Shown here: in pieces, positions 1-42,470 of the stretch
Position numbering within the stretch: the first letter of the stretch is position 1
How the letters are laid out: each line of letters begins with the position of its first letter
Virus record (IMG/VR): IMGVR_UViG_2909288124_000001
DNA: 42,470 bases
Reading direction: 5' to 3' (one strand)
Source of the DNA: a virus
Lineage: Duplodnaviria > Heunggongvirae > Uroviricota > Caudoviricetes
Position numbers and translations under genes: made by a program
The notes under the pieces: model-generated
What the model saw: only the letters and a program-made list of their open reading frames with translations
The model's database searches: none
What the model was told of the DNA's origin: nothing

Positions 1-1191
1 ATGGACGACAAACAATTGCAGGCTCTGGCTAACGAACTGGCCAAAAATCTCAAAACCCCTGAAGATCTCAGTCAGTTCGATCGCCTGCTCAAGAAAATCA
101 GTGTTGAGGCTGCTCTCAACGCTGAACTGACTCACCATCTGGGACATGAAAAAAATCAGCCCAAATCGGGAACCAACTCCCGTAATGGCTATTCCACGAA
201 AACCGTCACCACTACCGACGGGCCGATGGAATTACGTACTCCACGTGATCGTGATGGTTCCTTCGAACCACAACTGGTGAAGAAAAATCAGACCCGCATT
301 ACCGGCATGGACAACCAGATCCTGGCGCTGTATGCCAGAGGGATGACTACCCGCGAAATTACCTCAGTCTTCAAAGAAATGTACGATGCAGACGTCTCTC
401 CGGCGCTGATATCGAAAGTCACCGATGCCGCAATCGACCAGGTTGTAGAATGGCAAAACCGTCCTCTGGATGCGATTTATCCCATTGTTTATCTTGAATG
501 TATTGTCCTGAAAGTACGGCAGGACAGCCGGGTTATCAACAGAGCGGTGTTCCTGGCTCTGGGTATTAACCTTGATGGTCAGAAAGAGCTGCCAGGTATG
601 TGGCTGGCCGAAAATGAAGGTGCAAAGTTCTGGCTGAATGTACTGACGGAACTGAAAAATCGCGGGCTGAACGATATCCTTATCGCCTGTGTGGACGGCC
701 TGAAAGGCTTCCCGGAAGCGATTAATGCCGTCTACCCGGAGACGCAGATCCAGTTGTGCATAGTACACATGGCACGCAACAGCCTGCGGTTCTTGGCGTG
801 GAAAGACTATAAAGCGGTAACCCGTGACCTGAAACAGGTTTACCGCGCAGCCACGGAAGAAGGCGCGTTGCAGGCGCTGGATGCGTTCGGGAAGGAATGG
901 GATGCACGGTACCCGCAGATAAGTCGCAGCTGGCGGGCAAACTGGCCGAATGTTGCCACCTTCTTCGTGTATTCGGAGGCGATCCGCAAGGTTATCTACA
1001 CCACTAACGCAATCGAATCGCTGAATAGCGTCATCAGACATGCGATAAAGAAACGGAAAGTGTTCCCGATAGATGAATCGGTGAAAAAAGTGATGAGGCT
1101 GGCTATCCAGTCAGCCTCACAGAAATGGACGATGCCACTTCAGGACTGGCGGATAGCCATGAGTCGCTTTATTATCGAGTTCGGTGACTGA
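1..1191 (+). CDS. IS256-family (mutator-type) transposase
   Basis: 396-aa ORF from ATG at position 1; N-terminal motif ...AELTHHLGHEKNQPK... and overall layout typical of IS256-family transposases (recognised from memory, not searched). Confidence 0.85.
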   Translation: MDDKQLQALANELAKNLKTPEDLSQFDRLLKKISVEAALNAELTHHLGHEKNQPKSGTNSRNGYSTKTVTTTDGPMELRTPRDRDGSFEPQLVKKNQTRITGMDNQILALYARGMTTREITSVFKEMYDADVSPALISKVTDAAIDQVVEWQNRPLDAIYPIVYLECIVLKVRQDSRVINRAVFLALGINLDGQKELPGMWLAENEGAKFWLNVLTELKNRGLNDILIACVDGLKGFPEAINAVYPETQIQLCIVHMARNSLRFLAWKDYKAVTRDLKQVYRAATEEGALQALDAFGKEWDARYPQISRSWRANWPNVATFFVYSEAIRKVIYTTNAIESLNSVIRHAIKKRKVFPIDESVKKVMRLAIQSASQKWTMPLQDWRIAMSRFIIEFGD

Positions 1192-1192
1192 A
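1..1192 (+). mobile_element. IS256-family insertion sequence, partial (left IR off-window; right side abuts IS911-like end at 1193)
   Basis: Contains full-length IS256/mutator-type transposase ORF; IS3-family terminal sequence TGAAGTGGTCAACAAAAACTGG begins 2 bp after its stop, so the IS256-like right end appears truncated or directly abutted. Confidence 0.6.
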
Positions 1193-1704
<512 letters not shown>

Positions 1705-1727
1705 CTATTTCCCTGCCTCTCCTCCCC

Positions 1728-1761
1728 GAACCGGACGTGCACCTTTCAGCGCATCCGGCTC
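1728..1761 (-). ncRNA. Group II intron domain V (catalytic hairpin)
   Basis: Minus-strand sequence GAGCCGGATGCGCTGAAAGGTGCACGTCCGGTTC matches the 34-nt domain V consensus (GAGC...GNRA-like loop...GGUUC) and lies just 3' of the IEP stop. Confidence 0.65.
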
Positions 1762-1766
1762 TCCAT

Positions 1767-2648
1767 TTAAATGCTGGCGAACGCCATTGCCACTTCTGTA
1801 AAGCGCGATGTATACGTGTTTCTGGTCTCCGTCCTCAGATAGGGATTACCTTCGGGTAGCCGCCAGCGGAACAGCTTCTTGCCTTGCCCCACCAACCGGT
1901 ACAGTATTTCGCCGCTGAGCTTGCCGTGATTGGTTTTACCAAATAAAACCCACGTTTTGCTCTGACCCGGTTTCGGTGATTTACACCACCACCTCATCAG
2001 GGAAGCGATACCTGTACGGTATTTGCGGGCCAGCCAGTGAGCCAGCTTCCAGAACACGACACGGTCGATATAACTGAAGACTTTGGCCTTAAAATCAACG
2101 AACTGATAGAACATGGCCCAGCCTTTCAGTTTTCGGTTGAGTTGTTCAGCCATATCGACTTTGCTTTCACTGTAGTTGCCTGATAACAGTGCTGTCAGCG
2201 ATGCGGCGAAGTTTCTGGCTTTCTCCTGCGGGATCGTTGAGACCACTCGCATCTCGCCATAACGACTGCGTTTGCGAATGATCCTGTGCCCCAGAAAGAT
2301 AAAGCCGTCATTAACATGGGTGATTTTAGTCTTATCCATGTTCAGCCTGAGTTTCAGACTGCCTTCGAGCACACCCCGACACTCCTCCCTGATGGCTTCC
2401 GCCTGTGCTTTGGTGCCTTTGACGATGAGGACAAAATCATCGGCATAGCGGCAGTACGCCACCGCGGGTTTCCACTGCCAGTTTTCTCTGACCGCCGTAC
2501 TTCGGCCCCGTTGGATACTGTTATTCCAGTACCACCGATCTTTTCTGGCTTTCCCGCTCAGGTAGCGCTCATGCAGGTATTGATCGAACTCATTCAGCAT
2601 GATGTTCGATAATAGCGGCGATATAACACCGCCCTGTGGTACACCTTC
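1767..2648 (-). pseudogene. Group II intron reverse transcriptase/maturase, C-terminal fragment (RT domains 4-7 and X)
   Basis: GVPQGGVISPLLSNIML (RT domain 4) and YADDFVLIV (RT domain 5, YADD) motifs; continues upstream of the listed Met; N-terminal half is at 39616..40256. Confidence 0.8.
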
Positions 2649-2649
2649 A
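2644..2649. repeat. Target-site duplication CCTTCA, left copy (flanks prophage)
   Basis: Identical hexamer at 39610..39615; identity extends to 8 bp CACCTTCA (2642..2649 and 39608..39615) if 2 bp of each phage end are counted. Confidence 0.6.
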
Positions 2650-2727
2650 TGATGCGCCGCGCGATAAATGCACTCTATCTTGTGCGATAAATGGCATCCA
2701 CGCGGCGTTTCATTATTTGAAAAAGAA
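2650..2727. other. Prophage terminal region (Gin-proximal end) with candidate transposase-binding repeats
   Basis: Repeated GATAAATG motifs at 2663 and 2684 plus CGTTTCATTATTTGAAAAAG, reminiscent of Mu attR A-binding sites (CGTTTCACGATAAATGCGAAAA recalled from memory). Confidence 0.5.
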
Positions 2728-3300
2728 TTACATTTCAGGTTGCGTTATGACAGTCCCAACAGGGTGATAGCGGTAGATCGTTGACAGTCCAATATCATAG
2801 ATAATTGCCAGCCGCTTTCTGTCATACCCTTTCTGGAGCAATCTTGCGATCTGCTCATGCTGCTCCTTCGTCAGTTTCGGGCGACGTCCTCCAACTCTTC
2901 CTTGTGCTCGCGCAGCAGCCAGTCCAGCCAGCGTGCGCTCAACTATCAGTTCACGCTCCATTTCTGCCAGTGCACCCATCATATGAAAAAAGAACCTTCC
3001 CATCGGAGTGCTGGTATCGATTGAATCCGTCAGACTGCGAAAATTGACACCTTTTGCGCGTAGCTCTTCTGTGAGAGCAATGAGGTGTTTCATTCTTCTA
3101 CCCAACCGATCCAGCTTCCAGACCACCAATGTATCCCCTCTTTTAAGGCACTTTAAAGCGCGTTTCAGGCCTGGTCGTTCCGACTTGGTTCCGCTCATTT
3201 TGTCCTCAAAAATCTGTTCACATCCTGCGCACATTAATGCATTGCGTTGCAAATCTGTGTTTTGGTCATTTGTTGACACACGTATGTAGCCAATCAGCAT
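2728..3300 (-). CDS. gin: Serine DNA invertase (Gin/Cin/Pin/Hin family)
   Basis: From internal ATG at 3300 (RBS AAGGGAG upstream): MLIGYIRVSTNDQNTDLQRNAL...GDTLVVWKLDRLGR...ALAEMERELIVERT... closely matches Mu Gin as recalled; 190 aa; sits next to an invertible tail-fiber segment. Confidence 0.9.
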   Translation of the reverse strand: MLIGYIRVSTNDQNTDLQRNALMCAGCEQIFEDKMSGTKSERPGLKRALKCLKRGDTLVVWKLDRLGRRMKHLIALTEELRAKGVNFRSLTDSIDTSTPMGRFFFHMMGALAEMERELIVERTLAGLAAARAQGRVGGRRPKLTKEQHEQIARLLQKGYDRKRLAIIYDIGLSTIYRYHPVGTVITQPEM

Positions 3301-3354
3301 TAAAAATACTCCCTTTTGAGTGGTTAAAGTACTGAGATAATGTGGGGAGGATTT

Positions 3355-3380
3355 GAGAGATAAACGTTGGTTTGGGGGAA
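3355..3380. other. gix/hix-like recombination site A (GAGAGATAAACG-TT-GGTTTGGGGGAA)
   Basis: Hin/Gin-type architecture (AAAC-NN-GGTTT core); homology with the fiber-gene site starts exactly at the central TT; crossover would keep the fiber reading frame. Confidence 0.5.
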
Positions 3381-3800
3381 GGCTCGGCGCTGCCCGTTGG
3401 TGTACCTGTTCCGTGGCCCACTGCCACACCGCCAGCAGGCTGGTTAAAGTGCGACGGGCGCGCCTTTACAAAAGAACAATATCCTGTTCTGGCCAGAGTC
3501 TACCCGACCCTCCGTCTTCCCGATTTACGCGGTGAGTTTATCCGTGGATGGGACGACGGGCGAAAAGTGGATACAGGGCGCGATCTGCTTTCACGGCAGG
3601 ATGGTACAAGTTTTTCTCATTACGCAGGTAATTTTGACATTGGGTCTGGTCATTCAATCAATAACTATGACCAAATCGTTGACAACCAACCTGGATTCTC
3701 CCGTTTTTCATTTGCAGGTCCTTCGCTAGGCGATGGGGTTAATTATGTGACCATTCGTCCCCGTAACATTGCGTTTAATTACATCGTAAGGGCGGCATAG
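3369..3800 (+). CDS. Silent alternative tail-fiber C-terminal cassette A (collar-like domain plus variable tip; no start codon of its own)
   Basis: Encodes LGEGSALPVGVPVPWPTATPPAGWLKCDGRAFTKEQYPVLARVYPTLRLPDLRGEFIRGWDDGRKVDTGR... ending RPRNIAFNYIVRAA; in frame from crossover site A. Confidence 0.7.
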   Translation, partial: GLGEGSALPVGVPVPWPTATPPAGWLKCDGRAFTKEQYPVLARVYPTLRLPDLRGEFIRGWDDGRKVDTGRDLLSRQDGTSFSHYAGNFDIGSGHSINNYDQIVDNQPGFSRFSFAGPSLGDGVNYVTIRPRNIAFNYIVRAA

Positions 3801-3819
3801 AAACGTTGGTTTAGGAGAA
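3794..3819. other. gix/hix-like recombination site B (CATAGAAACG-TT-GGTTTAGGAGAA)
   Basis: Second direct copy of the site, 17/19 identical to site A core; followed by a second about 215-bp copy of the collar-domain repeat. Confidence 0.45.
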
Positions 3820-4323
3820 GGCTCGGCGCTACCCGTTGGTGTACCTGTTCCGTGGCCCACCGCCACACCGCCAGCAGGCTGGTTAAAGTGCGACGGGCGC
3901 GCCTTTACAAAAGAACAATATCCTGTTCTGGCCAGAGTCTACCCGACCCTCCGTCTTCCCGATTTACGCGGTGAGTTTATCCGTGGATGGGACGACGGGC
4001 GCAAAGTTGATACAGGACGTAAGTTGCTGTCCGCACAAGGGGCAACGCTGTTAAGAACAGCAATGCTGGATTATTATAACCAGGACACTACGGGAACCTC
4101 GGGGATAGTCGGCATGGGATTCAACAATGAAGATTCCATTACAGACCTTCGTGAGGGCAGCTTTAAAATGCCGGACGGGACAACATTCAGTAATCCTGCC
4201 ATGGCAATGTCAGACAATGGTATGCAGGCTACTATTCTGACCTCTATCAGAAGCGGGTATGCGAAGGGTATCACTGTCAGACCCCGTAGCATTGCACTTA
4301 ATTACATTGTGAGGGCAGTTTAA
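3808..4323 (+). CDS. Silent alternative tail-fiber C-terminal cassette B (collar-like domain plus distinct variable tip)
   Basis: Open frame from site B: same collar-domain sequence then ...KLLSAQGATLLRTAMLDYYNQDTTG...GITVRPRSIALNYIVRAV; immediately followed by a tail fiber assembly gene. Confidence 0.7.
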   Translation, partial: GLGEGSALPVGVPVPWPTATPPAGWLKCDGRAFTKEQYPVLARVYPTLRLPDLRGEFIRGWDDGRKVDTGRKLLSAQGATLLRTAMLDYYNQDTTGTSGIVGMGFNNEDSITDLREGSFKMPDGTTFSNPAMAMSDNGMQATILTSIRSGYAKGITVRPRSIALNYIVRAV

Positions 4324-4937
4324 TGAGTAACACTGCAGTTCTGGATGAAAACGGTATCGCCACTGTAGCGGGCGATATCACTGTATATCACTATGACGAG
4401 GAAACCCGGGAATACACCTCATCCTCTGTGGAGTATCTCGCCCTTGGGGTGGGTACTCCGGCACATTCGTGCGCCGATGCACCGCCGGAAGCAATTTCGG
4501 GTTACGTGGTTTGCCGGACTGCCACGCTGAACGGGTGGGAGCATGTGCCTGATCACCGCGGCGAGACGGTATACAGCACGGAGAACGGTAACCCCGTTCT
4601 GATTACCCAACCGGGTGATTACCCGGCGGACACCACCACAAAACAGCCAGCCACGCCATGGGATACCTGGAACGGTGAGGCGTGGGTAACCGATACTGAA
4701 CGGCAGCGAGCCGCAGAACTGGAGGTTGCCAGACAGCAACGCCAGCAACGGGTGAAACAGGCGATGGCGTCCGTCGATCTTATCAACCTCAAACTGCGTG
4801 CTGGTCGCAGTCTGAAACCAGAAGAAACGGCAAAACTGAACGCCGTGCTGGATTATATCGACGAGCTGAACGCACTGGATATCAGCAAGGCACCTGAAAT
4901 CAGCTGGCCGGAAGCGCCACTGGCGCTTGCCGGCTGA
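4323..4937 (+). CDS. Tail fiber assembly protein (Tfa / Mu U / P2 G family)
   Basis: 204 aa; motifs WEHVPDHRGETVY, TWNGEAWVTDTE, APEISWPEAP parallel lambda Tfa as recalled; located inside the invertible segment, currently opposite in orientation to the expressed fiber gene. Confidence 0.85.
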   Translation: MSNTAVLDENGIATVAGDITVYHYDEETREYTSSSVEYLALGVGTPAHSCADAPPEAISGYVVCRTATLNGWEHVPDHRGETVYSTENGNPVLITQPGDYPADTTTKQPATPWDTWNGEAWVTDTERQRAAELEVARQQRQQRVKQAMASVDLINLKLRAGRSLKPEETAKLNAVLDYIDELNALDISKAPEISWPEAPLALAG

Positions 4938-4943
4938 ACGGTA

Positions 4944-5894
4944 TCACGCCGCCCTCACGATATAGTTAAATGCGATATTGCGGGGGCGAGCTGATACATA
5001 AGCCCACCAGTCATATCTTTGTGCACCTTTAGAGGATGCATCAAATATCCACTTTTTGCCATTTAAGACCCCCAGTTGATTAGAGGTTAAAGCGTCACCA
5101 AATCCGTATTGTGTAGAGCCGAGCGAACTGATATCTCCGGTATCATTATCATCAAAACCGGATACGATAGTCCCTTCCTGAAATGAAAGTAGCGCACGCC
5201 CGGTATCAACCTTGCGACCACCGTCCCATCCACGGATAAACTCACCGCGCAAATCGGGAAGACGGAGGGTCGGGTAGACTCTGGCCAGAACAGGATATTG
5301 TTCTTTGGTGAACGTAGCTCCGTTGCACTGTAACCAGCCTGCTGGCGGTGTGGCGGTGGGCCATGGAACCGGTACACCAACAGGCAATGCAGAGCCTTCC
5401 CCCAAACCAAGGTAATTGAGGACATCTTTTATACTGCCCTTAGCGATAATAGCGCGACCAATAGCTGTAAGGGTTGCCAGCGCTGCGCGGTCTGCTCCGG
5501 TAAAATAAGGCAACCGATCTGCTGCAGTGGCAAGTCCTGCCAGAGCAGTGAGCGTGGCATCTGCCGGTTGTTTTCCGTTTGCCAGGTCGTATGCAGCCTT
5601 GACCGCTTTTGGTGTGGCGGCCAGCGTTTCAGAGGTGCTGTTGGTGGCACTGCTCAGTTGGGTGAACCCCTTAGCTGTCAGTGTCGCGTCCGGGTGGTTA
5701 CGGGAACGTACGTGTTCAGCCAGTGACTGTGCGGCTTCCTCCGTTTTCTTCTTCAGCCATTTCGTCCTGTTTGCCAGTTGCCGGGGGGCTCGATTTGATA
5801 TCCCGTCTGCGCCACCCAGAACCGGATCTGATGTCTCCAGTTGATAGATATTTTCTTCCCACTTTTCTGTTTCATTCAGGTTTCCCATAATCAA
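4944..5894 (-). CDS. Tail fiber protein (constant N-terminal part plus currently joined variable C-terminal cassette F)
   Basis: 316 aa; last gene of the minus-strand tail operon; contains an inverted copy of the collar-domain repeat and ends in RPRNIAFNYIVRAA. Confidence 0.85.
   Translation of the reverse strand: MIMGNLNETEKWEENIYQLETSDPVLGGADGISNRAPRQLANRTKWLKKKTEEAAQSLAEHVRSRNHPDATLTAKGFTQLSSATNSTSETLAATPKAVKAAYDLANGKQPADATLTALAGLATAADRLPYFTGADRAALATLTAIGRAIIAKGSIKDVLNYLGLGEGSALPVGVPVPWPTATPPAGWLQCNGATFTKEQYPVLARVYPTLRLPDLRGEFIRGWDGGRKVDTGRALLSFQEGTIVSGFDDNDTGDISSLGSTQYGFGDALTSNQLGVLNGKKWIFDASSKGAQRYDWWAYVSARPRNIAFNYIVRAA
5397..5422. other. gix/hix-like recombination site F inside the tail fiber gene (inverted relative to sites A and B)
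   Basis: Fiber-strand sequence CTCAATTACC-TT-GGTTTGGGGGAAGG; right half-site and downstream identical to site A, left half-site unrelated; TT falls on codon positions 2-3 of Leu in ...NYLGLGEG... Confidence 0.5.
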
Positions 5895-6469
5895 CTGCTC
5901 CCGTGGTTATAACTGCCATCATGGATGGCGGTATTGTTATAGCGAATGGCCACAGACTGATACTCCAGGCTGGCCAGATGGCAGCGGGCCGGTGCAAATG
6001 CAGCCAGCGTCTGACGCAGCATCGCGGCCTGATCGTTAGTAATGGGCTGTTTCAGAATAACGCGATAAACTGCCCAGGCGGCTGCATCTCCATGAACAAA
6101 CAGTCCGTTATAGCTGCGATTGCCGTCGTAACTGAGACGACCTGTGCCTTCAATCAGATCCACTTCACCAAAGCCAAAACGGCGGATAACTTCCCGGATT
6201 GACCACGGCGTCCCTTTATACCGGTGCAGTTCGATGGCTGCTTTTATAAGCATGCGGCGAACATCGTCCGATTCCGCCAGCTCCCAGCCATCGCCAGACA
6301 GTGAGAACTGCTCGCCCAGCCATGGCAGCGCGGAACTGTCGACGATATCGACGAGAAAGACCATCAGTACGCTCAGGTCGATGTTATCCAGCCGTCCTGC
6401 CAGTCTTCCCAGCGTCCTGAGACTGATATCACCCTCAAGCGGTGGCGGGAGTTGTAATGGCTCAGTCAT
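5891..6469 (-). CDS. Baseplate/tail protein, P2 gpI-like
   Basis: 192 aa, position between gpJ-like and tail fiber genes, consistent with P2 gpI / Mu gp48 (assignment by synteny and size). Confidence 0.65.
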   Translation of the reverse strand: MTEPLQLPPPLEGDISLRTLGRLAGRLDNIDLSVLMVFLVDIVDSSALPWLGEQFSLSGDGWELAESDDVRRMLIKAAIELHRYKGTPWSIREVIRRFGFGEVDLIEGTGRLSYDGNRSYNGLFVHGDAAAWAVYRVILKQPITNDQAAMLRQTLAAFAPARCHLASLEYQSVAIRYNNTAIHDGSYNHGSS

Positions 6470-7565
6470 CAGACACTCCAGTCATGTTAAGAGTGATTGC
6501 CGTACAGTTTGCCCATTCGTTTTCTGCCACCACCCGCAGTGCCGGTGTCACCAGTTCAACCTGGTACACCCCGGAAACGGACAATGCACTGATAATCTGG
6601 CTGGGGACAATATCGCGCCCCAGCGTGGCGGCACGTGATGCCACCCAGTTCTGTATGGCGCTGTTAGCGGCATCTTTTACAGACCTGGCATCCTGATCAC
6701 GATAGATCGTAATCCTGGCTTCAATGGTGTAATCCACCTTCACTGGTGTTTTAGCCCGCACTGTATCAGTGAGTGGCCTGACTTTCTCATCAGAGCAGAA
6801 ACTCTCTACCAGCGTGAGAACACCGCCGTCCGGCAGACCGGTACTGAGCAGCGGATACAGATCTACGGTCCCGGGAACCGGGGAAAGCACAGCAACATCG
6901 ACAATGTTGGGATGGGCCTGCATGGCATGAAAGCGGTATGCGCCACGGCTTCCGGCATTGGTGAATGACTCCGGGGCCAGCCTGATACGCTCCCGGAGCC
7001 TGTCATCGTCTTCCTGTTCTGAACCGCCGGAACTGGCCGTCAGATTGCTCACCAGCAGGTCGACGTTATCAATCTCATCGAGTAACTGACTGACCTGCGC
7101 AGGTTGCCAGCCGTTACCAGCGGTACCGGGTTCGGTACAGGTGGACGTGACATTGACCAGCAGCAATCCGGCCTTCAGTACCACATCTGTATCGGTGGCA
7201 AAAATAACGCTGTCGGAAGCGCTGACGCGGGTGCCTGCCGGGATCAGCACATCAATGGCCAGTGCCTCATCTACGGAGAACTGGAGCGTGGTAGTGGCAG
7301 GCTGCGCGGCAAGACGGTATACACCGACCAGTTCACCGAGGTAATCAATCATCGGCTCACGGGCAAAGGCGACCAGATTCTGCTTTGCTGCCTCCTGTAC
7401 CGCAACCCTGACCAGCATTTCGCGATAGGCCCACAGATCAATCAGCAGACGTTCTGCCTGTGCCGGGTACAGCGTTTTGCCGGTATCCGCTTCATACTTC
7501 GCAATCATTTCTGCCGTGATTTTGTCGGCATCGCGTTCAATAAAATCGGGTTCTGTCAGCGCCAT
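6462..7565 (-). CDS. Baseplate protein J-like (P2 gpJ / Mu gp47)
   Basis: 367 aa ORF in conserved W-J-I order upstream of the fiber gene. Confidence 0.75.
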   Translation of the reverse strand: MALTEPDFIERDADKITAEMIAKYEADTGKTLYPAQAERLLIDLWAYREMLVRVAVQEAAKQNLVAFAREPMIDYLGELVGVYRLAAQPATTTLQFSVDEALAIDVLIPAGTRVSASDSVIFATDTDVVLKAGLLLVNVTSTCTEPGTAGNGWQPAQVSQLLDEIDNVDLLVSNLTASSGGSEQEDDDRLRERIRLAPESFTNAGSRGAYRFHAMQAHPNIVDVAVLSPVPGTVDLYPLLSTGLPDGGVLTLVESFCSDEKVRPLTDTVRAKTPVKVDYTIEARITIYRDQDARSVKDAANSAIQNWVASRAATLGRDIVPSQIISALSVSGVYQVELVTPALRVVAENEWANCTAITLNMTGVSDD

Positions 7566-7903
7566 AGCAGCTCCTGAGTCCGGGTCTGTCCGTCTGAGCC
7601 TTTCCAGCTCACCCGGAGCGTAAGATGTTCGCCGTCGACGGCGGGTTTAACTGACATAAGCTGGCAGCGGGGCTCCCAGCGCCGGATGGCATCGACGGAT
7701 TCGCGCACCACATGCGGAATGGCCCGGTCTACAGGCCAGTCGATATAAAGATGCAGATTGCTGCCGAACTCCGGGCGATGCGGGTCGCTGCCGCGGGGAG
7801 TCCGCAGGATAATTTGAATCGCCTGCCGGATATCATCCAGCCCCCGGACAATTTCGCCGGGAGCCTGCAGGGCTGGTTGCCAGAATACTGAGGTTGTTTT
7901 CAT
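7556..7903 (-). CDS. Baseplate protein W (gpW / T4 gp25-like)
   Basis: 115 aa ORF overlapping the gpJ-like start; size and position typical of the GPW_gp25 family. Confidence 0.7.
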   Translation of the reverse strand: MKTTSVFWQPALQAPGEIVRGLDDIRQAIQIILRTPRGSDPHRPEFGSNLHLYIDWPVDRAIPHVVRESVDAIRRWEPRCQLMSVKPAVDGEHLTLRVSWKGSDGQTRTQELLWR

Positions 7904-7957
7904 GGGGGCAGTATTGCCCCCGTGCGGGAACGCTGATATTAAAGGCGTTTAAAAAGC

Positions 7958-8554
7958 TCAGTGGGAGTGGTGGCTGGAGTTTTCGCCATCAGACAACATA
8001 CTGCCCGTGGCATGGGCATTCCCTTTAATCTCGATATTGCCATGGATGGTCGCGGTAACACCTTCACCACCAGAACCCGCCATGCCTCCTTCGTAAATCA
8101 GCTTCCCCCTGACACGCAGATCTCCGGTAAGTTCGGTTTCCGGTGCGTCAATCGTGGCTTTCTGTGTTTTCAATACCACATCAGCACCACACTCAATGAC
8201 AATATGCTCAATGCCGCCCCGGATGATCAGAGTGTGCGTCTTCCGGTTGTAGCTGTACTCTGCACCATCAGCAAACCGGGTTCCCCGGATATTTTTGTCA
8301 CTGAACGGTGGTTTATCGACGTCTGAATACACCGCGCCCAGAATAACACCATCCTCGCCGTTGGCATCGAGCAGCACCTCAACCTGCTCCCCCACGTCAG
8401 GGAGCCAGTAATCTTTGTTATCCTGGGTATTGCGCTGCAGCACGTTAAGCCAGTTTGTGCGCAGGTTATCGCATTCAGGCAGACGAACGCGGGCCTGAAC
8501 CCTGTCGGCATCAACGGCACTGACCGTACCGACCTGACGAGTGACACCAGTCAT
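7958..8554 (-). CDS. Baseplate spike protein V-like (P2 gpV / Mu gp45)
   Basis: 198 aa, Gly-rich C-terminus, follows gpD-like gene. Confidence 0.75.
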   Translation of the reverse strand: MTGVTRQVGTVSAVDADRVQARVRLPECDNLRTNWLNVLQRNTQDNKDYWLPDVGEQVEVLLDANGEDGVILGAVYSDVDKPPFSDKNIRGTRFADGAEYSYNRKTHTLIIRGGIEHIVIECGADVVLKTQKATIDAPETELTGDLRVRGKLIYEGGMAGSGGEGVTATIHGNIEIKGNAHATGSMLSDGENSSHHSH

Positions 8555-9723
8555 TTTTTCTTCTCTCTTATTACTGTGGACGTGCTGCCGTCCGGTTTAT
8601 AGATGGTCAGCGTCCGGGTTTTGCCGGTTTTTTTACCTTTCTTCGCCTTGCCCTGTGTGACCGGCCCCCGTGCCACTTCCAGCTCTGTGGTGTAGCCGCT
8701 GTTACGCTCAAACGCATGGAGGGCAGTGGTTATGAGCCATGGCCCGGATAACTGCCCAAAACCCACCAGTTCAATTTTGTTGCCTGCTGTCAGTTGAGGT
8801 GTTCCCGTCAGCGTCAGGGAGCCGTTCTGCTGGTATTCGTTATGTCTGGCCAGTGCTGAATCCGCTTTAATCCGGGCACTGTCCGGGTCGCTGACGCGGC
8901 TGTTAACTTTAAGTGAGTCAGCGCTGGTAACCTTACCACCTTTGAGCTTTTTGTCGCTTTCACGGGTACCACCATCAGCTTCGTAGACGATCAGTTTTTT
9001 ACTGCTGCTTTTCTGGTGTTTTACCTTTGCAGATTTATAGACCCGGTTGATGGTGTCACGCAGGGAAAAGCGGGCCACATCCTGCGGTTTTAACTGCCTG
9101 ACCGGCTCCTGACTGCGCAGTGTGGCCAGATGAGAAAAAATCAGCTGGTCACTGACCACTTTCACTGCATAACCATACTCGCTGGCCAGCCGGCGCAGAA
9201 AACCCACGTCGGTTTCAGCATACTGGGTCACCCGGTCGATTCTGATGGACTCAATGCTGCCCACCAGTTTCAGTCGGTGCTTTCTGGCAATCCGCCCCGC
9301 AACAGCTGCCAGCGTGGTGTTCTCAAAACCACGACTGGTTTTAGTCCGCAGGGCACTGTTAACCGAGGTGGCCACCCCACGGATAGAAACAACGGAAGCG
9401 GGCGAACTCACTTCGATCTCGTCTATAGAGAACGTACCGCAGGACAGCAGCTTCTCGCCCTGATAGCCCATTTTCAGCGTCAGCGTGTCACCCTTGCCCG
9501 GATACCATTTATCCAGCCAGCGGCCATCGGTGTCGTCCAGCTCCACCTCAATGGTATCGGACTCATTTTTGATGTTATCGCTCCAGGTCACACGGGTGAC
9601 ATAAGGCGCGATATCAGAGGTGATGTTTTTCTGCAGATACCACAGAGTGAACACCGGTGTCAGCACATCGCTGACGCCGGTTAACGCTGATGTGACTTGC
9701 GCAGTGCTGTTTATCTCAGCCAT
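8551..9723 (-). CDS. Tail/baseplate hub protein, P2 gpD-like (late control D family)
   Basis: 390 aa with Lys-rich C-terminus; conserved position after tape measure/U/X genes. Confidence 0.75.
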   Translation of the reverse strand: MAEINSTAQVTSALTGVSDVLTPVFTLWYLQKNITSDIAPYVTRVTWSDNIKNESDTIEVELDDTDGRWLDKWYPGKGDTLTLKMGYQGEKLLSCGTFSIDEIEVSSPASVVSIRGVATSVNSALRTKTSRGFENTTLAAVAGRIARKHRLKLVGSIESIRIDRVTQYAETDVGFLRRLASEYGYAVKVVSDQLIFSHLATLRSQEPVRQLKPQDVARFSLRDTINRVYKSAKVKHQKSSSKKLIVYEADGGTRESDKKLKGGKVTSADSLKVNSRVSDPDSARIKADSALARHNEYQQNGSLTLTGTPQLTAGNKIELVGFGQLSGPWLITTALHAFERNSGYTTELEVARGPVTQGKAKKGKKTGKTRTLTIYKPDGSTSTVIREKKK

Positions 9724-9926
9724 GGGGCAATATCCTCTTCTGTACGGGCTTCTTCAGCCTCAATCACCGGGATCAGTAACAACAGCCCGGAGGGCAGCAC
9801 CGGCGTGATGGCCACGTGCGGATTGGCGGCAATAATCCGGGGATAGCCCAGCGGGTCACCGTAGTACTGCCATGCCAGCGAATCCCAGCGCTCTCCGTCA
9901 CGGGTAACATGTTCAAGAAACATCAC
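9711..9926 (-). CDS. Phage tail protein X-like (small LysM-like tail protein)
   Basis: 71 aa ORF between U-like and D-like genes with start/stop overlaps on both sides. Confidence 0.55.
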   Translation of the reverse strand: MMFLEHVTRDGERWDSLAWQYYGDPLGYPRIIAANPHVAITPVLPSGLLLLIPVIEAEEARTEEDIAPWLR

Positions 9927-10807
9927 ACACTCCTCGTCAGTATTCTGGCGGCCATTGCACTTAATCCCGGAGACATGCGGTTGAATGCTGTGCCGACGGC
10001 GTTAAGCTGCCCGGAAACGGTATCCAGAGCACCTGCAATATTTCTTTTGTCCACACCACTCAGCGCAGACTGTGCCTGCTGTACATACGTGGCTGCTTCG
10101 CTGGCTGTTCTGGCCAGACTGATGGCATCGGGCATGGATTCAGAGAGTGCGTTAAACGCCGGAACACTTTTCCCCAGAGCCCCGGAGATATTACCCAGTC
10201 CGCTCATCAGCCCCGGCACACGGGTCAGTGCGACAACGGGGTTATCCTTCATTTTCTGTGTCACCCGAACGGCGCTGATAGTGGTCTGGAGTACAGACTG
10301 CGCCTGTTTCGCATAGTTGACGCCGTTGCGGATGAACTGCGCCACCCCTGAAGGTGAAGGTATGGCACCGGAGACCGCCCCGACACCCGGGAGCTTCGTG
10401 CGTATTGCCGGTGGTTGCAGAGGATTTTTCGGGTCACCGGTGTATTCCCGGAGAGACACGGTGGCACTGACAGCCAGCACGTTGCCGGTACTGTCAGTCT
10501 GCTCGCTGGTTGCAGTCACATCGGTGATCACGAACCAGCCGCGATAGTCACCGTTGCCGAAGACCAGCGCCAGTGCCTGATGGGCTTTCATGGCTGTTCG
10601 CAGTCTCGCCAGCTCCACATCGGGTACACAATAATGCTGATGGAAAACCAGAGTTATCTGGATTTCGTCCAGCCTGTCGCCGACGAACTGCAGGCCAGGC
10701 TTACCCCCGATGCGGGCATGCTCCGCATAATCGACGCCGAACGTGGCCTCGAAGCCGTCCCAGTAGGTAATCAGCTCAAACTCAATATCACCCAGTACGG
10801 CAAACAT
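9923..10807 (-). CDS. Tail protein, gpU-like / Mu N (DNA circulation)-like
   Basis: 294 aa ORF immediately downstream of the tape measure gene; assignment by position and N-terminal character. Confidence 0.5.
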   Translation of the reverse strand: MFAVLGDIEFELITYWDGFEATFGVDYAEHARIGGKPGLQFVGDRLDEIQITLVFHQHYCVPDVELARLRTAMKAHQALALVFGNGDYRGWFVITDVTATSEQTDSTGNVLAVSATVSLREYTGDPKNPLQPPAIRTKLPGVGAVSGAIPSPSGVAQFIRNGVNYAKQAQSVLQTTISAVRVTQKMKDNPVVALTRVPGLMSGLGNISGALGKSVPAFNALSESMPDAISLARTASEAATYVQQAQSALSGVDKRNIAGALDTVSGQLNAVGTAFNRMSPGLSAMAARILTRSV

Positions 10808-13758
10808 CAGCGGTACTCCTTACGTTGTTTCTGAGCCAGCAGACGCTCCAGCATTTTTTCCAGCTCATGCAGGCTCATATTCAGGGCGCCAGTCAGTCCG
10901 GCAGGCGCTGTGGTTTCCCTGCCATTGAGGAAAAACTGAGGATTAAAGCTGACCTGGATACCACCAGACGTTCCACCGCCGGTTGCAGCTGCACCACGGT
11001 CTGAATATCCGGCAGCCATGATTTCAGGCGAGGGGATACGGGGAACATCCGGTGTCATCTCATTTGCCAGACGTTGCCCTGGTAAAATCGATGCCCGGGT
11101 GGAGAGCGGGATAGCGGGCATGGAAGACAAACTATTGATTACGGCTCCGATCGCATTTTTAGCAGACGACATAAACCCGTTGATATCGGGCAACGGCATA
11201 CTGAAGCGAACACCTGAAGTGTTATCCCGTATTTCTGGCCCCTGAATGCTCACGGGCATTCTGGGGAGCAGTTCACTGGCCATTCGCTGCCCGGCCAGAG
11301 CTGCAAGCGGAGTGGTCCGCTGCAGGCCAATGGCGGCCCCCTGCGCGATATTGTCACCAAAGCCCATAAACACGCGGCTCGGCGAATGAATACCCAGCTT
11401 TTCACTGAACCAGCCACTGATGCTGTCACCCATTCCGGTTACACTGGATTTGAGCGACTCCCATTTGTTTTTGATACCGTTAATCAGACCGTCGACAAGA
11501 TGGCCACCGAAGTCGGTGAACTTTGCCGGCAGATCAACACCAAGATATTTCAGCGCAGCTGCAAAGGCTTTATAGAGCAGACCTGCCGGCGACCAGTTAA
11601 TCAGCAGCTTACCAGTTCCCGCGATACCGCCGTTAAAGGCTTCCTGAATGTCAGCCCAGCACTGTTTAAACCAGCTACTGATGCTGTCACCCATTCCGGT
11701 TACACTGGATTTGAGCGACCCCCATTTGTTTTTGATACCGTTAATCAGACCGTCGATAAGATGGCCACCGAAGTCGGTGAACTTTGCCGGCAGAGCAACG
11801 CCGAAATATTTCAGCGCAGCCGCAAAGGCTTTATAGAGCAGGCCTGCCGGCGACCAGTTAATCAGTAACTTACCAATTCCCACAATGCCGCCGTTAAAGG
11901 CTTCCTGAATGTCTGCCCAGCGCTGTTTAAACCAGCCACTGACTGCCCCCCAGTTGCGGTAGATAAGGTAAGCTGCTGCCGCGACAGCGGTGATAACGAG
12001 ACCGATGGGATTCATCATCAGCGCACGTCCAATCCAGAGAACAGCACGTCCGGCGAGCATAATTCCGCGAACCAGCCCCCCGGAGAGCACGCCACTCAGT
12101 GTTCTGGCTCCTCTGGCGACGGCGCTAAATCCGGTCACCAGCCAGCGGAGCTTACCGCCTTGCCCCAGTGCGAGCGACAGACGAAGCCAGTTGGCCCGAA
12201 GTAAAACAGCATTTTTCCAGACACTTACAAAGGGGGAAATAAGGAGATTCAGCCCCAGTTTGAGACCAACAGTCGCTATCTTAATCGCAAGGAGCGCACT
12301 GATGAGCTTAAAAGCCCCACTGACAAATTGCGGGTGAGTCGCTACCCAGTGTTTTGCCCCCTGAATGAGTGGAAGCAGTTCCTGAGTCAGAGAAATAAAA
12401 GATGGAGCTAATTGATCGCCCAGCGTAATTGCCAGATCGCGACTGCTGACCATAAGTGTTTTAGTGGCTTCAAGGGGAGATTTCAGCCGCTGATCATAAG
12501 CACTGGCAAGCAAATCGTTATCCGCAGCCCTGAGAGCACCGGCACGGATCTCTCGATATCTGTCCATGTTGGCCAGCATCGGGCGGATAAATGCCATGAC
12601 CTGCATATCCGCGAACATATCGCCCAGACCAAAGTTTTTCGCCAGAGCCTGAAGTGCCTCATCTCTTGCCGTATCATTCTTTATTTTCATGGCTGATTTG
12701 AAGCCGGCCAGCGCTTCGGGGCTTTTGGCATTGAGGTAACGTTCTATAACACTCAACATCCCTTCAATCGGAGAGATCCCCGCAGCTTTATAACTCGCAA
12801 TAGATCCCTGCAAATCAATACCCAGATCAGCAAACTGTTTCTGAGTATCGCGGGCAAAAATTTTGGTAAGAAAGTTTTTAAAATTATTGGCTGCTTCGTC
12901 GGTGGAACCTGCACCGATTTTTGCTATCTGGAGACTGGCCCCGATTTCAGCAACAGCCTCTTTTCCACTGGCAATACCCGCCATCATTGGGGCCAGGGAC
13001 TGCATCCACTTGACCTGATCCGGGATTTCAAATGACCCCTGGTCACCGGCATAAGCCATAATATTCTGAACGGCACCAAAATCTCTGGCCGCACCTTTCA
13101 GGGAGTTTTGCCAGACTGCGGCCACTTTTGCCCAGTCCTGAGCAGACGTGCGTGTTGCCGTTGCCGCGCGGGCAATATCCGGCATCAGAAAACCGATATC
13201 TGACACATTATCAATATTGTCGCTGATGAGTGAACCCACCGCCTCCTGCAGCTCATCCTGATACTGATTGTATTTAAGCGCCCAGCCTTTTATCTGTCCG
13301 GCAAGTCCATCCCGCGTTTTATTGTCATATTTTGCGGTGATCGACATATCAATCATTTTGTCCTGAAAAGACATGGACTGCTGAACGGCAGGGGAAACCG
13401 TATGATAAACAGTCTGTGCCATGCCATACGCTTCAATCCCCTGACCATACAGCGCCATGCGGTTAGCTTTCAGCGCATCACTGGTAGCGGATGCCGCTGA
13501 CAGACGGCGCTGCTGGCGCTCAATTTGCTCCATGGTGCGGCTTACCCGCAGCAGCTCGCTGTTGAGATACTGCATCCGGGAAGAACCCAGTTGACCATAA
13601 CGTTCTGTTGCACGGGTTAAAGCGTTCTGACGTTCCTGCAGGCGGCGTGAGGTATCGCTCAGGGAATCAAGCGCACGGCGGGTACCGCTCATTGCAGAAC
13701 GGAATGTGCTGCCAATCATCCCGCCGATAACAACGCCGACTGAAAACTGTCCAGACAT
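10807..13758 (-). CDS. Tail tape measure protein
   Basis: 983 aa; ATG at 13758 with GGAGGT RBS; follows frameshifted chaperone gene; hydrophobic and coiled-coil segments; carries an internal in-frame 261-bp tandem duplication. Confidence 0.85.
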   Translation of the reverse strand: MSGQFSVGVVIGGMIGSTFRSAMSGTRRALDSLSDTSRRLQERQNALTRATERYGQLGSSRMQYLNSELLRVSRTMEQIERQQRRLSAASATSDALKANRMALYGQGIEAYGMAQTVYHTVSPAVQQSMSFQDKMIDMSITAKYDNKTRDGLAGQIKGWALKYNQYQDELQEAVGSLISDNIDNVSDIGFLMPDIARAATATRTSAQDWAKVAAVWQNSLKGAARDFGAVQNIMAYAGDQGSFEIPDQVKWMQSLAPMMAGIASGKEAVAEIGASLQIAKIGAGSTDEAANNFKNFLTKIFARDTQKQFADLGIDLQGSIASYKAAGISPIEGMLSVIERYLNAKSPEALAGFKSAMKIKNDTARDEALQALAKNFGLGDMFADMQVMAFIRPMLANMDRYREIRAGALRAADNDLLASAYDQRLKSPLEATKTLMVSSRDLAITLGDQLAPSFISLTQELLPLIQGAKHWVATHPQFVSGAFKLISALLAIKIATVGLKLGLNLLISPFVSVWKNAVLLRANWLRLSLALGQGGKLRWLVTGFSAVARGARTLSGVLSGGLVRGIMLAGRAVLWIGRALMMNPIGLVITAVAAAAYLIYRNWGAVSGWFKQRWADIQEAFNGGIVGIGKLLINWSPAGLLYKAFAAALKYFGVALPAKFTDFGGHLIDGLINGIKNKWGSLKSSVTGMGDSISSWFKQCWADIQEAFNGGIAGTGKLLINWSPAGLLYKAFAAALKYLGVDLPAKFTDFGGHLVDGLINGIKNKWESLKSSVTGMGDSISGWFSEKLGIHSPSRVFMGFGDNIAQGAAIGLQRTTPLAALAGQRMASELLPRMPVSIQGPEIRDNTSGVRFSMPLPDINGFMSSAKNAIGAVINSLSSMPAIPLSTRASILPGQRLANEMTPDVPRIPSPEIMAAGYSDRGAAATGGGTSGGIQVSFNPQFFLNGRETTAPAGLTGALNMSLHELEKMLERLLAQKQRKEYR
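11410..11932. repeat. In-frame tandem duplication (2 x 261 bp) within the tape measure gene
   Basis: 11410..11670 and 11671..11931 near-identical; encodes duplicated 87-aa block WFKQ(R/C)WADIQEAFNGGI...GMGDSIS. Confidence 0.8.
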
Positions 13759-13833
13759 AGTGGTTAACCTCCGGGGAAGGTGAAAAGACGTGAGGGGATA
13801 ACGCAGAACAGCCGCTACTGGCGGCTGTCTGTA

Positions 13834-13930
13834 CTATGATTTGTCGCCGTACTCGCTTTTGATTTGCTCTTCAGCCTGCTCCAGCCACATCTCCAGATCG
13901 TCAGTATCGAGGGCATCAATCTCCCCCGGC
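13834..13930 (-). CDS. Frameshift extension of the tail assembly chaperone (E'/GT-like), reached by a +1 (equivalently -2) shift on a GGGGG run
   Basis: ORF 13834..14091 overlaps the chaperone 3' end in the +1 frame and ends 49 bp before the tape measure start; G5 run at 13923..13927 lies just before the zero-frame stop. Confidence 0.5.
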
Positions 13931-14251
13931 TGAAACCGGAACCATCTCGCCAGCAGCCCCTGCGCCTGCGTCAGCGCCCTGGTTGCTCTCACCCATCCCC
14001 GTGATGAGCTGAAATCGTTTCTGTAACTGCAGGTAATCAGCCAGATCCATATTGTCGAGATCTTCCGGGAGAAGACCAGTACTGCGGGCAATCAGCGGTT
14101 CGTCCCAGTCTGCCGGGTTTTTGCTGATTTTGCGCACCTGCTTCAGGTCTTTTACCGTCAGGCGTTTCAGTTCAACCAGCTCAATTCTGGTGCCTGCAGC
14201 AGTGGTGAAGGGATAAGACAATTTAAAAGTATCGGATGGGGTCTGTGACAT
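13916..14251 (-). CDS. Tail assembly chaperone (P2 gpE / lambda gpG analogue), zero-frame product
   Basis: 111 aa; ATG at 14251 with AGGAG RBS; sits between tail tube and tape measure genes; overlapped by a second ORF in another frame. Confidence 0.7.
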   Translation of the reverse strand: MSQTPSDTFKLSYPFTTAAGTRIELVELKRLTVKDLKQVRKISKNPADWDEPLIARSTGLLPEDLDNMDLADYLQLQKRFQLITGMGESNQGADAGAGAAGEMVPVSAGGD

Positions 14252-14348
14252 GATTGTGCTCCTGTGTAAGTTCAGGGCAGTATGTCGGGAGAAGCGCGTG
14301 ACGGATATTAAAGGAGATTAAGAAGAAGGGGCCGGAGCCCCTGTGATG

Positions 14349-14630
14349 TCAGCAAGTGCGAAACCCCTTGCAGTTACGCAGGAAAGCGATGAGAAGCGTC
14401 TTTCCCTCAGATTTGCCGGTGCCGGAGAACCAGTGGTCGGGAGGCTCCCATGCTTCAATCAAATCCGCCAGTTTGCGGGCCTTTGAACGTGTGCAGTCAA
14501 TCGGGTCATTGGTTTTACGGGTATTAAAAAGGGTTTCCACCCCCGGAATATCAAGGAGGGTAAACCACGTACCATTTGACATGCCCAGTGCCGCACATCG
14601 TCCTCCTTTATCCGTCAGTTCAACACTCAC
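14349..14630 (-). CDS. Hypothetical protein (possible moron between tail tube and chaperone genes)
   Basis: 93-aa ORF filling most of the 380-bp tube-chaperone interval; no recognisable family. Confidence 0.35.
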   Translation of the reverse strand: MSVELTDKGGRCAALGMSNGTWFTLLDIPGVETLFNTRKTNDPIDCTRSKARKLADLIEAWEPPDHWFSGTGKSEGKTLLIAFLRNCKGFRTC

Positions 14631-14632
14631 CG

Positions 14633-15154
14633 TCAGCCCCCGATATTGATACGGTAGTCAGTCAGTTGATCAACACCGCCGACCCGGAAGATGTTGGCCA
14701 GATAGTCCAGTTGCAGCAGCTCTTCACCATCCAGTACCTGTCTGATATACGTGCAGGTGAAGCTACTGGAGAACTCGGCGTTCTCGTGCTGTTTGAACGT
14801 CCCCAGCGGGTTCTTCTTGAACATAATCGTCAGGAAGGTGACCAGCGGGATTTCGTCAATCAGCCCCTGCGAGCTGTAGCGCTGGACGCTGGAACGACAC
14901 TGCAGTGCCAGCGACCTGTACGGGTTCGCGGCAGACAGCATCGCATCGCGGTAAAAGCTGTTCCATTTGATTTCGCCTTCCAGTTTGTCAAAACCAGCCG
15001 GGAGTTCCACCTTACCCACCATCCCCAGCGCCTTGTGTTCCTGCATAATCATGGAGACATCGGGGAGTTTAACTTCCTCAGCCCGTCCCAGCAGGTTAGT
15101 ACCATCCAGATAGATGTTGGCATTCGTGATGCGGTTTATCTCAATCTTTGACAT
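14633..15154 (-). CDS. Tail tube protein (P2 FII / Mu M-like)
   Basis: 173 aa ORF directly downstream of the sheath gene (ATGA start/stop overlap at 15154). Confidence 0.85.
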   Translation of the reverse strand: MSKIEINRITNANIYLDGTNLLGRAEEVKLPDVSMIMQEHKALGMVGKVELPAGFDKLEGEIKWNSFYRDAMLSAANPYRSLALQCRSSVQRYSSQGLIDEIPLVTFLTIMFKKNPLGTFKQHENAEFSSSFTCTYIRQVLDGEELLQLDYLANIFRVGGVDQLTDYRINIGG

Positions 15155-16581
15155 CAGTTGCCCCCTTTCAGGGTTAACAGGTATTCCGAGGTGATCTCAG
15201 TCTCAAACGTCAGTCGCTCCAGCGGCGGTGGTGGCGTATATTTGTAGCTCAGCAACAGGTGCCCGGCGGCCAGCTCCGTCTCCGGATTGCGGGCCGGATC
15301 AAACCAGCAACGGAAGCCCAGTACCGCACCATCACCAGTCATTTTGCGACCGTAGGCGTTGACCGACTCCGTCAGTGCATCAATCAGCGCCTGAGTAATC
15401 GGCATGTCGATGTACTGCTGGCTGAAATAACGAATGGACTCGTTGATCACATCACCGGTGCGGCGAACGTTCTCAAAGTTACGCATATGGGTGACCGTTG
15501 GCCATGCTGCCGTCCGGTTACCCCACAGACGAAGGCCGCTGCCGTAACTGCTGAATACCGTGGTGATCCCCTGTTCGTTAAGCAGGTTCACCTCACTCTG
15601 CGGGTCATCAATCATCGCGGACAGCTGGCGCTCCACGCCGGTGATCCCCAGAATCTCCTGATTGGAGGATGACCACCAGTAGCCCTTGTCCAGATCGACT
15701 CTGGCACGCAGACCTGCTGCACGCTGGCTGAGCGGCTCCAGACGCTCTGTGTTTGTCACCGGGTCATATACCTTCACATGCGGATAGCACAGACGGACGC
15801 GGTCGGAGCTGGTATTGAAGTTGATGGTGCCTTCCGGGCCACGACCTGCCAGAGCCTGTGCAAAGGTGGTACCGACAGGCGCATCAATGTAGGTTACCGC
15901 GCCCAGCTTCTCTGCCATGGCGATAAGCTCAACTGCGACACTCTTCTGGGTGCAGAACACCGGCGCAATCAGAATTTTGGCGAAATAGCCGTACAGGTTG
16001 AAGCTGTCGTTAAGCAGCTTCATGCCGGTTCGGTTTCCGGCGCTGTTCACCCCGCCGATGATGTCCGCCGCAGTCACCTTCGACGGGTCCGCGTACTCAT
16101 AGCTCACCTTCACGCTGCCACCGGCCTCAATAGCCTTGCCCAGGTTCGTGAGCACACCCGCCTGCGCATCAACACGGTAGTCCGTGTTCGCCGTGTGGGT
16201 GGTGCTGCCTTCACTGTTTTTCACCACCACATTAGCGACAACCGGATGCGCCAGTCTGGCCTGCCCTGTCGATTTGTCAAAGGTAACCACCTCATCCTCG
16301 ATCGCCGTTTTATGTTTCGCCGGGTCGAGGACGTTAATGACCAGAACGGTGCCTGCACCATGGTCATAAATCGCATCCAGCGCCTGCGGAATGGTAAAGC
16401 CGGTGAACTGGCTGCCAAATGCCGCTGCGTCTTTCTCAGACAGGCACTGTACCAGCGTATTGACATCCCCCATCGGGGCGGTACCAATCAGGCCAATAAC
16501 GGCAGATTTCACCGTTTTAACCGGGCGGGCACCGTTTTCCACCTCAATGGTTTCGGGACCATGCAGATAGTTAGCTGCCAT
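15154..16581 (-). CDS. Contractile tail sheath protein (P2 FI / Mu L-like)
   Basis: 475 aa; ATG at 16581 with GGAGGA RBS; conserved sheath-tube gene pair. Confidence 0.9.
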   Translation of the reverse strand: MAANYLHGPETIEVENGARPVKTVKSAVIGLIGTAPMGDVNTLVQCLSEKDAAAFGSQFTGFTIPQALDAIYDHGAGTVLVINVLDPAKHKTAIEDEVVTFDKSTGQARLAHPVVANVVVKNSEGSTTHTANTDYRVDAQAGVLTNLGKAIEAGGSVKVSYEYADPSKVTAADIIGGVNSAGNRTGMKLLNDSFNLYGYFAKILIAPVFCTQKSVAVELIAMAEKLGAVTYIDAPVGTTFAQALAGRGPEGTINFNTSSDRVRLCYPHVKVYDPVTNTERLEPLSQRAAGLRARVDLDKGYWWSSSNQEILGITGVERQLSAMIDDPQSEVNLLNEQGITTVFSSYGSGLRLWGNRTAAWPTVTHMRNFENVRRTGDVINESIRYFSQQYIDMPITQALIDALTESVNAYGRKMTGDGAVLGFRCWFDPARNPETELAAGHLLLSYKYTPPPPLERLTFETEITSEYLLTLKGGN

Positions 16582-16825
16582 GGGTGTCCTCCGTTTTCAC
16601 TTCGCTGTCACTGCTGCTTCTGCGCTTTGGTGACTGCACAGCCGGTGTGCCGGCGGGTTTAGTCTCTTCAGGTACCGGCGTCAGATGTTTCAGCGCCACC
16701 AGTACCTTCACGTAGTCATGCTCCTCCGGCAGGGAAACCGTCTTCCCCGGCCAGAGCAGGATTTCGGTTCCGTCCGACAGCGTGACGCCGCTGGCCGGGC
16801 CGGAATAGCGGTATTCTTTCATCAC
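16571..16825 (-). CDS. Hypothetical protein, Mu gp38-like position
   Basis: 84 aa ORF between gp37-like and sheath genes. Confidence 0.5.
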   Translation of the reverse strand: MMKEYRYSGPASGVTLSDGTEILLWPGKTVSLPEEHDYVKVLVALKHLTPVPEETKPAGTPAVQSPKRRSSSDSEVKTEDTHGS

Positions 16826-17286
16826 TCGCTTTCCTCATAGTTCACTTCGGTTAACAGCGGGCCGGACGGTAAATCGCTGTCTTCGATAAAGACGCTTTCA
16901 GTCGCGAAGTCGAGGGCGTACTGCCACAGCCCCCTGACTTCACCGATAAACACCTCGCGGGTCAGCCAGATACGGCGGCGGCAGCCGGGCGGGGTGTGGC
17001 CACCGAGAATGCGGCGGACAGCATCCAGGACATTAATCGCCCCTTTTTTACCGTTGAGCTGGCGGAAGACCACCGTGACGCAGAGCTGGATAGTCTGAGA
17101 CTGGATCACCGCACCGGTATCATCCGGCCTGTCAAAGCGCGAACCGGCATAGCTCAACAGCAACGCGCCAACCGGATGGTTCAGGCGATATTCAGCCGGT
17201 TTCTCCGGGAAGTACTCCACCTGCAGTTGCGGCAGCTTCTCGCGTAACCGGGCCAGTACCGCATCAAGGACGGGCAGAACGTTCAT
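16822..17286 (-). CDS. Head-tail joining/tail completion protein, Mu gp37-like
   Basis: 154 aa; conserved position downstream of capsid module. Confidence 0.55.
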   Translation of the reverse strand: MNVLPVLDAVLARLREKLPQLQVEYFPEKPAEYRLNHPVGALLLSYAGSRFDRPDDTGAVIQSQTIQLCVTVVFRQLNGKKGAINVLDAVRRILGGHTPPGCRRRIWLTREVFIGEVRGLWQYALDFATESVFIEDSDLPSGPLLTEVNYEESE

Positions 17287-17732
17287 CAGTATTTCTCCAG
17301 TAAACCGTCACGACCGCCGAAAGTAGCCGGGCGACTGCGTACACGAAACTCGCCAGGCTCAGGCACATCTTTCTGAGTGGACGGCAGCCCCAGCGTGAGC
17401 CTGTTATCACGTAACTCCCTGAGTTGCCGCAGCGCTTCTTTGTGGTCATCCTTCACCGTATCCGGGAGGTCACCTTCCGGGCGGCGGGCGTAGAGCCGGT
17501 AACGGACCAGCGTGATGGCAATGTCCCGCAGAACAGTCGGTATCTCTGCCAGTGGCAGGATATAGCGTCCGCGCAGATGGGCATCAATCAGCTCGTCGGC
17601 ATAGCGGATACAGCTGTCCACCACACGGGTATTCACTGTTGCAGGTGAGTCGAAGTCCATCTCTTCACTGGTGAGCTCGATAAGCGTCCGCTCCGGCACC
17701 TGCGCAAGCAAATCCTCCAGGGTGCAGTACAT
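17286..17732 (-). CDS. Head completion protein, Mu gp36-like
   Basis: Most plausible start is the internal ATG at 17732 (MYCTLEDLLAQ...); conserved position. Confidence 0.5.
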   Translation of the reverse strand: MYCTLEDLLAQVPERTLIELTSEEMDFDSPATVNTRVVDSCIRYADELIDAHLRGRYILPLAEIPTVLRDIAITLVRYRLYARRPEGDLPDTVKDDHKEALRQLRELRDNRLTLGLPSTQKDVPEPGEFRVRSRPATFGGRDGLLEKY

Positions 17733-17733
17733 G

Positions 17734-18072
17734 TCACACCCCGCGCAGGATACGAATGACGTCGCCTTCACCCCCGGCTTCATCAAGTGCAATACCACAG
17801 GATTTACCGTCGCCGGACTGCGGCACGGCTCTGGCCTGAGCATCTGACTGAACAGCCACACCACGGCTGACAGCGGCCCCGGCCTCGACAGCAATAATGC
17901 CCAGAACGCTCACCGGCGTGCTGTCGCCGGTAACAGCATCCACTTCGGCAACCCCGAGCGCTGCGGCACCGGCTTTACAGGGGGTATTATCTGCCCCGAC
18001 AAAACGCTGCTGTGCCAGTGCTGCCCCTGCCGTTACGGTTGTGATCAGAATGACCTGCTGAGTGGTTCCCAT
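17734..18072 (-). CDS. Hypothetical Gly/Ala/Val-rich protein immediately after major capsid gene (possible capsid accessory/decoration)
   Basis: 112 aa; ATG at 18072 with AAGGAGG RBS. Confidence 0.5.
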   Translation of the reverse strand: MGTTQQVILITTVTAGAALAQQRFVGADNTPCKAGAAALGVAEVDAVTGDSTPVSVLGIIAVEAGAAVSRGVAVQSDAQARAVPQSGDGKSCGIALDEAGGEGDVIRILRGV

Positions 18073-18081
18073 AACGCCTCC

Positions 18082-19035
18082 TTATTTACTGATACCGGTA
18101 ATGAGATACCCGGCATCGCCACCAACCACGGCGACTTTGTAGATATCGGTATAACGGCAGTACTTCACCTTGCCACCGGCTCCGTCGTATTTGTCGGCAA
18201 CAGGCATCCCCTTACGACGCAGGGTGTAGCCGAAGGACGGCTCGTTCTCGTCCGCGCTGTCCGCCCCCGGCTGCGGTTTGCCGACATAGTGCAGCATCAG
18301 ATTGTCTCCCCAGATATCCGCCGGCACGCTGTTCTTATCCATTGCCGCTTTCATGGACGGCAGGGAGACTGGGGCACCGATGACGATCTCTTCGATCTGA
18401 AAGAGGTCCTGCAGGATTTCTGTGGTGATGCGCTTGCGTTCGTTGGCTCCGATGGCGGCCTGAATCGCCGGGTGGAACTTCAGCAGCGCCATCACGCCGG
18501 CCCCCATGGTCATCAGGTTAGGACGCAGCCCCGTGGCCGTACGGACCGCTTCCATACCGGCTTCAATCACCCCGATGGGGTCCCCCTTACCACCGGCCCA
18601 GCGATCACTGGCTGTCAGTTTTTTGACGTGCCCGGTACGGTAGACCTTTTCATCCTGAGCCAGACGGGCAGCGATAAGTTCACGGCGCAGGTTCACGCCA
18701 TTCGTGGCGCGACGGATGGCCTTGCTCTCTTCGTTAAACATGGACTCCGCCTGCTCGCGATAGTCCACCGGCGCAGCCAGATCGTGTTCACCCAGCACCA
18801 GGTCCAGCGTGCCTGTTTTTTCACGGACCAGAACATTGCTGTCCGCCCCGACGGCACGCTCGGTGTCATATTCCACAAAGGCGGTTTTCCCGAAGGTCGG
18901 TACACGCACGCCTTCCTTGTCCGTCAGCACGACGGGGAAAATACGTTCGCCGATGAATGCGGCATTTTTATAGCCACGGGCGATACTGGTCAGTACCGGA
19001 TCAACGACACGTTTACCTTTTAAGTAATCAGACAT
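18082..19035 (-). CDS. Major capsid protein (Mu gpT-like)
   Basis: 317 aa, follows the protease/scaffold gene; size and position match Mu T. Confidence 0.8.
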   Translation of the reverse strand: MSDYLKGKRVVDPVLTSIARGYKNAAFIGERIFPVVLTDKEGVRVPTFGKTAFVEYDTERAVGADSNVLVREKTGTLDLVLGEHDLAAPVDYREQAESMFNEESKAIRRATNGVNLRRELIAARLAQDEKVYRTGHVKKLTASDRWAGGKGDPIGVIEAGMEAVRTATGLRPNLMTMGAGVMALLKFHPAIQAAIGANERKRITTEILQDLFQIEEIVIGAPVSLPSMKAAMDKNSVPADIWGDNLMLHYVGKPQPGADSADENEPSFGYTLRRKGMPVADKYDGAGGKVKYCRYTDIYKVAVVGGDAGYLITGISK

Positions 19036-19049
19036 GCTCTCTCCTTAAA

Positions 19050-20165
19050 TTACAGGCAGCGTGCGACAGCAGCCTCATAGCTGATGCCTTCTTTTTTGGA
19101 CAGGGCCACTGCTTTCTGATGCAGGGCCAGACGCTCAGGATCGGCTTCCGCAAACTCTGCCACATCCACCTTCACCGTGTCGCCGACACGCTCTTTTGTG
19201 GCCTGTTCGGCGAAATTCATCACCGGCTCCCCGTCGGAGAGCAATGAACGAAAGGCGGTGGCCAGCGGTGTGCGGCTTTCCCCCTCAGCAAACTCCACCG
19301 GCTTGTCGCCACCGGCGACGGCATCCAGCAGGGCAACCACCACGGAGGAGGCGCGGGGAGCCAGACGGCCCTCTGCGACCAGTTTTTCTGCAAAGGCCAC
19401 ATTGTCCTTATGCAGTTGCTCCTGTCTGACCTGTGCATCACGCGCATCGCGATCAGCAGCCTGCTGCTTCAGGCGGCGGTTCTCCTCCTGAAGGGCTTCA
19501 ATCTCTTCTTTTGTCATCGATGATTCCTCGTTACTTGCGGAAGACGGCCCCGGGCCTGTCTCACTGAATTGTGCACCTGCTGCATCCTGCGACAGTGTGT
19601 CGCGGTACGCCTCTTCGCGCAGACTGTTGAGCTGCCATTCCGGCAGGACTTTTTCTGCCTCGTCCAGACTGAAGCGGGCGATCAGAAAATCGCGCAGCTT
19701 TCCCCACAGGGAGGCATTCGTGATGGCCTGCCAGTCGGCGAACTCCACCACACCTTCTTCCTGCTCACTGAAGGACACCTGTTTCAGCCCCTTGACGGAA
19801 GGTGGCTGTGCCCCGAGAAAGCCCACATGGCGAAGGTAGAGCACGCCGGGCTTCGGATTGGACGGTGAATCCGGGAGGTAGAAAGAGGCGGACACTTTTT
19901 TGAATCGTCCGTCGGTGACCATCTCAGCAAACTGCGGGTCCAGCTGGGCAGGCTCTGCCATCAGATCGACGCCGCTGAGCGACAGGGCTTTCACCCAGCC
20001 CCACGCCGGGTCTTCCGTTCTGGGATGACCAATCACGAGTGGTGCTTCATGGACGGACGGGTCATAGGCTTTCACGCAGGCGGCAAGATCGTCTGGCGTG
20101 AACGGCAGTTTTTTGCCGTGCATATCGGTATGAGTACCGGCTTTAAAAATGTGAATGGCTGACAT
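19050..20165 (-). CDS. Head maturation protease/scaffold (Mu gpI-like)
   Basis: 371 aa with acidic, coiled-coil C-terminal half (...EEIEALQEENRRLKQQAADRDARDAQ...) typical of protease-scaffold fusions. Confidence 0.8.
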   Translation of the reverse strand: MSAIHIFKAGTHTDMHGKKLPFTPDDLAACVKAYDPSVHEAPLVIGHPRTEDPAWGWVKALSLSGVDLMAEPAQLDPQFAEMVTDGRFKKVSASFYLPDSPSNPKPGVLYLRHVGFLGAQPPSVKGLKQVSFSEQEEGVVEFADWQAITNASLWGKLRDFLIARFSLDEAEKVLPEWQLNSLREEAYRDTLSQDAAGAQFSETGPGPSSASNEESSMTKEEIEALQEENRRLKQQAADRDARDAQVRQEQLHKDNVAFAEKLVAEGRLAPRASSVVVALLDAVAGGDKPVEFAEGESRTPLATAFRSLLSDGEPVMNFAEQATKERVGDTVKVDVAEFAEADPERLALHQKAVALSKKEGISYEAAVARCL

Positions 20166-20379
20166 TTTGCTGTCCCGCGTTATGTTGTCGGAGACAGTTT
20201 GTGAGAAATGCAGGCCCGGCGATTTTAATCTGCTTTAGAAAACATCAGGGGAGAAGGACAGGGAAAGCAATGCGGTGAACCGGAGGCGGTTATAAAACAG
20301 AGGCTGTAAAGCCTTTATAAAGGTAATACAGCCCCTCATTCGCTGGCAATGATAAATCACCCGCCTGAAGAGAGAAAAC

Positions 20380-20838
20380 TCAGCGACGGGCCGCTGATTC
20401 AAGATGGCGGACAATGGTATCGAGGATGGGGATTACCACTTCAGGCTGTAGTTCTCCATCCCCCGTCACCGGCAGGAACGGGCGGGCCGGAAGTTCAACA
20501 GACTCATTACGCCCCGTTTTACCCCCGAACTGGTGAATGGCACCGTAAACAACGTTGGTCCCCACAACAGCCTGCCGGTCGTCATGGTCGGTTGATACTG
20601 ACCCCATCAGACGCCCGGTATCCTGCAGTGTCTGCCCGTCACGTTCTTCCGCTGCCAGCGAGGGCATCCACCCCGGACGCCCCTCATCAAGAAAGTTAAA
20701 CTGTGTTTCCGCCAGCAGGGTTCCGGCGATTTTGCGCATCGCGGGCTCCAGGTCTGTGGCAGCAAGATCCAGCGCACGGAGGCTCCGGCGCAGGGACTTA
20801 TCGTTAATGGTGATACTGACCAGGTTATCGGAAGCCAT
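20380..20838 (-). CDS. Virion morphogenesis protein (Mu gpG-like)
   Basis: 152 aa directly downstream of F-like gene. Confidence 0.65.
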   Translation of the reverse strand: MASDNLVSITINDKSLRRSLRALDLAATDLEPAMRKIAGTLLAETQFNFLDEGRPGWMPSLAAEERDGQTLQDTGRLMGSVSTDHDDRQAVVGTNVVYGAIHQFGGKTGRNESVELPARPFLPVTGDGELQPEVVIPILDTIVRHLESAARR

Positions 20839-20840
20839 TG

Positions 20841-21662
20841 TTATCCTCTCAGTTCCTGTTGTGCCAGTGGCTGAAGCGTACCCTGATAGCGGGCCAGGTC
20901 GGGACGGTATGCTGCCCCCGGTGCATAAGACCAGCCGACGTCGGTGGTCACCTTCGTGGTGCCGGTATTAAAGGTGGCCACGTTCCGCATTTCGCCGGTT
21001 TTCTCTGAGACCAGTTTCAGTTCCTGGCCCATGGCAGAGCCGGAGCTGATAACCTTCAGGCCACGGGCACGGACATCCGCCGCACTCAGGGCAATCACAC
21101 TACAGCGGCAGCGCCAGCCGTTCGGCGGGTAAAATGCCTGCCAGAACGGGTCATCCCAGCGCAGCACCAGACCATGCAGCGCCAGATGGCTCCTGCGGGT
21201 ATGGCTGTCGTTGATGCCGGTATACATCCAGTACGGCCTGTCGTCGACGTTTTCCATCTGTTCCGCCCAACGACCGGCGCTGTAGAGTACGGACATATTG
21301 GTGCGAAAGATGGTATCGAGCCGCCACGGACTGCCCTGCTGAATGGTGACCGGCTCACCCGTTACCGGGTCAGTCGTGTCACGTGGTCCCCACCATCCCT
21401 TACGCTTCAGCACCGGCTCCAGCTCCTGCCGGAACCAGCGATCGGTTTTTCCTTCATCGACAGCCTGCTGCAGTGCCCCGCGAATATCTTCCAGGATATC
21501 CAGGCGGGTCACTTTAGCAACGGTAAAGGCGCGGGCATGGGCCTCCTGCCACATTTCTTCCCAGTCCCAGGTAATCTGATACCCTTTGGACTTCAGGTAA
21601 CTGACTGCCCGCTTCGGGGGAAGCGTCATGCAGTACGCCAGTTCAGCCGTTGTCACGCTCAT
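20841..21662 (-). CDS. Head morphogenesis protein, Mu F-like (minor head protein)
   Basis: Conserved portal-adjacent position; likely ATG start at 21662 (MSVTTAELAY...) rather than the TTG at 21689. Confidence 0.75.
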   Translation of the reverse strand: MSVTTAELAYCMTLPPKRAVSYLKSKGYQITWDWEEMWQEAHARAFTVAKVTRLDILEDIRGALQQAVDEGKTDRWFRQELEPVLKRKGWWGPRDTTDPVTGEPVTIQQGSPWRLDTIFRTNMSVLYSAGRWAEQMENVDDRPYWMYTGINDSHTRRSHLALHGLVLRWDDPFWQAFYPPNGWRCRCSVIALSAADVRARGLKVISSGSAMGQELKLVSEKTGEMRNVATFNTGTTKVTTDVGWSYAPGAAYRPDLARYQGTLQPLAQQELRG

Positions 21663-23139
21663 GCAGACGTCCCCGGATATTTGCCACAAAGAGAATACGG
21701 GCCAGCCGTTCCTGCAGATCGTCCGTGTTCATCTGAGGGTAGAGCTCCGCCAGTTCGCCCAGCAGCTCAGTCGGGTTAACCCCGTTTTCGACCCGCTTAA
21801 ACAGAGGTGCCAGGACGGGTTCCAGCGTGCCATTTAACACACCTCCGTTCATCAGAATGTCCAGCGCGTCGTCAAGCTGCTGCTGAGCCTGAATATCGGC
21901 ATCAATCGCCTCGGCAAATGACAGCGGCAGCATGTTATTCTGGCGTTCCGACGGTGATGTCTCGTCAATATCGCCGTCCTGCAGTTGGTACTCACGCTTA
22001 AAGTATTGCGGGGTCAGACGCAGACCCGCCCGGGTGAGTTTTTCGTCGCGGGTGGCGCGGGTGTCATCAATGGTCTCCTGTTCCCACATGGCCCAGACCG
22101 GACACGGCACATCGCCGAAGTTCAGGGTGACCACCGTTCTGATAACCTGATTCACTGCTGCCTGAATGATGTCCGCATCCGCATCGCGGATATCAGCCGT
22201 TACCTCCAGCCCGGCCTGTGCAGAGGCCTTGTTACTGTTCGCTTCCGTGGTCTGATTCTGACCAAGTAATGCAATGGAGATCTCACTGCGTGACAGTGTG
22301 ATCAGCTCGCGGAATACCTCGCTGCTGTCCGCCTTACCATCCGCGGCTTTGAGTTCGATGCTGCTGTCATCGGGGATGGTGGCCACCGCGTCCTCCACCA
22401 TCTGCTCCATGGAGTCCAGCAGTTTTTCAATCTCTGCATCATTTGCACCCCTCGGGTGCTTACCGATCACCCACGGGGAGCCAAACTTTTCGGCAAAGCG
22501 GAGCCAGAATTTCATCCCGCCTTTCTTGAAGGCGACCGGCCAGAAGCACATGGACAGGTCCGGGAAACCGTAAGGATTGTCATACGAGGCATCCTGTGCC
22601 GGCACCACGAATTTTGACGGTGACAGCAGCTCACCCTCCACACCCGCATCACGCGCCCGGAAGCGCAGGCAGTTGTCCGTATCAAACTGAAACCACTCAG
22701 GCGGTTTGCCGACAATATCCGTCACTGCCCACGCCCTGACCGAACGGCCCCACATGATTTCACAGGGCTGATACCCGTAGAGCACGGCATCACTCATCTC
22801 ACCGATGATGCGGGACAGATCCAGATCGTCGAGCATGTCGCGGATGAAACGGAAGACCCGGGCAGAAGCGTGACCGCGCTCCAGTCCACGCTCCAGTGAT
22901 TTGAGCGCTGCTTTACGTCTGCGGATACAGCCCCCAACCAGCGGGTCGGTGCGCAGTTCGCGGTAGATACGGATATCCCGTCCCTGAGCCTTGAGAATGG
23001 GATCAGGATTGGGCAGATACATGCCCAGTCCGTAAAAGTCGATCGCGCGGCTGCGGGAGGCAATCTGCGCGGTCAGTGATTTCTGAGGCTCAGAAAAAGC
23101 AACAAATTCATCGGGTGAAACCCAGATACCCCTCGCCAT
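21643..23139 (-). CDS. Portal protein (Mu gp29-like)
   Basis: 498 aa, immediately downstream of terminase large subunit. Confidence 0.85.
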   Translation of the reverse strand: MARGIWVSPDEFVAFSEPQKSLTAQIASRSRAIDFYGLGMYLPNPDPILKAQGRDIRIYRELRTDPLVGGCIRRRKAALKSLERGLERGHASARVFRFIRDMLDDLDLSRIIGEMSDAVLYGYQPCEIMWGRSVRAWAVTDIVGKPPEWFQFDTDNCLRFRARDAGVEGELLSPSKFVVPAQDASYDNPYGFPDLSMCFWPVAFKKGGMKFWLRFAEKFGSPWVIGKHPRGANDAEIEKLLDSMEQMVEDAVATIPDDSSIELKAADGKADSSEVFRELITLSRSEISIALLGQNQTTEANSNKASAQAGLEVTADIRDADADIIQAAVNQVIRTVVTLNFGDVPCPVWAMWEQETIDDTRATRDEKLTRAGLRLTPQYFKREYQLQDGDIDETSPSERQNNMLPLSFAEAIDADIQAQQQLDDALDILMNGGVLNGTLEPVLAPLFKRVENGVNPTELLGELAELYPQMNTDDLQERLARILFVANIRGRLHERDNG

Positions 23140-24734
23140 CAGAATCCCTCCAGCATACGGGCCGCCTGACGACGACGGCGTGAGCTTGCCTTCACCGGCC
23201 CTTTGTTAATTTCACGGCTGGCGAAATACGCCAGCGCCAGTGCGATGGCTGAATCCCCGTGGCGTTTACCACCGTCAGCCTTTGCTTTTGAGCGTTGCTC
23301 CGGTACGCGGGGGACACCGTTCACCACCTGAACGGCCCGCAGGTCATCCAGTGTGTCTTCATCCTTTGGTAAGTCCACCAGGTTACCGTCTTCCAGTGCA
23401 GCTTTGACCGGAGGCATATGCTCCCGGTACCAGCCTTCGGTTGGCATCACCTGCTGAACCCGGCCGGAGCCGTAGCGCTGCATGGCGTATTCAGCCAGAT
23501 AGGCACCATTACCACGGGCATCAAACGCTGCACCCAGCAGACCGGGCAGGCCATCCATCAGATACCAGGTGATTTGCTCCTGCTGTCTGAACGGCACGTT
23601 ACGCAGCTCCAGTACGAATGGCACGCGTCGTACCAGGTTCTTCTCCTGCAGCAGGGGATAGTCCACCGACAAATCACCGCTACGGCCAAAGTCGCGCCCC
23701 AGGAAAGAGCGGGCATCAGTGGGGAGTGCCTCCAGCAAGGGTTTCAGATACTCATCAAGCCAGTCCTGCGTCTCGCGGAAGCGAACCTCATCAGACAGCA
23801 GTTCATAACCTTCCTTGCAGGTCAGACGCAATACCGGCGTATCAGCGGACATGCGGGACTCTATCAGGGCACGGGACAGCCAGGCACCGCCACCGTTGGC
23901 CGGAATACAGTCAAGCTCTTCGGATGCGCCGGCACCGTAGAATTTGTACACCGATGCCATCCAGGCCTGCTCGGATGCCTCCGACCATTCCTTCCCGGTG
24001 CGCAGACAGACGCGCCGGAACAGCCCCTCAGATACGGCTTCCCGGAAAGTGATGCGATGTATGCTGCCTCCCTGACGTCCGGCACGGATATCCCCGATAA
24101 GCGTATTGAACGGATTGTCGTCACCGTCATGGGTGGAGATAACGCGTACCTTTCCCCCCCAGATAAGCATCGCCAGCGCCGCTTTCAGCAGTTCGTCCAG
24201 TTGCTCATGGAACGCCGCTTCGTCGATAACAATAATACCCTGACGGCCACGCAGGTTAGACGGGCGGCTGGAGAGCGCAACAATACGAAAGCCGGAGTCA
24301 GGAAATTTGATGGTGTAAGTCCTGATGTGTTTGTCGTCGTCGTCCTCTTCCCAGAATCCTTCTTCAATTTCACTGGCCGCATAGTTGAATGCCCGTGCCC
24401 ACATCGCACACGCCTGAATGTATTCGACGGTCATGTCCTGGTTATAAGCGATGTAATACACATTCATCCCGCCTGCTGGCGCAGAAGAGGCGGCGGTCAG
24501 TACGTTATCGGATGCCTCAGCCCATGTAATACCGGTACGACGGCTCTTTTCTATCACCTTAAGCGGAGAGGTGTCTGCCACCCAGCGCTGCTGGTAAGGC
24601 AACAGAACGGGAGGAGCATCCAGCGCCGAGGTATCAGGCAAAACGGGAGCAAGGTTATTCCTCCCGTCCATGGGACTCATCCCTTCGGGGCCACCGCCAG
24701 CGGCGTTTAAAATCACTCCGGATGATTTTGTCAT
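23139..24734 (-). CDS. Terminase large subunit (Mu gp28-like)
   Basis: 531 aa; acidic stretch ...VIDEAAFHEQ...; preceded by small-terminase-like gene. Confidence 0.85.
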   Translation of the reverse strand: MTKSSGVILNAAGGGPEGMSPMDGRNNLAPVLPDTSALDAPPVLLPYQQRWVADTSPLKVIEKSRRTGITWAEASDNVLTAASSAPAGGMNVYYIAYNQDMTVEYIQACAMWARAFNYAASEIEEGFWEEDDDDKHIRTYTIKFPDSGFRIVALSSRPSNLRGRQGIIVIDEAAFHEQLDELLKAALAMLIWGGKVRVISTHDGDDNPFNTLIGDIRAGRQGGSIHRITFREAVSEGLFRRVCLRTGKEWSEASEQAWMASVYKFYGAGASEELDCIPANGGGAWLSRALIESRMSADTPVLRLTCKEGYELLSDEVRFRETQDWLDEYLKPLLEALPTDARSFLGRDFGRSGDLSVDYPLLQEKNLVRRVPFVLELRNVPFRQQEQITWYLMDGLPGLLGAAFDARGNGAYLAEYAMQRYGSGRVQQVMPTEGWYREHMPPVKAALEDGNLVDLPKDEDTLDDLRAVQVVNGVPRVPEQRSKAKADGGKRHGDSAIALALAYFASREINKGPVKASSRRRRQAARMLEGF

Positions 24735-25276
24735 GTGGCAATCCCCAGAATCTCGCGACGAAGCGCCTGTACTGCGTCGCTTGACAGTCCCCCCTTACGG
24801 GCAATTTTCTCGGCGTTGCTGGCTGCCTGCTGCGCTCTGGCCCGTACTTCAGACTGGAACTTTTTGAGGTTGACGGACGCGCGGGACAGCGTAGCCACAT
24901 TCTTCGCCACCTTCGACAGCAGGGCCACGCGTTCTTTAGGATCGACTTCGCCTTCTTCCGCCTCCTGCAACTGGACAATACTCTCGAACAGCTCGGTCTG
25001 AATAAGGGCTATCACAGCCTCCGAACGCGCATCCTGATCGTCTGCTGCGCCTTCGGTCAGCATGCGGGCCGCTTCTGTTGCCGCACGGATAGCACCATAG
25101 CGGCGCTCAATCTTCTGTCCATAGCGATGGATAGCGGATTTGCTGATGACGTACCCCCGCTCACGCAGCAGGGACTCCAGCTCGTTATACCCGCTGAAGC
25201 CGGATTCAGTCAGCGCCCGTTCAAGCCAGCGGCGCACATCTTCCGGCAGCTTTTCTATTGTGCTGCGTCTGGCCAT
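24731..25276 (-). CDS. Terminase small subunit-like DNA-binding protein (Mu gp27-like)
   Basis: 181 aa with N-terminal HTH-like region, overlapping start of the large terminase gene. Confidence 0.6.
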   Translation of the reverse strand: MARRSTIEKLPEDVRRWLERALTESGFSGYNELESLLRERGYVISKSAIHRYGQKIERRYGAIRAATEAARMLTEGAADDQDARSEAVIALIQTELFESIVQLQEAEEGEVDPKERVALLSKVAKNVATLSRASVNLKKFQSEVRARAQQAASNAEKIARKGGLSSDAVQALRREILGIAT

Positions 25277-25587
25277 TATTCACTCCAGTACTTTTCCGGG
25301 CGGGCAATACCCGGACCACATTCCACGGTGTATTCCACCAGGTCTACGCCGAGGCGGGTCAGGTCAGCAAACCAGTCGCCAGAAGGTTTTTTCTCCAGAT
25401 CAACCATTTTACGGTCAGCCAGATAATCCAGTTCGCGGCGCAGTTCCAGCGGTGTGGTGTCCGGGTAGATGGCACGGGACACATCCAGCAGCAGCGTCTC
25501 GCTGGCGGTGTAAGGGCGGGTCTTGTTCAGGGCAACCAGCAGACTCCAGCGCAGGGATTCGCGGCGTACCCGGGTAATATCGACCAT
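25276..25587 (-). CDS. Hypothetical protein (Mu gp26-like position)
   Basis: 103 aa ORF between lysis cassette and terminase genes. Confidence 0.45.
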   Translation of the reverse strand: MVDITRVRRESLRWSLLVALNKTRPYTASETLLLDVSRAIYPDTTPLELRRELDYLADRKMVDLEKKPSGDWFADLTRLGVDLVEYTVECGPGIARPEKYWSE

Positions 25588-25913
25588 TATTGACCTCCGG
25601 TATTGCGGTACTGCTGTACCACTTCCAGTTTGTTATAAAGCGCGTCCAGTTTGGCCTCAATGACTGTCTGGCCACGGATATAATCCTCTCGACGGACATA
25701 ATTCAGCGGTAAATCCGCTTTAAATCGCATAAATTCTTTTTCCAGCTCGCCCCAGTTGGAGGCGGATTGTTGCAGGGCCTGTTCAAGGGAGGCGAATCGT
25801 GCCGCCTGGCGTTCTTCTGTTTTACTGAACAACCATTTGGCGAGCCCTCCCACAAACCCCATGAAGGTGAGCAGAAAACTCACCACCGTCCAGAATTCAA
25901 CCTGCAGTGTCAT
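25587..25913 (-). CDS. Small membrane protein with coiled-coil tail (Mu gp25-like; lysis-associated?)
   Basis: 108 aa; N-terminal TM segment FWTVVSFLLTFMGFVGGLAKWLF. Confidence 0.45.
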   Translation of the reverse strand: MTLQVEFWTVVSFLLTFMGFVGGLAKWLFSKTEERQAARFASLEQALQQSASNWGELEKEFMRFKADLPLNYVRREDYIRGQTVIEAKLDALYNKLEVVQQYRNTGGQ

Positions 25914-26560
25914 TTCTGTAATCCTTCCCGTTCATCCAGTAACGCGTTTATCTGGTTCCGCCAGCGACGACATTGTCCTGCGTTGTCGATGATGTTGGCG
26001 AGAACGTCACGCTGGGAGACACCCGAATCGCGTAACCGGGTGTCAGTGGTTTCAGGTTGCCCGGTCGCTGTGCCAGAGCGGGTGCCAGCGGCGGCAACTG
26101 AGTCTGAATGACCGGTGTCGACGGATGCGTTGTCATATCCGAGTGCGGCGTTGTACTGGCGCACGAAACCGCGAGTAAACACGCACTCAATGGGATGGCT
26201 CTTACCTTTTTCATCAATCCAGCGCTGTGTGACATCGTTAATTTGCCCCTGTAGTTGTTTATTCCGGCTCTCCAGTTGAGCAATCTGCTCAAGATAACCG
26301 GCTTCAGCCCGCTGCCCGGCGGCCACCTGCTCCTGATACCGTCTGGCCCAGGCCCGCAGCGCAGCATTCTCAAGCGTTGCCTGCTCCGTTTTGTACGCGT
26401 CAAATGCTGACTGCAACTGACTGAGCGCGGTATCACCGTCACGCTTTGCAGAGTCATGACCACTTCTGTATCCCATGGCATACAGGCCGACCAGAAAGGC
26501 ATTGATAAGAATGGCCAGCAGAATGCCGCGCCACGGCAGCTTTTTAACCAGATGCCACAC
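25910..26560 (-). CDS. i-spanin (Rz-like inner-membrane spanin)
   Basis: Likely GTG start at 26560 with GGAGG RBS; N-terminal TM (WRGILLAILINAFLVGLYAM) then long coiled coil; contains embedded +1-frame lipoprotein ORF. Confidence 0.65.
   Translation of the reverse strand: MWHLVKKLPWRGILLAILINAFLVGLYAMGYRSGHDSAKRDGDTALSQLQSAFDAYKTEQATLENAALRAWARRYQEQVAAGQRAEAGYLEQIAQLESRNKQLQGQINDVTQRWIDEKGKSHPIECVFTRGFVRQYNAALGYDNASVDTGHSDSVAAAGTRSGTATGQPETTDTRLRDSGVSQRDVLANIIDNAGQCRRWRNQINALLDEREGLQK
25948..26214 (-). CDS. o-spanin (Rz1-like outer-membrane lipoprotein) embedded in the i-spanin gene
   Basis: ATG at 26214; MKKVRAIPLSACLLAVSCASTTP... signal peptide with lipobox-like Cys, Pro-rich mature region (PPLAPALAQRPGNLKPLTPG). 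Confidence 0.6.
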   Translation of the reverse strand: MKKVRAIPLSACLLAVSCASTTPHSDMTTHPSTPVIQTQLPPLAPALAQRPGNLKPLTPGYAIRVSPSVTFSPTSSTTQDNVVAGGTR

Positions 26561-27284
26561 AACTGCTGCCTCCCCATGTGAGATATCGCGGTGCCAGTTC
26601 GCGCAGGATGCGCTGCGGATAATGGCGGTTCTCCCGCCAGCTGGCCGCATTGCGTCCGGCATTCACCGTGGCGACATGTCCGAACCAGCGGGTGCTGTCC
26701 AGACCTTTCTGTGATGCAAGCCGCCTGTCCCGTTGTACCCAGCCCAGACCACCGTTATAGCCCGACAGTGTCATGGCCATACGCTCGCAGTCACTGGCGG
26801 CGCTGACACGCTGCCACAGCCAGCGGTCATAGCTGACCAGCGCCCGGATAGCCCATGCCGGATTAAACGGCTCACGACTGCTCAGCATCGGTATCAACTG
26901 GCTTATCCAGTCGGCAGTGGCAGGCATGAACTGCGCCAGTCCCTGAGCGCCAGCCGGCGAGATCGCATCAGGTCGCCAGCCGCTTTCCTGATGCAGTTGC
27001 GCGGCGAAATCGGCCACCGGCGCAGACAGTCCCCATTCAAGCCGGGCATTACGGATCACATCATCGCGATACTGCAGCGCAGCCTGCGGAGGTTGTGCTG
27101 CGCATGCCTGGCTAAAAAAGCCGCCACACCAGAGCAACATTGCGACAAAGAATACCCATGCCATATGAACCAGAAAGGTCCCGGCGCGGACTGACAGGCG
27201 TTCGGTTCTGATGAAGACCCGAAAGGCTTCGAAAGCCAGTTTCAGGGACATGCATACAATCCAGGTGATCTGCGGCCAGTTCAT
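26544..27284 (-). CDS. Endolysin, lytic transglycosylase (SLT domain) with N-terminal signal-anchor-like segment
   Basis: Motif LHQESGWRPDAISPAGAQGLAQFMPATA (catalytic Glu-Ser plus GLxQ); hydrophobic MAWVFFVAMLLWCGGFFSQA before the catalytic domain; start codon coupled to holin stop (TAATCATG). Confidence 0.8.
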   Translation of the reverse strand: MNWPQITWIVCMSLKLAFEAFRVFIRTERLSVRAGTFLVHMAWVFFVAMLLWCGGFFSQACAAQPPQAALQYRDDVIRNARLEWGLSAPVADFAAQLHQESGWRPDAISPAGAQGLAQFMPATADWISQLIPMLSSREPFNPAWAIRALVSYDRWLWQRVSAASDCERMAMTLSGYNGGLGWVQRDRRLASQKGLDSTRWFGHVATVNAGRNAASWRENRHYPQRILRELAPRYLTWGGSSCVASG

Positions 27285-27286
27285 GA

Positions 27287-27637
27287 TTAAAGCCCCATCG
27301 CAACAGCCAGGCAGACCGCTGCAACAATCAGTGCACGGCGGATTAACGCAGCAGAAAACACCAGGTGAAGGCCGGTCTGTACCGGGAAACGCCCTTCAGC
27401 CATCAGCCTGTCGTCATGTTTCAGGTACTGACCGGGACGGGCTTTGGGGAAGAGCGAACGGTCAAGCCAGTAACCCAGCACTGCTGCCAGCGTGATGAGT
27501 GCCAGCTTGTAGATCACAACAGGCAGCTGCTGTGGTGAGACCAGAGCGATGGTGCCCAGCAACAGCACTGAGGTCAGCAGCCAGCCGCTGAGGCGAGGTT
27601 TTTTAACAGGGGGAATGAATTTTTTCAGGTTTTTCAT
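27287..27637 (-). CDS. Holin-like membrane protein
   Basis: ATG at 27637 with GAGGAG RBS; about 116 aa with 2-3 hydrophobic segments; first gene of lysis cassette. Confidence 0.5.
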   Translation of the reverse strand: MKNLKKFIPPVKKPRLSGWLLTSVLLLGTIALVSPQQLPVVIYKLALITLAAVLGYWLDRSLFPKARPGQYLKHDDRLMAEGRFPVQTGLHLVFSAALIRRALIVAAVCLAVAMGL

Positions 27638-27751
27638 GTGTGTCTCCTCGTTTGGTGGAGACAGCATCACAAATGTGGCGGGATACGGATTTTAAACAGC
27701 GTTAATAGTGAAGATGTAAACGTGCACTGCATGATGACTTTGAAAGAACGA

Positions 27752-27779
27752 CCAGCCCGGTACCCGAACACCGGGCTGG
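27752..27779 (-). terminator. GC-rich stem-loop (10-bp perfect stem CCAGCCCGGT/ACCGGGCTGG), putative minus-strand intrinsic terminator insulating the late lysis operon
   Basis: Perfect inverted repeat with 8-nt loop; on the minus strand followed by UCGUUCUUUC; lies between dam (plus) and holin (minus). Confidence 0.3.
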
Positions 27780-27884
27780 CCATCGCCCCACAGGAATGCG
27801 CTGTGAGCCGACCGAGGTTCAGTCAGTCTCGCGAGACCAGACTAGCCTGCCATATTTTTTATAATTGTAAAAGGCTTACAGATT

Positions 27885-28655
27885 ATGAAAATGCAGACAT
27901 TACCCATCGTTCCATGGATTGGTGGCAAACGCCGCCTTGCAAAACACATCCTGCCGCTGTTTCCGGCGCATGAATGTTATGTGGAGCCGTTTTGTGGGGC
28001 AGCAGCGCTCTATTTTCTTAAGGTACCCGGCAAGATCGAAGTCATTAATGATATCAACGGTGAACTGGTGAACCTGTATCGGGTAGTAAAACATCATCTG
28101 GAAGAATTTGTGCGCCAGTTCAAATGGGCGCTGGTCAGCCGGCAGATCTACAAATGGCTGCAGATCACCCCGGAAGAAACACTGACGGATATCCAGCGTG
28201 CAGCACGGTTCTACTACCTTCAGAAGCAGGCGTTTGGAGGCAAGGTGGCGGAGCACAGCTTTGGTACCTCCACCATATCCCCGCCACGCTTCAACCTGCT
28301 GCGTATTGAAGAAGAACTGTCAGCGGCACACCTGCGGCTTTCCAGAACGGTCATAGAACACATGGACTGGCAACAGTGCATAGAACGATATGATCGCCCG
28401 CATACGTTGTTCTACTGTGACCCTCCATACTGGGGAACGGAAGGTTATGGTGTGGAGTTCGGACTAGAAAATTATGATCATATGGCAGATTTAGCACGCA
28501 GGATCAAAGGGAAGATGATTATATCGGTGAACGATATCCCGGAAATGCGGCAGGCATTCAACGGTCTAAATATTCAGTCGGTTGATATCAGCTACAACCT
28601 CAAGATCACTGGCAAATCCAGTTGCAAGAAGGAACTCATTATCCTCAACTTTTGA
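27885..28655 (+). CDS. DNA adenine methyltransferase (Dam family, N6-adenine)
   Basis: 256 aa; motif I FCGAAALYF and motif IV DPPY (FYCDPPYWG); N-terminal WIGGKRRL typical of Dam-family enzymes. Confidence 0.85.
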   Translation: MKMQTLPIVPWIGGKRRLAKHILPLFPAHECYVEPFCGAAALYFLKVPGKIEVINDINGELVNLYRVVKHHLEEFVRQFKWALVSRQIYKWLQITPEETLTDIQRAARFYYLQKQAFGGKVAEHSFGTSTISPPRFNLLRIEEELSAAHLRLSRTVIEHMDWQQCIERYDRPHTLFYCDPPYWGTEGYGVEFGLENYDHMADLARRIKGKMIISVNDIPEMRQAFNGLNIQSVDISYNLKITGKSSCKKELIILNF

Positions 28656-29850
28656 CCGAATAGTAAGACTTCATGCAGTGAATCAAGTACTGCATGAAGT
28701 CAAGGGCTGGTTTTGTGTACCAAAAATAAACAGTGATAGCGGTAATAATTCCCATAACTAGAACACCACGTATAATCCAGAACGTACGTTTCTGCGTGTC
28801 TAGTCGCGCAGAAATACTGCTAAATACACCAGCCACGTCATCTTTAATGAAGGAATATTCCTTATTAATCTGTTTTTCTTTGTATTCAATTTCTTCGCCT
28901 AAGGCCTTTATAGATTGCATCTGGTTCGAAAGTGCCAGCCAGATTAACGTTGCAGCAAAAATGCATCCCAGAAGAATTATTGTGTTTGTTATCCCTTGGC
29001 CTGACCATTTCGTAGCCACTTTGAATTGGGTAGCTACGATAACAGAGGCAACAGGAATGCCAAGTATATGGTTCTGGATATCTGAAAACGCTTTGTGGAT
29101 TTTACCCATTTCTTCGACTTTTGCAGCACGCAGTTGATCCATTACTTTGTCATAAGAGAATCCAGAAGAGTAGATACGATACCCTTTCAGAAACTTTTCA
29201 TGCAGACGCTGAATATTGTCCAGTAAATAAGCGAATACTAGAGGTGAATCAATTCCATCACTAACTGCTTGGATACTTTCAATCAGAATATCTAGCTTCT
29301 GATCCTTATGGGTATCATCATTGAAACAAGCTATAAGGTTATCAAGATACTCTCTTTGCAAATTTTGTACATTTTCTGCAGCGAAGTGCGGTAATAGCTT
29401 GATAACTTCTTTTTTCAGAAAAACTAACTGACAAGTTGAGTTATCAAAGTAGGCCGCGGCCTCTTTTAGCAGGTTAACGAACTCGAGAATCTTCCGGTAG
29501 TTGCTGATGAAAACGGGGATATCTTCATCATCATTACGAAACTTTGTTTCTAGGATGAAGTAATTAGCTGGCTCAAGGCACTGATGCTTTGGAGCATTTA
29601 GCAATTTTTCATGGGTGGAAAACACAAGTCCCAGTCCACTCCGTGGTGACGTCACACGTAGGATGATCGTGTTACCTGGAGCGATAGTGCCTGTATCAAT
29701 AGAAAGACCATATTCACGAGGATCATCAAGCAAAGTATCAACCAGATCACAATCGGACTGATCTAAGAGCAACAGCGAACCGACACGAAACCCCTCTTGG
29801 AATTCCATACGACGATACAGAGCTGTCAGCATCTCAAATGAAATCGCCAC
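28645..29850 (-). CDS. Hypothetical protein with soluble N-terminal domain and two C-terminal transmembrane helices (candidate effector of a defence/exclusion cassette)
   Basis: 401 aa; predicted TM segments ITNTIILLGCIFAATLIWLALS and FWIIRGVLVMGIITAITVYFWY; AT-rich; 2-bp gap to upstream gene. Confidence 0.6.
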   Translation of the reverse strand: MAISFEMLTALYRRMEFQEGFRVGSLLLLDQSDCDLVDTLLDDPREYGLSIDTGTIAPGNTIILRVTSPRSGLGLVFSTHEKLLNAPKHQCLEPANYFILETKFRNDDEDIPVFISNYRKILEFVNLLKEAAAYFDNSTCQLVFLKKEVIKLLPHFAAENVQNLQREYLDNLIACFNDDTHKDQKLDILIESIQAVSDGIDSPLVFAYLLDNIQRLHEKFLKGYRIYSSGFSYDKVMDQLRAAKVEEMGKIHKAFSDIQNHILGIPVASVIVATQFKVATKWSGQGITNTIILLGCIFAATLIWLALSNQMQSIKALGEEIEYKEKQINKEYSFIKDDVAGVFSSISARLDTQKRTFWIIRGVLVMGIITAITVYFWYTKPALDFMQYLIHCMKSYYSVKS

Positions 29851-29852
29851 GA

Positions 29853-30860
29853 TTAAACCTCAGTCATCCACATTTCCCTAAATTCTTCAGGTACATTACG
29901 TAGGGTGATAATATTTGTTTCCGGATCATAATCAATATAGCCTTCAGTTTTCCCTTCCCGGTCAAACTTAAGTTCCCAATATTTAGACTTGCCTTTAAAA
30001 GATACCAGAGCCCGAATGACTCGACCATCAGGAACGAAGCCATCCGATAACTCCAACTCTTCAGCAGCAAGTTTACCAGATAACTCCTCGGGAGCCTGGG
30101 GCCAAATGGCATTAACAAGGGTTTCAAGACTAAGTGGTTCACCAGCCTTACTTAGTGCATGTAAGTGTTCAAACGCACTCTTAAGAAATGCATCTTTTTC
30201 AGCGCCGTCAAGTCCTTTTTCTGCCGCAAATGCTTTTAAAACGTCACGTAACTTTTCAGACTCTCGTTTGGCGATTAAGACATCATTACAGCCGAGGAAC
30301 TGTTTAAAATAGTTTGAAACATTACCTTGCCCCTTAAGAAAACTGATATAGCGCTCTGCGCCACTTTCCCACGCGGTTAAGTCAATGCGCCCAGCCATAC
30401 GCAGCTTAGCAATATCAAGATAGGTACTATCTTGGATGTTAAAATCATCTGTGACAGTGGATCCAATGGTAGCGCTTACAATAGCTATCAACAGGTGTTC
30501 ATTGTGTCCTATCACGATATTTGCAAAAAGAACATAACCACCAGTAGCCATGTTTTCTCGCTGAGAACGTTCCGTCAGGTGATGCATCATTCGGCAGGAA
30601 CTTTGGTAGAAATCATCAACACCTTCGAGAAAGTCCCCAGCCATTCGTTCCATAGGATAGTTATCCGTATCGCCTTCAAAATAGCCATAACCTTTACCTG
30701 TGCGTCCTGCATATTTTGCACAAATATCGTTTATAAGGCGCTGGGAGGCTTCAGTAACTAGACCTTCTTCAGGACTCAATCTCTCAGAAGCGTCTCCATT
30801 TTGTTGTTTGTCTAAAATGTGAACTACAACGTGTTTAACTTCAATGGTCTGCTCAGACAT
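29853..30860 (-). CDS. NA37 (NdpA/YejK)-like nucleoid-associated-protein homologue (candidate sensor of a defence/exclusion cassette)
   Basis: 335 aa (same length as E. coli YejK); stretches GGYVLF, GRIDLTAWES, RYISFLKG, FLG resemble YejK as recalled from memory; ATG with AAGGTGGA RBS; directly downstream of repressor gene. Confidence 0.55.
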   Translation of the reverse strand: MSEQTIEVKHVVVHILDKQQNGDASERLSPEEGLVTEASQRLINDICAKYAGRTGKGYGYFEGDTDNYPMERMAGDFLEGVDDFYQSSCRMMHHLTERSQRENMATGGYVLFANIVIGHNEHLLIAIVSATIGSTVTDDFNIQDSTYLDIAKLRMAGRIDLTAWESGAERYISFLKGQGNVSNYFKQFLGCNDVLIAKRESEKLRDVLKAFAAEKGLDGAEKDAFLKSAFEHLHALSKAGEPLSLETLVNAIWPQAPEELSGKLAAEELELSDGFVPDGRVIRALVSFKGKSKYWELKFDREGKTEGYIDYDPETNIITLRNVPEEFREMWMTEV

Positions 30861-30930
30861 TAGCTATCCACCTTATTTTTTATTGCTTAATGGCAAATAA
30901 TTTCTGCTATATGTTCTCGTTAGGAACACA

Positions 30931-31338
30931 TTAACCCACATTTTTTAACCGCTCAATCGTTGCGGATAATTCCTTCAGTTGTTTTTCCATCTCAATCACA
31001 CGCTGTTTTTCTTCAGCGCCTCGCATGAGATCTCGCCGAACCTCAGGATCTAACTGGTTTAGAAGTTCAAGCATTTTAAGGTCTGACGGGCTGAATTGAT
31101 GTTGTGTTGGTACAGCAACAATTTCTTTAGATGGAATATGTTCTTTACCGGTAAGTAGCCAATCGATCGATACACCCAAATGGGTACTTAGCGCAACAAG
31201 AGCCTCTGCGTTTGGTTCTCTCTCTCCACGCAAATAGTTTTGAAGTGAGCGATATGGAATTTTTGATAAGTCAGATAATGCCTTTATTGTCATGCCATTA
31301 GCATCCATCACTTCACGCAATCTCTCTTTTGTACTCAT
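30931..31338 (-). CDS. Prophage repressor (HTH XRE-type, c-like)
   Basis: From ATG at 31338: helix-turn-helix region ...MTIKALSDLSKIPYRSLQNYLRGEREP... plus C-terminal coiled coil; divergent from early operon. Confidence 0.7.
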   Translation of the reverse strand: MSTKERLREVMDANGMTIKALSDLSKIPYRSLQNYLRGEREPNAEALVALSTHLGVSIDWLLTGKEHIPSKEIVAVPTQHQFSPSDLKMLELLNQLDPEVRRDLMRGAEEKQRVIEMEKQLKELSATIERLKNVG

Positions 31339-31354
31339 TTGAACATATCTCAAT

Positions 31355-31382
31355 TTGACACACTCATTTGGGTGTGTACAAT
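31355..31382 (+). promoter_or_regulatory. Putative early promoter (TTGACA-16-TACAAT) with embedded inverted repeat ACACAC-N8-GTGTGT (candidate operator)
   Basis: Near-consensus sigma70 hexamers 45 bp upstream of ner-like start and 17 bp from the repressor start codon. Confidence 0.4.
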
Positions 31383-31426
31383 AGACCCAATAGAGTACAT
31401 CATAACCTAACAGGAACACGGTGCAT

Positions 31427-31651
31427 ATGAACAAACAACAAGTTCGGGCACGGCTGGTTGAACGAGGCAGTAGCTTGCGCCAGTTCGCGCTTAACGCGGG
31501 CTATGAACCACGAACAGTCACCCAGGCAGTCAGTCGCTGGGCTGGTAAAAGTGAACTACCTCGCGGTCGTTTGACTTATCGGATTTTGCGAGATCTATCG
31601 GTTGCAATAGGTAAAGAAGTTACCCCCGGTATCCTTAAGGAGGCGTCATGA
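31427..31651 (+). CDS. ner: Ner-like DNA-binding protein
   Basis: 74 aa from ATG at 31427; pattern ...SLRQFALNAGYEPRTVTQAVSRW... parallels Mu Ner (...LSALSRQFGYAPTTLANALERHW...) as recalled; first gene of early operon. Confidence 0.6.
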   Translation: MNKQQVRARLVERGSSLRQFALNAGYEPRTVTQAVSRWAGKSELPRGRLTYRILRDLSVAIGKEVTPGILKEAS

Positions 31652-31956
31652 ATAAACCAAATACATCAAGCTCAGGTACCCGTATTTTGCGCGTTCTTAA
31701 GGCCTTACGTGGCCACGCTTTGAACGGTGTTTCTAACGGGGAACTAGCGGTTGCACTGCACGAATCACCGGCAAACATCAACCGGGCACTTAACACGCTC
31801 ATTGAAGAAGGGTTGGCTCTGAAACTAGAAAACGGGCGTTTCGCACCAGGCATCCAGTTGCTGCAGATCGCCATGGCCCACAGTAACGAGATGGCACGTG
31901 CACAGGATCGCATTAACGAAATCAACCAACGTGTTATTTCAGGTAGTCGTTTGTAA
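31648..31956 (+). CDS. Hypothetical early protein (possible winged-helix DNA-binding)
   Basis: 102 aa ORF overlapping ner-like stop. Confidence 0.45.
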   Translation: MNKPNTSSSGTRILRVLKALRGHALNGVSNGELAVALHESPANINRALNTLIEEGLALKLENGRFAPGIQLLQIAMAHSNEMARAQDRINEINQRVISGSRL

Positions 31957-31966
31957 GGAGTAATCA

Positions 31967-32878
31967 ATGGGACGCACCAAATCACCGGTTAGCACTGAAC
32001 TGAACGTCGAGGTACCGCTGTCGGATGATCTCAATGTCAGTCTAAACGCCATGACACAGCATCGCATGGAAATCATGCAACAGTTCGGCGATGGTCTGCC
32101 CTATGAGCGCGATCGTGTTGTCCATGAGGCACGCTTTTATATGGCACAGAGCGCTGAGGCCATGCTGGAGGCAGGTAAGCGGCTGATAATCCTTAAGGAA
32201 AATGAACCACACGGGGAGTTTATAAAGATTCTTGAAAGTGAGTTGGGGCTGGCATACCGGACATCTGTGAGAATGATGCAAGCATCGACAAAATACTTAT
32301 CCCCGGCGCTGAAACCAAATGTGCCAACGTTGGCACATTTGGGAAAAGCCAAACTTTTCGAATTAATGACAGAAGACGACGAAGAGCTTGCCGAACTGGC
32401 CGACGGCGGCACAGTTGCCGGCCTGACGCTTGACGACGTTGATCGCATGTCAGTACGTGAATTGCGTCAGGCCCTGCGCGAAGCGCGCGAAACCAACGCA
32501 GCACAACAGCGCGTACTCGCTGACAAAAATGAAAAAATAGACTCACTCTCCACCAGACTGGAGAAGAAATCCCGTATTCAGCCGCCTGAGCCTGATGAAG
32601 AGGTTAAGAAGCTGCGGGCGGAAGTGACAGCATTAGCGGTTGAGGCGGAATCTGCTATCGCCGTTCGACTGTCCAGCGCTTTTGAGACGCTGTGCGCATA
32701 TTGTGCTGAAAACATGATTGATACCCCCAGAGACTTCATGGCAGGCCTGGTCTGTCAACTGGAAAGCACAGCGCGTAGCCTGCGCTCCACATTTGACCTG
32801 CCGGATGAGCCAACAGGCAATGCCGCGCCTTCATGGCTGACTGAGCCGACGCCACAGATTAACGGGCTGGAGGCATAA
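31967..32878 (+). CDS. Hypothetical early protein
   Basis: 303 aa ORF between ner-like and transposase genes; no recognised motif. Confidence 0.5.
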   Translation: MGRTKSPVSTELNVEVPLSDDLNVSLNAMTQHRMEIMQQFGDGLPYERDRVVHEARFYMAQSAEAMLEAGKRLIILKENEPHGEFIKILESELGLAYRTSVRMMQASTKYLSPALKPNVPTLAHLGKAKLFELMTEDDEELAELADGGTVAGLTLDDVDRMSVRELRQALREARETNAAQQRVLADKNEKIDSLSTRLEKKSRIQPPEPDEEVKKLRAEVTALAVEAESAIAVRLSSAFETLCAYCAENMIDTPRDFMAGLVCQLESTARSLRSTFDLPDEPTGNAAPSWLTEPTPQINGLEA

Positions 32879-32881
32879 CCA

Positions 32882-34651
32882 ATGAATGCTGCCCTGACTG
32901 AACGACTGGTTTATGTCGCCCGCGCGGCACGTGACGCGGGGCATGGTAAACGCGGTGCAATATACGACGCTGCCTGTGCTGAACTTGGCATGTCCCGCGC
33001 CACTCTGCTGCGCAGGCTGAAGGAGGTCTCTGTGACTGATAAACGCAAAAAACGCGCTGATGCCGGACGCAGCGCCCTGACCCGCGACGAAGCCGCGCTG
33101 ATATCTGCCACACTGCGTGAGGCCACCCGCAAGAACGGTAAGCGCCTCTATTCCATCGCAGATGCAGTGGAAACCCTGCGGGCTAACGGCTTTATCACCG
33201 CAGGCAGAACAGATGAAACCACCGGTGAGTTTTTCCCGTTGTCTGAAGATGCCATCAGCCGTGCTCTGCGTAACTATGGCCTGCACCCGGAACAACTGGA
33301 TGCTCCTGCACCGCATACCGAAGTGGCCAGTCTGCACCCCAATCATGTCTGGCAGATTGACGCCTCACTCTGCACGCTTTACTACCTGAGCAATGGACAT
33401 AAAGGGCTGCAGGTGATGGACAGCGCGAAGTTCTACAAGAACAAGCCCGCTAACCTTGCCCGTATCGCCAGTGACCGCGTGTGGAGTTACGAGATTACCG
33501 ACCATGCCAGCGGCTGGATTTACGTTGAGTATGTGACGGGCGCGGAATCAGGTGAGAACCTGTGTTCTGTGCTTATCAACGCCATGCAGGAGCGTGGCGG
33601 CGCAGACGTGCTGCACGGCGTGCCAAAAATACTCTATCTCGACCCCGGCTCGGCAAACACCGCGGGTATGACGAAAAACATGTGCCGCTCACTGGGCATC
33701 GACCTGATAGCGCACAAGCCGCATAACGCCCGCGCCACCGGACAGGTGGAAAAGGCGCGAGACATTATCGAACGCAAGCTGGAGCCGGGTCTGAAGTTCC
33801 GGCCGGTTCACAGTCTGGAAGAACTCAACGCGCTGGCCGCGAAATGGCGCAGCCACTTTAACGCCACGGCTGTTCACAGCCGCCACGGTAAAACCCGCAC
33901 GGATATCTGGCTGAAGATTACTGCTGAGCAGCTGAAAAAAGCGCCTTCCGTTGAGGTATGTCATGAACTGGCTGTGGCGGCACCAGAACTCCGCAAAGTC
34001 ACGCCAAAACTTCGTGTCTCGTTCCGGGGCACTGAATTTGACGTATCAACGGTACCGGGCGTACTGGTTGGTGAAAAACTGATGATTACCCGTAACCCAT
34101 GGCGCAGCGATGTGGCACAGGTGGTTCTGACCGGTGAGGACGGCCACGAGACGTTCTTCCTGGTCGAAGAGGTCAGAAAGAACGAGTTTGGCTTTGCTGA
34201 AGGCGCGGCGGTATTTGGCGAAAGTTACAAAGCCCTGCCGGAAACCCCGGCACAGATGGCGGCAAAAGAAACCGAAGCGCTGGTTACCGGTACAGACAAC
34301 GCCGCAGATGCAGCCGCCGCACGCAAGGCGAAGGCGCTGCCGTTCGGCGGGCGGCTTGACCCGTATAAACATATCGACGACACCACACTTCCGGCCTATA
34401 TGCCGAAGCGTGGTCAGGCCTCTGACGTACGCGGGCCGCGCACTGAACAACGTCCCATGACTCATGTGGAGGCCGCGAAAGCCCTGCGCGATAAGTTCAG
34501 CGCCGACGGCCTTACCTGGACGCCGGAACATTACCGCCAGTTAACGGCACAGTACCCGGACGGCGTACCGGAAGCCGCACTGGATGAAGTCATGGCCACG
34601 CTGACCACACCGGCCCGCAGCAGTGTTATCAGCATTGTTAACGGCAACTGA
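32882..34651 (+). CDS. Phage DDE transposase (Mu A functional equivalent; integrase-core type)
   Basis: 589 aa; candidate catalytic residues in HVWQIDASL, YLDPGSANT and a downstream Glu; N-terminal HTH-like region; followed by AAA+ ATPase gene. Confidence 0.8.
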   Translation: MNAALTERLVYVARAARDAGHGKRGAIYDAACAELGMSRATLLRRLKEVSVTDKRKKRADAGRSALTRDEAALISATLREATRKNGKRLYSIADAVETLRANGFITAGRTDETTGEFFPLSEDAISRALRNYGLHPEQLDAPAPHTEVASLHPNHVWQIDASLCTLYYLSNGHKGLQVMDSAKFYKNKPANLARIASDRVWSYEITDHASGWIYVEYVTGAESGENLCSVLINAMQERGGADVLHGVPKILYLDPGSANTAGMTKNMCRSLGIDLIAHKPHNARATGQVEKARDIIERKLEPGLKFRPVHSLEELNALAAKWRSHFNATAVHSRHGKTRTDIWLKITAEQLKKAPSVEVCHELAVAAPELRKVTPKLRVSFRGTEFDVSTVPGVLVGEKLMITRNPWRSDVAQVVLTGEDGHETFFLVEEVRKNEFGFAEGAAVFGESYKALPETPAQMAAKETEALVTGTDNAADAAAARKAKALPFGGRLDPYKHIDDTTLPAYMPKRGQASDVRGPRTEQRPMTHVEAAKALRDKFSADGLTWTPEHYRQLTAQYPDGVPEAALDEVMATLTTPARSSVISIVNGN

Positions 34652-34661
34652 GGAGGGAAAC

Positions 34662-35828
34662 ATGCTGGTACTGAAGCAGCAACTGAAAGAGGCCCGTATT
34701 CCACAGGCGGTGGTGGCGAGAGCTGTCGATGTTTCTGAGGCCACGCTGGCCCAGATTGTGAATCATAACGCGTGGCCCCGCACCAGCCCCGGAGAAGTGC
34801 GCCGGCGTCTTGCGTCCTGGCTGGAAAGTCAGGGGATTGATACAGCGAAGAGTTTTGATGCTGTACAGGGCGCGGCCACGCCCCGTACAGCGGGTACCAC
34901 AGATAAAACGAGCCTCAGTGAGGAAGAGAATATGTTACTCAAAAAACAGGTGTTATTTCCAGCAACCAAAAAAGCGTTTGGTCTTTTCCGTGACCCGTTC
35001 GCCGACGAAGCCATGCAGGGTTCTGATGATGTGTTCACCACCCCGGACATTCGCTACGTGCGTGAGGCGTTGTACCAGACAGCCCGTCATGGTGGGTTTA
35101 TGGCCGTCATCGGTGAGTCCGGTGCGGGTAAATCCACGCTGCGCCGTGACCTGACTGAACGTATCAACCGCGAGAATGCGCCGGTGATTGTTATCGAGCC
35201 ATACATCATCGCTATGGAAGACAACGATGTGAAAGGGAAAACCCTGAAGGCAGCAGCGATTGCCGAAGCCATTATCAGTACCATCGCACCACTGGAAAGC
35301 ATCAGACGCAGTCAGGACGCCCGCTTTCGCCAGCTGCATCGCGTCCTGAAAGACAGCAGCCAGGCGGGGTTCAGCCACGTTCTGGTGATTGAGGAGGCCC
35401 ACAGTCTGCCCATTCCGACACTGAAACACCTCAAACGCTTTTTTGAGCTGGAGTCCGGTTTCAAAAAACTGCTGTCCATCGTGCTGATTGGCCAGCCGGA
35501 ACTGGCGACAAAACTGTCTGAACGCAATATGGAAGTCCGTGAAGTCGTTCAGCGCTGTGAGGTGGTCGAACTTCTGCCTCTGGACAATAACCTTGAAGAG
35601 TTTCTGACGTTCAAACTGCAACGGGCCGGTAAACAACTGACGGACATTATGGACGCCAGCGCAGTGGATGCCATACGTGCCCGCCTGAGCAATCCGGGAA
35701 GTCATCGTAAAAATATGGTCAGCCTGCTGTATCCGCTGGCCGTCAGTAACCTGGTAATAGCCGCCATGAATCTGGCCGCTGAAATCGGGGTTCCACAGGT
35801 CAACGCTGACGTTGTCAAAGGGGTTTAA
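34662..35828 (+). CDS. Transposition ATPase (Mu B-like AAA+ target DNA activator)
   Basis: ATG at 34662 after GAGGAGGGA RBS; Walker A GESGAGKST; Walker B-like HVLVIEEAH. Confidence 0.8.
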   Translation: MLVLKQQLKEARIPQAVVARAVDVSEATLAQIVNHNAWPRTSPGEVRRRLASWLESQGIDTAKSFDAVQGAATPRTAGTTDKTSLSEEENMLLKKQVLFPATKKAFGLFRDPFADEAMQGSDDVFTTPDIRYVREALYQTARHGGFMAVIGESGAGKSTLRRDLTERINRENAPVIVIEPYIIAMEDNDVKGKTLKAAAIAEAIISTIAPLESIRRSQDARFRQLHRVLKDSSQAGFSHVLVIEEAHSLPIPTLKHLKRFFELESGFKKLLSIVLIGQPELATKLSERNMEVREVVQRCEVVELLPLDNNLEEFLTFKLQRAGKQLTDIMDASAVDAIRARLSNPGSHRKNMVSLLYPLAVSNLVIAAMNLAAEIGVPQVNADVVKGV

Positions 35829-35830
35829 TA

Positions 35831-36100
35831 ATGAAATCCACCACAGGTATCAACCAGCAAATCAGCAAAGTGCAGTCAGCCATTATGGCGCTTAAGGCGA
35901 CGAACACGGATGTACAAAGCATCACCATCAGGGGTAACAAACCTGTCATCCGCGTTTCCCGGAGTGCGCATTGCATGCGCATGCTTGAGCAGGGAAAGGC
36001 CTGTTATCTGTATACCGGACATGACCACAGGGGATATTTCCGTCAGGGCGTTTTCGAACTGCACGGCTGTCGCGTCGTGTGGCCGGAATCTTTGTGGTAA
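35831..36100 (+). CDS. Hypothetical early protein
   Basis: 89 aa ORF immediately after B-like gene. Confidence 0.4.
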   Translation: MKSTTGINQQISKVQSAIMALKATNTDVQSITIRGNKPVIRVSRSAHCMRMLEQGKACYLYTGHDHRGYFRQGVFELHGCRVVWPESLW

Positions 36101-36127
36101 TCAGCACAACCGGAGAAATCATAAAAT

Positions 36128-36658
36128 ATGGCAAAAAGTACAAAAGGGGCAAAACGTATCAAGTCCGCAGCGGCACTCTGGGTACCGGGGACACGCGAAG
36201 AGGTCATTGAGGGCATCAGACTGCTCGGTGACGCACAACGTGAACTGGTCAGGGCTGAAACAGAAATGAATGACGCCATTGGCGATATCACCGCACGTTA
36301 TGCCCCGCTCACCGAGAGCCTGAAAAAACGCATGTCAGAACTGCAGTCCGGTATCCAGACATGGTGTGAGGCACACCGTGATGAACTGACCGGCAACGGG
36401 AAGGTGAAGTTCGCTAACCTCACCACCGGCGAGGTGCAGTGGCGAAACCGTCCGCCATCAGTCAGTATCCGTGGAGCGGATAATGTTATTGAACTACTGA
36501 GACGTCTGGGGCTTGAGCGCTTTATTCGTGTAAAAGAGGAAATAAATAAAGACGCTATCCTGAATGAAAAGGACGCCGTGAAAAATATTCCCGGTATTAC
36601 CATAAAAAGTGATATTGAGGATTTTTCAATAATTCCTTTTGAGCAGGATGTGCAGTAA
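36128..36658 (+). CDS. gam: Host-nuclease inhibitor Gam (Mu Gam family)
   Basis: 176 aa; ...ETEMNDAIGDITARYAP...WCEAHRDELTGNGKVKFANLTTGEVQWRNRPPSVSIRG...IEDFSIIPFEQ closely parallels Mu Gam as recalled. Confidence 0.85.
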   Translation: MAKSTKGAKRIKSAAALWVPGTREEVIEGIRLLGDAQRELVRAETEMNDAIGDITARYAPLTESLKKRMSELQSGIQTWCEAHRDELTGNGKVKFANLTTGEVQWRNRPPSVSIRGADNVIELLRRLGLERFIRVKEEINKDAILNEKDAVKNIPGITIKSDIEDFSIIPFEQDVQ

Positions 36659-36755
36659 ACACACCACGTTAATTATTTAATAAAAACATTTTCTTTTTTA
36701 TTCCGGCGTCAGCGCCGTGGGCTTCTGCACGCCGGAAACAGAGGAGAATTAAATT

Positions 36756-36950
36756 ATGATATTTAAATGTATTCAGTGCGAGAGGGATATAACAGCCCTG
36801 CGTTTTCACAGCGCCATCGCCGTGATGTCCGGTAAGTACCACGTACCTGCAGTACGTGTCACCCTGGTCTGTCCGTACTGCAGCCAGCATTTTTCGGCGA
36901 ACGTGCCCGTCATGGAATTCTCCCGCCCTGACAGGGAGGACGCGCAATGA
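36756..36950 (+). CDS. Small Cys-rich (zinc-ribbon-like) protein
   Basis: 64 aa with CxxC...CPYC. Confidence 0.4.
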   Translation: MIFKCIQCERDITALRFHSAIAVMSGKYHVPAVRVTLVCPYCSQHFSANVPVMEFSRPDREDAQ

Positions 36951-37219
36951 TTACCCCACAGGAAGCACGACAGCGCACCCGAACCCTTGTTGAACACTAT
37001 GTCAACGAGTGTGAATGCCGCGACCTCACCGATGTGAAGCACGTCCTGACGGCGTTAATCAGCATGGCCGCTCAGGCCATTGTGGCAACCAACGGAAAGG
37101 CGGCTGCCCTGCAGGTACTGATGAACACACTCACCCACACGGCAGAGCACGAGGTGCCGTACCGGGTGGAAACCACTGCAGAAGGCGGCCTGAACATCAC
37201 CGTCGACCGGAAACACTGA
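36947..37219 (+). CDS. Hypothetical early protein
   Basis: 90 aa ORF, overlapping stop/start with neighbours. Confidence 0.4.
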   Translation: MITPQEARQRTRTLVEHYVNECECRDLTDVKHVLTALISMAAQAIVATNGKAAALQVLMNTLTHTAEHEVPYRVETTAEGGLNITVDRKH

Positions 37220-37228
37220 GGGCGCGGC

Positions 37229-37534
37229 ATGACACGGAACACCGAACTCACCCGCACCGCCCTCTACCGTCTGGCCCTGCAGCGTTTCGGTCCGGATGCA
37301 CAGGCCCTGAAACTGACAGAAGAGGCTGCTGAACTGGCGGCCAGTGCCGCCCGCAACCTGAACGGACAGGGCAGCGAAAGTGACCTCGCGGCAGAGCTGG
37401 CAGACGTGGAAATCATGACAGAGCAGCTGCGCCTTCAGGGAATGGACCGGCTGATTGACTTCCACAAACAGAAAAAACTGGAACGCCTTGCCGCACGGCT
37501 GGGCGTCATGTACACCGGAGATACTGAACAATGA
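37229..37534 (+). CDS. Small all-alpha protein, possibly MazG-like nucleotide pyrophosphohydrolase
   Basis: 101 aa with EEAAELA...ELADVEIMTEQL acidic helix pattern; weak assignment. Confidence 0.3.
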   Translation: MTRNTELTRTALYRLALQRFGPDAQALKLTEEAAELAASAARNLNGQGSESDLAAELADVEIMTEQLRLQGMDRLIDFHKQKKLERLAARLGVMYTGDTEQ

Positions 37535-38214
37535 CAGACCAGGATAAGCACATTGAGAAACTGAAAAAGTTGCTGGCGCTGGCAGCATCCGGCAACCCGC
37601 ATGAGGCTGCTCTGGCACTGCGCCGCGCCCGTAAACTGATGGATGTTCACGGCATCACACATTCCGACATCGCCATGAGTGATATTGATGAAACCATCAG
37701 TCACTACTGGCCGACAGGCAGCCTCCGTCCGCCGCGCTACATGCTGGGCCTGATGAACATCATCCGCGAGGCATTTGGTGTTAACTCCATCATTCACCCC
37801 GGCACATATCCGGGTGTGGGGTTCTACGGCAACCGGGAACGGGCCGCACTGGCCGCGTACACCTGGGAAGTGCTGGCCCGTCAGCTGAAAAAGGCGCGTC
37901 AGCAGTATATCAGTGCACAGAACAAAAGAATAAAAACCGCCACCCGCACCAGCCGTGGAGACCAGTTTGCTGAAGGCTGGGTGCTGGCCGTTATCAGTGA
38001 AATACAGTCCTTCGCCTTGACCGATGACGAACGTGAACTGATGCAGCAGTGGCTGGAACATAAATACCCGCAGACGCAAACCACCAGGGCGCGTAAACCG
38101 GGAAGAAGCCGCAATGGCGACGCCTCGCGCTATGCGGGGTTTCGTGAAGGGCAGAACGTCAGACTGCACCGCCCGGTCAGTGGGCAGGAACAACAGAAAC
38201 TGGAGGCCAGATGA
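37531..38214 (+). CDS. Hypothetical early protein
   Basis: 227 aa; conserved-looking N-terminal motif IEKLKKLLALAASGNPHEAALALRRARKLM seen in Mu-like early regions (memory-based). Confidence 0.45.
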   Translation: MTDQDKHIEKLKKLLALAASGNPHEAALALRRARKLMDVHGITHSDIAMSDIDETISHYWPTGSLRPPRYMLGLMNIIREAFGVNSIIHPGTYPGVGFYGNRERAALAAYTWEVLARQLKKARQQYISAQNKRIKTATRTSRGDQFAEGWVLAVISEIQSFALTDDERELMQQWLEHKYPQTQTTRARKPGRSRNGDASRYAGFREGQNVRLHRPVSGQEQQKLEAR

Positions 38215-38430
38215 TTACGCTATCAGGTAAAAGCCGGAAATTAAAAGCCTGCCGAATATCTGCCAGATACCTTTTTGCCCGCGCCTTTTTTAAGAACGTC
38301 AGGCCGGGGATCACAATTGGTGTTATTGCCGGACGCGAACAGGTTGAAAAATACATGTCAGGTGCATGGTGGAATAACGACCCTGTCATTGCTGCCCGTA
38401 ATATTCATATCAGTTGGGGGGATATTCAGA

Positions 38431-38646
38431 ATGACGGCTGAATCTGTTGTATGTGCCCTGTTCTGGTATTGTTTTGTCGGTTGGTGTACTGCTGAACTGC
38501 ACCGCCGTTCAGGGTTTTATTCACGTTACAGTGGTGCCGGCTACTGGATTAGCTGGTCGGTGATGTTCCTGTGCTGGCCTGTGGCGCTTCCTTTATATGT
38601 CGATTATATCGGTGGCGCAGGTAAAAGGAGCAACGATGATGACTAA
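38431..38646 (+). CDS. Small hydrophobic protein
   Basis: 71 aa from ATG at 38431; Trp/Cys-rich hydrophobic segments. Confidence 0.3.
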   Translation: MTAESVVCALFWYCFVGWCTAELHRRSGFYSRYSGAGYWISWSVMFLCWPVALPLYVDYIGGAGKRSNDDD

Positions 38647-39088
38647 ACAACGTCTTATCCAGCTCATTAATATTGCCCGTAATGAACTGGGTATGGATGA
38701 AGACACCTACCGCCAGATGTTACAGGGGCTGACCGGTAAAGCCTCAACCAAAGGAATGGATACCACACAACTAAACTGCGTGCTGGAATCCATGAAAAGG
38801 AAAGGCTTTCGCGTTAAGCCTGCCAGAAAAGCCAGCTCCGGTTTACCGCTGGATAACCATCCGCAGTCCAGGAAAATCCGTGCGCTATGGCTTGAAATGG
38901 CTGCTGCCGGCATTGTTCGTGACCGTTCAGAAAATGCATTAGCGCGGTGGATCAAGCGGGAAACGGGCATCAGCGCCCTGCGCTGGCTCAATACTGAACA
39001 GGCAAGCAGTGTTATTGAGAAACTGAAGAAGTGGCAGCACAGAGCTGCGGGAGTAAAACATGAGCGACCTGAATCAGTTTCGAAGTAA
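38636..39088 (+). CDS. gemA: GemA-like protein (Mu gp16 family)
   Basis: ATG at 38636 with AAGGAG RBS; MMTKQRLIQLINIARNELGMDEDTYRQML... resembles Mu GemA N-terminus as recalled. Confidence 0.65.
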   Translation: MMTKQRLIQLINIARNELGMDEDTYRQMLQGLTGKASTKGMDTTQLNCVLESMKRKGFRVKPARKASSGLPLDNHPQSRKIRALWLEMAAAGIVRDRSENALARWIKRETGISALRWLNTEQASSVIEKLKKWQHRAAGVKHERPESVSK

Positions 39089-39449
39089 AGGGCCGGAACT
39101 CCTGGTGGAACTGGCACAGCATACCTCTGAGACCGTTCGCGAGATTATTGATATTGAGCCCGCAATTGCCGACCAGATTGGTCAGGCCGTCGCGAACCGC
39201 ATGATGCAGGTCTGGGGCGGGCAAAACGTTTATTTCCCGATGGGCATGGTATGGAAGGTCAGTCAGCGCGACCGGGAAATCTTCAGGGAGTTTAACGGAC
39301 GTAACCACCATGAACTGGCCCGCAAATTTGGTGTTTCGCTTCAGTGGGTCTACAGCGTGGTTAAGCGGGTAAGAAAAGAAGAACTGGATCGGATGCAGGG
39401 CAAGCTATTTGCTGATGAACCCGATGTAGATACGGAGAAAAAAGAGTAA
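39060..39449 (+). CDS. mor: Mor/C-family transcriptional activator (middle/late gene activator)
   Basis: 129 aa (same length as Mu Mor); C-terminal HTH-like ...HELARKFGVSLQWVYSVVKR...; last gene of early operon. Confidence 0.75.
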   Translation: MSDLNQFRSKGPELLVELAQHTSETVREIIDIEPAIADQIGQAVANRMMQVWGGQNVYFPMGMVWKVSQRDREIFREFNGRNHHELARKFGVSLQWVYSVVKRVRKEELDRMQGKLFADEPDVDTEKKE

Positions 39450-39609
<160 letters not shown>

Positions 39610-39615
39610 CCTTCA
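39610..39615. repeat. Target-site duplication CCTTCA, right copy
   Basis: Identical to 2644..2649. Confidence 0.6.
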
Positions 39616-40256
39616 CTGGCCGCCCGAAAGAGACCGACATCGATATGTCCCGCCTTGATGGTTTTCCACAGCAGAGTCATGAAACGTGCGTCACTGATCC
39701 TGCGGCGTACAGCCTTCATCAGCAGTCGATGATGTACGGTGTCGAAGTAACTGGACAGGTCGCCTTCAATCACCCAGCGTCCCCGGGTTTCACCACAGTC
39801 TGTGAGCTGTAATTTCACCGTGCGGATCGCGTGGTGGACACTGCGCTCAGGCCGGAAGCCATATGAGAGCGTATGAAAATCACTCTCCCATATCGGCTCC
39901 ATCGCCATCAGCATGGCCCGCTGAACAATACGATCCCGCAACGCGGGGATACCCAGTGGTCGCAGTTTGCCGTTGCTTTTAGGGATGTAAACCCGTCTGG
40001 CGGGCAAGGGCTGGTAGTGGCCTGAGAGTAATTCATCCCTGAGGATTTGCAGCTCAACAGCCAGTCTGGCCTGTAGCATTGTTTTGTTCACGCCATCAAC
40101 GCCGGGGGTATGGGCCCCCTTTGATGAAAGCGTGATCCGCGCCGCTTCAGCCAGCCATTCTGGTTGTGTTATCAGACGCAGCAGCCGTTGAATCCGTAGG
40201 GACGGATCGGTGGCTGCCCATGTGGCAAGCTTGCGTTGCATTTCGCTGATTATCAA
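39616..40256 (-). pseudogene. Group II intron reverse transcriptase, N-terminal fragment (RT domains 0-3)
   Basis: ...IPKSNGKLRPLGIPALRDRIVQRAM...LSYGFRPERSVHHAI...WVIEGDLSSYFDTVHHRLLM...; last two codons (Asp-stop) come from the prophage end. Confidence 0.8.
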
Positions 40257-40912
40257 AGGTCTTCACCTCGTTAGGTCAGTTAATTCACGTCGCAAACACA
40301 TTCAAACTGCTTCCCTTCGCCATGTAATGGGCTTTCCCCATCGCGGACTACTACGGAAGCTCCGCCAGCCAGCGCGTCATCGGAGCCATGCCCCCTTAAC
40401 ATCCGTCGCTGACCTTCCCCGGTTTACCTGCCTGGACTCAGGCATACTGAGGAGGCTGCCCGTCGCACTCTTTATCCTTGCTTGCCGCAAGTTGGCAGAA
40501 GTCAGCAACGCAAGCGTGATAGACGCTGCTGCCCCGGTGTTTCGCATACATGTCAAAACACCTTCGACCGGCAGTGCTTACGTATCACTGCCAGTTCCTC
40601 CTGCACGGCCTGTCAGATCACGTAGGCCGTGGTGACGTTTTCAACCCACAGAGGCGGATTAACGGGTTCATGTTCTTCAGCCTTTCAGTACTTAACCTTG
40701 AGGATCATCTCGGCTTAGTGATCTCGCCTCAATCCCCGTTGTCAGCGGGTTACATCACCCTGCGGGCATGCCGCAGGTCACTGCCGCTCAGGTTCTCCAC
40801 CGTCACACCCGGTGGGATTGTTGGGTTTCTCATCGTGAGTTACCGGTTCAATATTCCAGACAGACTCGCGGTTCATTTAAGCATCCATGCCCGCCCTGAA
40901 CTCCGGGCACAC

Positions 40913-41341
40913 TATAGGTCACATCACCGCACCACACCTGATTTGGTTCCGTTACGGCGAACTGTCGCTCAAGATGATTCGGGATAGCAACGTGCTCATG
41001 ACCGCCACGCTTATACCGGTGAGTCGGCTGCTGGCAACTGACCAGCCCCAGCTCTTTCATGAGTCTGCCAGCAAGCCAGCGCCCCATCTGGTAGCCTCTC
41101 TGGGTTGCCATTGTGGCGATGCTTCTTGCTCCGGCAGAGCCGTGGCTGATGCCATGCAGTTCAAGTACCTGGCTGCGTAATACAGCCCGTCTGCCGTCTG
41201 GCTTTTCAGGACGGTTTTTCCAGTATTTGTAGCTGCTGCGATGGACCCCGAACACATGGCAGAGAGTGGCCACAGGATAACGCGCCCTGAGTTTCCCGAT
41301 TATCGAGAACTGTTCAGGGAGTCTGACATCAAGAGCGCGGT
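40913..41341 (-). pseudogene. IS911-like (IS3 family) fragment: 3' end of orfA and N-terminal half of orfB, truncated by IS30
   Basis: ...[35 protein letters not shown]...QVWCGDVTY then intron; upstream boundary is the IS30-like terminal repeat at 41342. Confidence 0.7.
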
Positions 41342-42139
41342 TGTAGATTCAATCTGTCAATGCAACACCCCTTTCAATTATCTCTTTCGGTGTTTTGAAC
41401 TTCAGTGTCTTTCTCGGTCTGTTGTTTAGCTGAGCAGCAACCAGATCTAGTTCATGTTGAGTATATTGGGCAAGACATGTCTTTTTAGGAAAGTACTGCC
41501 GAATTAGCCCATTTGTGTTCTCATTTGTTCCCCGCTGCCAAGGACTCTGAGGATCGCAGAAGTAAACTTTAACGCCGGTGCTGACAGTAAATTCTAGATG
41601 TCTGGCCAGTTCCATTCCTCTGTCCCATGTCAGTGATTTTCTGAGTTCTGACGGTAAACTCAGGAATTTGTCGGTAAGAGCCTGATTTACTGAGACAGAA
41701 TCTTTGCCCCTGAGTCTAAGGATGATCGTATAACGTGATTTTCGGTCTACAAGTGTGGCTATATGAGAGTTTTTTGTACCTGAGACTAAATCGCCCTCCC
41801 AATGCCCCAGAGAGCGTCTGTTATCGATATTTCGGGAACGTTCGTGAATTGGTGTTCCGTTCACTATGTTAATCGTACCTCTTTCGCCTTTGCGGGTATG
41901 ACGCCTGCCATGGCGAAGGCTATGCGACCGTCGCAGATGCTGTATATTCAGGTGGTGTAGCGCTTCACGGCTACGAAAGTACAGCGTTTTATAAATTGTC
42001 TCAGGTGATATTCGCAGCGTTTTTTGACGTGGTTTTGTTCGCCTTAACCATCCTGATATTTGCTCTGGAGACCATTTCATCTCCAGCTTTTCCAGAACAA
42101 GCTTTCGCAATGGTAAATTTTGATCCAGTAAGCACGGTT
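41342..42139 (-). mobile_element. IS30-like element, truncated by IS1 insertion
   Basis: Terminal sequence TGTAGATTCAATCTGTCAATGCAACA at 41342; transposase ORF lacks N-terminal part; IS1 left end begins at 42140. Confidence 0.7.
41349..42139 (-). pseudogene. IS30-family transposase, N-terminally truncated
   Basis: ...HWEGDLVSGTKNSHIATLVDRKSRYT...FCDPQSPWQRGTNENTNGLIRQYFPK... matches IS30 transposase as recalled. Confidence 0.8.
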
Positions 42140-42470
42140 GGTGATGCTGCCAACTTACTGATTTAGTGTATGATGGTGTTTTTGAGGTGCTCCAGTGGCT
42201 TCTGTTTCTATCAGCTGTCCCTCCTGTTCAGCTACTGACGGGGTGGTGCGTAACGGCAAAAGCACTGCCGGACATCAGCGCTATCTCTGCTCTCACTGCC
42301 GTAAAACATGGCAACTGCAGTTCACTTACACCGCTTCTCAACCCGGTACGCACCAGAAAATCATTGATATGGCCATGAATGGCGTTGGATGCCGGGCAAC
42401 CGCCCGCATTATGGGCGTTGGCCTCAACACGATTTTCCGCCATTTAAAAAACTCAGGCCGCAGTCGGTAA
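42140..42470 (+). mobile_element. IS1, left part (continues beyond window)
   Basis: IS1 left end GGTGATGCTGCCAACTTACTGATTTAGTGTATGATGGTG at 42140 followed by insA. Confidence 0.85.
42195..42470 (+). CDS. insA: IS1 InsA
   Basis: 91 aa [43 protein letters not shown]... ending at the last base of the window. Confidence 0.9.

Follow-up and report, generated by a model that had tools for sequence, protein, structure and literature searches.

Introduction

The G segment of phage Mu, the C segment of P1/P7 and the P segment of e14 are two-state switches, each with two sites and with one tfa-type gene for every variable part. In Gin/Hin-type systems the enhancer lies in the 5'-part of the invertase gene and comprises two Fis sites with a spacing of about 48 bp. 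The enzyme of shufflons is a tyrosine recombinase, which acts on 19-bp sfx repeats, and the Min system of p15B, the work of Sandmeier, Iida and Arber, forms hundreds of isomers from its six sites.

Two loci of Escherichia coli are closer to the one described here. PacBio reads from one culture of strain EC958 contained both orientations of a 2067-bp segment of the prophage Phi2, and the segment was described as a two-site, two-allele switch (Forde 2014, PMC4134206). The homologous three-repeat locus of strain E2348/69 was shown by PCR and sequencing to exist in four variants with three different C-termini, and all four coexist within single-colony cultures (Goldberg 2014, PMC4272514). The locus and its layout are thus already known from other E. 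coli strains.

The stretch of DNA analysed here (42.5 kb, called the window) comes from E. coli FAM21845. It very probably carries a three-site invertible tail-fibre switch with a Gin-type invertase, by which one fibre gene acquires any of three tips. The original prediction, made from the sequence alone, had read the region as a multi-cassette tail-fibre switch, and this reading is upheld by three sites, three cassettes, an invertase of the Gin family and four natural isomers.

The prophage carrying the module

The prophage in the window is the same as that known as Phi2 in ST131, a BcepMu/phiE255-like (Mu-like) transposable prophage with the switch at its tail-fibre end. EC958 contains the same prophage type and module, with DNA 98–100% identical and an identical invertase protein. 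The invertase of FAM21845 has the same accession (WP_000904922.1) as in the ST131 copies, which differ from the window in having two extra fibre repeats (+336 bp) and in their location next to aroA. Given that its parts are identical to those in other strains, the switch is probably active in FAM21845.

It seems unlikely that the switch runs here with no role in phage host range, either because the prophage is defective or because the host has co-opted the module for phage defence or surface effects. IS and intron debris does surround the prophage in this genome, and invertases of cryptic prophage elements (PinQ/PinR) alter phage adsorption, as outlined in two reports (PMC12529663; bioRxiv 10.1101/2025.03.28.646004). 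However, the prophage appears complete. It is 37 kb long, its transposase A/B, Mor, lysis, head, tail and baseplate genes are all annotated as intact, matching inverted ends and a direct repeat are present at its junctions, and the reading frame is open in all fibre isoforms. Closely related copies of it occupy different chromosomal positions from one lineage to another, suggesting recent transposition.

Arrangement of the fibre module

The baseplate genes I, J, W and V lie upstream of the constant part of the fibre gene and share its strand. The components of the module are:
5411..5888, minus strand: constant N-terminal fibre part, for baseplate attachment, with one Phage_fiber_2 repeat (Pfam, 3e-21)
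4944..5410, minus strand: cassette F, the resident tip, with a Collar domain (3e-15), part of the resident open reading frame 4944-5888
4323..4937, plus strand: tfa, tail fibre assembly (chaperone) gene (Pfam Caudo_TAP, 6e-27; PHROG 105 tail fiber assembly, 3e-87)
3806..4323, plus strand: silent cassette B, Pfam Collar (2e-15) and a unique tip, its stop overlapping the tfa start (TAATG)
3367..3800, plus strand: silent cassette A, Pfam Collar (7e-16) and a unique tip, without tfa

Each cassette had been predicted to bring its own Collar domain and a unique tip; indeed, Pfam Collar was found in all three, within repeats of 229–244 nt. Compared with each other, the tips share 61–71% amino acid identity overall, mostly from the common Collar part. 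The tip of cassette F resembles the collar regions of short tail fibres and of T4 gp37 in a PDB search. The tfa gene is the sole assembly gene of the module. It overlaps, and is co-oriented with, cassette B only; cassettes A and F are without tfa, and F is convergent with it across a gap of 6 bp. A PDB search gave no sequence relative of the Tfa protein.

Fusion at the central TT dinucleotide of the crossover sites, which occupies codon positions 2-3 in all three as predicted, joins the constant part (5888..5411, minus strand) in frame to cassette A (303 aa) or cassette B (331 aa); the resident F form in the window has 314 aa. In the real ST131 isomers the fibre open reading frame is intact in every case, with 426, 415 or 443 aa. 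The cassettes may be promoterless, as first proposed; no sigma-70-like promoter was found in 2650-6000, where 2.8 are expected by chance.

Crossover sites

Three 26-bp gix/hix-like sites, each with a central TT, were located where the original prediction had placed them:
3355..3380, plus strand: site s3 (A in the original prediction), proximal to the invertase gene, GAGAGATAAACG-TT-GGTTTGGGGGAA, with fixed left half GAGAGATAAACG and TT at 3367-3368
3794..3819, plus strand: site s2 (B in the original prediction), internal, GGCATAGAAACG-TT-GGTTTAGGAGAA, with left half GGCATAGAAACG and TT at 3806-3807
5397..5422, minus strand: site s1 (F in the original prediction), inside the expressed fibre gene, TCCTCAATTACC-TT-GGTTTGGGGGAA as the reverse complement, with fixed left half TCCTCAATTACC and AA on the plus strand at 5409-5410

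All are of the type AAAC(C/G)-TT-GGTTT at the core, with two half-sites around the 2-bp TT, and all align with gixR of Mu, although the core is TT and not the GA/TC of Mu gix. Site s1 falls in the fibre codons for ..NYLGLGE.., and the left half of s2 is the 3'-end of cassette A, whose TAG stop (3798-3800) lies within it. Site s3 is identical to 'Phi2_3prime', and the left half of s1 is also present in 'Phi2_5prime' (Forde 2014). A 19-nt pattern derived from the three sites revealed no fourth site or quasi-site in the 42.5-kb window; as the pattern was built from these sites, its 0.11 expected chance matches in 42.5 kb bear only on the absence of a fourth one.

Homology between the cassettes begins at the sites. 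Inverted repeats connect 3364-3607 with 5170-5413 (244 nt) and 3803-4031 with 5185-5413 (229 nt), both at 86% identity, and cassettes A and B share a direct repeat of 231 nt with 95% identity.

Invertase and candidate enhancer

Two further features lie beside s3:
2728..3300, minus strand: DNA invertase gene, 190 aa, WP_000904922.1, serine recombinase of the Gin/Cin/Pin/Hin family
3216..3279, minus strand: candidate Fis-dependent recombinational enhancer, two Fis-like 15-mers in the 5'-end of the invertase gene

The assignment of the protein as Gin-like proved correct. It has the Pfam domains Resolvase (8e-51) and HTH_7 (1e-12), matches the Mu Gin structures 4m6f/3uj3 (E 2e-93, residues 1-181 aligned) and retains the nucleophile Ser9, within MLIGYIRVSTNDQ. 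Its amino acid identity is 77% with Mu Gin, 72% with P7 Cin and 86% with the invertase of E2348/69. Site s3 is the nearest to the gene, its centre being 67 bp from the ATG, which is also the distance from the annotated G-segment boundary to the gin ATG in Mu.

An enhancer inside the 5'-end of the invertase gene is suggested by homology. The Fis-like 15-mers have their centres at +29 and +78 relative to the ATG, spaced by 49 bp, and fall within +19..+86, which the P7 record labels as the cin enhancer. They are candidate sites that match at consensus level only, such 15-mers occurring about twice per kb in the window at a cut-off stricter than both of them reach. Two boxes of this region, GTrTCAACAAATGAmC and GCAGGATGTGArC, are near-invariant in the window, Mu and P7, third codon positions included.

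Inversion is probably carried out by this particular invertase, considering the mixed orientations seen in cultures of EC958 and E2348/69. Action in trans by other Gin-family invertases of the same cell is possible, and such a case was discussed for Phi4 (Forde 2014, PMC4134206).

Natural isomers

Three sites allow four possible orders, and in-silico crossover reaches these four states only:
Isomer 1 (the window): constant part-F, tfa(-), B(-), A(-)
Isomer 2: constant part-B, tfa(+), F(-), A(-)
Isomer 3: constant part-A, B(+), tfa(+), F(-)
Isomer 4: constant part-A, F(+), tfa(-), B(-)

Module maps of nine loci contained all four predicted orders and no other order, and all four isomers are present among complete ST131 genomes. 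When the locus of strain 1438 was converted in silico to the other three isomers by crossover at TT, there were no mismatches in 3682 nt (reference loci EC958, p11B, 1437, E41-1 and p11A). Both junctions foreseen for the window, 3367/5410 and 3806/5410, were seen in natural ST131 isomers of the same prophage. The sole difference between strains 1437 and 1438, and likewise between p11A and p11B, is an inversion between s1 and s3 (6.1–6.8 kb around the locus compared). Isolates p11A and p11B are both from blood in Houston; the members of both pairs bear the same name and have near-equal genome sizes, and each pair is likely to be of the same source.

Among the loci examined, each fixed left half-site was joined to different cassettes. 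In different genomes the left half of s1 is followed by F, A or B and that of s2 by B or F, and s2 is thus in use. A two-state switch between the outer sites, with s2 a dead relic and its cassette unexpressed, is therefore hardly credible. It would agree with the account of EC958 Phi2, which gives just a 5' and a 3' site, both of them outer sites of the window, with one inversion of the same 2067-bp segment and no mention of an internal site or of a ring of four isomers (Forde 2014). However, outer inversion pairs only the window type with constant part-A-B, and constant part-B with constant part-A-F, and ST131 genomes that are nearly identical to one another contain all four. Inversion at the internal site is needed for two of the isomers observed, EC958 itself carries cassette B fused to the constant part, and of the inversions in the E2348/69 homologue the small one varies more (49 +/- 37%).

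RecA-dependent homologous recombination between the inverted Collar repeats, with the sites and the invertase incidental or inactive, is similarly improbable. The repeats are 230–244 nt long and 86–95% identical, a length that could allow occasional homologous exchange. Nevertheless, the 240-nt homology region of each cassette keeps its cassette-specific sequence whatever left half-site precedes it, and no chimeric cassette was found among the nine loci, so that every breakpoint falls between the left half and the first cassette-specific SNP. This SNP lies 6–18 nt after TT, which places the breakpoint within that distance of TT, at the extreme edge of the homology, in all nine loci. Homologous recombination as the driver was rejected on this position and on the lack of chimeras, and the exact agreement of the isomers with in-silico TT crossovers also speaks against it. 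Furthermore, the mixing of isomers in EC958 and E2348/69 cultures reaches tens of per cent, a level well beyond what RecA would give with 240-bp repeats of 86% identity, and cassette A persists in roughly 390 genomes despite the 95% identical direct repeat in A and B. An assembly artefact as the source of the isomers was rejected in view of the absence of mismatches, the isolate pairs differing by a single inversion, and the independent evidence of the PCR and PacBio papers.

There are roughly 700 matching complete genomes, about 390 of them with cassette A. The window arrangement, with the constant part joined to F, occurs in about 200 genomes, and that with A in 169 complete E. coli genomes. 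The query for the constant part joined to B, an arrangement found in EC958 and p11B, matched 327 genomes at a coverage of at least 80%, probably including constant part-A-B isomers and two-cassette relatives. Adjacency queries matched 185 genomes for A-B and 205 for A-F, two-cassette relatives also being counted. Long queries for constant part-A-B and constant part-A-F matched 217 and 174 genomes, above the 169 with constant part-A, because the search joins pieces across repeats, and the two A-expressing isomers are not cleanly separated by these counts.

Comparison with other inversion systems

The module resembles those of Mu (G/Gin), P1/P7 (C/Cin) and e14 (P/Pin) in its invertase family, its 26-bp sites that cross over within 2 bp, and the joining of one constant 5'-part of the fibre gene to alternative 3'-parts. 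Mu and P7 also share the sequence of the candidate enhancer region at the 5'-end of this gene for the invertase. Unlike these systems, it has three sites, four states and one tfa gene for three tips.

The original prediction likened the locus to the Min system of p15B. By description the two are alike in kind, with one Gin-family invertase, more than two sites and several fibre 3'-cassettes behind one constant 5'-part, but the comparison overstated the scale, as there are three sites and four isomers here. Among published systems the three-repeat locus of E2348/69 is the closer relative. That module (NC_011601.1:1891683-1893708, in a P2-like prophage of an EPEC strain) contains three sites of 26 bp, each with TT at its centre and the right half GGTTTGGGGGAA, the left half of its internal site being the 3'-end and stop codon of a tfa-less cassette. 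It also shares the single invertase, three Collar cassettes, a single tfa convergent with one cassette, and four isomers with three C-termini, and its cassette c1 and cassette A of the window have 85% amino acid identity. It differs in belonging to a P2-like phage with a gpH-type constant part and not to a BcepMu-like transposable phage, in the tips of the other two cassettes (50–63% identity) and in tfa (59% identity); the DNA identity with the window is about 70–78%. R64-type shufflons (Rci) are alike in that multiple inversion determines which C-terminal segment, out of several, a surface adhesin receives, but the recombinase adjacent to the module here is a serine invertase and the sites are 26-bp and gix-like.

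Proposed mechanism

The invertase would bind the 26-bp sites, and a Fis-bound enhancer in the 5'-end of its own gene would help to assemble the synapse. Strand exchange would then occur at the central TT between two sites in inverted orientation. With s1 inside the fibre gene and s2 and s3 ahead of the silent cassettes, inversion would place a new Collar tip in frame with the constant part, linking four DNA isomers in a ring that yields three alternative fibres, the A fibre in two contexts. Pairs of directly repeated sites would usually not be resolved, and the cassettes would thereby be retained. Transcription is presumed to come from the late operon only. The expected outcome would be mixed progeny with three receptor specificities, a probable form of host-range bet-hedging.

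The single tfa gene

The coupling of a single tfa to cassette B only is the one unexplained detail and the sole new question raised by the locus; the original prediction had overlooked it. As tfa flips together with cassettes B and F, fibre A has tfa downstream either in sense (constant part-A-B-tfa) or in antisense (constant part-A-F), and fibre F is never co-oriented with it. The Tfa of Mu has been proposed to stay on the fibre tip or to add its own receptor contact. It is conceivable, if rather doubtful, that the fourth isomer is non-redundant. If the Tfa of this module behaved in that way, the four DNA states could give four functionally different virions; alternatively, the orientation of tfa could act as an on/off layer. 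The Collar tips of A and F would then also fold with no chaperone of their own. A single tfa in the same arrangement is kept in the E2348/69 homologue, whose DNA identity is about 75%, and this argues against an accident.

Significance

Inversion at this locus accounts for assembly differences between near-identical strains and for the pseudogene fragments that PGAP calls where the fibre gene is intact. It also provides a likely explanation for a reported 'translocation' of fibre segments between ST131 isolates of the same patient. The three-cassette module, recognised by cassette A, is present in about 390 complete genomes of E. coli, many belonging to the pandemic ST131 clone, and shows cleanly how, in nature, a fibre switch with two states can gain a third tip through a single additional crossover site.

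Gene content of the fibre module

The window matches the E. coli FAM21845 chromosome (NZ_CP017220.1) at 100% identity. The segment 2728-5888 forms the tail-fibre end of a prophage of ~37 kb; its genes and crossover sites are listed below, together with the baseplate-side genes that lead up to it.

Genes and crossover sites of the tail-fibre module
Baseplate-side genes, (-): tape measure, D, V, W, J, I, then the fibre gene
4944-5888, (-): fibre gene, 314 aa, Pfam Phage_fiber_2 and Collar; 5411-5888 is the constant N-terminal part (const), the remainder the resident cassette F
4323-4937, (+): tfa, tail-fibre assembly (chaperone) gene, Pfam Caudo_TAP
3805-4323, (+): cassette B, Pfam Collar
3372-3800, (+): cassette A, ORF-like, Pfam Collar
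2728-3300, (-): recombinase gene, 190 aa, Pfam Resolvase and HTH_7
3355-3380: site A, GAGAGATAAACG-TT-GGTTTGGGGGAA
3794-3819: site B (internal), GGCATAGAAACG-TT-GGTTTAGGAGAA
5397-5422: site F, read on the fibre strand, TCCTCAATTACC-TT-GGTTTGGGGGAA

The Mu Gin crystal-structure sequences align end to end with the recombinase (E 2e-93), Ser9 being conserved, and its amino acid identity is 77% with Gin and 72% with P7 Cin.

Crossover sites and reading frames

The original prediction, of three gix-like sites at which crossover in a central TT would fuse the fibre N-terminus in frame to either silent cassette, was borne out in every detail. The sites lie at exactly the coordinates proposed, and the homology between cassettes begins at them and extends for 229-244 nt, with identities of 86% (F and A), 86% (F and B) and 95% (A and B). 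Joining const at TT to cassette A gives an open frame of 303 aa, and to cassette B one of 331 aa. A scan of the 42.5 kb with the three-site pattern, for which 0.11 matches are expected by chance, returned these three sites only; it shows the absence of a fourth site and nothing further.

Natural isomers

As one site is opposed to the two others, only four isomers can be reached, linked as a ring. The predicted fusion genes were built and used as queries against 5,426 complete E. coli genomes; the const-A fusion was present in 169, and the const-B query was covered to at least 80% in 327, a count that probably also takes in const-A-B isomers and two-cassette relatives; the arrangement of the window occurred in about 200. 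The majority of matching genomes were ST131, in which the prophage adjoins aroA. All four predicted isomers were found, each with an intact fibre ORF.

Isomers, written from const outward
const-F / tfa(-) / B(-) / A(-): window, LS4, 1438
const-B / tfa(+) / F(-) / A(-): EC958, p11B
const-A / B(+) / tfa(+) / F(-): 1437
const-A / F(+) / tfa(-) / B(-): E41-1, p11A

In-silico crossover exactly at the central TT, starting from the locus of 1438, yielded the loci of EC958, p11B, 1437, E41-1 and p11A, each with 0 mismatches over 3682 nt. Strains 1437 and 1438, and likewise the Houston blood isolates p11A and p11B, have near-equal genome sizes within each pair and differ solely by the outer inversion across the 6.1-6.8 kb compared around the locus.

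In many ST131 genomes (loci L002, L004 and L006-L009 of those compared), PGAP splits the intact fibre ORF (415, 426 or 443 aa) into 2-4 'incomplete' pseudogene fragments and gives the silent cassettes separate 'phage tail protein' genes; the cassette repeats are the source of this annotation artefact. Strain SCAID WND1-2021 (NZ_CP082831.1) has two copies of the locus, at ~3.28 Mb and ~4.80 Mb, one being a const-A-F and one a const-A-B isomer; either the locus is truly duplicated, or the assembly contains an alternative-contig artefact of the kind warned of by Forde 2014 (PMC4134206).

Position of the breakpoints

Three left half-sites stay in place, at const, at the 3' end of cassette A and on the invertase side, and each was seen joined to different cassettes. 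In the loci examined each cassette retained its own specific sequence in the right half-site and the 240-nt homology region with any left half-site, and no chimeric cassettes were seen. All breakpoints thus fall after the non-homologous left half and before the first cassette-specific SNP, located 6-18 nt past TT, as predicted for crossover in the 2-bp core. RecA exchange within the 240-nt repeats predicts otherwise and was rejected.

Candidate Fis enhancer

The invertase gene contains two Fis-like 15-mers, at +29 and +78 (spacing 49 bp); the cin enhancer is annotated at +19..+86 in the P7 record, and alignment of the window, Mu and P7 showed both boxes to be conserved, third codon positions included. 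The distance from site to ATG is 67 bp, likewise that from the annotated G-segment boundary to the gin ATG in Mu. Given this pair of boxes, their conservation, the P7 enhancer interval and the matching spacing, inversion is likely to be Fis-dependent.

Asymmetry of tfa

The chaperone gene accompanies cassette B only, the stop codon of B overlapping the tfa start (TAATG). Cassette A ends inside site B, and cassette F is convergent with tfa across a gap of 6 bp. As F and tfa are convergent on the same invertible segment, they are never co-oriented. Either the A and F tips would not need a dedicated chaperone, or tfa orientation would be an added functional layer.

The prophage and its surroundings

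The whole prophage (2650-39607) is a BcepMu/phiE255-like transposable phage with transposase A/B, Gam, Mor and divergent early and late arms. Its ends are TGATGCGCCGCGCGATAAATG and, reverse-complemented, TGATTAGACTTGAGATAAATG, and a CCTTCA direct repeat at both junctions is likely the target-site duplication. It is inserted in a group II intron reverse-transcriptase gene, fragments of which flank it at 1767-2669 and 39609-40241 (-), rather than beside aroA as in ST131. In 1437 and 1438 (L006, L007) the invertase end borders a truncated ompF, not aroA, which suggests deletion or rearrangement beside the prophage. The flanking DNA (1-2669, 39609-42470) is mobile-element debris, with an intact transposase of the IS256 family, fragments of IS3, one fragment of IS30, and IS1B.

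Const carries one Phage_fiber_2 repeat; ST131 copies are 336 bp longer, corresponding to two further units (compared with L002, 5720-6530), so that fibre shaft length varies among otherwise near-identical prophages. The tape measure gene contains an in-frame tandem duplication at 11408-11942 (2 x 261 bp, copies 93% identical).

Relatives and published systems

Escherichia phage 503046 (CP025887.1; L013, 3190-6334) is of the same phage type (const 98.5% identical, invertase gene 96%), and has two cassettes only, one being B with tfa and the other bearing a tip of a fourth kind; cassette A and the internal site are absent. Cassette number therefore varies within the lineage.

For Phi2, the same prophage type in ST131 EC958, PacBio sequencing of a culture showed both orientations of a 2067-bp segment, and two sites only were described (Forde 2014, PMC4134206). 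The tabulated 5' site, TCCTCAATTACCTTGGTTTAGGAGAA, is site F joined to cassette B, and the 3' site, GAGAGATAAACGTTGGTTTGGGGGAA, is site A. At the homologous locus of EPEC E2348/69 all four variants coexist, as established by PCR and sequencing (Goldberg 2014, PMC4272514; coordinates in Table S1 of that paper). The sequence of that locus has the same layout as the window module. Its three sites have a TT core, the left half of the internal one being formed by the stop-codon end of a tfa-less cassette, and there is a single tfa with the same asymmetry. Its invertase is 86% identical to that of the window, and one cassette is 85% identical to cassette A. A preprint (bioRxiv 10.1101/2022.05.07.487787, 2026 version) reports 'DNA translocation' of fibre segments in the phiE255-like ST131 prophage between isolates from the same patient, which two successive inversions in the module would resemble.

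The module is thus, as originally interpreted, a fibre switch of the Gin family with three sites. Both have been documented before: this locus as a switch with two sites, and its homologue as the complete system of three sites and four states.

Follow-up and report, generated by a model that had tools for sequence, protein, structure and literature searches.

Single tail fibre assembly gene and three collar-type cassettes in a Min-type inversion array of a Mu-like Escherichia coli prophage

The tail fibre region of the DNA analysed here (the window, that is, the whole stretch of 42,470 bp) is a Min(p15B)-type multiple-inversion array with three crossover sites and four isomers, in which one constant 5' part of the fibre gene is joined to one of three collar-type receptor-binding cassettes, A, B and F. 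This arrangement was overlooked in the earlier note on this DNA, as were the previous description of the system in the E. coli EC958 prophage Phi2, the permanent tail-to-tail position of F and tfa, and the apparently generic nature of the chaperone. Our leading explanation, to which we give a probability of about 45%, is that the single tail fibre assembly protein of the array, Tfa, is a collar chaperone shared by the cassettes, that F depends on it, and that Tfa in the constant-F isomer comes from a source other than the late fibre transcript.

The inversion array and its isomers

The prophage that carries the array is Mu-like and transposable and belongs to the EC958 Phi2 family; the array occupies its right end. 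Judged from sequence comparison, the region is the published, already known invertible fibre region of the E. coli ST131 prophage Phi2, and the nucleotide identity between the window and the ST131 prophage copies was 99.6%. In blastn against the ST131 copy L001, homology began at position 2649 with the letters TG, and the sequence of the prophage end (2649..2727) agreed with that copy. In place of aroA, the left flank of the prophage has fragments of a group II intron RT and of IS3, together with an IS256-type transposase gene. The prophage retains the genes for transposase, MuB-like ATPase, Gam, Mor, terminase, sheath and baseplate.

Next to the prophage end is the gene of a Din-family serine DNA invertase of the Gin/Min-like type (2728..3300, minus strand; Resolvase E=8e-51, HTH_7 E=1e-12), which is co-directional with the late tail genes. 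The invertase was 77% identical to Gin of Mu and 81-83% identical to that of a P1-like phage carrying a Min-type array. Because of the high identity to Mu gin, a Fis-dependent recombinational enhancer is likely present in the 5' part of the gene.

Three crossover sites of 26 bp were read from the sequence. Site sA (3355..3380, plus strand) is GAGAGATAAACG TT GGTTTGGGGGAA and equals the Phi2_3prime site in Table 3 of Forde et al. 2014 (PMC4134206). Site sB (3794..3819, plus strand), GGCATAGAAACG TT GGTTTAGGAGAA, overlaps the stop codon of cassette A, and its right half-site (GGTTTAGGAGAA) is the same as that at the constant/B junction of EC958. Site sF (5397..5422), which reads TCCTCAATTACC TT GGTTTGGGGGAA on the minus strand, lies at the constant/variable junction of the fibre gene; its left half is that of the Phi2_5prime site of EC958, and homology stops exactly at 5410-5413 in many E. 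coli genomes. The central dinucleotide was TT in all three sites, sF is inverted relative to sA and sB, and the three agree with the published EC958 Phi2 sites and the family consensus. The sites are flanked by inverted repeats of 229-244 nt with 86% complementarity. That is, the locus has what is characteristic of a Din-family switch: an adjoining serine invertase, inverted 26-bp sites in frame, and both orientations found in genomes.

The intact fibre gene (4944..5894, minus strand), identified as an ORF with a Phage_fiber_2 repeat and a Collar domain in Pfam, probably starts at the ATG at 5886-5888, right behind the stop codon of gpI. The gene of gpI, tail protein I of the baseplate wedge (5891..6469, minus strand; Tail_P2_I E=1.2e-24), is the final fixed gene upstream of the fibre gene, and the late transcript comes into the switch from its side; we used this gene as the query for gathering 80 related loci. 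The constant 5' part of the fibre gene (5409..5894, minus strand) contains one Phage_fiber_2 repeat (E=3e-21) and is 112 codons shorter than that of the ST131 strains, owing to a 336-bp in-frame difference from L001.

Each of the three 3' cassettes contains a Collar domain (PF07484, E=6.5e-16 to 3.1e-15) and an insert. Silent cassette A (3372..3800, plus strand; 142 codons; Collar E=6.5e-16) has a short variable insert and the terminus RPRNIAFNYIVRAA; its frame is open until TAG at 3798-3800, and no tfa follows it. Silent cassette B (3811..4323, plus strand; 170 codons; Collar E=1.8e-15) has a longer insert. Cassette F (4944..5408, minus strand; Collar E=3.1e-15) is the 3' part of the currently assembled fibre gene, is continuous with the constant part in a single intact ORF, and also ends in RPRNIAFNYIVRAA; its PDB matches were the short tail fibre 9cuy (E=6.5e-17) and the T4 gp37 collar 2xgf (E=3.8e-13). 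The gaps between neighbouring cassettes are 10-13 bp.

Enumeration from the three sites gave four reachable isomers, and tfa is convergent in two of the four. Since tfa is coupled to B and fixed tail-to-tail with F, F and tfa converge in every isomer and are never co-oriented. The earlier note had expected tfa to be co-transcribed with the fibre after inversion; tfa and the fibre gene do become co-oriented, but in that state the fibre ends in B or A and never in F. All four predicted isomers were present in public genomes: the constant-F isomer in the window and L001, the constant-B-tfa isomer in EC958 (L003) and L019, the constant-A-F isomer with tfa opposite in L095, and the constant-A-B-tfa isomer in L016. 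Among complete E. coli genomes, tfa was convergent with the fibre gene in about 206 and co-oriented with it in about 326. Inversion at EC958 Phi2 was directly visible in PacBio reads of one culture (Forde et al. 2014, PMC4134206).

The tfa gene and the partners of its product

The tfa gene (4323..4937, plus strand) encodes 204 aa, of which residues 79-199 match Caudo_TAP (PF02413, E=5.6e-27). It follows cassette B directly with the stop/start overlap TAATG and is translationally coupled to it. Its stop codon TGA (4935-4937) and that of the fibre gene (4944-4946) stand tail-to-tail, exactly 6 bp apart (4938-4943). It was the single Caudo_TAP gene in the window, and no second Tfa gene was found in these 42,470 bp by tblastn with at least 30 Tfa queries of several types. 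The layout described in the earlier note was thus correct: a sole Tfa-like gene lies directly after B inside the invertible segment, bounded by flanking sites with the invertase nearby, and converges on the intact fibre gene, so that the expressed fibre variant has no co-oriented tfa. A long frame antisense to tfa was considered as a hidden gene co-oriented with F and was rejected, as it is not conserved in L009, L010 and L093.

Tfa had 1495 homologues with E<=1e-10, and those named in their source were nearly all called "tail fiber assembly protein". In its AlphaFold2 model (pLDDT 89.8), the N-domain (1-123) is rich in beta structure, and two long helices follow at the C-terminus. Searches by sequence and by fold gave no match between this protein and the solved Tfa of Mu. 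For the Tfa family, a passage in PMC9608196, citing North 2019, assigns binding of the fibre tip to the N-domain and the driving of trimerisation to the C-domain; by analogy, the N-domain of the Tfa in the window may have a fibre-binding role.

In the arrays, B-type cassettes were followed by a tfa of the window type in 10 of 10 occurrences and the c1-type cassettes of L009 were tfa-linked in two of three, and the F-, A- and V2-types were almost always tfa-less. Across 28 unique pairs of cassette and Tfa, the N-domain of Tfa (residues 1-125) was at least 50% identical (median 61%) and the collar part of the cassettes was 68-100% identical, and the partner inserts were unrelated (median 24%). 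Very different tips can precede a similar Tfa: in L011 such a tip is followed by a Tfa 89% identical to that of the window, and in L009 another cassette type is followed by one 72% identical. In the P2-like prophage L010, an F-type cassette 85% identical to F has its own Tfa directly after it. This Tfa is 56% identical to that of the window over the full length and has no other collar-type cassette to serve at its locus. Likewise, A-like tips in mEp043, 500465-2 and vB_EcoM-683R1 each have their own Tfa; the identity to A was 57-62% in mEp043 and 500465-2, and it was 85% in the P1-like pMS6198C.

The N-domain is constant whatever the partner insert, and tips like F and A have their own Tfa elsewhere. 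We therefore think that Tfa is probably a shared chaperone, generic for the collar module and not specific for B, and that F probably needs it. The earlier note offered two choices, either that F folds without a chaperone or that this orientation yields particles deficient in assembly or of another host range. This alternative was too narrow, and the first choice is weakened by the F-type cassette of L010 with its own Tfa. Between two arrays in which F is tfa-less, the dN/dS of the variable part of F was 0.13-0.15. F could also owe its conservation to selection acting in other phages, from which the cassette was later transferred.

The single-tfa layout was found in Mu-like relatives with two cassettes (L013, L024), three (L016, L019), four (L009) and six (L059), the last being a six-site array with 240 isomers by enumeration. 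It was also found in P1-like plasmids, a P1-like phage and a contig of Klebsiella phage KP12. On the P1-like plasmids L093 and L094, a single tfa with 56% identity to that of the window accompanies collar cassettes, of which one shares 85% identity with A. In these diverged lineages the identity to the Tfa of the window was 72% (L009), 56% (P1-like) and 41% (KP12). The cassettes were intact in all single-tfa arrays examined, including those cassettes that can never be co-transcribed with tfa. No related locus whose fibre region is intact was without at least one tfa. L028 was at first sight a fibre locus without any tfa, and was set aside because it is disrupted by an IS26-like insertion (seen by eye, from the transposase sequence). 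The relatives show the single-tfa layout to be a stable design. The commonest layout among them is a mirrored two-tfa switch, which in the relatives and in Enterobacterales keeps one tfa per orientation despite alike N-domains; this suggests that co-transcription matters. When GTDB was scanned with a Tfa alignment, the results were for the most part mirrored P2-like switches and included no additional arrays.

Supply of Tfa in the constant-F isomer and the competing explanations

Given the 6 bp between the stops, late transcripts would cross tfa antisense in the constant-F isomer. The scan of 2600-6600 gave no sigma-70 sites, compared with 4.4 expected by chance. In a position-weight scan the top scores of tfa-linked cassettes (7.4-8.6) were within the null distribution (median 6.2, 90th percentile 8.8) and no higher than those of tfa-less cassettes, and nothing along 3301-4325 rose above background. 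An independent tfa promoter, which the earlier note had named as evidence against its reading, is thus without support from sigma-70-like sites above background. The scans leave room for an activator-dependent promoter. A hand-picked extended -10 element (TGaGATAAT, 3333-3341) was discarded, since it is not conserved in the L009 or P1-like spacers; the spacer between the invertase gene and the first site itself lacks conservation when the window type is compared with the L009/P1-like type. A candidate late-promoter motif, TTTAA(A/T)ATCC, is present upstream of two late operons (14303-14312 and 27687-27696) and occurs nowhere in the switch. In the accessible literature we found no discussion of whether the cassettes of such arrays depend on the single Tfa, and of how its gene would then be expressed when it faces the late operon.

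The Gin-like invertase recombines the three 26-bp sites and thereby joins the constant 5' part of the fibre to A, B or F. In the explanation that we prefer, Tfa would recognise the collar module common to all cassettes and not the variable insert, and for that reason F would still depend on Tfa. In the constant-F isomer Tfa would then have a source other than the late fibre transcript, and this supply route is the unproven step. The source may be an unrecognised, possibly activator-dependent plus-strand promoter, located within the silent cassettes or reading in from the side of the invertase. Tfa may also be provided by sister phage genomes that are in another isomeric state within the same induced cell, or related Tfa proteins may come from co-resident prophages.

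A bolder form, which we put forward as a doubtful idea, is that a universal collar-binding Tfa serves an expandable array of chaperone-less cassettes and is supplied in either orientation, for example through a second, as yet unrecognised transcription entry. If such an entry existed on the invertase side, tfa would be read from whichever end it faced. This would be a kind of regulation not known from Mu- or P1-type switches, and such phages could acquire new fibre tips without a chaperone to match each of them.

We also consider it rather doubtful that the constant-F isomer is non-productive. In this case F would need Tfa, tfa would be silent against the late operon, and fibre-defective particles would be released; such a state would be tolerated as the cost of a cheap, expandable array, like an isomer whose host is absent. 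The lack of a promoter-like signal for tfa in the present orientation, the tfa per orientation in mirrored relatives, and the own Tfa beside F-like tips elsewhere are consistent with this idea, and the roughly 206 convergent-state genomes do not prove viability, because inversion in lysogens is not under phage selection. But the tail-to-tail cassette of every single-tfa array could then never work, yet it is intact in all arrays examined, and the dN/dS of the variable part of F between two such arrays also speaks against it. Moreover, the two-cassette arrays (L013, L024, KP12) would have half of their states dead, as would the six-site array half of its 240. The suggestion in the earlier note that this orientation is assembly-deficient is possible, yet hardly compatible with the many related arrays that keep intact tfa-less cassettes. 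If the convergent states were dead, about 40% of lysogens with this prophage (about 206 versus 326 complete genomes) would release non-infectious particles when induced.

It is unlikely, in our judgement, that F and A fold without Tfa, with Tfa acting only for B or staying on the B tip and the orientation giving merely another host range. Collar-domain fibres such as gp12 and gp37 of T4, which are not known to need a Caudo_TAP protein for folding, would agree with this view. So would the linkage of tfa to particular cassette types (B-type in 10 of 10, L009 c1-type in two of three) and the translational coupling of B to tfa, as well as the report that the Tfa of Mu stays on the mature fibre (PMC9608196). 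In contrast, the 85%-identical F cassette and the 57-62% identical A-like tips elsewhere each precede an intact Tfa whose N-domain belongs to the same family. The similarity of the Tfa N-domain is independent of the partner insert, a near-identical Tfa partners tips unrelated to B, and complete loss of tfa was seen in no related phage. Far less probable is that the prophage is defective and that a mirrored Mu-type switch in it has recently decayed, so that a second tfa after F was deleted and the present layout has no function. Mirrored two-tfa switches are the commonest among relatives and the prophage sits amid IS and intron fragments, as decay would have it. But the compact layout recurs in the diverged lineages (Tfa 72%, 56% and 41% identical) with different cassette sets, the spacing is tight between cassettes (10-13 bp) and between the F and tfa stops (6 bp), and the fibre ORF, all cassettes and the core genes of the prophage are kept, with an end sequence like the ST131 copy. 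Graded tfa remnants between F and tfa were seen in none of the relatives, and 6 bp leaves no room for them.

Comparison with known inversion systems

The element is published, and its design agrees with the Min-type arrays of P1-like plasmids. EC958 Phi2 (Forde et al. 2014, PMC4134206) is essentially the same element, with shared crossover sites, invertase, cassettes and tfa. The EC958 reference is the constant-B-tfa isomer, whereas the window is the constant-F isomer, its constant part is 336 bp shorter than that of the Phi2 copies, and its prophage is inserted elsewhere in the chromosome. The published description of Phi2 has two sites and a segment of 2067 bp, and in the joint figure legend for Phi1, Phi2 and Phi4 the alternate alleles are presented as mirror images, with a cognate gene for a minor fibre (PMC4134206); in contrast, we found three sites, four isomers and one tfa in the window.

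The switch resembles the G segment of Mu (and the C segment of P1) in its place at the end of the late tail operon, with a co-directional invertase following. It also shares with Mu the Phage_fiber_2 repeats and a crossover site inside the fibre gene at the constant/variable boundary. However, Mu has two sites, two variable parts and the mirrored chaperone genes U and U', whereas the window has one Tfa gene and thus lacks the chaperone gene per orientation of a G-type switch. Mu S is without a Collar domain, unlike the cassettes of the window, and Mu U showed no BLAST similarity to the Tfa of the window. The collar-type tips and the Tfa family of the window are also found in lambdoid and P2-like phages with Stf/Tfa or H/G-type fibre-chaperone pairs (mEp043, 500465-2, L010, L011). 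Their Tfas are 38-89% identical to that of the window, with the N-domain conserved. In those phages each collar-type tip examined has its own tfa directly after it, whereas two of the three tips in the window have none. If one Tfa could fold any collar-type tip, tips could be swapped without swapping chaperones in delivery phages of the Mu, P1, P2 and lambda types.

The Min system of p15B (Sandmeier, Iida and Arber, 1990-1992) reportedly has more than two crossover sites, overlapping invertible segments and several alternative 3' ends for one fibre gene, with a Din-family invertase. The window likewise has more than two sites, overlapping segments, more than two alternative 3' ends and an invertase of this family; it differs in having three sites and four isomers, and in being a Mu-like transposable prophage instead of a P1-like plasmid prophage. 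The comparison rests on sequences of P1-like plasmids and on general background on Min. Among P1-like elements, pZ0117EC0062-2 and pMS6198C share the collar-type cassettes of the window and a single tfa, 56% identical to its own. Min is said to have 240 isomers, the same number as our enumeration gave for L059.

Organization of the fibre switch

An intact fibre gene (4944-5894, minus strand) encodes a Phage_fiber_2 repeat and a Collar domain. The tfa gene (4323-4937, plus strand; Caudo_TAP match, E=5.6e-27) faces it, with exactly 6 bp between the two stop codons, and a second Tfa-like gene was found nowhere in the 42-kb window. These results agree with the earlier note, which had described the sole Tfa-like gene as converging on the expressed fibre gene. 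The serine invertase gene (2728-3300, minus strand), whose product is 77% identical to Mu Gin, lies outside the invertible segment. Three 26-bp crossover sites with a central TT, sA (3355-3380, plus strand), sB (3794-3819, plus strand) and sF (5397-5422, minus strand), open the cassettes A (3372-3800), B (3811-4323) and F (4944-5408), respectively. These cassettes are alternative 3' ends of the fibre gene, and F is the one at present joined to the constant part, the 5' end of the gene. All three are built alike, that is, a collar part of 70 residues is followed by a variable insert and by the conserved end RPRN(S)IA(F/L)NYIVRA; the collar part does not differ between A and B, and that of F is 93% identical. 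The end of B is joined to the start of tfa by a TAATG overlap, which indicates translational coupling.

The switch region was 99.6% identical to that of E. coli ST131 prophages, and its crossover sites are those tabulated for prophage Phi2 of the ST131 strain EC958. The element has been described before, as EC958 Phi2, and it belongs to the Min type. The PacBio assembly of EC958 gave alternative contigs differing by inversion, two sites were listed for Phi2, and a joint legend for Phi1, Phi2 and Phi4 described the alternate alleles as mirror-imaged and accompanied by a cognate minor fibre gene (Forde 2014, PMC4134206). For Phi2, however, this legend is inaccurate, because a third site is present and there is a single tfa.

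Compared with ST131, the fibre gene has a constant part that is shorter by 336 bp, or 112 codons and two Phage_fiber_2 repeat units (window 5580-5660 versus 6961-7217 of the locus of ST131 strain 18044, NZ_AP022326.1), giving a protein of 316 aa as against 428 aa. Additional repeat units were seen in two other loci (L013 and L018), and the fibre shaft thus shows in-frame length polymorphism. RefSeq annotates the strain 18044 fibre gene (6245-7531 of its locus) as two pseudogene fragments, yet its 428-codon frame is intact; the repeats and the invertible junction seem to have misled the annotation. Nearly all of the Tfa homologues P0001-P0120 carry a precomputed Pfam PF28596 match besides Caudo_TAP, and PF28596 was absent among the matches when the window's Tfa was scanned locally against Pfam; this family may model the conserved Tfa N-domain.

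Isomers of the switch and single-tfa arrays

Din-family invertases recombine inverted sites only. When this rule was applied to the three sites, four states were enumerated, and each has a public example. They are constant-F with tfa convergent (the window and strain 18044), constant-B-tfa (EC958, L003, and L019), constant-A-F with tfa convergent (Ecol_656, L095) and constant-A-B-tfa (L016). No crossover site lies between F and tfa and the pair is permanently tail-to-tail, so F is never co-transcribed with tfa in any state. The earlier note had expected tfa to become co-transcribed with the fibre after inversion. Its reasoning was sound but incomplete: inversion does align tfa with the fibre gene, but the fibre is then without F. 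Of the complete E. coli genomes, about 206 had a convergent and about 326 a co-oriented arrangement, figures that are approximate because the search tool merges nearby same-strand pieces and two copies that differ in state were present in at least one genome.

E. coli strain 1438 (NZ_CP184040.1) has two apparent switch copies about 60 kb apart (at about 3145019-3149155 and 3209017-3210974), one convergent and one co-oriented. In L082 (9569-11832), constant-F faces tfa-B, and beyond these comes another, oppositely oriented constant-like fibre segment, which may reflect a true inverted duplication or misassembly at the switch. L012 (9401-11003) reads constant-V2-B-tfa, V2 being another cassette type, with all parts co-oriented; no invertase was detected within the following 5 kb, and this contig may derive from an array by locking or deletion.

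We mapped by tblastn 80 loci with tail protein I at 74-100% identity and added loci from other searches. Two layouts were found, a mirror layout in which cassette-tfa faces tfa-cassette (for example L032, L040 and L070) and arrays with one tfa. The latter hold two (L013, L024), three (L016, L019), four (E. coli 8178, L009) or six (L059) cassettes, all intact and spaced 10-13 bp. The one-tfa layout also occurs in the P1-like plasmids pZ0117EC0062-2 and pMS6198C and in the P1-like phage vB_EcoM-673R5, with a Tfa 56% identical to the window's and a cassette 85% identical to A, and in a Klebsiella phage KP12 contig. Thus, the single-tfa layout is a recurrent design; among Enterobacterales species representatives, the mirrored layout is dominant. 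Enumeration for the six-site array gave 240 isomers, which matches the 240 isomers of the Min system of plasmid p15B, and the window locus is therefore a small Min-type array.

Mu-like, P1-like, P2-like and lambdoid phages draw on a common set of cassette types. The A type is 85% identical in pMS6198C (L094 3063-3491) and 57-62% identical in mEp043 and 500465-2, and the F type recurs at 85% identity in L010, a P2-like prophage. The collar-coding 5' parts (window 3372-3600, 3811-4030 and 5185-5405, and the cassettes of L009) are homogenised within an array, those of A and B being identical in protein and about 97% identical in DNA. Between arrays they have diverged widely (dS 1.3 to over 4), far more than the F variable part (dS about 0.4). 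The pattern points to concerted evolution of the repeat, to exchange of cassettes or to a combination of the two.

Possible supply of Tfa to the F fibre

The window's Tfa is probably not specific to B. Among 28 unique cassette-Tfa pairs, the pairwise identity of the Tfa N-domain (residues 1-125) was at least 50% (median 61%), whereas the variable inserts of the partner cassettes were unrelated (median 24%); the values were 68-100% for the collar part and a median of 36% for the Tfa C-domain. A Tfa 89% identical to the window's stands behind a quite different tip in the prophage L011, and a 72%-identical one behind another cassette type in L009. A passage in PMC9608196 (citing North 2019) assigns fibre binding in the Tfa family to the N-domain and trimerisation to the C-domain. 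In the AlphaFold2 model of the window's Tfa the N-domain is rich in beta structure and the C-terminal part forms a helical hairpin. Neither sequence nor fold linked this N-domain to the solved Mu Tfa, and its putative fibre-binding role is therefore proposed by analogy.

The evidence leans towards F needing Tfa. In L010, the F-type cassette is directly followed by its own Tfa (56% identical to the window's), with no other collar-type cassette there to serve. The A-like tips of mEp043, 500465-2 and vB_EcoM-683R1 each have their own Tfa, and among related loci all those whose fibre region is intact keep at least one tfa. It is thus unlikely that F folds independently of a chaperone. In mirrored relatives a tfa is retained for each orientation despite the similarity of the N-domains, which argues that co-transcription normally matters.

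An independent tfa promoter, the check proposed in the earlier note, gained no support from sigma-70-type promoter scans of the switch (2600-6600). The late-operon motif TTTAA(A/T)ATCC was absent from the switch, and the spacer from the invertase to the first site was not conserved across array types. We consider that Tfa may be a shared chaperone which would reach the F state by some route other than the late fibre transcript, and we give this reading a probability of roughly 45%. The constant-F state may instead be non-productive, which is less probable. Against this, all arrays examined have kept their tail-to-tail cassettes intact, and the F variable part shows a dN/dS of 0.13-0.15 at dS about 0.4 when two tfa-less arrays are compared; cassettes are passed from one phage type to another, however, so selection may act elsewhere. 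Recent decay of a mirrored switch is very improbable.

A hidden gene antisense within tfa was considered and rejected, as the long antisense frame is not conserved. A terminator-like hairpin with a T-rich tail (4827-4846, minus strand) is found about 100 nt past the F stop, antisense inside tfa; it could limit antisense read-through, but such matches are no more numerous in the region than expected by chance.

The prophage and its flanks

The right end of a Mu-like transposable prophage occupies positions 2649-6469. Elsewhere in the window there are genes for an rve-type transposase, a MuB-like AAA protein, Gam, Mor, terminase, tail sheath and tape measure; a related phage, PhiKM, has been assigned to Bcepmuvirus. 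The order of the late tail genes along the minus strand is baseplate J, tail protein I and the fibre gene. TTTAA(A/T)ATCC occurs only twice in the window, both times on the minus strand (14303-14312 and 27687-27696; 0.45 expected by chance), both copies being intergenic and upstream of late gene blocks, and it may be a late-promoter -10 element.

The prophage end (2649) adjoins a group II intron RT/maturase fragment (1767-2600), beyond which lie an IS3-type integrase fragment (1219-1614) and an IS256/Mutator-type transposase gene (1-1191). The ST131 prophage has aroA next to this end, and these differing insertion sites are consistent with a transposable phage. The tape-measure gene contains a 261-bp tandem duplication (11408-11942; 2.0 copies, 93% match), which doubles a block of 87 residues in frame.

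Follow-up and report, generated by a model that had tools for sequence, protein, structure and literature searches.

A 261-bp tandem repeat of variable copy number in the tape measure gene of a BcepMu-like Escherichia coli prophage, with a predicted effect on tail length

A phage tape measure protein (TMP) gene in which a block of 261 bp stands twice in succession raises the questions of whether the duplication is real, when and by what route it arose, and whether it would lengthen the tail. The gain and loss of repeats in TMPs is an accepted route to altered tail length, for which the prior evidence comes mostly from engineered siphovirus mutants or from repeats of 11 aa. For the TP901-1 TMP it was proposed that the repeats ease natural gain and loss (Mahony et al. 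2016, PMC5099701), and gain and loss have been documented for 11-aa units in prophages (Belcaid, Bergeron & Poisson 2011, PMC3271669). Here we examine such a duplication in the 42,470-nt stretch of DNA of IMG/VR record IMGVR_UViG_2909288124_000001 (Caudoviricetes), which in its full length is referred to as the window. A literature search on phage PhiKM and on the TMPs of BcepMu-like E. coli prophages returned nothing specific and no paper describing the repeat. Taking the evidence below together, we consider it very likely that the window holds a real, translated and copy-variable TMP repeat in a BcepMu-like E. coli prophage, which would have originated at a microhomology, changed in number by unequal exchange and lengthened the tail.

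The tape measure gene and its repeat

The first-pass annotation placed the repeat inside a tape measure gene, and both profile matches and gene order bear this out. The protein matches Pfam PF10145 (PhageMin_Tail; 2e-20, 74 bits against a cut-off of 33.2) and NCBIfam TIGR01760 (1.5e-15, 57.1 bits against a cut-off of 28.8), the TP901-family core profiles, in both cases above the curated cut-off, as well as PHROG phrog_28 ‘tail length tape measure protein’ (2.4e-133). The genes follow one another in the order sheath, tube, DUF, gpE-like chaperone, TMP, gpU, gpX and gpD, which puts the TMP gene after the tail assembly chaperone and before the baseplate and hub genes (Table 1). The gene lies on the minus strand, a point on which the first-pass annotation was corrected.

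The tail module reads as P2/Mu-type contractile. Other genes of the window specify a portal of Mu type, a transposase of the rve family and a MuB-like AAA ATPase. The nearest phage record is Escherichia phage PhiKM (PQ738613, genus Bcepmuvirus) at 96.4% nucleotide identity. The host element is thus an E. coli prophage, a transposable myovirus of BcepMu-like type, and its TMP gene matches the one in strain N21 at 100% identity. An antisense ORF of 160 aa that overlaps the repeat (11386–11868, plus strand) had no NCBIfam match and was treated as a shadow ORF; its length would vary with copy number.

Tandem Repeats Finder (TRF) reported one array at 11408–11942 with a period of 261, 2.0 (2.05) copies, 93% matches, 0% indels and a score of 951, and an exact-seed repeat search recovered two adjacent copies at 93% identity (11408–11668 and 11669–11929). 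Pairwise alignment of the copies gave 243 matches over 261 positions (93.1%), with 18 mismatches and no gaps; a repeat match of such length and quality cannot, on the sequence, be put down to chance. The repeat had originally been described as 11410–11670 and 11671–11931. It is real, the 2-nt shift relative to TRF being immaterial in a tandem array, and the duplication of an 87-aa block in frame within the 983-aa ORF was likewise correctly described. ‘Near-identical’ was too strong a term for copies that differ at 18 nucleotides and share 79 of 87 residues. A third-copy start had been put at about 15 bp; it is present, with a length of 13 nt. This 13-mer, TCAGTGGCTGGTT, also forms the end of unit B (11408–11420) and, with one mismatch, the end of unit A (11669–11681), and TRF extends 13 nt beyond two units because the 13-mer precedes unit A. 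At the codon level the units differ at 16 positions, eight of them synonymous and eight nonsynonymous (Nei-Gojobori dN 0.041, dS 0.19, dN/dS 0.22), and judging from these substitutions both units are under purifying selection.

Table 1 Coordinates of the tape measure gene, its repeat and the neighboring tail genes in the window
Feature	Coordinates	Strand	Remarks
Tape measure protein (TMP) gene, 983 aa	10807..13758	-	ORF and profile matches
Repeat unit A, promoter-proximal	11668..11928 (in-frame register)	-	aa 611-697, KQRWADIQ...DSISSWF
Repeat unit B, distal	11407..11667	-	aa 698-784, KQCWADIQ...DSISGWF; differs from A at 18 nt, 8 aa
13-nt direct repeat TCAGTGGCTGGTT	11930..11942	-	Encodes S-G-W-F; immediately upstream of unit A
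TMP hydrophobic region	11959..12330	-	aa 477-513 and 572-600; Kyte-Doolittle mean at least 1.4 over 19 aa; directly upstream of repeat
GIHSPSR motif	11374..11394	-	aa 789-795; begins five residues past unit B
gpE-like tail assembly chaperone (PF10109)	13916-14251		Upstream of TMP in direction of transcription
Tube gene	14633-15154		Upstream of TMP in direction of transcription
Sheath gene	15154-16581		Upstream of TMP in direction of transcription
gpU	9923-10807		Downstream of TMP
gpD	8551-9723		Downstream of TMP; spike and baseplate genes follow

Copy number and chimeric units in E. coli prophages

The TMP gene is found in 635 of 5,426 complete E. coli genomes (~630–635, roughly one in nine), among them ST131 and strain 83972. 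Comparison of copy number in related prophages, as had been suggested, uncovered alleles of one, two and three units, the genes being near-identical apart from the number of whole units. In the top 120 homologous proteins, the full-length TMPs fall into size classes of 896 aa (n = 26 clusters), 983 aa (n = 43) and 1070 aa (n = 17), which contain one, two and three units, respectively; a four-unit allele would rank above the three-unit ones and was absent from these top-scoring proteins. All three forms occur as intact ORFs in complete genomes, with 2691 nt for one unit (MLI121, UPEC129, F1140, TUM14759, AVS0947), 2952 nt for two (N21, an O25b:H4 ST131 strain) and 3213 nt for three (10034292-3, A1.S1.65, SCU-105, AHB1). 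In other complete E. coli genomes the two-copy gene aligns in single ungapped 2952-nt BLAST pieces at 99.1–99.6% identity. For three-unit genes that are identical and intact, the RefSeq annotation varies from genome to genome between pseudogene and intact gene, an inconsistency that we attribute to the repeat.

Allele frequencies were estimated from two systematic samples of 60 records each, taken along the BLAST ranking of the ~633–635 matching complete E. coli genomes. Alleles with two units numbered 41 in the first and 40 in the second, those with three units 11 and 14, and those with one unit 2 and 1, the rest of both being fragments or a more distant one-unit type. The two-copy form is present in roughly two thirds of the ~630 complete genomes that carry the gene, a figure to be read as a frequency and not as a count of independent events, given that many of these genomes are clonal (ST131).

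The 18 nucleotide sites that separate A from B allow each unit to be typed along its length (below, a slash marks the breakpoint and a number the count of sites). The one-unit allele of MLI121 and UPEC129 reads AAAAAAAAA/BBBBBBBBB and is a clean 9A/9B chimera, that of F1140 reads A16/BB, and that of TUM14759 and AVS0947 reads A/B17, so that there are three distinct breakpoints, at unit nt 86–107, 208–252 and 6–14/86. Three-unit alleles likewise come in three architectures, each with an A-type first and a B-type last unit: [A][B6/A12][B] in A1.S1.65 and 10034292-3, [A'][B8/A10][B] in AHB1, and [A'][A'][B], with a second A-type unit in the middle, in 83972 and SCU-105. A survey of units at the protein level showed the same polarity of the chimeras. 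Contraction thus goes with an A prefix and a B suffix, and expansion with a middle unit of B prefix and A suffix, which matches the reciprocal products expected from recombination between misaligned units or from template switching during replication. The varied breakpoints indicate that such events were recurrent. In the ST131 two-unit allele, unit 1 has a B-like prefix, which we read as more evidence for exchange between units.

These patterns characterize the array as a copy-number-variable tandem repeat with recurrent unequal exchange between its units, and the one-, two- and three-unit alleles of complete E. coli genomes, with their chimeras of reciprocal polarity, confirm the earlier view of the direct repeat as a hotspot of change in copy number. 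The alleles are compatible with unequal crossing-over and with replication slippage, the products of which are identical.

The 87-residue module

Searched against the full library, the 87-aa unit matched 655 representative proteins at E ≤0.001. Among the best 150 of these, one matching stretch is found in 105, two in 32, three in 10 and four in 3, and where distant TMPs have several units these are spaced by about 76–91 aa or are partial. Of 13 multi-unit proteins, 9 have units that are closer to one another (41–67% identity) than to the unit of the window; the module has thus multiplied independently, or been homogenised, in several lineages. The E. coli duplication, at 79 of 87 identical residues, is the youngest seen.

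The conserved signature of the module is ...NWSPxGLFYxAFA...LPxKFTxFG...GWF, and no Pfam or NCBIfam model covers it. In the GIHSPSR motif that follows, the residues S, P and S show almost no variation when 50 distant homologues are aligned. The segment aa 560–830 was modelled with AlphaFold2 on 50 homologues; the model has a mean pLDDT of 78 and a pTM of 0.34 and is helical but for short loops, so that in its modelled part the protein has the long, helical and non-globular character of a TMP. Helices of 42–50 residues span the A/B junction and also run from unit B to the GIHSPSR motif. No relative of solved structure was found by phmmer against the PDB sequences, and the best hit of a Foldseek search of the model against the PDB had E = 9.

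Half-unit matches spaced 42–50 aa apart in distant proteins suggested an internal half-repeat, an idea that was rejected on a profile–profile comparison of the unit halves (hhalign, probability ~4%). The aromatic residues of the unit are irregularly spaced (4, 11, 25, 32, 35, 41, 42, 50, 53, 69, 86 and 87), and the period is 87 aa, with no period of 11 (or 11-11-18) residues marked by fixed W/F. The strongly conserved positions suggest that the module is more than a passive spacer.

Origin of the array and its effect on the tail

Distant TMPs of 821–825 aa (E. coli GABEEC10 and IAL7250, Klebsiella phage KP12) contain one unit, which differs from A or B at 28–35 nt, compared with 18 nt between A and B, and in which A and B states are interleaved from end to end. 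Since the outgroups are single-unit, have diverged from A and B and show these interleaved states, one unit is the ancestral state, and the duplication postdates the split from the 821–825-aa lineages. The one-unit allele of the MLI121 type was considered as the ancestor and rejected, as its clean chimera, in contrast to the interleaved outgroup units, marks it as a secondary contraction. As the [A][B] arrangement is common to alleles that differ elsewhere in the gene, the duplication is older than the divergence of the [A][B] lineages. The duplication had been called recent, which holds in comparison with the module duplications of distant TMPs (copies of 41–67% protein identity) but not in absolute terms, given that the copies are 6.9% diverged (dS 0.19) and that [A][B] predates the split of the prophage lineages that share it.

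The unit is an all-helical 87-residue module that stands between the TMP hydrophobic region and the GIHSPSR motif and is single in the more distant TMPs. We propose that the founding duplication would have occurred by illegitimate recombination or replication slippage between ~13-nt repeats, TCAGTGGCTGGTT (SGWF), that bracketed the ancestral unit exactly 261 nt apart. The single unit of the outgroups (L006–L008) is bracketed by a similar imperfect pair of ~13-nt direct repeats, and a direct repeat of this kind probably seeded the first duplication, which makes for a plausible scenario. Once two 261-bp units were in place, unequal homologous exchange or template switching repeatedly gave rise to the one- and three-unit alleles, as the chimeras record, and the outcome is the allelic series of 896, 983 and 1070 aa in the E. 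coli prophage population.

At ~1.5 Å per TMP residue, each 87-aa unit should add ~13 nm of tail, or roughly three tube/sheath rings per unit if the ring rise is ~4 nm, which is our own estimate. In TP901-1, deletion of 347 aa shortened the tail from 118 to 65 nm, a loss of 0.15 nm for each residue; the hydrophobic region beside the repeats also counts toward tail length (PMC5099701). As in that TMP (PMC5099701; Pedersen et al. 2000), the tandem repeats described here stand just after a hydrophobic region. Adding or deleting repeats shifts the tail length of TP901-1 proportionally, in engineered mutants as opposed to the natural alleles of this study, and its repeats are W/F-marked, 11 or 18 aa long and present in 29 copies in a siphovirus of a Gram-positive host, whereas here an 87-aa unit with irregular aromatics is present in 1–3 copies in a contractile-tailed Mu-like prophage. 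The prophage units of Belcaid et al. 2011 (PMC3271669) share with the present array the tandem duplication and loss, as well as the use of orthologous versus paralogous units to reconstruct the events, but they are numerous and 11 aa long, compared with one large module in 1–3 copies whose breakpoints are readable at 18 sites. Proportionality between TMP and tail length is also on record for lambda gpH and for T4 gp29 (Katsura & Hendrix 1984; Abuladze et al. 1994, as cited in PMC13585406), where T4 has a contractile tail, as here. Those cases rest on engineered deletions and duplications, and the two proteins have no detectable sequence similarity to the 87-aa module.

A 261-bp repeat exceeds typical short reads, and both the duplication and the one-, two- and three-unit series in the databases might be ascribed to repeats expanded or collapsed during assembly. 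In the record of PhiKM, whose tail module is the same and includes this gene, the TMP is ‘disrupted by sequencing gap’, and the gap falls precisely on the repeat. Some of the one-unit entries that derive from short-read assemblies may be collapsed arrays, and collapse of two units could yield A/B chimeras like those of one-unit proteins from draft assemblies. However, an artefact would have to produce 18 fixed differences between the copies in an intact ORF, a 2952-nt gene in many complete genomes of different strains and countries, and one- and three-unit alleles with clean single breakpoints in complete genomes. It would also have to recur identically, as the MLI121-type allele is common to 13 complete genomes and one identical 3213-nt three-unit allele is found in strains from both Poland and China, with ~62 genomes at least 99% identical to it, and we regard such an error as extremely improbable. 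The 7% divergence of the copies could have come about without much time if the second copy had been imported from a diverged phage by a single unequal exchange. The TMP gene is mosaic, with up to 37% divergence from the ST131 allele just upstream of the array and ≤3% elsewhere, and the B-like prefix in unit 1 of that allele would fit an import. Against this, the 18 nt between A and B fall below the 28–35 nt to any sampled single-unit relative, and a donor gene whose single unit is close to just A or just B was not found; the one-unit alleles seen are A/B chimeras. Import is in our judgment improbable, and we retain duplication within the gene, followed by unequal exchange, as the origin of the array.

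The strong conservation of the module leaves room for a reading in which it is mainly a functional element, the copy number of which alters function more than tail length; the tail assembly chaperone or the tube lumen might bind to it, or it might belong to the channel that the TMP makes in the membrane during infection. Its motifs are strongly conserved across homologues of ~40–60% identity, with W, S, P, G and F columns nearly invariant, it recurs in the 655 representative proteins, and it adjoins hydrophobic segments and the GIHSPSR motif. A ruler region, however, is likewise expected to be helical and non-globular, as is predicted here (pTM 0.34), and in TP901-1 the repeat and the hydrophobic regions both count toward length, deletions having an effect proportional to their size in residues. 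Prophages that are otherwise very similar moreover tolerate one, two or three copies, each with the ORF intact. A primarily functional role is thus unlikely, if slightly less so than import, and we continue to read the module as part of the ruler, which may, given its conserved motifs, engage in a specific interaction as well.

Read in this way, the array is a real but ordinary case of phage tail-length change by repeat gain and loss, the effect on the tail being inferred. It is set apart from the earlier cases by its 87-aa unit, its presence in a contractile-tailed transposable prophage, and natural alleles with readable breakpoints. The repeat also disrupts phage assemblies, as in PhiKM. It is conceivable, and in our view doubtful, that the one-, two- and three-unit alleles are a tail-length polymorphism held by selection in a widespread E. 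coli Mu-like prophage; if so, tail reach might fit the capsule or O-antigen thickness of host lineages, and the 87-aa module would be a quantised block, with each unit corresponding to an integer number of tube/sheath rings, as opposed to a product of neutral instability. The natural one-, two- and three-unit series may in any case be used to gauge how fast such a repeat changes in number and how large the ruler constant of a myovirus is.

Annotation and sequencing of the repeat in relatives

The three-unit tape measure protein (TMP) is labelled inconsistently by RefSeq. Two records (L003 and L004) carry identical intact ORFs of 3,213 nt, annotated as an intact 1,070-aa protein in one and as two partial pseudogenes in the other, and in a third (L013) an intact ORF is given as 'missing C-terminus'. 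The annotation pipeline appears to be confused by the extra repeat unit. In Escherichia phage PhiKM (PQ738613, 3001-5866), the closest isolated phage, the TMP was deposited in two parts as a 'coding region disrupted by sequencing gap', and this gap coincides exactly with the 261-bp repeat.

The three-unit allele of E. coli 83972, an asymptomatic-bacteriuria strain, contains a real frameshift close to its 5' end, and its annotation is split into two ORFs. This tail gene of the 83972 prophage is therefore probably inactivated.

Other variable segments of the TMP gene

Residues 823-893 of the window TMP (71 aa; 11080-11292, minus strand) are missing in the outgroup TMPs of 821-825 aa. The first ~20 residues of this segment, GQRMASELLPRMPVSIQGPEI, are similar to the segment that follows, GQRLANEMTPDVPRIPSPEI. 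Either an older partial duplication, now degenerate, or an indel gained via recombination could account for the stretch. When the window TMP is compared with the two-unit ST131 allele (L011), up to 37 nt per 100 differ in a short patch, whereas the difference elsewhere in the gene is at most 3%. The patch was brought in by recombination and makes the gene a mosaic.

Features of the window and three-unit TMP genes of relatives
Feature	Record	Position	Strand	Details
IS256-family ORF	Window	1-1191	plus	Transposase_mut
rve integrase-core fragment	Window	1219-1614	minus	
Group II intron reverse transcriptase/maturase fragment	Window	1767-2600	minus	
Serine invertase	Window	2728-3429	minus	Resolvase + HTH_7
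Collar-domain ORF	Window	3372-3800	plus	
Tail-fibre assembly gene	Window	4323-4937	plus	Orientation opposite to tail fibre gene
Tail fibre gene	Window	4944-5894	minus	Phage_fiber_2 + Collar domains
Inverted repeat pair	Window	3377-3607 / 5170-5400		231 nt, 85%
Inverted repeat pair	Window	3817-4031 / 5185-5399		215 nt, 87%
Divergent patch	Window	about 11960-12260		TMP gene nt 1500-1800, aa ~500-600; hydrophobic region, directly upstream of repeat
NA37/NdpA-type nucleoid-associated protein	Window	29853-30860	minus	335 aa, within prophage; PF04245, 1e-80
Three-unit TMP gene	L003 (NZ_CP146591)	900-4112		
Three-unit TMP gene	L004 (NZ_CP159118)	639-3851		
Three-unit TMP gene	L013 (NZ_OZ547150)	600-3812		
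Three-unit TMP gene	L005 (NZ_CP058220, E. coli 83972)	900-4114		3,215 nt

Mobile elements and the tail-fibre region

Beside the tail-fibre end of the prophage, positions 1-2600 of the window hold debris of mobile elements. Within the prophage, a 401-aa ORF (28645-29850) without a Pfam match adjoins the NA37/NdpA-type gene. The stretch at 2728-5894, with the invertase, the fibre-related genes and the two inverted repeat pairs of the table, resembles an invertible tail-fibre segment, either of the kind known from the Mu G-segment or of the multiple-inversion kind.

Follow-up and report, generated by a model that had tools for sequence, protein, structure and literature searches.

A conserved UUU_C tetranucleotide as the probable +1 frameshift site of the tail assembly chaperone pair in a BcepMu-like Escherichia coli prophage

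Gene order and identity of the chaperone locus

The window analysed here is the whole 42,470-nucleotide stretch of IMG/VR record IMGVR_UViG_2909288124_000001. Its minus strand carries, in order, the genes for the tail sheath (15154-16581; Pfam Phage_sheath_1, E 2.2e-29) and the tail tube (14633-15154; Pfam Phage_tube, E 2.9e-53), a conserved 93-aa ORF (14349-14630; phrog_1239, function unknown, E 4.6e-48), a chaperone gene (13916..14251, stop included) encoding 111 aa and, directly downstream, the gene for a tape measure protein of 983 aa (10807..13758; Pfam PF10145, E 2e-20, with the same annotation in PhiKM and RefSeq). The chaperone gene, which is the zero frame throughout this paper, is preceded by an AGGAG Shine-Dalgarno sequence that can be read directly at 14259..14263, 7 nt 5' of its ATG. 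A second minus-strand ORF of 85 aa (13834..14091) overlaps the chaperone gene in its +1 frame, which equals -2; the coordinates and relative frame of this pair, as given in the initial annotation, were checked and found correct. The 93-aa ORF has a weak Pfam match to DUF7739, and relatives such as L005 have an additional 'Gp49 family' gene in the tube/chaperone interval. The Escherichia phage PhiKM, which NCBI classes with Bcepmuvirus, is 99.7% identical to the region, and matches to the region occur in 820 of 5426 complete E. coli genomes. The prophage is a Mu/P2 hybrid that combines a Mu-like head with a P2-like contractile tail.

The 111-aa protein matches Pfam PF10109 Phage_TAC_7 at an E-value of 5.5e-21 (74.8 bits against a cut-off of 25) as well as phrog_166 ('tail protein') in PHROGs at 2.7e-27, and the corresponding proteins of PhiKM and RefSeq E. 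coli are annotated as 'tail protein E' or 'phage tail assembly protein'. Together with the tube and tape measure genes on its flanks, between which a chaperone pair is expected, the Phage_TAC_7 match bears out the identity first proposed from the sequence alone: the protein is a tail assembly chaperone of the P2 gpE / Mu gp41 type.

Between the end of the +1-frame ORF (13834) and the ATG of the tape measure gene (13758) there is a spacer of 75 nt and not the 49 bp originally given. This spacer holds a stable minus-strand hairpin (13804..13831; ACAGCCGC-loop-GCGGCTGT; RNA fold -18.1 kcal/mol, z -4.1), the stem of which is conserved while the loop varies in KP12 and Phi06_2974B. It has no U tract; instead of acting as a terminator, it may serve in processing, in stability or in translational coupling. 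A terminator-like hairpin, AGGGGCTCCGGCCCCT then TCTTCTTAAT (14327-14342, minus strand), is located between the 93-aa ORF and the chaperone gene, and attenuation at this hairpin might limit transcription of the chaperone and tape measure genes. Within the tape measure gene, window positions 11408-11942 contain a 261-bp tandem duplication (2.0 copies, 93% identical) that repeats an 87-aa segment; the protein has 983 aa in the window compared with 821 aa (2466 nt) in KP12 and GON1437, so a longer tail is predicted. The PhiKM sequence has a sequencing gap at this duplication.

The extension domain and its frame among relatives

Frameshifting in tail assembly chaperone genes is conserved, whereas +1 cases are rare and their sites are hard to find. 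Loci related to the one in the window were gathered from one-genome-per-species contigs, IMG/VR and metagenomes; 191 of them, from Enterobacterales and Betaproteobacteria, had a chaperone motif and an extension motif that could both be scored, and 110 unique sequences form the set behind all counts of sites, start codons and G runs given below. The extension peptide LLARWFRFQPxEIDAL... lies in the chaperone's +1 frame in 191/191 loci, across chaperone identities from 99% down to about 39%, and the non-canonical +1/-2 frame read initially from a single sequence is thus a property of the whole set. E' is likewise in the +1 frame in BcepMu itself, in Ralstonia phage YO107_2, in Pseudomonas phage Komp_PAO1_1 and in 23 distinct BcepMu/Pseudomonas-group loci, that is, in every locus of that group where E' could be located. 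Because the +1-frame ORF is present in all 191 loci and in these 23, the overlap is far beyond chance; it is a conserved overlapping ORF in another frame, with neither a conserved start nor a conserved ribosome-binding site. The -1 frame, which is also open in the window, was rejected as the extension, its peptide being unconserved and the frame closing early in relatives. A canonical -1 heptanucleotide of the form X_XXY_YYZ does not account for the overlap, where the extension is +1, and the -1 heptamers G_GGA_AAG and T_TTT_TTG are confined to Pasteurellaceae and P2 relatives.

The E'-like domain (LLARWFRFQPGEIDAL...GDKS; 13837..13956, minus strand) was delimited using Pfam, BLASTP and +1-synonymous substitutions, and it is the counterpart of P2 gpE' and the lambda T domain. 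Against Pfam PF06528 Phage_P2_GpE it scores 16.2-18.4 bits over profile positions 4-36 of 37, so that even the best score misses the gathering threshold of 23 bits, and an NCBIfam search with E, E' and the E+E' fusion returned 0 matches. Fusion residues 87-138 are covered by phrog_8286 (function unknown; E about 3e-33 to 3e-34). With BLASTP, residues 100-126 of the fusion align with residues 107-133 of P2 E+E' (E 0.029), pairing LARWFRFQPGEIDALDTDDLEMWLEQA with P2 VAVIFHWPPSELYPMSLTELITWREKA, and the residues of the LLARWF region align to VAVIFHWPPSE of P2 E'. Two relatives with a -1-frame extension, Volucribacter L038 and Pasteurella phage AFS-2018a, carry the E' motif as LAWWFGWSPTEL and VAWWFGWNVSEI, respectively, in both cases after canonical G_GGA_AAG heptamers. 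Owing to the BLASTP match with P2 E' and the motif shared with these -1 relatives, the homology of E' to P2 GpE is supported despite the sub-threshold Pfam score. We consider it likely that the locus is a gpE/gpE+E' (lambda G/GT-type) tail assembly chaperone pair in a BcepMu-like E. coli prophage.

Bounds on the shift position

Two limits confine the shift: it has to follow the last +1 stop, and it has to precede the zero-frame stop as well as the first conserved residues of the +1 frame. On the 5' side, +1-frame stops are found 2-4 codons upstream of the conserved phenylalanine codon (codon 80 of the chaperone gene in the window) in betaproteobacterial loci, L011, YO107_2 and Komp_PAO1_1. On the 3' side, the zero-frame stop of most relatives is 17 nt past the first LLARWF codon and still 5' of the G run discussed below; BcepMu has its stop 4 nt ahead of that codon, and L058, a window-type sequence with a nonsense change, has it 25 nt ahead. 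The zero-frame stop comes six codons past the Phe codon in a BcepMu-like clade of five loci (L212-L214, L217 and L218), and the two frames overlap there by just 29 nt, which in the +1 frame read GCG ACT CCT TTC GCA GCA TGG TGG ACA AC. TTT_C is the sole homopolymer-codon site within this overlap. In the same five loci, the stretch of the +1 frame that precedes the conserved ALRPLDE lacks ATG, GTG and TTG alike, so recoding is required.

A run of five Gs near the zero-frame end had been put forward as the slip site. The run is present as described (...GCC GGG GGA GAT TGA, with the Gs at 13927-13923 and the stop at 13918-13916, minus strand), but the comparison with relatives assigns it to the +1 codons CCG GGG GAG (Pro-Gly-Glu; 13923..13927), which are replaced by CCG AGT GAG, CCT GGG GAG and others elsewhere. 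Of the 110 unique relatives, 44 lack the run, 41 have it 3' of the zero-frame stop, and just 25 have a zero frame that extends to it. A zero-frame TAG stands five codons 5' of the run in most relatives, KP12 and Phi06_2974B among them. The LLARWF codons 5' of the run showed seven variants, 7/7 synonymous in the +1 frame and 0/7 in the zero frame, and LLARWFRFQP is under +1-frame purifying selection. This peptide is homologous to the P2 E' core and must therefore be read in the +1 frame, which places the shift upstream of the run; a slip at the run itself would cost the 37-residue GpE domain about ten residues. The Mu-type -2 arrangement, in which a conserved G run precedes all extension-frame coding, is accordingly not what is found in these sequences, and the G run is not the shift site.

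A conserved UUU_C site

Codons 79-80 of the chaperone gene read CGA_UUU_C (14011..14017, minus strand), about 90 nt upstream of the G run, and we propose this heptanucleotide as the +1 shift site on the grounds of conservation, codon anomaly and frame bounds. At positions 14017-14011 a UUU in the zero frame precedes a C, and the +1 frame is open from there on, as in UUU_Y sites (UUU, then C or U); the re-pairing of tRNA-Phe from UUU to UUC is perfect. UUU_Y is prone to +1 shifting in bacteria; cited cases are YopN-TyeA of Yersinia and, outside bacteria, the influenza PA-X cassette UCC_UUU_CGU. For this gene pair, shifts of -1, -2 or +1 occur among tailed phages (PMC5009743). TTT is conserved in 110/110 unique relatives, as is the C that follows it, and CGA precedes it in 108/110. 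The background in twelve structural genes of the prophage is quite different, with 80 TTT and 78 TTC codons for Phe and only 9 CGA among 286 Arg codons (3%). TTT_C is also the only homopolymer-codon site shared by every permitted interval of the 110 sequences, and in the BcepMu group the site reads TCC/ACC/GCC/TCT_TTT_CGC or GTG_TTT_CGG. Most likely, the shift is a +1 slip at CGA_UUU_C (14017-14011) and not a Mu-like -2 slip on the G run. Two related loci are the sole exceptions to UUU_C among the +1-type relatives and read GTG_TTG_CGG, namely L233 and L234 (IMG/VR 3300038808 and 3300038809; about locus position 919). Their +1-frame E' is intact, and a TCC_AAA_ACC five codons upstream could be an alternative +1 site in them.

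No conserved 3' RNA structure was detected after UUU_C by RNAalifold on 18 diverse sequences (-1.2 kcal/mol, no covariation), and inspection of the sequences 5' of the site revealed no general Shine-Dalgarno-like stimulator, an SD-like AAGGAG 3 nt 5' of the site being restricted to some betaproteobacterial loci. The zero-frame codon after the site (CAG, CTG or CGC) is not rare. As no stimulator was found, the efficiency would have to rest on the intrinsic slipperiness of UUU_C. Two other routes were considered and rejected: transcriptional slippage, as judged from reading the sequence, in which there is only TTT and no long A or T run, and a prfB-like model in which SD-like GAGGTG is followed by GTT_TAG in KP12-type sequences, which would leave LLARWF untranslated though it is homologous to P2 E'. 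The literature covered describes no +1 site for this family; Xu et al. 2004 and Summer et al. 2004 fall outside that coverage and might contain an earlier mention.

Over the first roughly 36 nt 3' of the site, 45 variants were synonymous 11 times in the zero frame, 14 times in the +1 frame and 11 times in the -1 frame, with no clear frame preference. This pattern fits a flexible linker read in both frames and does not locate the shift; judged from the enterobacterial clade alone, the shift might conceivably sit somewhat further downstream in the linker. The invariant CGA could be maintained through dual coding, with Arg specified in the zero frame and Asp in +1, instead of through a part in shifting. 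More speculatively, this rare codon in the E-site position, possibly with weak I·A pairing, might have a role in shifting.

Proposed mechanism and fusion product

In the proposed mechanism, most ribosomes would read through the zero frame and release the 111-aa chaperone, while a presumably small minority would shift to +1 at codon 80, where peptidyl-tRNA-Phe on UUU (14014-14012) would re-pair on UUC (14013-14011). The shifted ribosomes would translate 58 further +1 codons up to the TAG at 13836-13834. The post-shift segment, delimited from the ORF list and frame conservation, would thus comprise TTC, the 58 codons (SSSRGWVRATRALTQAQGLLARWFRFQPGEIDALDTDDLEMWLEQAEEQIKSEYGDKS) and TAG (13834..14013, minus strand). 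Zero-frame codons 1-80 joined to this +1 segment would yield a 138-aa E+E' fusion in which about 20 linker residues connect TAC_7 to the E'-like domain (LLARWFRFQPGEIDAL...), with the predicted junction ...DYLQLQKRF|SSSRGWVRATRALTQAQGLLARWFRFQPGEIDAL...GDKS. In this fusion residue 82 is the last of TAC_7 and residue 100 the first of GpE, compared with 85 and 104-107 in P2 E+E' (142 aa), so a shift at F80 would keep the P2 domain layout. A longer fused product had already been suggested for the locus and is indeed expected from homology with P2 E/E+E' and Mu gp41. Lambda gpG/gpGT and P2 E/E+E' suggest by analogy that both products would coat the tape measure protein and that the rare fusion would recruit the tube protein via E'. 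On the sequence comparisons described above, we regard the complete model, a presumably ribosomal +1 slip at UUU_C that gives an E+E' fusion, as probably correct.

Alternative explanations

The fusion could also be generated at other positions of the overlap. A slip on GGGGG (13927-13923), either +1 by tRNA-Gly on GGG_G or -2 as in Mu, just 5' of TGA, would give a product reading ...VPVSAG(G)EIDALDTDD..., with the junction ...VPVSAG(G)EIDALDTDDLEMWLEQAEEQIK. GCC_GGG_GGA in the window permits cognate +1 re-pairing, GGA and the nearby TGA could slow decoding, and a verified -2 shift on CGG_GGG_CGA is known from Mu; yet the distribution of the run in relatives, its reading as Pro-Gly-Glu, a phase unlike that of Mu and a product without LLARWFRFQP, which is +1-selected and homologous to the P2 E' core, make this very unlikely. 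The database does contain variants brought in frame by a one-G deletion in the run (P0003-P0005, P0007; L019, L114), but these deletions fall at a homopolymer position, mostly in automated assemblies, alongside junctions at other homopolymers. The in-frame 138-aa database proteins P0001-P0011 were discarded as evidence on the site: their junctions are scattered over several homopolymers, and they look like indel variants or assembly errors that are uninformative on the translational site. One-base indels that fuse E and E' occur in L019 (Erwinia tracheiphila), L114, L026 (Apirhabdus apintestini) and P0001-P0011, most commonly at the G5 run and otherwise at an A run, at CAGGGC or upstream of the Phe codon; the genomes concerned may be degraded prophages or carry homopolymer sequencing errors. 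A +1 (or -2) shift at another, lineage-specific linker site between F80 and LLARWF, for which GCA_GGG_GCT (13963-13955) and CAG_GGC (13981-13976) are candidates in the window, is unlikely. GGG_G occurs in 74/110 unique sequences, and the weak frame-specific selection in the first 36 nt past UUU_C leaves room for such a site; however, none is universal, some of the GGG_G sites fall within +1-selected sequence, the +1 peptide QAQG 5' of LLARWF already shows +1-synonymous changes, and the 29-nt overlap of the L212 clade leaves UUU_C alone. A +1 slip on GCA_GGG_G (13957-13960) was specifically rejected, as L006-type sequences read GGG_C there, a change that is synonymous in +1, and the QAQG upstream behaves as +1 coding.

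Recoding would be unnecessary if E' had a start codon of its own and were made as a separate small protein, as PGAP implies with the name 'GpE family phage tail protein'. RefSeq has stand-alone GpE CDSs of 45 aa or 42 aa in L005 and L007, and a +1-frame ATG is located upstream of LLARWF in 72/110 unique sequences. The position of this ATG is variable, though, and a Shine-Dalgarno-like sequence accompanies it in only 7/110; 38/110 have no ATG, including the window (ACG where KP12-type sequences have ATG), 11/110 have no start codon of any kind, and in the L212 clade there is none 5' of the conserved +1 residues. The homologous domain of P2, furthermore, is made only as a frameshift fusion (AF063097 annotation; PMC3091744). 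An independently translated E' is therefore most improbable, and the +1 slip at UUU_C remains our preferred explanation.

Implications

The comparison narrows the +1 site to one tetranucleotide, and this has practical consequences for annotation. PGAP currently drops E' or makes it a separate gene, and the BcepMu record pairs the wrong ORFs; with the UUU_C model, annotation pipelines would be able to join the E/E' CDSs correctly. A natural and apparently stimulator-free UUU_C with an invariant rare CGA would also suit as a bacterial model of E-site effects on +1 shifting. We tentatively extend the model, in a broader reading that is itself rather doubtful, to the whole clade of transposable BcepMu-like phages from E. 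coli to Burkholderia and Pseudomonas: all members would fuse E and E' via stimulator-free UUU_C, with the invariant rare 5' codon, which is NCC for the BcepMu group and CGA for phages of enterobacteria and betaproteobacteria, setting the rate from the E site, and a -1/+1 switch would have occurred with respect to T_TTT_TTG of P2 at essentially the same Phe codon.

Comparison with known systems

The closest parallels are found in gpE/gpE+E' of P2. There, too, a Phage_TAC_7 protein with a GpE-like extension is encoded between the tube gene FII and the tape measure gene T, and the chaperone domain is followed by a linker of about 20 residues and then by the E' domain. Similarly, P2 shifts on a Phe UUU where TAC_7 has its C-terminal edge, as would the present gene (profile position about 77 and about 74, respectively). 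The P2 frameshift operates without a downstream hairpin (PMC3091744), and none was detected after the present site. The two differ in the shift itself, which is -1 at the heptamer T_TTT_TTG in P2 and would be +1 at the tetranucleotide UUU_C here, and in the E' of the window scoring below the Pfam GpE gathering score (18.4 vs 23 bits). Mu gp41/gp41-42 belongs to the same Pfam chaperone family ('E, or 41 or 14') and has its extension in the same +1/-2 frame, and the prophage has Mu-like head genes. The initial annotation correctly named Mu as a -2 shifter (GenBank AF083977 annotation; PMC5009743). Its verified shift, however, uses a G5 run in CGG_GGG_CGA with a rare CGA in the A site, whereas the G5 run here is unconserved, in another phase and context and downstream of sequence already read in +1; on inspection, the Mu extension peptide has no evident similarity to E'.

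In comparison, the UUU_Y sites of argI error frameshifting, YopN-TyeA and PA-X share with the present site the zero-frame UUU followed by a pyrimidine, the re-pairing of tRNA-Phe on UUC and the expectation of a low-level fusion product, and UCC_UUU_CGU of influenza PA-X can be set against UCC_UUU_CGC of the BcepMu group. They belong to unrelated genes; the enterobacterial clade has CGA as its 5' codon, and neither a slow A-site codon nor another stimulator is apparent at the present site. BcepMu itself (L039, AY539836, 6603-7364) has the same arrangement as the window: gp41 is the chaperone, and gp42 carries E' in the +1 frame of gp41. The BcepMu record instead annotates gp42/gp43 as a lambda G/T-like slippage pair, but gp43 is probably a spurious Arg-rich ORF overlapping the start of the tape measure gene, and the comparison indicates that the true pair consists of gp41 and the gp42 frame, which would be joined at TCC_TTT_CGC.

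Follow-up and report, generated by a model that had tools for sequence, protein, structure and literature searches.

Lysis genes of a BcepMu-type Escherichia coli prophage: an embedded o-spanin and an endolysin with a predicted fused two-helix membrane module

Gene content and source of the lysis locus

Within the window, i.e. the whole stretch of 42,470 nucleotides that was analysed, the lysis genes occupy positions 25587–27637, and the ORF map places every one of them on the minus strand. They run from a holin through an endolysin and an i-spanin containing an embedded o-spanin to a small membrane-tethered protein of 108 aa (Table 1). The region matches the chromosome of E. coli N21 at 100% identity, and the prophage is carried by 637 of the 5426 complete E. 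coli genomes (about 12%); PhiKM, an E. coli phage that is nearly identical, is placed in the genus Bcepmuvirus. The region is collinear with BcepMu gp21–gp27. BcepMu shows the same order and the same families: its holin (gp21) belongs to PF13272, its endolysin (gp22) has an SLT domain and 57% identity, and its phrog_1403 i-spanin (gp23, Rz) contains a proline-rich lipoprotein in the +1 frame (gp24), followed, as in the window, by a gp25 homolog (53% identity) and a small terminase of the Mu gp27 type.

By gene identity and gene order we therefore assign the locus to the late lysis genes of a BcepMu-type (Mu-like) E. coli prophage. The first-pass annotation had proposed a lysis cassette with embedded spanins of the Rz/Rz1 type, and homology and collinearity with BcepMu gp21–gp24 bear this out. 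The cassette itself is textbook phage biology of a known kind, and the N-terminus of the endolysin is its less ordinary part. The reading as a whole, a lysis cassette of a BcepMu-like transposable prophage with an exported, fused-module transglycosylase and an embedded spanin pair, is in our judgement probably correct. A scan of positions 25200–28000 for promoters and terminators gave no signal exceeding the shuffled expectation.

Table 1 Positions of the lysis genes and of their features in the window
Feature	Position	Strand	Basis
Holin, 116 aa from RefSeq start	27287..27637	minus	Pfam PF13272 Holin_2-3, phrog_1528
Endolysin precursor, 246 aa, lytic transglycosylase with predicted N-terminal two-helix membrane module	26544..27284	minus	PF01464, phrog_669, RefSeq WP_001104440.1
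Predicted two-helix module, residues 1–57 (MNWPQITW...LLWCGGFF)	27114..27284	minus	phrog_5479 match, alignment, dN/dS
Helix 2 segment MAWVFFVAMLLWCGGFFSQA, residues 41–60, likely export signal or anchor, in-to-out	27105..27164	minus	Hydropathy, upstream Arg
Candidate signal peptidase I site A60-x-A62 / A63 (residues 60–63, A-C-A-A)	27096..27107	minus	Conservation
SLT catalytic domain, residues 97–193	26706..26996	minus	Pfam PF01464
Catalytic Glu100 in HQES	26985..26987	minus	Slt70 alignment, invariance
i-spanin (Rz-like), 216 aa from GTG	25910..26560	minus	phrog_1403, RefSeq start
o-spanin (Rz1-like), 88 aa	25948..26214	minus	+1 frame of i-spanin, lipobox, conservation
108-aa membrane-tethered protein	25587..25913	minus	Homolog of BcepMu gp25

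The holin matched PF13272 with an E-value of 1.5e-41 and the holin profile phrog_1528 with an E-value of 7.5e-55. It is labelled 'putative holin' in RefSeq, and its open frame extends upstream of the RefSeq start to position 27670. The protein is the homolog of BcepMu gp21, in the equivalent position. Its N-terminus is basic, and simple hydropathy gave three hydrophobic stretches at about residues 18–34, 38–54 and 98–114. The first-pass annotation had suggested that it may act as a pinholin, and it may or may not do so. The S68-type pinholin of phage 21 has two TMDs, of which TMD1 is a SAR domain, and forms small heptameric holes; the PF13272 family is distinct from S68, and the two-TMD pinholin is differently built.

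The endolysin ORF has the same coordinates as its RefSeq counterpart. It matched PF01464 (SLT) with an E-value of 1.8e-14 and 53.8 bits, against a cut-off of 21.3, and the endolysin profile phrog_669 with an E-value of 8.8e-69, in agreement with its earlier description as an SLT-domain enzyme. A profile search against the PDB aligned the SLT domain with residues 466–560 of Slt70 and the Glu of the HQES motif with that of the Slt70 RQES motif, which is residue 478 if counted from the printed alignment start at 466; E100 is invariant among the endolysin homologs. Homologs of 240–246 aa, aligned at 99–100% coverage, were found in Salmonella, Pantoea, Serratia, Pectobacterium, Dickeya and Morganella.

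The spanin pair and the gene that follows it

The i-spanin matched the phrog_1403 Rz-like spanin profile with an E-value of 7.2e-92, and a Pfam scan yielded no match to a lambda-type Rz or Rz1 family. The longest ORF spans positions 25910–26662; the RefSeq start is the GTG at 26560, which is kept in the homologs, overlaps the end of the endolysin gene by 17 nt and opens a V-W-x-L-x-K-x-LPW sequence that recurs in other genera. The protein has a lone hydrophobic peak, an N-terminal TMD at residues 13–29, followed by a periplasmic domain with Cys126 and Cys197. The RefSeq label 'lipoprotein' is wrong on two neighbours of the embedded o-spanin; it does not suit the i-spanin, the N-terminal region of which contains no Cys.

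The o-spanin lies entirely inside the i-spanin gene in another frame, its start being offset by 346 nt (+1 frame), and it covers 0.53–0.94 of the i-spanin length. The first-pass annotation had placed a lipoprotein ORF here; its location, frame and lipobox stand, and its length is corrected from 89 aa to 88 aa plus the stop codon. The translation begins MKKVRAIPLSACLLAVSC ASTTP... and contains the lipobox LAVSC (within PLSACLLAVSC), in accordance with a PROSITE PS51257-type lipobox rule: a K/R occurs among residues 1–7, the lipobox Cys is Cys18, and Ala occupies +2. With this Ala, sorting to the outer membrane is to be expected. The mature part of 71 aa contains 11 Pro and 20 Ser/Thr.

Because ORFs with a lipobox recur in the +1 frame, within the i-spanin gene or partly across it, in 69 of the 79 related loci in other species, the ORF goes beyond chance, and the lipobox Cys is conserved across the related loci. 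The annotation of BcepMu describes gp24 as 'Rz1, out of frame, embedded', and gp24 shares an L(I/T)PGYA motif with the o-spanin. The spanins of BcepMu/phiE255 and of B3/JBD are likewise listed under the heading 'embedded' (PMC6139136), and embedded o-spanins start near 0.5 L and end at 0.9–1 L, a range that covers the one in the window (PMC6139136). On this comparative evidence the embedded o-spanin is a real gene. It is missing from RefSeq and from the records of phages PhiKM and KP12, so that a gene is absent from the RefSeq annotation of a prophage found in about an eighth of complete E. coli genomes.

In lambda, too, the gene of the proline-rich outer-membrane lipoprotein Rz1 is wholly embedded in Rz in the +1 frame. 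Lambda Rz1 has a mature part of 40 aa (PMC6139136), compared to the 71 aa determined here. The o-spanin of the window contains no periplasmic Cys beyond the lipidated one, whereas its i-spanin has two. We propose that a complex of i-spanin and o-spanin would be needed for disruption of the outer membrane.

The gene directly after the spanins encodes the 108-aa protein and stands where phage Fc02 has its DUF2730 gene. Besides BcepMu gp25, it has a relative in phage Rashabar (40% identity). A TMD at residues 9–25 is followed by K26 and K31 and then by a cytoplasmic, helical part in which the motif LP..YVRREDYIRGQTVIEAKLD is invariant. The protein thus shares form and place with a releasin, having about 100 aa, an N-terminal N-out/C-in TMD and a gene no more than five genes past the endolysin in a transposable phage. 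In UniRef, two relatives sharing about 60% identity bear the name DUF2730. We nevertheless rejected homology to DUF2730 or to the Mu gp25 releasin: a PF10805 search with the 108-aa protein and 26 relatives gave no match at E ≤ 1, BLASTP produced no alignment with Mu gp25, and hhalign returned probabilities of 0.4–1.1% against Mu gp25 and the Fc02 DUF2730 protein. The resemblance to Mu gp25 is therefore one of position and architecture only, and the protein may belong to the lysis system.

The N-terminal extension of the endolysin and its stand-alone relatives

The endolysin ATG lies 2 nt past the holin stop codon (TAATCATG), a coupling also seen in BcepMu, with a GGGG located 8 nt 5′ of it. 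BcepMu gp22 aligns from Met41 of the window enzyme onward, which raises the alternative that translation starts at Met41 and that the 40 codons ahead of it were annotated in error or form a leader that is not needed, leaving a plain Sec-signal endolysin like gp22, or that both starts are used. The E. coli-specific variant lineage has Met41; in P0001 and P0003 an Arg comes after it (MAR), which would give a textbook signal peptide. The whole extension is, however, conserved across many genera in homologs that mostly have no Met at position 41. Codons 1–40 gave a dN/dS of 0.17, compared to 0.14 for the SLT catalytic part, and the extension matches the independent family phrog_5479 over its full length. 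By our reading of the sequence, Met41 has only a distant GGGA ahead of it, and the short form would carry no basic residue in its n-region. Because of the conservation without Met41, the low dN/dS and the coupling of the upstream ATG to the holin stop, the first 40 codons are, on this comparative evidence, translated and under purifying selection, and we regard a Met41 start as very improbable.

From these comparisons, residues 1–57 are a fused copy of a family of small stand-alone two-TM phage proteins, phrog_5479. The stand-alone proteins are 52–60 aa long. Residues 1–58 of the window enzyme aligned with positions 1–53, the full profile, at an E-value of 4.4e-4, and other fused variants matched at 4.1e-15 (the common enterobacterial variant) and 9.3e-14 (Pandoraea). 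The N-terminal (W)PQI and C-terminal LLW.GGFF motifs of the profile are both present, the latter being near-invariant across the family, and the module can be aligned with the stand-alone proteins of Fc02, Mica, FoX5 and BcepB1A. The stand-alone proteins terminate in GGFFG or GGFFSQP, which is exactly the fusion joint. The dN/dS of the module region was 0.15–0.17. AF2 placed helices at residues 4–25 and 30–53 of the endolysin in a low-confidence model with a mean pLDDT of 54.

The window carries a divergent variant of this module. Its helix 1 is marginally hydrophobic and contains K15, E19 and R22, while the common variant has two hydrophobic helices; because of this difference, the topology of the window variant may not be that of the common one. 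The basic residues are located ahead of the helices or between them; the extreme N-terminus has none. We considered the divergent residues 11–48 as a compensated frameshift of the common variant and rejected this idea, as the other two frames encode nothing similar and the DNA cannot be aligned to the common variant there (the Phi06 row being disregarded). This part is treated here as a replaced segment.

Where the 246-aa window enzyme has the two-helix module, BcepMu gp22 (203 aa) carries one short signal, MRVLIAFVVALLGAAAPVAAQVP; the two share only an AAQ(V/P)P stretch past the signal. In the B3-like Pseudomonas phages, including Fc02, the holin (42% identity), the catalytic part of the SLT endolysin (61%) and the i-spanin (31–33%) are homologous to those of the window. 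These phages possess the same two-TM family, but as a separate 52-aa gene, the stop codon of which overlaps the endolysin start (ATGA), and their endolysin has its own lipobox-type signal, MKRLLTLGLLGLLSAC, whereas the window holds both in one reading frame. Such a stand-alone gene lies between holin and endolysin in Fc02, Rashabar and 48 Pseudomonas phage records. Further stand-alone homologs occur in Mica, FoX and BcepB1A, and the family is also met in the early regions of other phages. A profile search yielded 726 protein clusters for the module family, of which the best 120 are nearly all 52–60 aa long. Because the majority of the sampled stand-alone relatives sit outside lysis cassettes, the module may have no lysis-specific role of its own. 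In the literature on two-TMD transglycosylase endolysins and on D3112/B3-type lysis genes we found no account of such a fusion. The fusion offers a first handle on this widespread family of small phage membrane proteins.

Export and processing of the endolysin

The first-pass annotation had taken the segment MAWVFFVAMLLWCGGFFSQA for a weakly hydrophobic N-terminus acting as a SAR domain or a signal peptide. An export or membrane signal is indeed present, but rather as helix 2 of the 57-residue module, at residues 41–60 of the 246-aa ORF, than as a simple N-terminal SAR domain or signal peptide. The most hydrophobic 17-mer of the endolysin falls within this segment on simple hydropathy scales, which do not separate SAR domains from ordinary TMDs; the SAR domains of P1 and phage 21 score like ordinary TMDs on such scales. 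Helix 2 is preceded by R22, R26, R29 and R33. At the candidate signal peptidase I site behind it, A60 and A62 are conserved to at least 90% and A63 is invariant, while position 61 is free to vary.

Among the endolysin orthologs of other lineages, some have an ordinary signal peptide with an A-x-A site, others a one-helix remnant to which the module has collapsed (MNWRQIIRIVLLWCGG..ALA/DEPP) and others a lipobox, so that all members of the family have an N-terminal hydrophobic signal of the Sec type. Small-x-small sites of comparable kind follow every alternative signal in the family. We also considered the window enzyme as a lipoprotein, with FSQAC as lipobox and Cys61 as the lipidated residue, and rejected this candidate: Cys61 is not conserved, other homologs having R, N, H, S, Y, D or Q at this position, and K/R is absent from the first seven residues for both possible starts. 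A single family of orthologous transglycosylases occurs with four front ends: an ordinary signal peptide, a lipobox, the fused two-helix membrane protein or a collapsed remnant of it. This constitutes a natural series on how much the mode of export and tethering matters to holin control.

Taken together, these data make it probable that helix 2 exports the endolysin, which is afterwards cleaved by signal peptidase I or stays tethered. SAR endolysins such as P1 Lyz, phage 21 R and Mu gp22 likewise export a muralytic domain without a holin hole by means of an N-terminal hydrophobic segment, and in the classic arrangement with a pinholin this segment would keep the enzyme inactive until depolarisation by a small-hole holin frees it uncleaved. 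Chamblee et al. place related endolysins, transglycosylases of Mu-like siphophages of Pseudomonas, in the SAR class (PMC9239132). The window resembles such systems in its Mu-like host phage and in the small N-out/C-in protein just after the spanins, where Mu has its releasin gp25, and helix 2 ends in a conserved CGG/GGFF stretch with a SAR-like composition.

A SAR domain is an N-terminal, weakly hydrophobic, Gly/Ala/Ser-rich TMD with a short tail of one or two basic residues. In contrast, the segment of the window enzyme is internal, beginning at residue 37–41 behind about 36–40 residues that include four Arg, and it is strongly hydrophobic and rich in Phe, Leu, Val, Met and Trp. Escape from the membrane is not supported by this arrangement, because it would mean pulling 40 residues, four Arg among them, or else a charged hairpin loop through the bilayer; N-terminal basic residues, when added, are reported to lock SAR domains there (PMC9239132). 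Both the conserved A-x-A/A site, of the signal-peptidase type, and those orthologs that have a lipobox or an ordinary cleavable signal speak for processing and against escape. The holin is of the PF13272 type with its three hydrophobic stretches, and homology of the 108-aa protein to DUF2730 or Mu gp25 could not be detected. Classic SAR release of the endolysin is thus unlikely, and we give it little credence.

The two fates after export are closer to each other in probability. With about 21 residues, helix 2 exceeds the h-region of a typical cleavable signal, a length that favours an uncleaved anchor. The two-helix module could accordingly tether the transglycosylase permanently to the inner membrane, where the enzyme would work in its anchored state, and may also contact the holin. 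This finds parallels in the lipobox relatives from Pseudomonas phages, Bordetella, Desulfovibrio and an Elusimicrobiales MAG (LLSAC, IASC, VSGC, VTAC), which imply lipid tethering, and in the stand-alone module gene beside the holin gene in B3-like phages. Past the fusion joint, the small residues at –3 and –1 are strictly conserved with –2 free to vary, which argues for processing, and orthologs with short ordinary cleavable signals show the enzyme working untethered. We slightly favour cleavage at A-x-A/A, giving a soluble periplasmic enzyme and a free two-TM peptide, as an even prospect. An uncleaved enzyme tethered to the inner membrane comes out at somewhat below even, and a permanent tether as the full account is possible but a little less probable again.

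For topology, cleavage, holin dependence and timing of lysis we infer the following course. The PF13272 holin would build up in the inner membrane and trigger at a set time. The endolysin, having gained the 57-residue module by fusion, would meanwhile cross the membrane without a holin hole: helix 2 would span the membrane in-to-out and place the SLT domain in the periplasm via Sec/YidC, and signal peptidase I would cleave the A-x-A/A site or leave it intact. Depolarisation of the membrane by the holin would then release wall degradation, as with other exported endolysins, and once the wall is gone the i-spanin and the lipoprotein o-spanin, spanning the periplasm, would break the outer membrane.

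A variant of the cleavage reading holds that the precursor is two proteins in one, cut between A62 and A63 into a soluble transglycosylase and a free 62-residue two-TM peptide, the equivalent of the stand-alone phrog_5479 protein found next to the holin in B3-like Pseudomonas phages. The peptide would itself influence lysis timing, as an antiholin or a partner of the holin, or serve some other function in the membrane. In this variant the endolysin family would have swapped among its four export devices in the course of evolution, and the 108-aa protein would be a non-homologous functional replacement of the Mu releasin. We consider this variant rather doubtful.

An endolysin N-terminus with two TMDs, or endolysin export by a cleavable signal, already has precedents. 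The endolysin of Xanthomonas phage Xp10 has two N-terminal TMDs (PMC8541568), and Lys44 of the Oenococcus phage fOg44 is cited in PMC2628397 as an endolysin exported by Sec with a signal peptide. In the literature searched, neither N-terminus is traced to a family of free-standing small proteins. The Xp10 enzyme is also a different enzyme from the transglycosylase of the window.

Genes and occurrence of the lysis cassette

On the minus strand between 25.2 and 27.7 kb we observed six successive reading frames whose ends overlap or abut, the last being the small terminase gene, after which comes the large terminase. This stretch matches the E. coli N21 chromosome at 100% identity, and 637 of the 5426 complete E. 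coli genomes carry it; with Escherichia phage PhiKM, classified in Bcepmuvirus, it shares 98.8% identity. It is also collinear with gp21–gp27 of Burkholderia phage BcepMu, whose record annotates a holin, an SLT endolysin, Rz and 'Rz1, out of frame, embedded proline-rich protein'. The window thus carries a lysis cassette of the known BcepMu type, for which the set of holin, endolysin, Rz and Rz1 has already been published (PMC2771037). On its upstream side the lysis operon is flanked by a divergent DNA adenine methylase gene, separated from the holin start by ~250 nt; this interval is a variable spot, as PhiKM and KP12 carry extra small genes there.

Features of the lysis region and its flanks, in positions of the whole stretch
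Feature	Position	Strand	Basis
DNA adenine methylase gene	27885..28655	+	RefSeq annotation
Holin, 116-aa membrane protein	27287..27637(27670)	-	PF13272, E 1.5e-41; phrog_1528
Endolysin, 246-aa SLT-domain protein	26544..27284	-	PF01464 SLT, E 1.8e-14; phrog_669, E 8.8e-69
Endolysin Met41	27162..27164	-	
Endolysin Cys166	26785..26787	-	invariant across the family
Endolysin Cys242	26557..26559	-	invariant across the family
Rz-like i-spanin, 216 aa	25910..26560(26662)	-	phrog_1403, E 7.2e-92
o-spanin, second frame open inside the i-spanin gene	25948..26214	-	translation, lipobox rule
108-aa protein	25587..25913	-	reading frame; phrog_462
103-aa protein	25276..25587	-	reading frame
Mu gp27-type small terminase (large terminase next)	24731..25276	-	PF11985

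The amino-terminal extension of the endolysin

The segment that the first-pass annotation took for the endolysin amino terminus (MAWVFFVAMLLWCGGFFSQA) comprises, on its own coordinates, residues 41–60 of the ORF. The preceding 40 codons are translated, as four lines of evidence show: homolog conservation, dN/dS, start context and an independent family match. The whole extension is kept in homologs from Salmonella, Pantoea, Serratia, Pectobacterium, Dickeya, Morganella and Arsenophonus (65–94% identity), with the consensus M-x-WPQITW-x-VL...GLG...HG-x-PR...SFW-x-QL......AWLLWCGGFFSQA-x-AAQPP. Between the window and one relative of 85% protein identity, dN/dS was 0.17 for codons 1–40 (8.5 synonymous and 5.5 non-synonymous differences) and 0.14 for the catalytic part. 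The ATG lies two bases past the holin stop (TAATCATG) with GGGG 8 nt upstream, and holin stop and endolysin start likewise abut in BcepMu. A second, internal start at Met41 might yield a shorter form, and in two relatives (loci L097 and L098), where Arg comes next to Met41 (MARVFF...), such a form would begin with a textbook short signal peptide; however, no good ribosome-binding site precedes Met41. This Met occurs in an E. coli-specific variant lineage, and most extension-bearing homologs have no Met at position 41.

Sequence comparison identifies the translated extension as a small membrane protein fused to the enzyme. In Pseudomonas phages Fc02 and Rashabar the homologous holin and endolysin genes are separated by an independent 52-aa gene (MGAPQIIWIVLAAVVLVTSYACDGLTNVISFKQRVFDVIAMTALVWWGGFFG) whose stop overlaps the endolysin start (ATGA). 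Its product belongs to phrog_5479, to which PHROGs assigns no function, and the first 59–63 residues of the fused endolysins cover the whole 53-position profile of this family, with E-values of 4.1e-15 for the common enterobacterial form, 9.3e-14 for Pandoraea and 4.4e-4 for the divergent form of the window. Other stand-alone family members are gp63 of Burkholderia phage Mica, gp72 of Burkholderia phage BcepB1A and proteins of Xanthomonas phages FoX1-5, M29 and Murka; a match, stand-alone or fused, was also obtained in a Rhizobium phage. The stand-alone relatives share the motif WPQI...G-x-G...KHG-x-P...LLW-x-GGFF and terminate at GGFFG or GGFFSQP, the point where the fused ones run on to SQA-x-AAQPP and the catalytic domain. 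A profile search with the module returned 726 protein clusters, the best 120 of which are nearly all 52–60 aa long, indicating that the module usually stands free and that the fusion is derived. The neighbours of the free gene in Mica, BcepB1A and three metagenomic or prophage contexts are early and replication genes (primase, DNA polymerase, methylases, RecA-dependent nuclease, RusA); those in FoX5 are unannotated small genes, with no adjoining endolysin. As no lysis cassette surrounds it in any of these contexts, the module family does not appear to be intrinsically a lysis function.

The window module retains both ends (MNWPQITWIV..., ...LLWCGGFF), with the middle replaced and four residues longer; frame and DNA comparison ruled out a frameshift origin of this middle. 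Helix 1 is marginally hydrophobic, and a Pfam search yielded no family covering the module. The AlphaFold2 model, which places helices at 4–25 and 30–53 with its best local confidence, adds little, its overall quality being low (mean pLDDT 54). FoX5 gp66, a 56-aa stand-alone two-TM protein lacking a catalytic domain (1801-1971 of the FoX5 locus, L089), is annotated 'lytic murein transglycosylase', a label probably carried over from likeness to the amino terminus of fused endolysins.

Export signals and predicted mode of action

Across 80 species-representative loci of the orthologous endolysin we distinguished four amino-terminal forms. The full two-helix fusion (A) was found in at least 26 loci, from Enterobacterales as well as Pandoraea and Collimonas; a collapsed single helix made from both module ends (B) is exemplified by Photorhabdus/Xenorhabdus MNWRQIIRIVLLWCGGMVSSALA↓DEPP and MNWPQIIGIVVSLIFGHAHAAQPP; an unrelated ordinary signal peptide (C) occurs for example in BcepMu (MRVLIAFVVALLGAAAPVAAQVP) and Pectobacterium (MRHLLITLFVSPLLFSATVCA↓D); and a lipobox signal (D) is present in Fc02 (LLSAC), Bordetella (IASC) and Desulfovibrio (VSGC). 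In all four, a Sec-type signal precedes either a small-x-small site or a lipobox. Conservation in the fused form is at least 90% at A60 and A62, A63 is invariant and position 61 is free to vary, as would be expected for cleavage by signal peptidase I.

The Fc02 endolysin (3270-3899 of its locus, L088) begins MKRLLTLGLLGLLSAC, a textbook lipobox; Pseudomonas phage transglycosylase endolysins of this type have been treated as SAR endolysins (PMC9239132). Lipoboxes are also present in the Bordetella, Desulfovibrio and Elusimicrobiales MAG (VTAC) relatives (loci L086, L074 and L079), and these enzymes, with that of Fc02, may be lipoprotein endolysins.

Exported endolysins have precedents (PMC2628397), and so does an endolysin with two amino-terminal TMDs, as stated for that of Xp10 (PMC8541568). 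In the literature searched we found no description of an endolysin amino terminus derived from a fused free-standing small phage membrane protein, nor of a series of signal swaps inside one endolysin family.

Gene identities, order, frames, lipobox, conservation, fusion and selection on the extension were established by sequence analysis. Helix 2, with the basic residues ahead of it, would cross the membrane in-to-out and deliver the SLT domain, whose catalytic Glu100 (HQES) aligns with the Glu of the Slt70 RQES motif, to the periplasm without a holin hole. Cutting at A-x-A↓A, an evenly balanced prospect in our assessment, would release a soluble enzyme and a free two-TM peptide; an uncut site, which we regard as a plausible though tentative outcome, would leave the enzyme tethered. 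Classic SAR escape from the membrane seems unlikely: it would require the 40-residue Arg-rich amino-terminal part, or a charged loop, to traverse the bilayer, and additional basic residues are reported to keep SAR domains locked there (PMC9239132). Cys166 and Cys242, invariant even in BcepMu, may form a periplasmic disulfide. Although frequent, Cys53 in helix 2 (LLWCGG) gives way to Ser, Ala or Trp in several lineages, and a regulatory thiol in the style of P1 Lyz therefore seems unlikely. Membrane depolarisation by the holin is the established lysis timer for other exported endolysins, and by analogy the holin would act here in the same way; the spanins would then complete lysis at the outer membrane.

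Spanins and the gene that follows

The embedded Rz1-like o-spanin proposed in the first-pass annotation was confirmed, with a length of 88 rather than 89 aa. Its ORF translates as MKKVRAIPLSACLLAVSC followed by ASTTPHSD... and begins at an offset of 346 nt within the i-spanin gene, hence in the +1 frame, occupying 0.53–0.94 of its length, within the range given for most embedded spanins (PMC6139136). It satisfies the PROSITE-type lipobox rule, and the Ala at +2 predicts outer-membrane sorting; the mature protein has 71 aa, including 11 Pro and 20 Ser/Thr. Of 79 loci with a related endolysin in other species, 69 have a +1-frame lipobox ORF within the gene that follows the endolysin or overlapping that gene's end, far above chance, with signal peptide and Cys kept (LLAVSC, LLVASC, LLLASC). 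The o-spanin gene is missing from the RefSeq, PhiKM and KP12 annotations, which name the i-spanin 'lipoprotein' (WP_000264664.1; 2211-2861 of the RefSeq counterpart locus, L001). This label does not suit the i-spanin sequence; the lipoprotein predicted here is the embedded o-spanin. The pair belongs to the known embedded two-component class, the heading under which a spanin census lists BcepMu/phiE255 and B3/JBD (PMC6139136).

The 108-aa protein encoded directly after the spanins combines an amino-terminal TMD with a helical tail bearing the invariant motif LP..YVRREDYIRGQTVIEAKLD, and its homologs include BcepMu gp25 (53%) and a B3-like phage protein (40%). Its family, phrog_462, carries the label 'lipoprotein' in PHROGs, yet the protein contains no Cys. 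In size, predicted topology and gene place it resembles Mu gp25, the 'releasin' required to free the SAR endolysin of Mu (PMC9239132); Pfam, BLASTP and hhalign revealed no homology to Mu gp25/DUF2730, and the likeness is one of positional analogy. The holin, module and endolysin genes of Fc02 and Rashabar are 98–99% identical, whereas the slot after the spanin holds a true DUF2730 gene in Fc02 (L088 4724-5044) and a non-homologous, window-type gp25-like gene in Rashabar (1796-2185 of its locus, L006). The following gene and the small terminase were swapped as well, and recombination appears to have joined the two arrangements within the i-spanin gene (66% identity). Relatives of the 108-aa protein reach the Gram-positive Mu-like phages BalMu-1 and FP_Mushu, which argues for a role not tied to the Gram-negative envelope.

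Follow-up and report, generated by a model that had tools for sequence, protein, structure and literature searches.

The window, that is, the whole 42,470-nucleotide stretch of the caudoviral record IMGVR_UViG_2909288124_000001 that was analyzed here, carries two tightly linked minus-strand genes, referred to below as ORF1 and ORF2 and, jointly, as the cassette (Table 1). They form a mobile unit within a Mu-like prophage of E. coli. Both open reading frames, their sizes, and the 2-bp gap between them had been called in the preliminary description of this DNA, and the current ORF calls and the RefSeq annotation place them at identical coordinates. ORF1 starts with ATG and encodes a 335-aa protein; ORF2 starts with GTG and encodes a 401-aa protein. 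At their junction (GAGGTT TAA TC GTG), the Shine-Dalgarno sequence GAGG of ORF2 lies within the end of ORF1, and the two genes appear to be translationally coupled.

Table 1. Features of the cassette and its surroundings (positions are those of the window)
Feature	Positions	Strand	Basis
ORF1, YejK/NA37-family nucleoid-associated protein; presumed sensor, counterpart of DS-1A/Pag2A	29853..30860	-	Pfam NA37
ORF2, acidic N-terminal part and C-terminal membrane region; presumed effector, counterpart of DS-1B/Pag2B	28645..29850	-	NF053869, phrog_5023
Spacer, 70 bp, from the repressor stop to the ORF1 start; ribosome-binding site AAGGTGGA	30861..30930	-	Sequence read-out
Cassette-specific DNA (swappable module)	28597..30911		blastn against sister prophages
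CI-type HTH repressor, co-oriented with and directly upstream of the cassette	30931..31338	-	HTH_3, E 3e-12; Phage_CI_repr, E 1.5e-6
Dam-type N6-adenine methyltransferase (dam), phage	27885..28655	+	MethyltransfD12, E 7e-28; PADLOC MTase_II, E 6e-115
Mosaic accessory-plus-immunity region, from the holin gene to the second early gene	27709..31646		blastn breakpoints
Late operon	about 4944..27670	-	Same strand as the cassette

The repressor, which also matches the transcriptional repressor families in PHROG, had been correctly recognized as the immediate upstream neighbor of ORF1. In contrast, the late operon had been assigned to the strand opposite to the cassette, which proved to be wrong. The computed GC content of the cassette is 41.5%, compared to 56.3% in the late region and 54.2% in the early region, so the AT-richness noticed by eye is real; however, it is not specific to the cassette, as the GC content of the repressor gene is just as low (41.4%). 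The borders of the cassette are seen in blastn comparisons with the sister prophages, in which the homology of the dam region stops at positions 28576-28596 and the repressor homology (in L012) starts at position 30912. The last ∼60 nucleotides of the spacer before the ATG codon of ORF1 move together with the cassette: in the alignment, they are conserved where the upstream neighbor is different.

On the other side of the cassette, the dam gene belongs to the phage backbone, being found in sister prophages that do not contain the cassette. A functional link between dam and the cassette was considered and rejected, as dam occurs in these cassette-free prophages and is absent in the vicinity of most other homologs. 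In the window, dam converges on ORF2, and the two genes share 11 bp at the 3′ end of ORF2. In the Sinorhizobium phage phi2LM21, a convergent adenine methyltransferase gene also adjoins the pair. The plus-strand dam gene separates the cassette from the late operon.

The product of ORF1 is a full-length member of the NA37 family (Pfam accession number PF04245), with residues 12 to 327 aligned to positions 1 to 324 of the 325-position profile (E value of 1e-80; 272 bits, with a cut-off of 24.6). It also matches phrog_3767 (E value of 7e-117) and can be aligned from end to end (residues 4 to 330; E value of 7e-30) with the E. coli nucleoid-associated protein YejK (NdpA; PDB entry 9be2), with which it shares the length and the domain. 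The motifs that had initially suggested this similarity all have their pairs in YejK: GGYVLF corresponds to GGFVLF, RIDLTAWE to RIDLTEWE, and RYISFLKG to RYLTFLKG. However, in the comparison with the NCBIfam equivalog model of YejK, NF001557, the ORF1 product scored 186.2 bits and missed the 341-bit cut-off, and so it is a paralog of YejK carried by a mobile element and not the housekeeping protein itself. Whereas yejK is a stand-alone chromosomal gene, ORF1 is always accompanied by the gene for a membrane partner.

The product of ORF2 matches phrog_5023 (E value of 2e-142), but a Pfam search assigned it to no family, and a profile search against the PDB sequences returned nothing. The preliminary description had predicted a soluble N-terminal domain of about 270 aa followed by two transmembrane helices; hydropathy analysis supports two strong hydrophobic segments (residues 285 to 311 and 356 to 378) and a soluble part of ∼261 residues but adds a weaker third segment at residues 262 to 280. 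The AlphaFold2 model (AF2; pLDDT of 81.6) includes long helices at residues 285 to 331 and 333 to 378. Its fold has no significant neighbor among the solved or viral structures; the only resemblance found, to CorA and ClyA, is of the generic kind shared by long helices. The N-terminal part (approximately residues 1 to 261) combines alpha/beta and helical structure and is acidic, with a net charge of −11, 14.9% Asp and Glu, and a pI of 5.1 (computed over residues 1 to 265). A net negative charge, ranging from −1 to −15, is found in this domain in all 40 aligned members of the family, although the acidity of the ORF2 product is modest and lower than in the classic DNA mimics.

PADLOC v2 (2023) contains no model that would cover the pair. 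None of its models matched ORF1, and the sole match of ORF2 was a weak one, to the KwaA component of the Kiwa system (E value of 8e-5). This match covers only the transmembrane region, was seen in 3 of the 40 family members, and was judged to be compositional; ORF1 shows no match to KwaB, and a link to Kiwa was rejected.

An anti-phage system that consists of a YejK/NA37 protein and a partner protein, DS-1, has recently been validated (DefensePredictor; bioRxiv, January 2025; Science, 2026; PMC13092281). DS-1 reduced the plating of Bas1 by 7.6 logs, that of Bas26 by 2.7 logs, and that of Bas3 and T3 by 1.7 logs, on a single screen plate each (PMC13092281, Table S7). Its two components, DS-1A (WP_000355468.1) and DS-1B (WP_000150292.1), are the basis of the NCBIfam models NF053868 and NF053869, respectively. 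With the sequences given for DS-1 in PMC13092281 (Table S8), BLASTP detected 23% identity between the ORF1 product and DS-1A (E value of 8e-9) and 23% identity over 302 aa between the ORF2 product and DS-1B (E value of 6e-10). An hhalign comparison of the ORF2 family profile with DS-1B gave a probability of 95.5% and an E value of 1.6e-8 over 267 columns. In the searches with the NCBIfam models, ORF1 matched NF053868 (DS1_1_antiphage) with an E value of 1.4e-17 and ORF2 matched NF053869 (DS1_2_antiphage) with an E value of 3e-21 over residues 74 to 366. Judging by these alignments, both cassette proteins are homologous to the respective proteins of DS-1. Since their scores (63.7 and 75.9 bits) are far below the equivalog cut-offs of 330 and 315 bits, respectively, the cassette is a distant relative of DS-1, not its equivalog.

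The gene organization points in the same direction. In both systems, each of which comes from E. coli, the NA37/YejK gene comes first and is followed by the gene for a ∼400-aa partner; the DS-1 genes (220602-221777 and 221780-222994) are separated by the same 2-bp gap. The three hydrophobic segments of DS-1B (residues 267 to 286, 288 to 309, and 363 to 380) match those of the ORF2 product in their positions. In contrast, the Cys-rich N-terminal extension (CxxC...CxxC, residues 1 to 41) that precedes the NA37 domain in DS-1A is missing in the ORF1 product, which is closer to the housekeeping YejK than it is to DS-1A. The 53 relatives of the cassette that were fetched are all roughly equidistant from DS-1, with 21 to 26% identity, so that they form a separate clade.

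The second published system of this kind is type II PANGU (Pag2A and Pag2B; Li et al., 10.64898/2026.04.06.716658), a bicistronic operon encoding a YejK-like nucleoid-associated sensor and a transmembrane effector. The effector has an acidic N-terminal domain that is described as DNA mimicking (DMK) and a C-terminal transmembrane domain. According to the same preprint, both genes are needed for protection and neither is toxic alone; the infected cultures behave in the abortive manner; the reported spectrum includes T4 or Bas34; and the escape from the system, in T4 through mutations in denA, involves the loss of the phage nuclease, not changes in receptors or injection. By its own account, the preprint leaves the activation of Pag2B unexplained. 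Compared by architecture only, the cassette displays the same combination of a YejK-like protein and a partner with a C-terminal transmembrane domain, and the N-terminal part of the ORF2 product may, judging by its net charge, correspond to the acidic domain of Pag2B. The operons in that study were picked near defense islands, with prophage carriage not mentioned (10.64898/2026.04.06.716658), whereas the carrier of the cassette in the window is a transposable prophage. One validated type II example, PANGU-Ecu, comes from uropathogenic E. coli (10.64898/2026.04.06.716658), and the cassette could be that very system, its relative, or another cluster of the same study. A full-text literature search and the DefensePredictor supplements yielded no mention of WP_000003711 and WP_001007984.

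The preliminary description had compared the pair with lambda RexA-RexB, which are likewise encoded directly behind the repressor and in the same orientation. This similarity holds in the window but is not conserved: at two other loci (L019 and L030), dam separates the cassette from the repressor, and the lambdoid prophages carry the pair at a different position (see below). By analogy, each system could pair a sensor in the cytoplasm with an effector of abortive infection in the membrane; however, the sensors of the two systems come from different protein families, and the PADLOC models detected no sequence similarity of ORF1 or ORF2 to RexA or RexB.

The two genes are strictly linked. In all 39 testable IMG/VR loci, an NA37 gene is found immediately upstream of the ORF2 homolog on the same strand, and the same arrangement is seen in six other contexts, in Proteus, Salmonella, Paraburkholderia, Shewanella, the Sinorhizobium phage phi2LM21, and an Acinetobacter phage. 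The sequence identities of the two proteins co-vary (Spearman coefficient of 0.91). The carriers of the pair include Mu-like prophages, lambdoid prophages, in which it is flanked by the antiterminator on one side and the lysis genes on the other, and a non-phage chromosomal island. The pair is thus optional cargo that is mobile among unrelated prophages and always co-inherited. The prophage family found in the window is present in 642 of the 5,426 complete E. coli genomes, and the cassette is found in just 19 of these 642; in sister prophages (L009-L012), its slot holds alternative gene sets, ten proteins of which gave no significant PADLOC match. A homolog of ORF2 is encoded in only 6 of 50,697 phage records and therefore is not a core phage gene, and a megablast search with the cassette found no match in these records. 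Thus, the cassette resides in prophages and not in the deposited phage genomes.

The exact ORF1 protein is found on at least 1,000 contigs, and the members of its 90% cluster come from E. coli, Salmonella (including Typhi), Klebsiella, Citrobacter, Enterobacter, Yersinia, and Pectobacterium. All of them are labeled simply “nucleoid-associated protein” or “hypothetical protein.” The ORF2 family comprises ∼1,286 clusters at 50% identity.

With regard to expression, no terminator-like site was found in the 70-bp spacer between the repressor and ORF1, and a scan detected no terminator after ORF2. The counts of promoter and terminator sites did not exceed those in shuffled sequence, and the conserved ∼60 nucleotides upstream of ORF1 contain no convincing sigma-70 promoter. 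In the lysogen that corresponds to the window, transcription of the cassette is probably due to read-through from the repressor gene, whereas the cassettes of other carriers would have to rely on a different promoter.

Taken together, these comparisons suggest that the pair probably has an anti-phage function, as a prophage-borne two-gene system of the DS-1/type II PANGU kind. The earlier proposal of a defense module is thus well supported by the homology to DS-1 and the type II PANGU architecture, as well as by the strict linkage of the two genes and their distribution as rare swappable cargo. The same systems, published in 2025 and 2026, show that the module cannot be called undescribed and that NdpA-like sensors are already known in defense.

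The mechanism of this system may be sketched on the model of type II PANGU; sensing of genome degradation coupled to a membrane effector, a scheme taken from that single preprint, has somewhat less than an even chance of being correct here. In this scheme, the chromosome of an uninfected lysogen would keep the YejK-like protein bound and thus apart from its partner. Degradation of the host chromosome by an incoming lytic phage would set it free, allowing it to bind, and thereby activate, the membrane protein through the N-terminal domain of the latter, which would be acidic and resemble DNA. The activated partner could then damage or depolarize the membrane, preventing phage growth through abortive infection. 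Since transposable and lambdoid prophages would spare the host chromosome in their own lytic cycles, a sensor of this type could be part of their cargo and not be set off by them.

The low identity to DS-1 (∼23%) and the proximity of the nucleoid-associated protein to the housekeeping YejK also allow another, unlikely version of the defense function, namely, a prophage-specialized and independently assembled lineage of nucleoid-protein immunity whose trigger or spectrum differs from those of the published systems. For example, such a lineage might respond to competing temperate or transposable phages instead of the nuclease-wielding lytic ones, and its ∼400-aa partner could form a pore of a previously unseen kind.

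Quite unlikely is a non-abortive superinfection exclusion, in which the membrane protein would block DNA entry or some other early step, with the NA37 protein serving as its regulator or partner and with neither sensing of degradation nor cell death. The partner is indeed a membrane protein encoded in the immunity region of a prophage, and membrane exclusion proteins occupy comparable moron slots. A pure entry block would hardly explain why the membrane protein is always inherited, and co-varies, with a DNA-binding protein, and the abortive-type cultures and nuclease-loss escape in the PANGU preprint (10.64898/2026.04.06.716658) argue against it. In contrast, the spectrum of DS-1 would suit exclusion: unlike PANGU with its T4 or Bas34, DS-1 was strongest on the siphoviruses Bas1 and Bas26 (see above).

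It is very unlikely that the NA37 protein, with the membrane protein in an accessory role, serves the biology of the prophage itself, either by keeping the AT-rich immunity region organized or silent or by aiding transposition, as HU and IHF of the host aid that of Mu. Such a role would agree with the similarity of ORF1 to the housekeeping YejK, the location of the cassette beside the repressor in an AT-rich region, and the Mu-like nature of 14 of the 40 viral loci that carry the pair. However, most E. coli genomes with this prophage family lack the cassette, the same pair is found in lambdoid prophages and on a non-phage island, and a core or regulatory role needs no obligate membrane partner. 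An addiction module that stabilizes the prophage, in which the NA37 protein would be the antidote to a toxic membrane protein, would fit a tightly coupled mobile two-gene cassette with one potentially membrane-damaging component, but proteins of 335 and 401 aa are large and differ from the typical antitoxins, which leaves this option highly improbable.

With the anti-phage reading preferred, the cassette is a distant member of the published kind of anti-phage systems that combine a nucleoid protein with a membrane protein and does not constitute a new category. It marks a slot for cargo in prophages of a family that is common to hundreds of complete E. coli genomes. Genome annotation is affected because thousands of genomes carry this unlabeled defense candidate, as is the prediction of host range in phage therapy. 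If the proposed mechanism is correct, temperate phages would have brought a recently discovered immune strategy, a nucleoid-protein sentinel of chromosome integrity, into various Enterobacterales in the form of a plug-in cassette, and the carriers of this strategy would include transposable Mu-like prophages.

The two genes behind the CI-type repressor are, judging from sequence comparisons, best classed with the DS-1/type II PANGU kind of defence systems, as a divergent member carried by a prophage. Their preliminary description was largely confirmed, with one strand error. Both open reading frames were borne out, along with their coordinates, shared minus strand, and 2-bp gap, and both have the same coordinates in the RefSeq annotation; the late operon, said to lie on the strand opposite the cassette, actually shares its orientation. 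At the junction of the two genes (GAGGTT-TAA-TC-GTG), the short gap and the Shine-Dalgarno sequence within the end of gene 1 suggest translational coupling. The cassette is indeed AT-rich (41.5% GC, compared to 56.3% in the late region and 54.2% in the early region), but this feature extends to the adjacent repressor gene (41.4%). Because that gene is equally AT-rich, low GC content marks the whole immunity region and not the cassette alone.

Features of the cassette and its carrier prophage (window coordinates)
Feature	Coordinates	Strand	Remarks
Late operon	~4944..27670	-	Tail, head, lysis
Central block			dam, cassette, repressor
dam	27885..28655	+	Phage dam-type methyltransferase; PADLOC MTase_II, E 6e-115
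Gene 2	29850..28645	-	GTG start, 401 aa
Gene 1	30860..29853	-	ATG start, 335 aa
Early operon		+	Small Ner-like HTH protein, DUF3102 protein, DDE transposase, ExeA-family ATPase, Gam, Mor

The gene 1 product can be assigned as a bona fide NA37/YejK-family protein. It matches the Pfam NA37 profile across its whole length (E value of 1e-80) as well as phrog_3767, and its alignment with the solved structure of YejK (9be2) runs end to end and takes in the motifs from which this resemblance had originally been proposed. Its score against the YejK equivalog model is 186 bits, below the cut-off of 341, so it is not an orthologue of the housekeeping YejK. For the gene 2 product, no Pfam family was found; its full length matches phrog_5023. 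The first ~261 residues are acidic (net charge of -11, pI 5.1); the rest of the protein is basic and contains hydrophobic segments at residues 262-280, 285-311, and 356-378, broadly in agreement with the soluble N-terminal domain and two C-terminal TM helices predicted earlier. The AlphaFold2 model, built from a 40-sequence alignment (mean pLDDT of 81.6), consists of an N-terminal alpha/beta domain and, after it, very long helices, and had no significant structural neighbour among solved or viral structures. When 1.84 billion cluster representatives were searched with the family profile, 1,286 members were found (E<=1e-3); most of those listed have a length of 380-430 aa.

The paired NCBIfam models NF053868 (DS1_1_antiphage, nucleoid-associated anti-phage protein) and NF053869 (DS1_2_antiphage) are matched by gene 1 (E value of 1.4e-17) and gene 2 (E value of 3e-21, residues 74-366), respectively, both below the equivalog thresholds. 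DS-1 originates from the DefensePredictor study, which lists "YejK nucleoid-associated domain" among the domains newly validated in defence (PMC13092281). It comprises a 391-aa NA37 protein (DS-1A), a 2-bp gap, and a 404-aa protein (DS-1B; PMC13092281, supplementary tables), and in the screen it lowered plating by 7.6 logs for Bas1, 2.7 for Bas26, and 1.7 for each of Bas3 and T3 (PMC13092281). In BLASTP, gene 1 is 23% identical to DS-1A (E value of 8e-9) and gene 2 is 23% identical to DS-1B across 302 aa (E value of 6e-10); in hhalign, the gene 2 family profile matches DS-1B with 95.5% probability (E value of 1.6e-8, 267 columns). The hydrophobic segments of DS-1B (267-286, 288-309, and 363-380) match those of gene 2 in position. 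In contrast, the 41-residue Cys-rich N-terminal extension (CxxC...CxxC) that precedes the NA37 domain of DS-1A (PMC13092281, Table S8) is absent from both the gene 1 protein and YejK, a possible functional difference between the DS-1 and cassette clades. All 53 fetched relatives of the cassette are about equally distant from DS-1.

A 2026 preprint independently defined PANGU, systems of YejK-like proteins with effectors. Type II combines a nucleoid-associated protein (NAP) with a partner whose N-terminal domain is acidic and DNA-mimicking and whose C-terminal domain is transmembrane; both genes are required and neither alone is toxic. The NAP departs the nucleoid upon T4 infection, and T4 escapes by inactivation of denA, its host-DNA endonuclease (10.64898/2026.04.06.716658). 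By its architecture, the cassette fits the description of type II; the N-terminal acidity of gene 2 is real but modest, so that DNA mimicry by this part is no more than possible. With DS-1 (PMC13092281) and PANGU (10.64898/2026.04.06.716658) already reported, the module can no longer be called undescribed.

The window is identical to sequence from Escherichia coli FAM21845 (NZ_CP017220.1), and the carrier is a Mu-like transposable prophage whose late region is inverted. It splits a reverse transcriptase gene that bears a group II intron-like motif (GVPQGG..SPLL); the C-terminal half of the gene lies to the left (window 1767-2669) and the N-terminal half to the right (39609-40241). This split, together with CACCTTCA at both junctions, delimits the prophage to ~2650..39615, with the cassette well inside; the junction repeat is a target duplication of 5-8 bp. 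Fragments of IS256, IS3, IS30, and IS1 surround the insertion site. The ExeA-family ATPase occupies the position of MuB. The genome layout (window 4944-39449) departs from that of Mu: the early and late operons run in opposite orientations, which puts the immunity region in the centre and not at one end, and the tail genes form a P2-like module (gpD, gpX, tape measure, tube, and sheath). This architecture presumably resembles that of BcepMu-type transposable phages. In RefSeq, a serine recombinase (Gin-like invertase) adjoins oppositely oriented tail-fibre and tail-fibre-assembly genes (window 2728-5894), an arrangement that points to a Mu-like invertible segment for host range.

The pair is cargo and not a set of core phage genes. 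Of 5,426 complete E. coli genomes, 642 have the prophage family and only 19 the cassette, at differing chromosomal positions, as expected for a transposable phage; a gene 2 homologue is encoded in only 6 of 50,697 phage records. Breakpoints against sister prophages place the cassette-specific DNA at ~28597..30911, and the ~60 nt before the start codon of gene 1 move with the module. The same slot in sister prophages is filled by other, uncharacterised genes. In the L009-L012 set of such loci, the products include, right behind the repressor, a 328-aa protein with a Flk-like N terminus plus a ~200-aa protein; others are a DUF2441 protein, a 158-aa "ABC transporter ATPase," and a pair of 297 and 114 aa. 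None of these had a significant PADLOC match; they are candidates for additional roles in defence or as other accessory genes. The segment from the holin gene to the second early gene (window 27709-31646) is a cargo-plus-immunity mosaic in this prophage family.

Every gene 2 homologue examined (22-100% identity) has an NA37 gene directly upstream, on the same strand. This applies to all 39 testable IMG/VR loci and also to one lambdoid prophage each of Proteus and Salmonella, a chromosomal island of Paraburkholderia with an Mrr-type restriction gene nearby, a Shewanella contig, Sinorhizobium phage phi2LM21, and an Acinetobacter phage. The two proteins co-vary in identity (Spearman 0.91), and in 35 of 39 loci the NAP is the better conserved. 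The position right behind the repressor, stressed in the preliminary description, is not conserved: the pair lies between antiterminator and lysis genes in both lambdoid prophages examined, and in two Mu-like relatives (IMG/VR loci L019 and L030, cassette at 4991-7170), dam intervenes, divergent from gene 1. There, transcription of the cassette must start from a promoter of its own within the ~300 bp between dam and gene 1, of which only the last ~60 nt are common to the window. In the window, a site scan of the 70-bp gap between the repressor and gene 1 found no terminator-like site and likewise no evidence of a promoter; lysogen expression could be read-through from the repressor.

On its other side, dam separates the cassette from the late operon and converges on gene 2, with a coding overlap of 11 bp (28645-28655) and no terminator-like site found at this junction in the site scan. 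A convergent adenine methyltransferase also adjoins the homologous pair in phi2LM21. This recurrence is probably a coincidence, because sister prophages have dam without the cassette.

What the analysis establishes is the family to which gene 1 belongs, how gene 2 is laid out in topology and charge, that both are homologous to the proteins of a validated defence pair, and that the two genes are obligately linked and mobile. The proposed defence role, with a sensor and a membrane effector, is well supported by the homology of both proteins to DS-1. By analogy with the preprint (10.64898/2026.04.06.716658), the NAP would reside on the nucleoid until an invading phage degrades the chromosome; once released, it would bind the acidic N-terminal domain of its partner, and this binding would activate the membrane effector, leading to abortive infection. 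Temperate carriers that spare host DNA may be able to harbour such a sensor safely.

Follow-up and report, generated by a model that had tools for sequence, protein, structure and literature searches.

A covarying leader and an orphan D12 methylase in a BcepMu-type prophage of Escherichia coli: a candidate module for phage self-protection

Orphan methylases of the D12 family are frequent in prophages, and the gene considered here is already in RefSeq, with a named homologue in REBASE. M.EcoMIV, carried by prophage Phi2 of the E. coli ST131 strain EC958, is an orphan D12 methylase that gave a low RT-PCR signal, with transcription in the lysogen significantly below that of dam, and that contributed no extra motif to the methylome (PMC4659465). 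From the description in that paper and the position of the gene in the EC958 prophage, we identified M.EcoMIV as EC958_1101 (WP_000783854.1). A second group is found at the mom position of Mu-like prophages, where Hia5, Hin1523 and Nma1821 are non-specific m6A methylases (PMC3299994). Like the gene described here, these are orphan D12-related methylases on transposable prophages, and they are presumed to give broad protection of phage DNA in place of Mom. In Mu itself, mom is a late DNA-modification gene whose chemistry is that of acetamido-adenine, and mRNA structure controls its translation start. In SuMu, com is followed by a D12-like methylase, which provides a precedent for translational control of a methylase at the mom position.

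The window, by which we mean the whole stretch of 42,470 nucleotides that was analysed, is a BcepMu-type (Mu-like) transposable prophage of E. coli, and BcepMu itself lacks a methylase. The methylase gene lies at the centre of the prophage, whereas Hia5-type genes lie at the right end of the genome, in the mom position. Its place in enterobacterial BcepMu-type transposable phages is a cargo zone with the late (lysis) operon on one side and the repressor on the other. The features of this zone are as follows.

27287-27637, minus strand: holin gene
27687..27705, minus strand: late-promoter-like motif TTAACGCTGTTTAAAATCC ahead of the holin gene, with conservation extending to BcepMu
27741..27884, plus strand: conserved structured leader of about 150 nt with four hairpins and a purine-rich 5' end, accompanying the methylase gene
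27885..28655, plus strand: methylase gene, 256 aa, ATG start
28645..29850, minus strand: gene for a 401-aa protein (phrog_5023) with weak matches to the NCBIfam anti-phage protein DS1_2 and to KwaA; variable cargo
29853..30860, minus strand: gene for an NA37, YejK/NdpA-like nucleoid-associated protein, partner of the 401-aa protein
30931..31338, minus strand: HTH (cI-type) repressor

Our best overall reading, to which we assign a probability of about one half, is that this gene encodes a lytic-phase, post-transcriptionally gated self-protection methylase of the phage. The leader of about 150 nt, the 256-aa methylase and a 3' hairpin would together make up a horizontally mobile, self-contained module that is kept off in the lysogen and produced during lytic growth. 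Replicating phage DNA would then be methylated before packaging, probably at N6 of adenine and at a target not proven to be GATC, so that virion DNA would resist restriction in the next host. The job of the methylase would be that of Mom in Mu, and that of the unrelated Hia5/Hin1523-type methylases in prophages of Haemophilus and Neisseria.

The gene itself is ordinary, in that it is common, already catalogued and biochemically uncharacterised. RefSeq annotates the identical coordinates as 'DNA adenine methylase' (WP_081177962.1), and the product matches the Pfam family PF02086, MethyltransfD12, over residues 11-234 (7e-28, 98.4 bits against a cut-off of 22), as well as the PADLOC model MTase_II PDLC03253 (6e-115). 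Motif I reads EPFCGAAA at residues 34-41, with the final Gly of FxGxG replaced by Ala, and motif IV reads DPPY at residues 179-182; the order is thus an N-terminal AdoMet motif I, a recognition region and then the catalytic motif IV towards the C-terminus, which is the D12, or alpha-class, arrangement. Across 81 family members DPPY is invariant, and the segment aligned to the DNA-recognition hairpin of EcoDam is conserved. On these matches the methylase is an intact D12 (alpha-class) amino-methyltransferase with a complete catalytic core, and it is under strong purifying selection in beta- and gamma-proteobacterial prophages.

Membership of a Type II restriction-modification system would require a cognate endonuclease gene beside the methylase, and this is absent: the neighbours are the holin, the 401-aa protein, the NA37 protein and the HTH repressor, and neither a nuclease domain nor a nuclease annotation was found among them or among the annotated genes of the whole prophage. 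On both sides the flanking genes are encoded on the opposite strand: on the left these are the holin gene and the late operon, on the right the genes for the 401-aa protein, NA37 and the repressor. The convergent gene 28645..29850 and the methylase gene share exactly 11 bp (28645-28655). In these respects the preliminary description of the locus was accurate: it had reported the open reading frame, its antisense orientation to the flanking operons, the 11-bp overlap with a membrane-protein gene and the lack of an adjacent restriction enzyme gene, and the conclusion that this is an intact prophage-borne orphan amino-methyltransferase is supported.

Genes of this kind are very widespread. Related DNA is present in 578 of 5426 complete E. 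coli genomes (about 1 in 10, ST131 included), and the protein has more than 7900 homologues. Contigs sampled at one genome per species gave 583 methylase loci at 65-91% identity, spread across prophages of gamma- and beta-proteobacteria; among the 80 loci that were kept, about 20 from Enterobacterales have the same context, with a leftward holin gene, a rightward methylase gene and, further on, the transposase. The subfamily therefore extends from about a tenth of complete E. coli genomes to many other Enterobacterales and to Betaproteobacteria. M.EcoMIV is 88% identical overall and also sits in a BcepMu-type prophage between holin and repressor, behind the same leader. Its residues 1-180, which include the recognition-hairpin segment, differ at only 2 positions; the C-terminal 75 or so amino acids, in contrast, are only about 65% identical, so the methylase gene is a mosaic. 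The EC958 locus also differs in layout: there the gene lies directly next to the repressor, three other cargo genes are placed towards the holin, and the YejK-like cassette is missing.

More distant comparisons place the enzyme within a fold without fixing what it modifies. It shares fold, motif order (I to IV) and DPPY with EcoDam, T4 Dam and DpnM, but is only about 25% identical to them. EcoDam, M.CbeI and DpnM are among its PDB matches, the first two aligning significantly over the full length and DpnM partially, over residues 3-183; T4 Dam was not retrieved at E < 0.01. M.CbeI (PDB 7M6B) is an alpha-class N4-cytosine methylase (PMC8616854). It aligns with the present protein over its full length at E = 1.5e-14, has DPPY and carries a similar F-x-G-x-V ... 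R-F segment aligned to the EcoDam recognition hairpin, yet it methylates cytosine N4 and belongs to a restriction-modification system of a thermophilic Firmicute. Since such an enzyme is in the same sequence neighbourhood, that neighbourhood does not determine base or site specificity. Two other proposed relatives were rejected. M.EcoGII is a beta-class enzyme. For the Hia5 family we used SuMu gp53 as a proxy, taking it to be a member from its position, its com neighbour and a DPPY at about residue 190; this mom-position methylase barely reaches PF02086 (23 bits) and has no significant pairwise similarity to the present protein (BLASTP E = 0.057), and on this proxy, and by the central position of our gene, membership was rejected.

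The label 'Dam-family', used in the preliminary description, applies to the fold alone. The GATC contacts of EcoDam, which we take from the EcoDam-DNA structure to be K9, N120, L122, R124 and P134, correspond in the HMMER alignment to 2G1P to P10, G118, K120, A122 and S132, so that all five positions are substituted. The NCBIfam Dam equivalog NF008152 is far from reached (68.3 bits against a cut-off of 441), whereas the TIGR00571 'dam' subfamily is passed marginally (115.8 against 114.85 bits). The methylase might nevertheless be a true GATC enzyme that keeps fast-replicating phage DNA fully GATC-methylated, and thereby evades MutH or DpnII-type cleavage or times transposition or packaging. 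We regard this as a doubtful reading, although one with some claim to attention: besides the TIGR00571 score, three GATC enzymes are among the best PDB matches (which also include the cytosine enzyme M.CbeI), PGAP names the product a DNA adenine methylase, and in a dam+ lysogen the methylome would hide any GATC activity, so that the lack of a motif for M.EcoMIV would be accounted for as well. Against it, in addition to the substituted contacts and the equivalog score, stands the composition of the prophage, which holds 102 GATC sites where 143-181 are expected, the early region being the most depleted, by a factor of about three (9 sites against 25-30); such depletion is unexpected if the phage secured its own GATC methylation. 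Moreover, homologues at 65-76% identity are common in Betaproteobacteria, many of which are not known to encode Dam. That E. coli itself already methylates GATC weighs on the self-protection reading, since with GATC as the target the gain in protection here would be small. REBASE holds no recognition site for homologues above 65% identity (PMC4659465), and the literature on BcepMu, Campylobacter CJE0220, Acinetobacter AamA, the Ralstonia GTWWAC enzyme and the Klebsiella methylome contains no characterised close homologue that would fix the specificity. Because the subfamily lacks the residues with which Dam reads GATC, the 'Dam / GATC' label that thousands of database entries carry may be mistaken, and the specificity of the enzyme could be a new one of practical use.

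The leader that accompanies the gene consists of four hairpins, all given on the plus strand.

27752-27761 / 27770-27779, plus strand: H1
27787-27793 / 27801-27807, plus strand: H2, CACAG/CTGTG
27815-27848, plus strand: H3, a long stem enclosing the 12-bp palindrome GTCTCGCGAGAC at 27826-27837
27855-27860 / 27866-27872, plus strand: H4, abutting the Shine-Dalgarno (SD) AAGG at 27871-27874

In the enterobacterial alignment 93.7% of cells are paired and 15 pairs show double-sided changes, as against 34-45% paired in the slid-partner control. A covariance model trained on enterobacterial sequences gave full-length plus-strand matches directly upstream of distant methylase homologues, including those of Pseudomonas phage UMP151 and a Francisella MAG. 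For the wider set the figures are 92.3% of cells paired, 14 covarying pairs and a covariation score of 0.33 (shuffled 0.15, slid at most 0.075), with the qualification that this alignment was fitted to the covariance model, which favours the structure. The base-pairing of the leader is thus kept through compensatory changes. No Rfam 15 covariance model matched either strand of 27200-31800 at E <= 1, and the leader is an element of no known RNA family in the Rfam library.

How such a leader might act is suggested by its sequence around the ribosome-binding site. AGCCU, in the 3' arm of H3, is complementary both to AGGCU in the 5' arm of H3 and to the identical AGGCU of the ribosome-binding site, at which the element ends, and an alternative anti-SD:SD pairing is predicted on the wider alignment. 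The leader would therefore probably gate translation through a choice of AGCCU between these two partners, in a manner that recalls the control of mom by Com. As in mom, mRNA structure is predicted to control the translation start; the present leader is longer, with its four hairpins, and neither a Com homologue in the window nor a small CxxC...CxxC open reading frame near the methylase was found. A fuller version of this reading, which we hold tentatively, would make the leader, which invariably stands before this methylase subfamily, a new cis-regulatory RNA that switches translation: its anti-SD AGCCU would pair in turn with a decoy SD in H3 and with the genuine SD, under the control of a signal such as a phage protein or perhaps SAM/SAH. 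The methylase would then be a non-GATC or relaxed-specificity enzyme that does the work of Mom in BcepMu-type and further proteobacterial phages. The covarying leader would allow a direct test of whether a phage anti-restriction function is gated post-transcriptionally, in a way comparable with com/mom.

The same pairing could instead reflect signals at the level of DNA, with H1 acting as a minus-strand terminator that shields the late promoter from read-through of the repressor operon and the H3 palindrome as an operator for a dimeric regulator. We consider this unlikely, but several observations fit it. H1 on its own is about 90% paired on either strand, and on the minus strand a T-rich tail comes after H1, which lies shortly upstream of the late-promoter motif; covariation in the loop-less 12-bp palindrome extends to the innermost pairs at its centre, which a DNA palindrome bound by a dimeric protein would explain equally well; and G.U and A.C mismatches are equally frequent in the helices (32 and 28), so that wobble pairs do not identify the plus-strand RNA as the folded species and this count is uninformative as a test of the folded strand. 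What speaks for an mRNA structure is that H1 to H4 keep their order and orientation relative to the methylase start despite differing phage neighbours, also at loci whose upstream gene runs in the same direction, and that the element ends at the ribosome-binding site with two copies of the SD sequence and their complement inside it. Further candidate signals in this region were discarded. The palindrome GTCTCGCGAGAC was rejected as a recurring operator or Mor site, since it has no second copy in the window and near-matches occur at chance frequency. On the enterobacterial alignment a long-range CUGUGAGCC:GGCUUACAG pairing was predicted, but its pairs do not covary and chance alone would yield one of this size. 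The best sigma-70 -10 match, TATAAT at 27860-27865, is not kept by relatives, and no promoter of the methylase gene was located; sigma-70 and terminator scans of the region gave counts not above those of shuffled sequence.

Another way to view the methylase is as an epigenetic regulator of phage or host promoters in the lysogen. Anti-restriction and epigenetic control had both been proposed earlier; protection of phage DNA is the more plausible role of the two, and epigenetic control is unsupported. Orphan methylases can regulate promoters, and the gene adjoins the immunity region. However, M.EcoMIV is poorly transcribed in the EC958 lysogen and shows no motif, which argues against epigenetic control there. 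Furthermore, the suggested search for GATC clusters in phage promoters and regulatory DNA found none, GATC being under-represented in the prophage as a whole and absent from both the holin-dam and the repressor-ner intergenic regions. We thus judge regulation in the lysogen to be improbable.

The preliminary description had also placed the methylase convergently against a defence-like cassette. The YejK-like protein (NA37 match 1e-80) and the 401-aa membrane protein, whose C-terminal part (residues 262-394) weakly matches the membrane protein KwaA, form a pair that resembles PANGU type II / DS-1: the published architecture agrees with that of the cassette, and the 401-aa protein can be likened to Pag2B by architecture, while the matches to NF053868 (1e-17) and NF053869 (3e-21) are far below the cut-offs. 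No hairpin separates the stop of the repressor gene from the start of NA37, and the cargo pair therefore probably shares a transcript with the repressor, running toward the methylase gene. The adjacency of methylase and cassette looks incidental, because the cassette is variable cargo, with other cargo or none at this site in other genomes, because the full arrangement occurs in only about 18 of roughly 578-635 E. coli genomes with related DNA, and because BcepMu lacks the methylase. A functional coupling of the two, for example by marking self DNA, could be read into the 11-bp overlap and into the shared arrangement in Mixta and Brenneria, but it is highly improbable given this rarity and the variable site, the membrane-protein homologues in other phages, the presence of methylase and leader in unrelated phage types, and published PANGU systems that need no methylase.

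The 3' end of the proposed self-protection module is marked by a hairpin within the last 20 codons of the convergent 401-aa gene, beginning 11 nt past the methylase stop.

28667..28701: perfect inverted repeat, 13-nt arms 28667-28679 / 28689-28701, 9-nt loop

It had been described as an 11-bp perfect repeat at 28669..28699; the repeat is real and correctly placed, inside the convergent coding sequence just past the stop, and its arms are 13 bp long. Among perfect inverted repeats with arms of 13 bp or more and a loop of 3-20 it stands alone in the 42.5-kb window, and 60 first-order Markov simulations produced no such repeat. The RNA fold has an energy of -24.9 kcal/mol for the plus strand (z = -4.8) and of -21.2 for the minus strand (z = -2.7). 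In Brenneria the hairpin is preserved by a T:A to A:T double change, although each of the two substitutions changes the overlapping protein and one produces the stop codon of that protein; a compensatory pair kept in spite of this shows that the hairpin is under selection. A terminator-type hairpin lies at the same place in other lineages; remoter homologues of the 401-aa gene, with identity of at most 37%, have diverged too far for a nucleotide-level test. The suggestion that the repeat ends or stabilises the methylase transcript stands in so far as the hairpin is selected, and it would do so where the convergent repressor and cargo operon meets the gene. However, there is no adjacent U-tract on the plus strand, and in three of the architectures examined (the present window, KP12 and EC958) a T-rich tail is found on the minus strand, so the hairpin may serve the convergent operon instead.

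In the window lies a transposable E. coli prophage of the BcepMu type (Bcepmuvirus-like); over the 3.9 kb surrounding the methylase gene it matches E. coli N21 at 100% identity and 16 other complete genomes at 99.6-99.8%. The late genes are on the minus strand and read leftward, in the order holin, SLT endolysin, spanin-like lipoprotein, terminase, head genes, tail genes and Gin-like invertase. Early genes run rightward on the plus strand, from a ner-like gene through an IclR-type HTH gene, DUF3102, a DDE transposase, an ExeA-like MuB analogue, Gam and others to Mor.

Features of the prophage, by position
2728-3429, minus strand: Gin-like serine invertase, end of the late arm, adjoining tail-fibre and tail-fibre-assembly genes
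27287-27637, minus strand: holin, start of the late arm
27687-27705, minus strand: candidate late promoter, motif TTAACGCnnTTTAAAATCC, about 50 nt upstream of the holin start
27752-27779, plus strand: leader hairpin H1
Plus strand, between H1 and H3: leader hairpin H2, CACAG/CTGTG
27815-27848, plus strand: leader hairpin H3, with a 12-bp palindrome
Plus strand, after H3: leader hairpin H4, abutting the Shine-Dalgarno (SD) sequence
27885-28655, plus strand: methylase ORF, between the late and early arms
28645-29850, minus strand: 401-aa gene, between the arms
28667-28679 and 28689-28701: inverted repeat, 13-bp perfect arms, 9-nt loop
29853-30860, minus strand: YejK/NdpA-like NA37 gene, between the arms
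30931-31338, minus strand: HTH repressor, between the arms
31427, plus strand: ner-like gene, start of the early arm
32882-34651, plus strand: DDE transposase, early arm
39060-39449, plus strand: Mor activator, last of the early arm

Because the motif TTAACGCnnTTTAAAATCC is kept in all enterobacterial relatives and is still recognisable in BcepMu, it is probably the Mor-dependent late promoter.

Consistent with the preliminary description, the methylase gene encodes a D12-class enzyme (PF02086, 7e-28; PADLOC MTase_II, 6e-115) with both motif I and DPPY, and converges on the 401-aa gene with an 11-bp overlap. It is also an orphan, since domain searches and annotation gave no nuclease among its neighbours or the annotated prophage genes. 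The finding is real but ordinary as stated, the gene being already catalogued. Of 5426 complete E. coli genomes, 578 have methylase-related DNA; the protein has more than 7900 matches, and the top 120 listed share about 91% identity and come from across Enterobacterales. When one genome per species was scanned, 583 loci were obtained, the best 80 of which (65-91% identity) include Photorhabdus, Xenorhabdus, Pantoea, Erwinia, Chromobacterium, Burkholderia, Paraburkholderia and Nitrosomonas. Among these 80, a leftward holin and rightward methylase followed at a distance by IclR, DUF3102 and transposase genes are kept at about 20 Enterobacterales loci. The genes flanking the methylase vary among relatives: small genes of other kinds, or no genes at all, adjoin it in Klebsiella phage KP12, E. 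coli S12, phage PhiKM and ST131 strains, and BcepMu has three unrelated genes and no methylase at the equivalent site. Thus, the holin-repressor interval is a cargo zone in which the methylase is the gene most often present.

The methylase is a Dam at the level of fold, and it passes the broad 'dam' subfamily model by one bit. Orthology to Dam, as judged from sequence, is rather unlikely: the Dam equivalog model gives 68 bits against a cut-off of 441, and in an alignment to EcoDam (2G1P) all five of the residues that contact GATC in solved complexes differ (K9 to P10, N120 to G118, L122 to K120, R124 to A122, P134 to S132). The recognition-aligned segment resembles its counterpart in M.CbeI (7M6B), which is an N4-cytosine enzyme of the alpha class. 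Homology fixes neither the target site nor, strictly, the modified base. Conservation of the segment across the methylase subfamily suggests a single common specificity. The prophage has fewer GATC sites than expected (102 against 143-181), with a strong deficit in its early region (9 where 25-30 would be expected); the GATC clusters looked for in phage promoters were not found, and the holin-methylase intergenic region has no GATC. That the enzyme is a true GATC Dam, the main rival to the module reading given below, we consider unlikely. M.EcoGII, which is beta-class and unrelated, was ruled out as a relative.

The EC958 homologue, identified as M.EcoMIV, is 88% identical to the methylase. 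Residues 1-180 differ at two positions and the last 75 or so are only about 65% identical (28456-28655 compared with 8360-8552 of the EC958 locus), so that the gene is mosaic, with a recombination junction near the DPPY motif. Transcription of M.EcoMIV in the EC958 lysogen is well below that of dam; the EC958 authors could assign it no motif, and reported no homologue above 65% identity with a known site (PMC4659465). The specificity of this very widespread methylase, probably non-canonical, may be new.

The leader was encountered in a search for the methylase promoter. Homology among relatives begins sharply about 145 nt 5' of the ATG, regardless of the sequence further left, and the H3 palindrome takes the forms GTCTCG|CGAGAC, GTCATC|GATGAC and GTTCTC|GAGAAC. 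Across 23 enterobacterial sequences 93.7% of cells are paired (34-45% in slid controls), and double-sided changes are seen at 15 pairs. A covariance model of H2 through the SD, built from enterobacterial leaders, gave full-length plus-strand matches ending at the start codons of distant methylase homologues, including a Francisella MAG (58 bits), Pseudomonas phage UMP151 (49 bits), Methylophilaceae, Nitrosomonas, Iodobacter, Burkholderia and, weakly, Burkholderia phage PhiBt-E264.1. In the resulting model-fitted alignment of 26 sequences 92.3% of cells are paired and 14 pairs covary, with a covariation score of 0.33 against 0.15 for shuffled and at most 0.075 for slid controls. H1 also occurs upstream at distant loci, and the leader lies directly 5' of the methylase homologue at loci in other genomes (L006, L031-L033, L036, L039, L043, L046, L053 and L061). 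A four-hairpin leader of about 150 nt with compensatory changes, which in the window spans 27741-27884 on the plus strand, always precedes the methylase subfamily, across several phage types. A search of Rfam 15 with the leader gave no match, and this conserved, so far undescribed element may be new.

In the wider set, RNAalifold pairs AGCCU of the H3 3' arm with the SD (AGGCU) rather than with the H3 5' arm, which itself carries AGGCU identical to the SD; the predicted folds suggest a switch between decoy SD, anti-SD and SD. As the likeliest mechanism we give a probability of about 0.5 to a reading in which leader, orphan amino-methyltransferase and 3' hairpin form one mobile module. The methylase would be silent in the lysogen and, with translation gated by the leader, would be made in the lytic cycle and modify phage DNA ahead of packaging, as a functional analogue of Mom and the mom-position methylases with a presumed anti-restriction benefit. 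The data show the fold, motifs and orphan status of the enzyme, its conservation and modularity, the structural covariation, and weak transcription of the near-identical homologue in its lysogen, whereas timing, target, benefit and switch are inferred. In Haemophilus phage SuMu (7361-8362) a Com zinc-ribbon gene lies directly 5' of a D12-like methylase at the mom position, so that Com-type translational control has been retained where a methylase replaced Mom. Membership of the Hia5/Hin1523 family was rejected by proxy, as the SuMu methylase, which we assume to be representative of that family, has no significant similarity to ours.

The leader hairpins might instead be DNA-level signals, with the H3 palindrome an operator and H1 a minus-strand insulator terminator: in the helices G.U and A.C mismatches occur equally often, the centre of the loop-less palindrome covaries too, and H1, with a T-rich tail on the minus strand, is immediately upstream of the conserved late-promoter motif. 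We give this reading a low but appreciable probability.

The perfect inverted repeat described past the methylase stop codon is present, with arms of 13 bp rather than 11. It is the sole perfect inverted repeat of such size in the window (none in 60 simulated sequences) and folds on the plus strand at -24.9 kcal/mol (z = -4.8). Both arms are unchanged in Mixta and E. coli AREA_C483 (about 90% identical here), where loop and flanks vary. In Brenneria, whose counterpart of the 401-aa membrane protein has 82% protein identity, the arms are ACTACATGCGGT and ACTGCATGTAGT; a T:A to A:T double change keeps pairing, alongside one G.U on the plus strand. Both changes are non-synonymous in the overlapping gene (F to Y, K to stop), so selection acts on pairing rather than peptide. 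The same place holds a canonical plus-strand terminator with a T-run in Photorhabdus, a bidirectional terminator in Xenorhabdus and the minus-strand terminator of the repressor gene in EC958. As our hairpin has no adjacent U-tract on the plus strand, and its minus-strand tail UUACUAUU comes before the 401-aa gene's stop codon, it is regarded as a putative 3'-end or stabilising element, of either strand, between convergent transcripts. Another perfect inverted repeat, of 12 bp with a 4-nt loop (32315-32326 and 32331-32342), lies within the early-operon DUF3102 gene.

The full arrangement including the neighbouring YejK-like and 401-aa cassette occurs in only about 18 of the E. coli genomes with methylase-related DNA and, among the best 80 of the 583 loci, the pair is shared only by Mixta tenebrionis and a Brenneria. 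The pair (28645-30860, minus strand) matches the NCBIfam anti-phage models DS1_1 and DS1_2 below their cut-offs, and the C-terminal part of the 401-aa protein has a weak KwaA-like match. In architecture the pair resembles type II PANGU, a recently described system of a YejK-like sensor with a C-terminally membrane-anchored effector, and it also resembles DefensePredictor DS-1. No functional link between pair and methylase emerged. As no hairpin separates the repressor's stop codon from the first gene of the pair, pair and repressor probably share a transcript in the lysogen.

The region from the invertase through the tail-fibre genes, up to about 5900, differs by about 470 nt from the N21 prophage, which is nearly identical elsewhere; this would fit a host-range segment that is invertible or variable. 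The prophage seems to have inserted by transposition in a group II intron reverse-transcriptase/maturase gene, now split into a C-terminal half on the left (1767-2600, minus strand; RVT_1 146-205 and GIIM) and an N-terminal part on the right (39603-40256, minus strand; RVT_1 1-96). With rve-integrase fragments on either side of the intron (1219-1614 and 41349-42110, both minus strand) and an IS256-type Mutator transposase at the window edge (1-1191, plus strand), these look like nested mobile elements.
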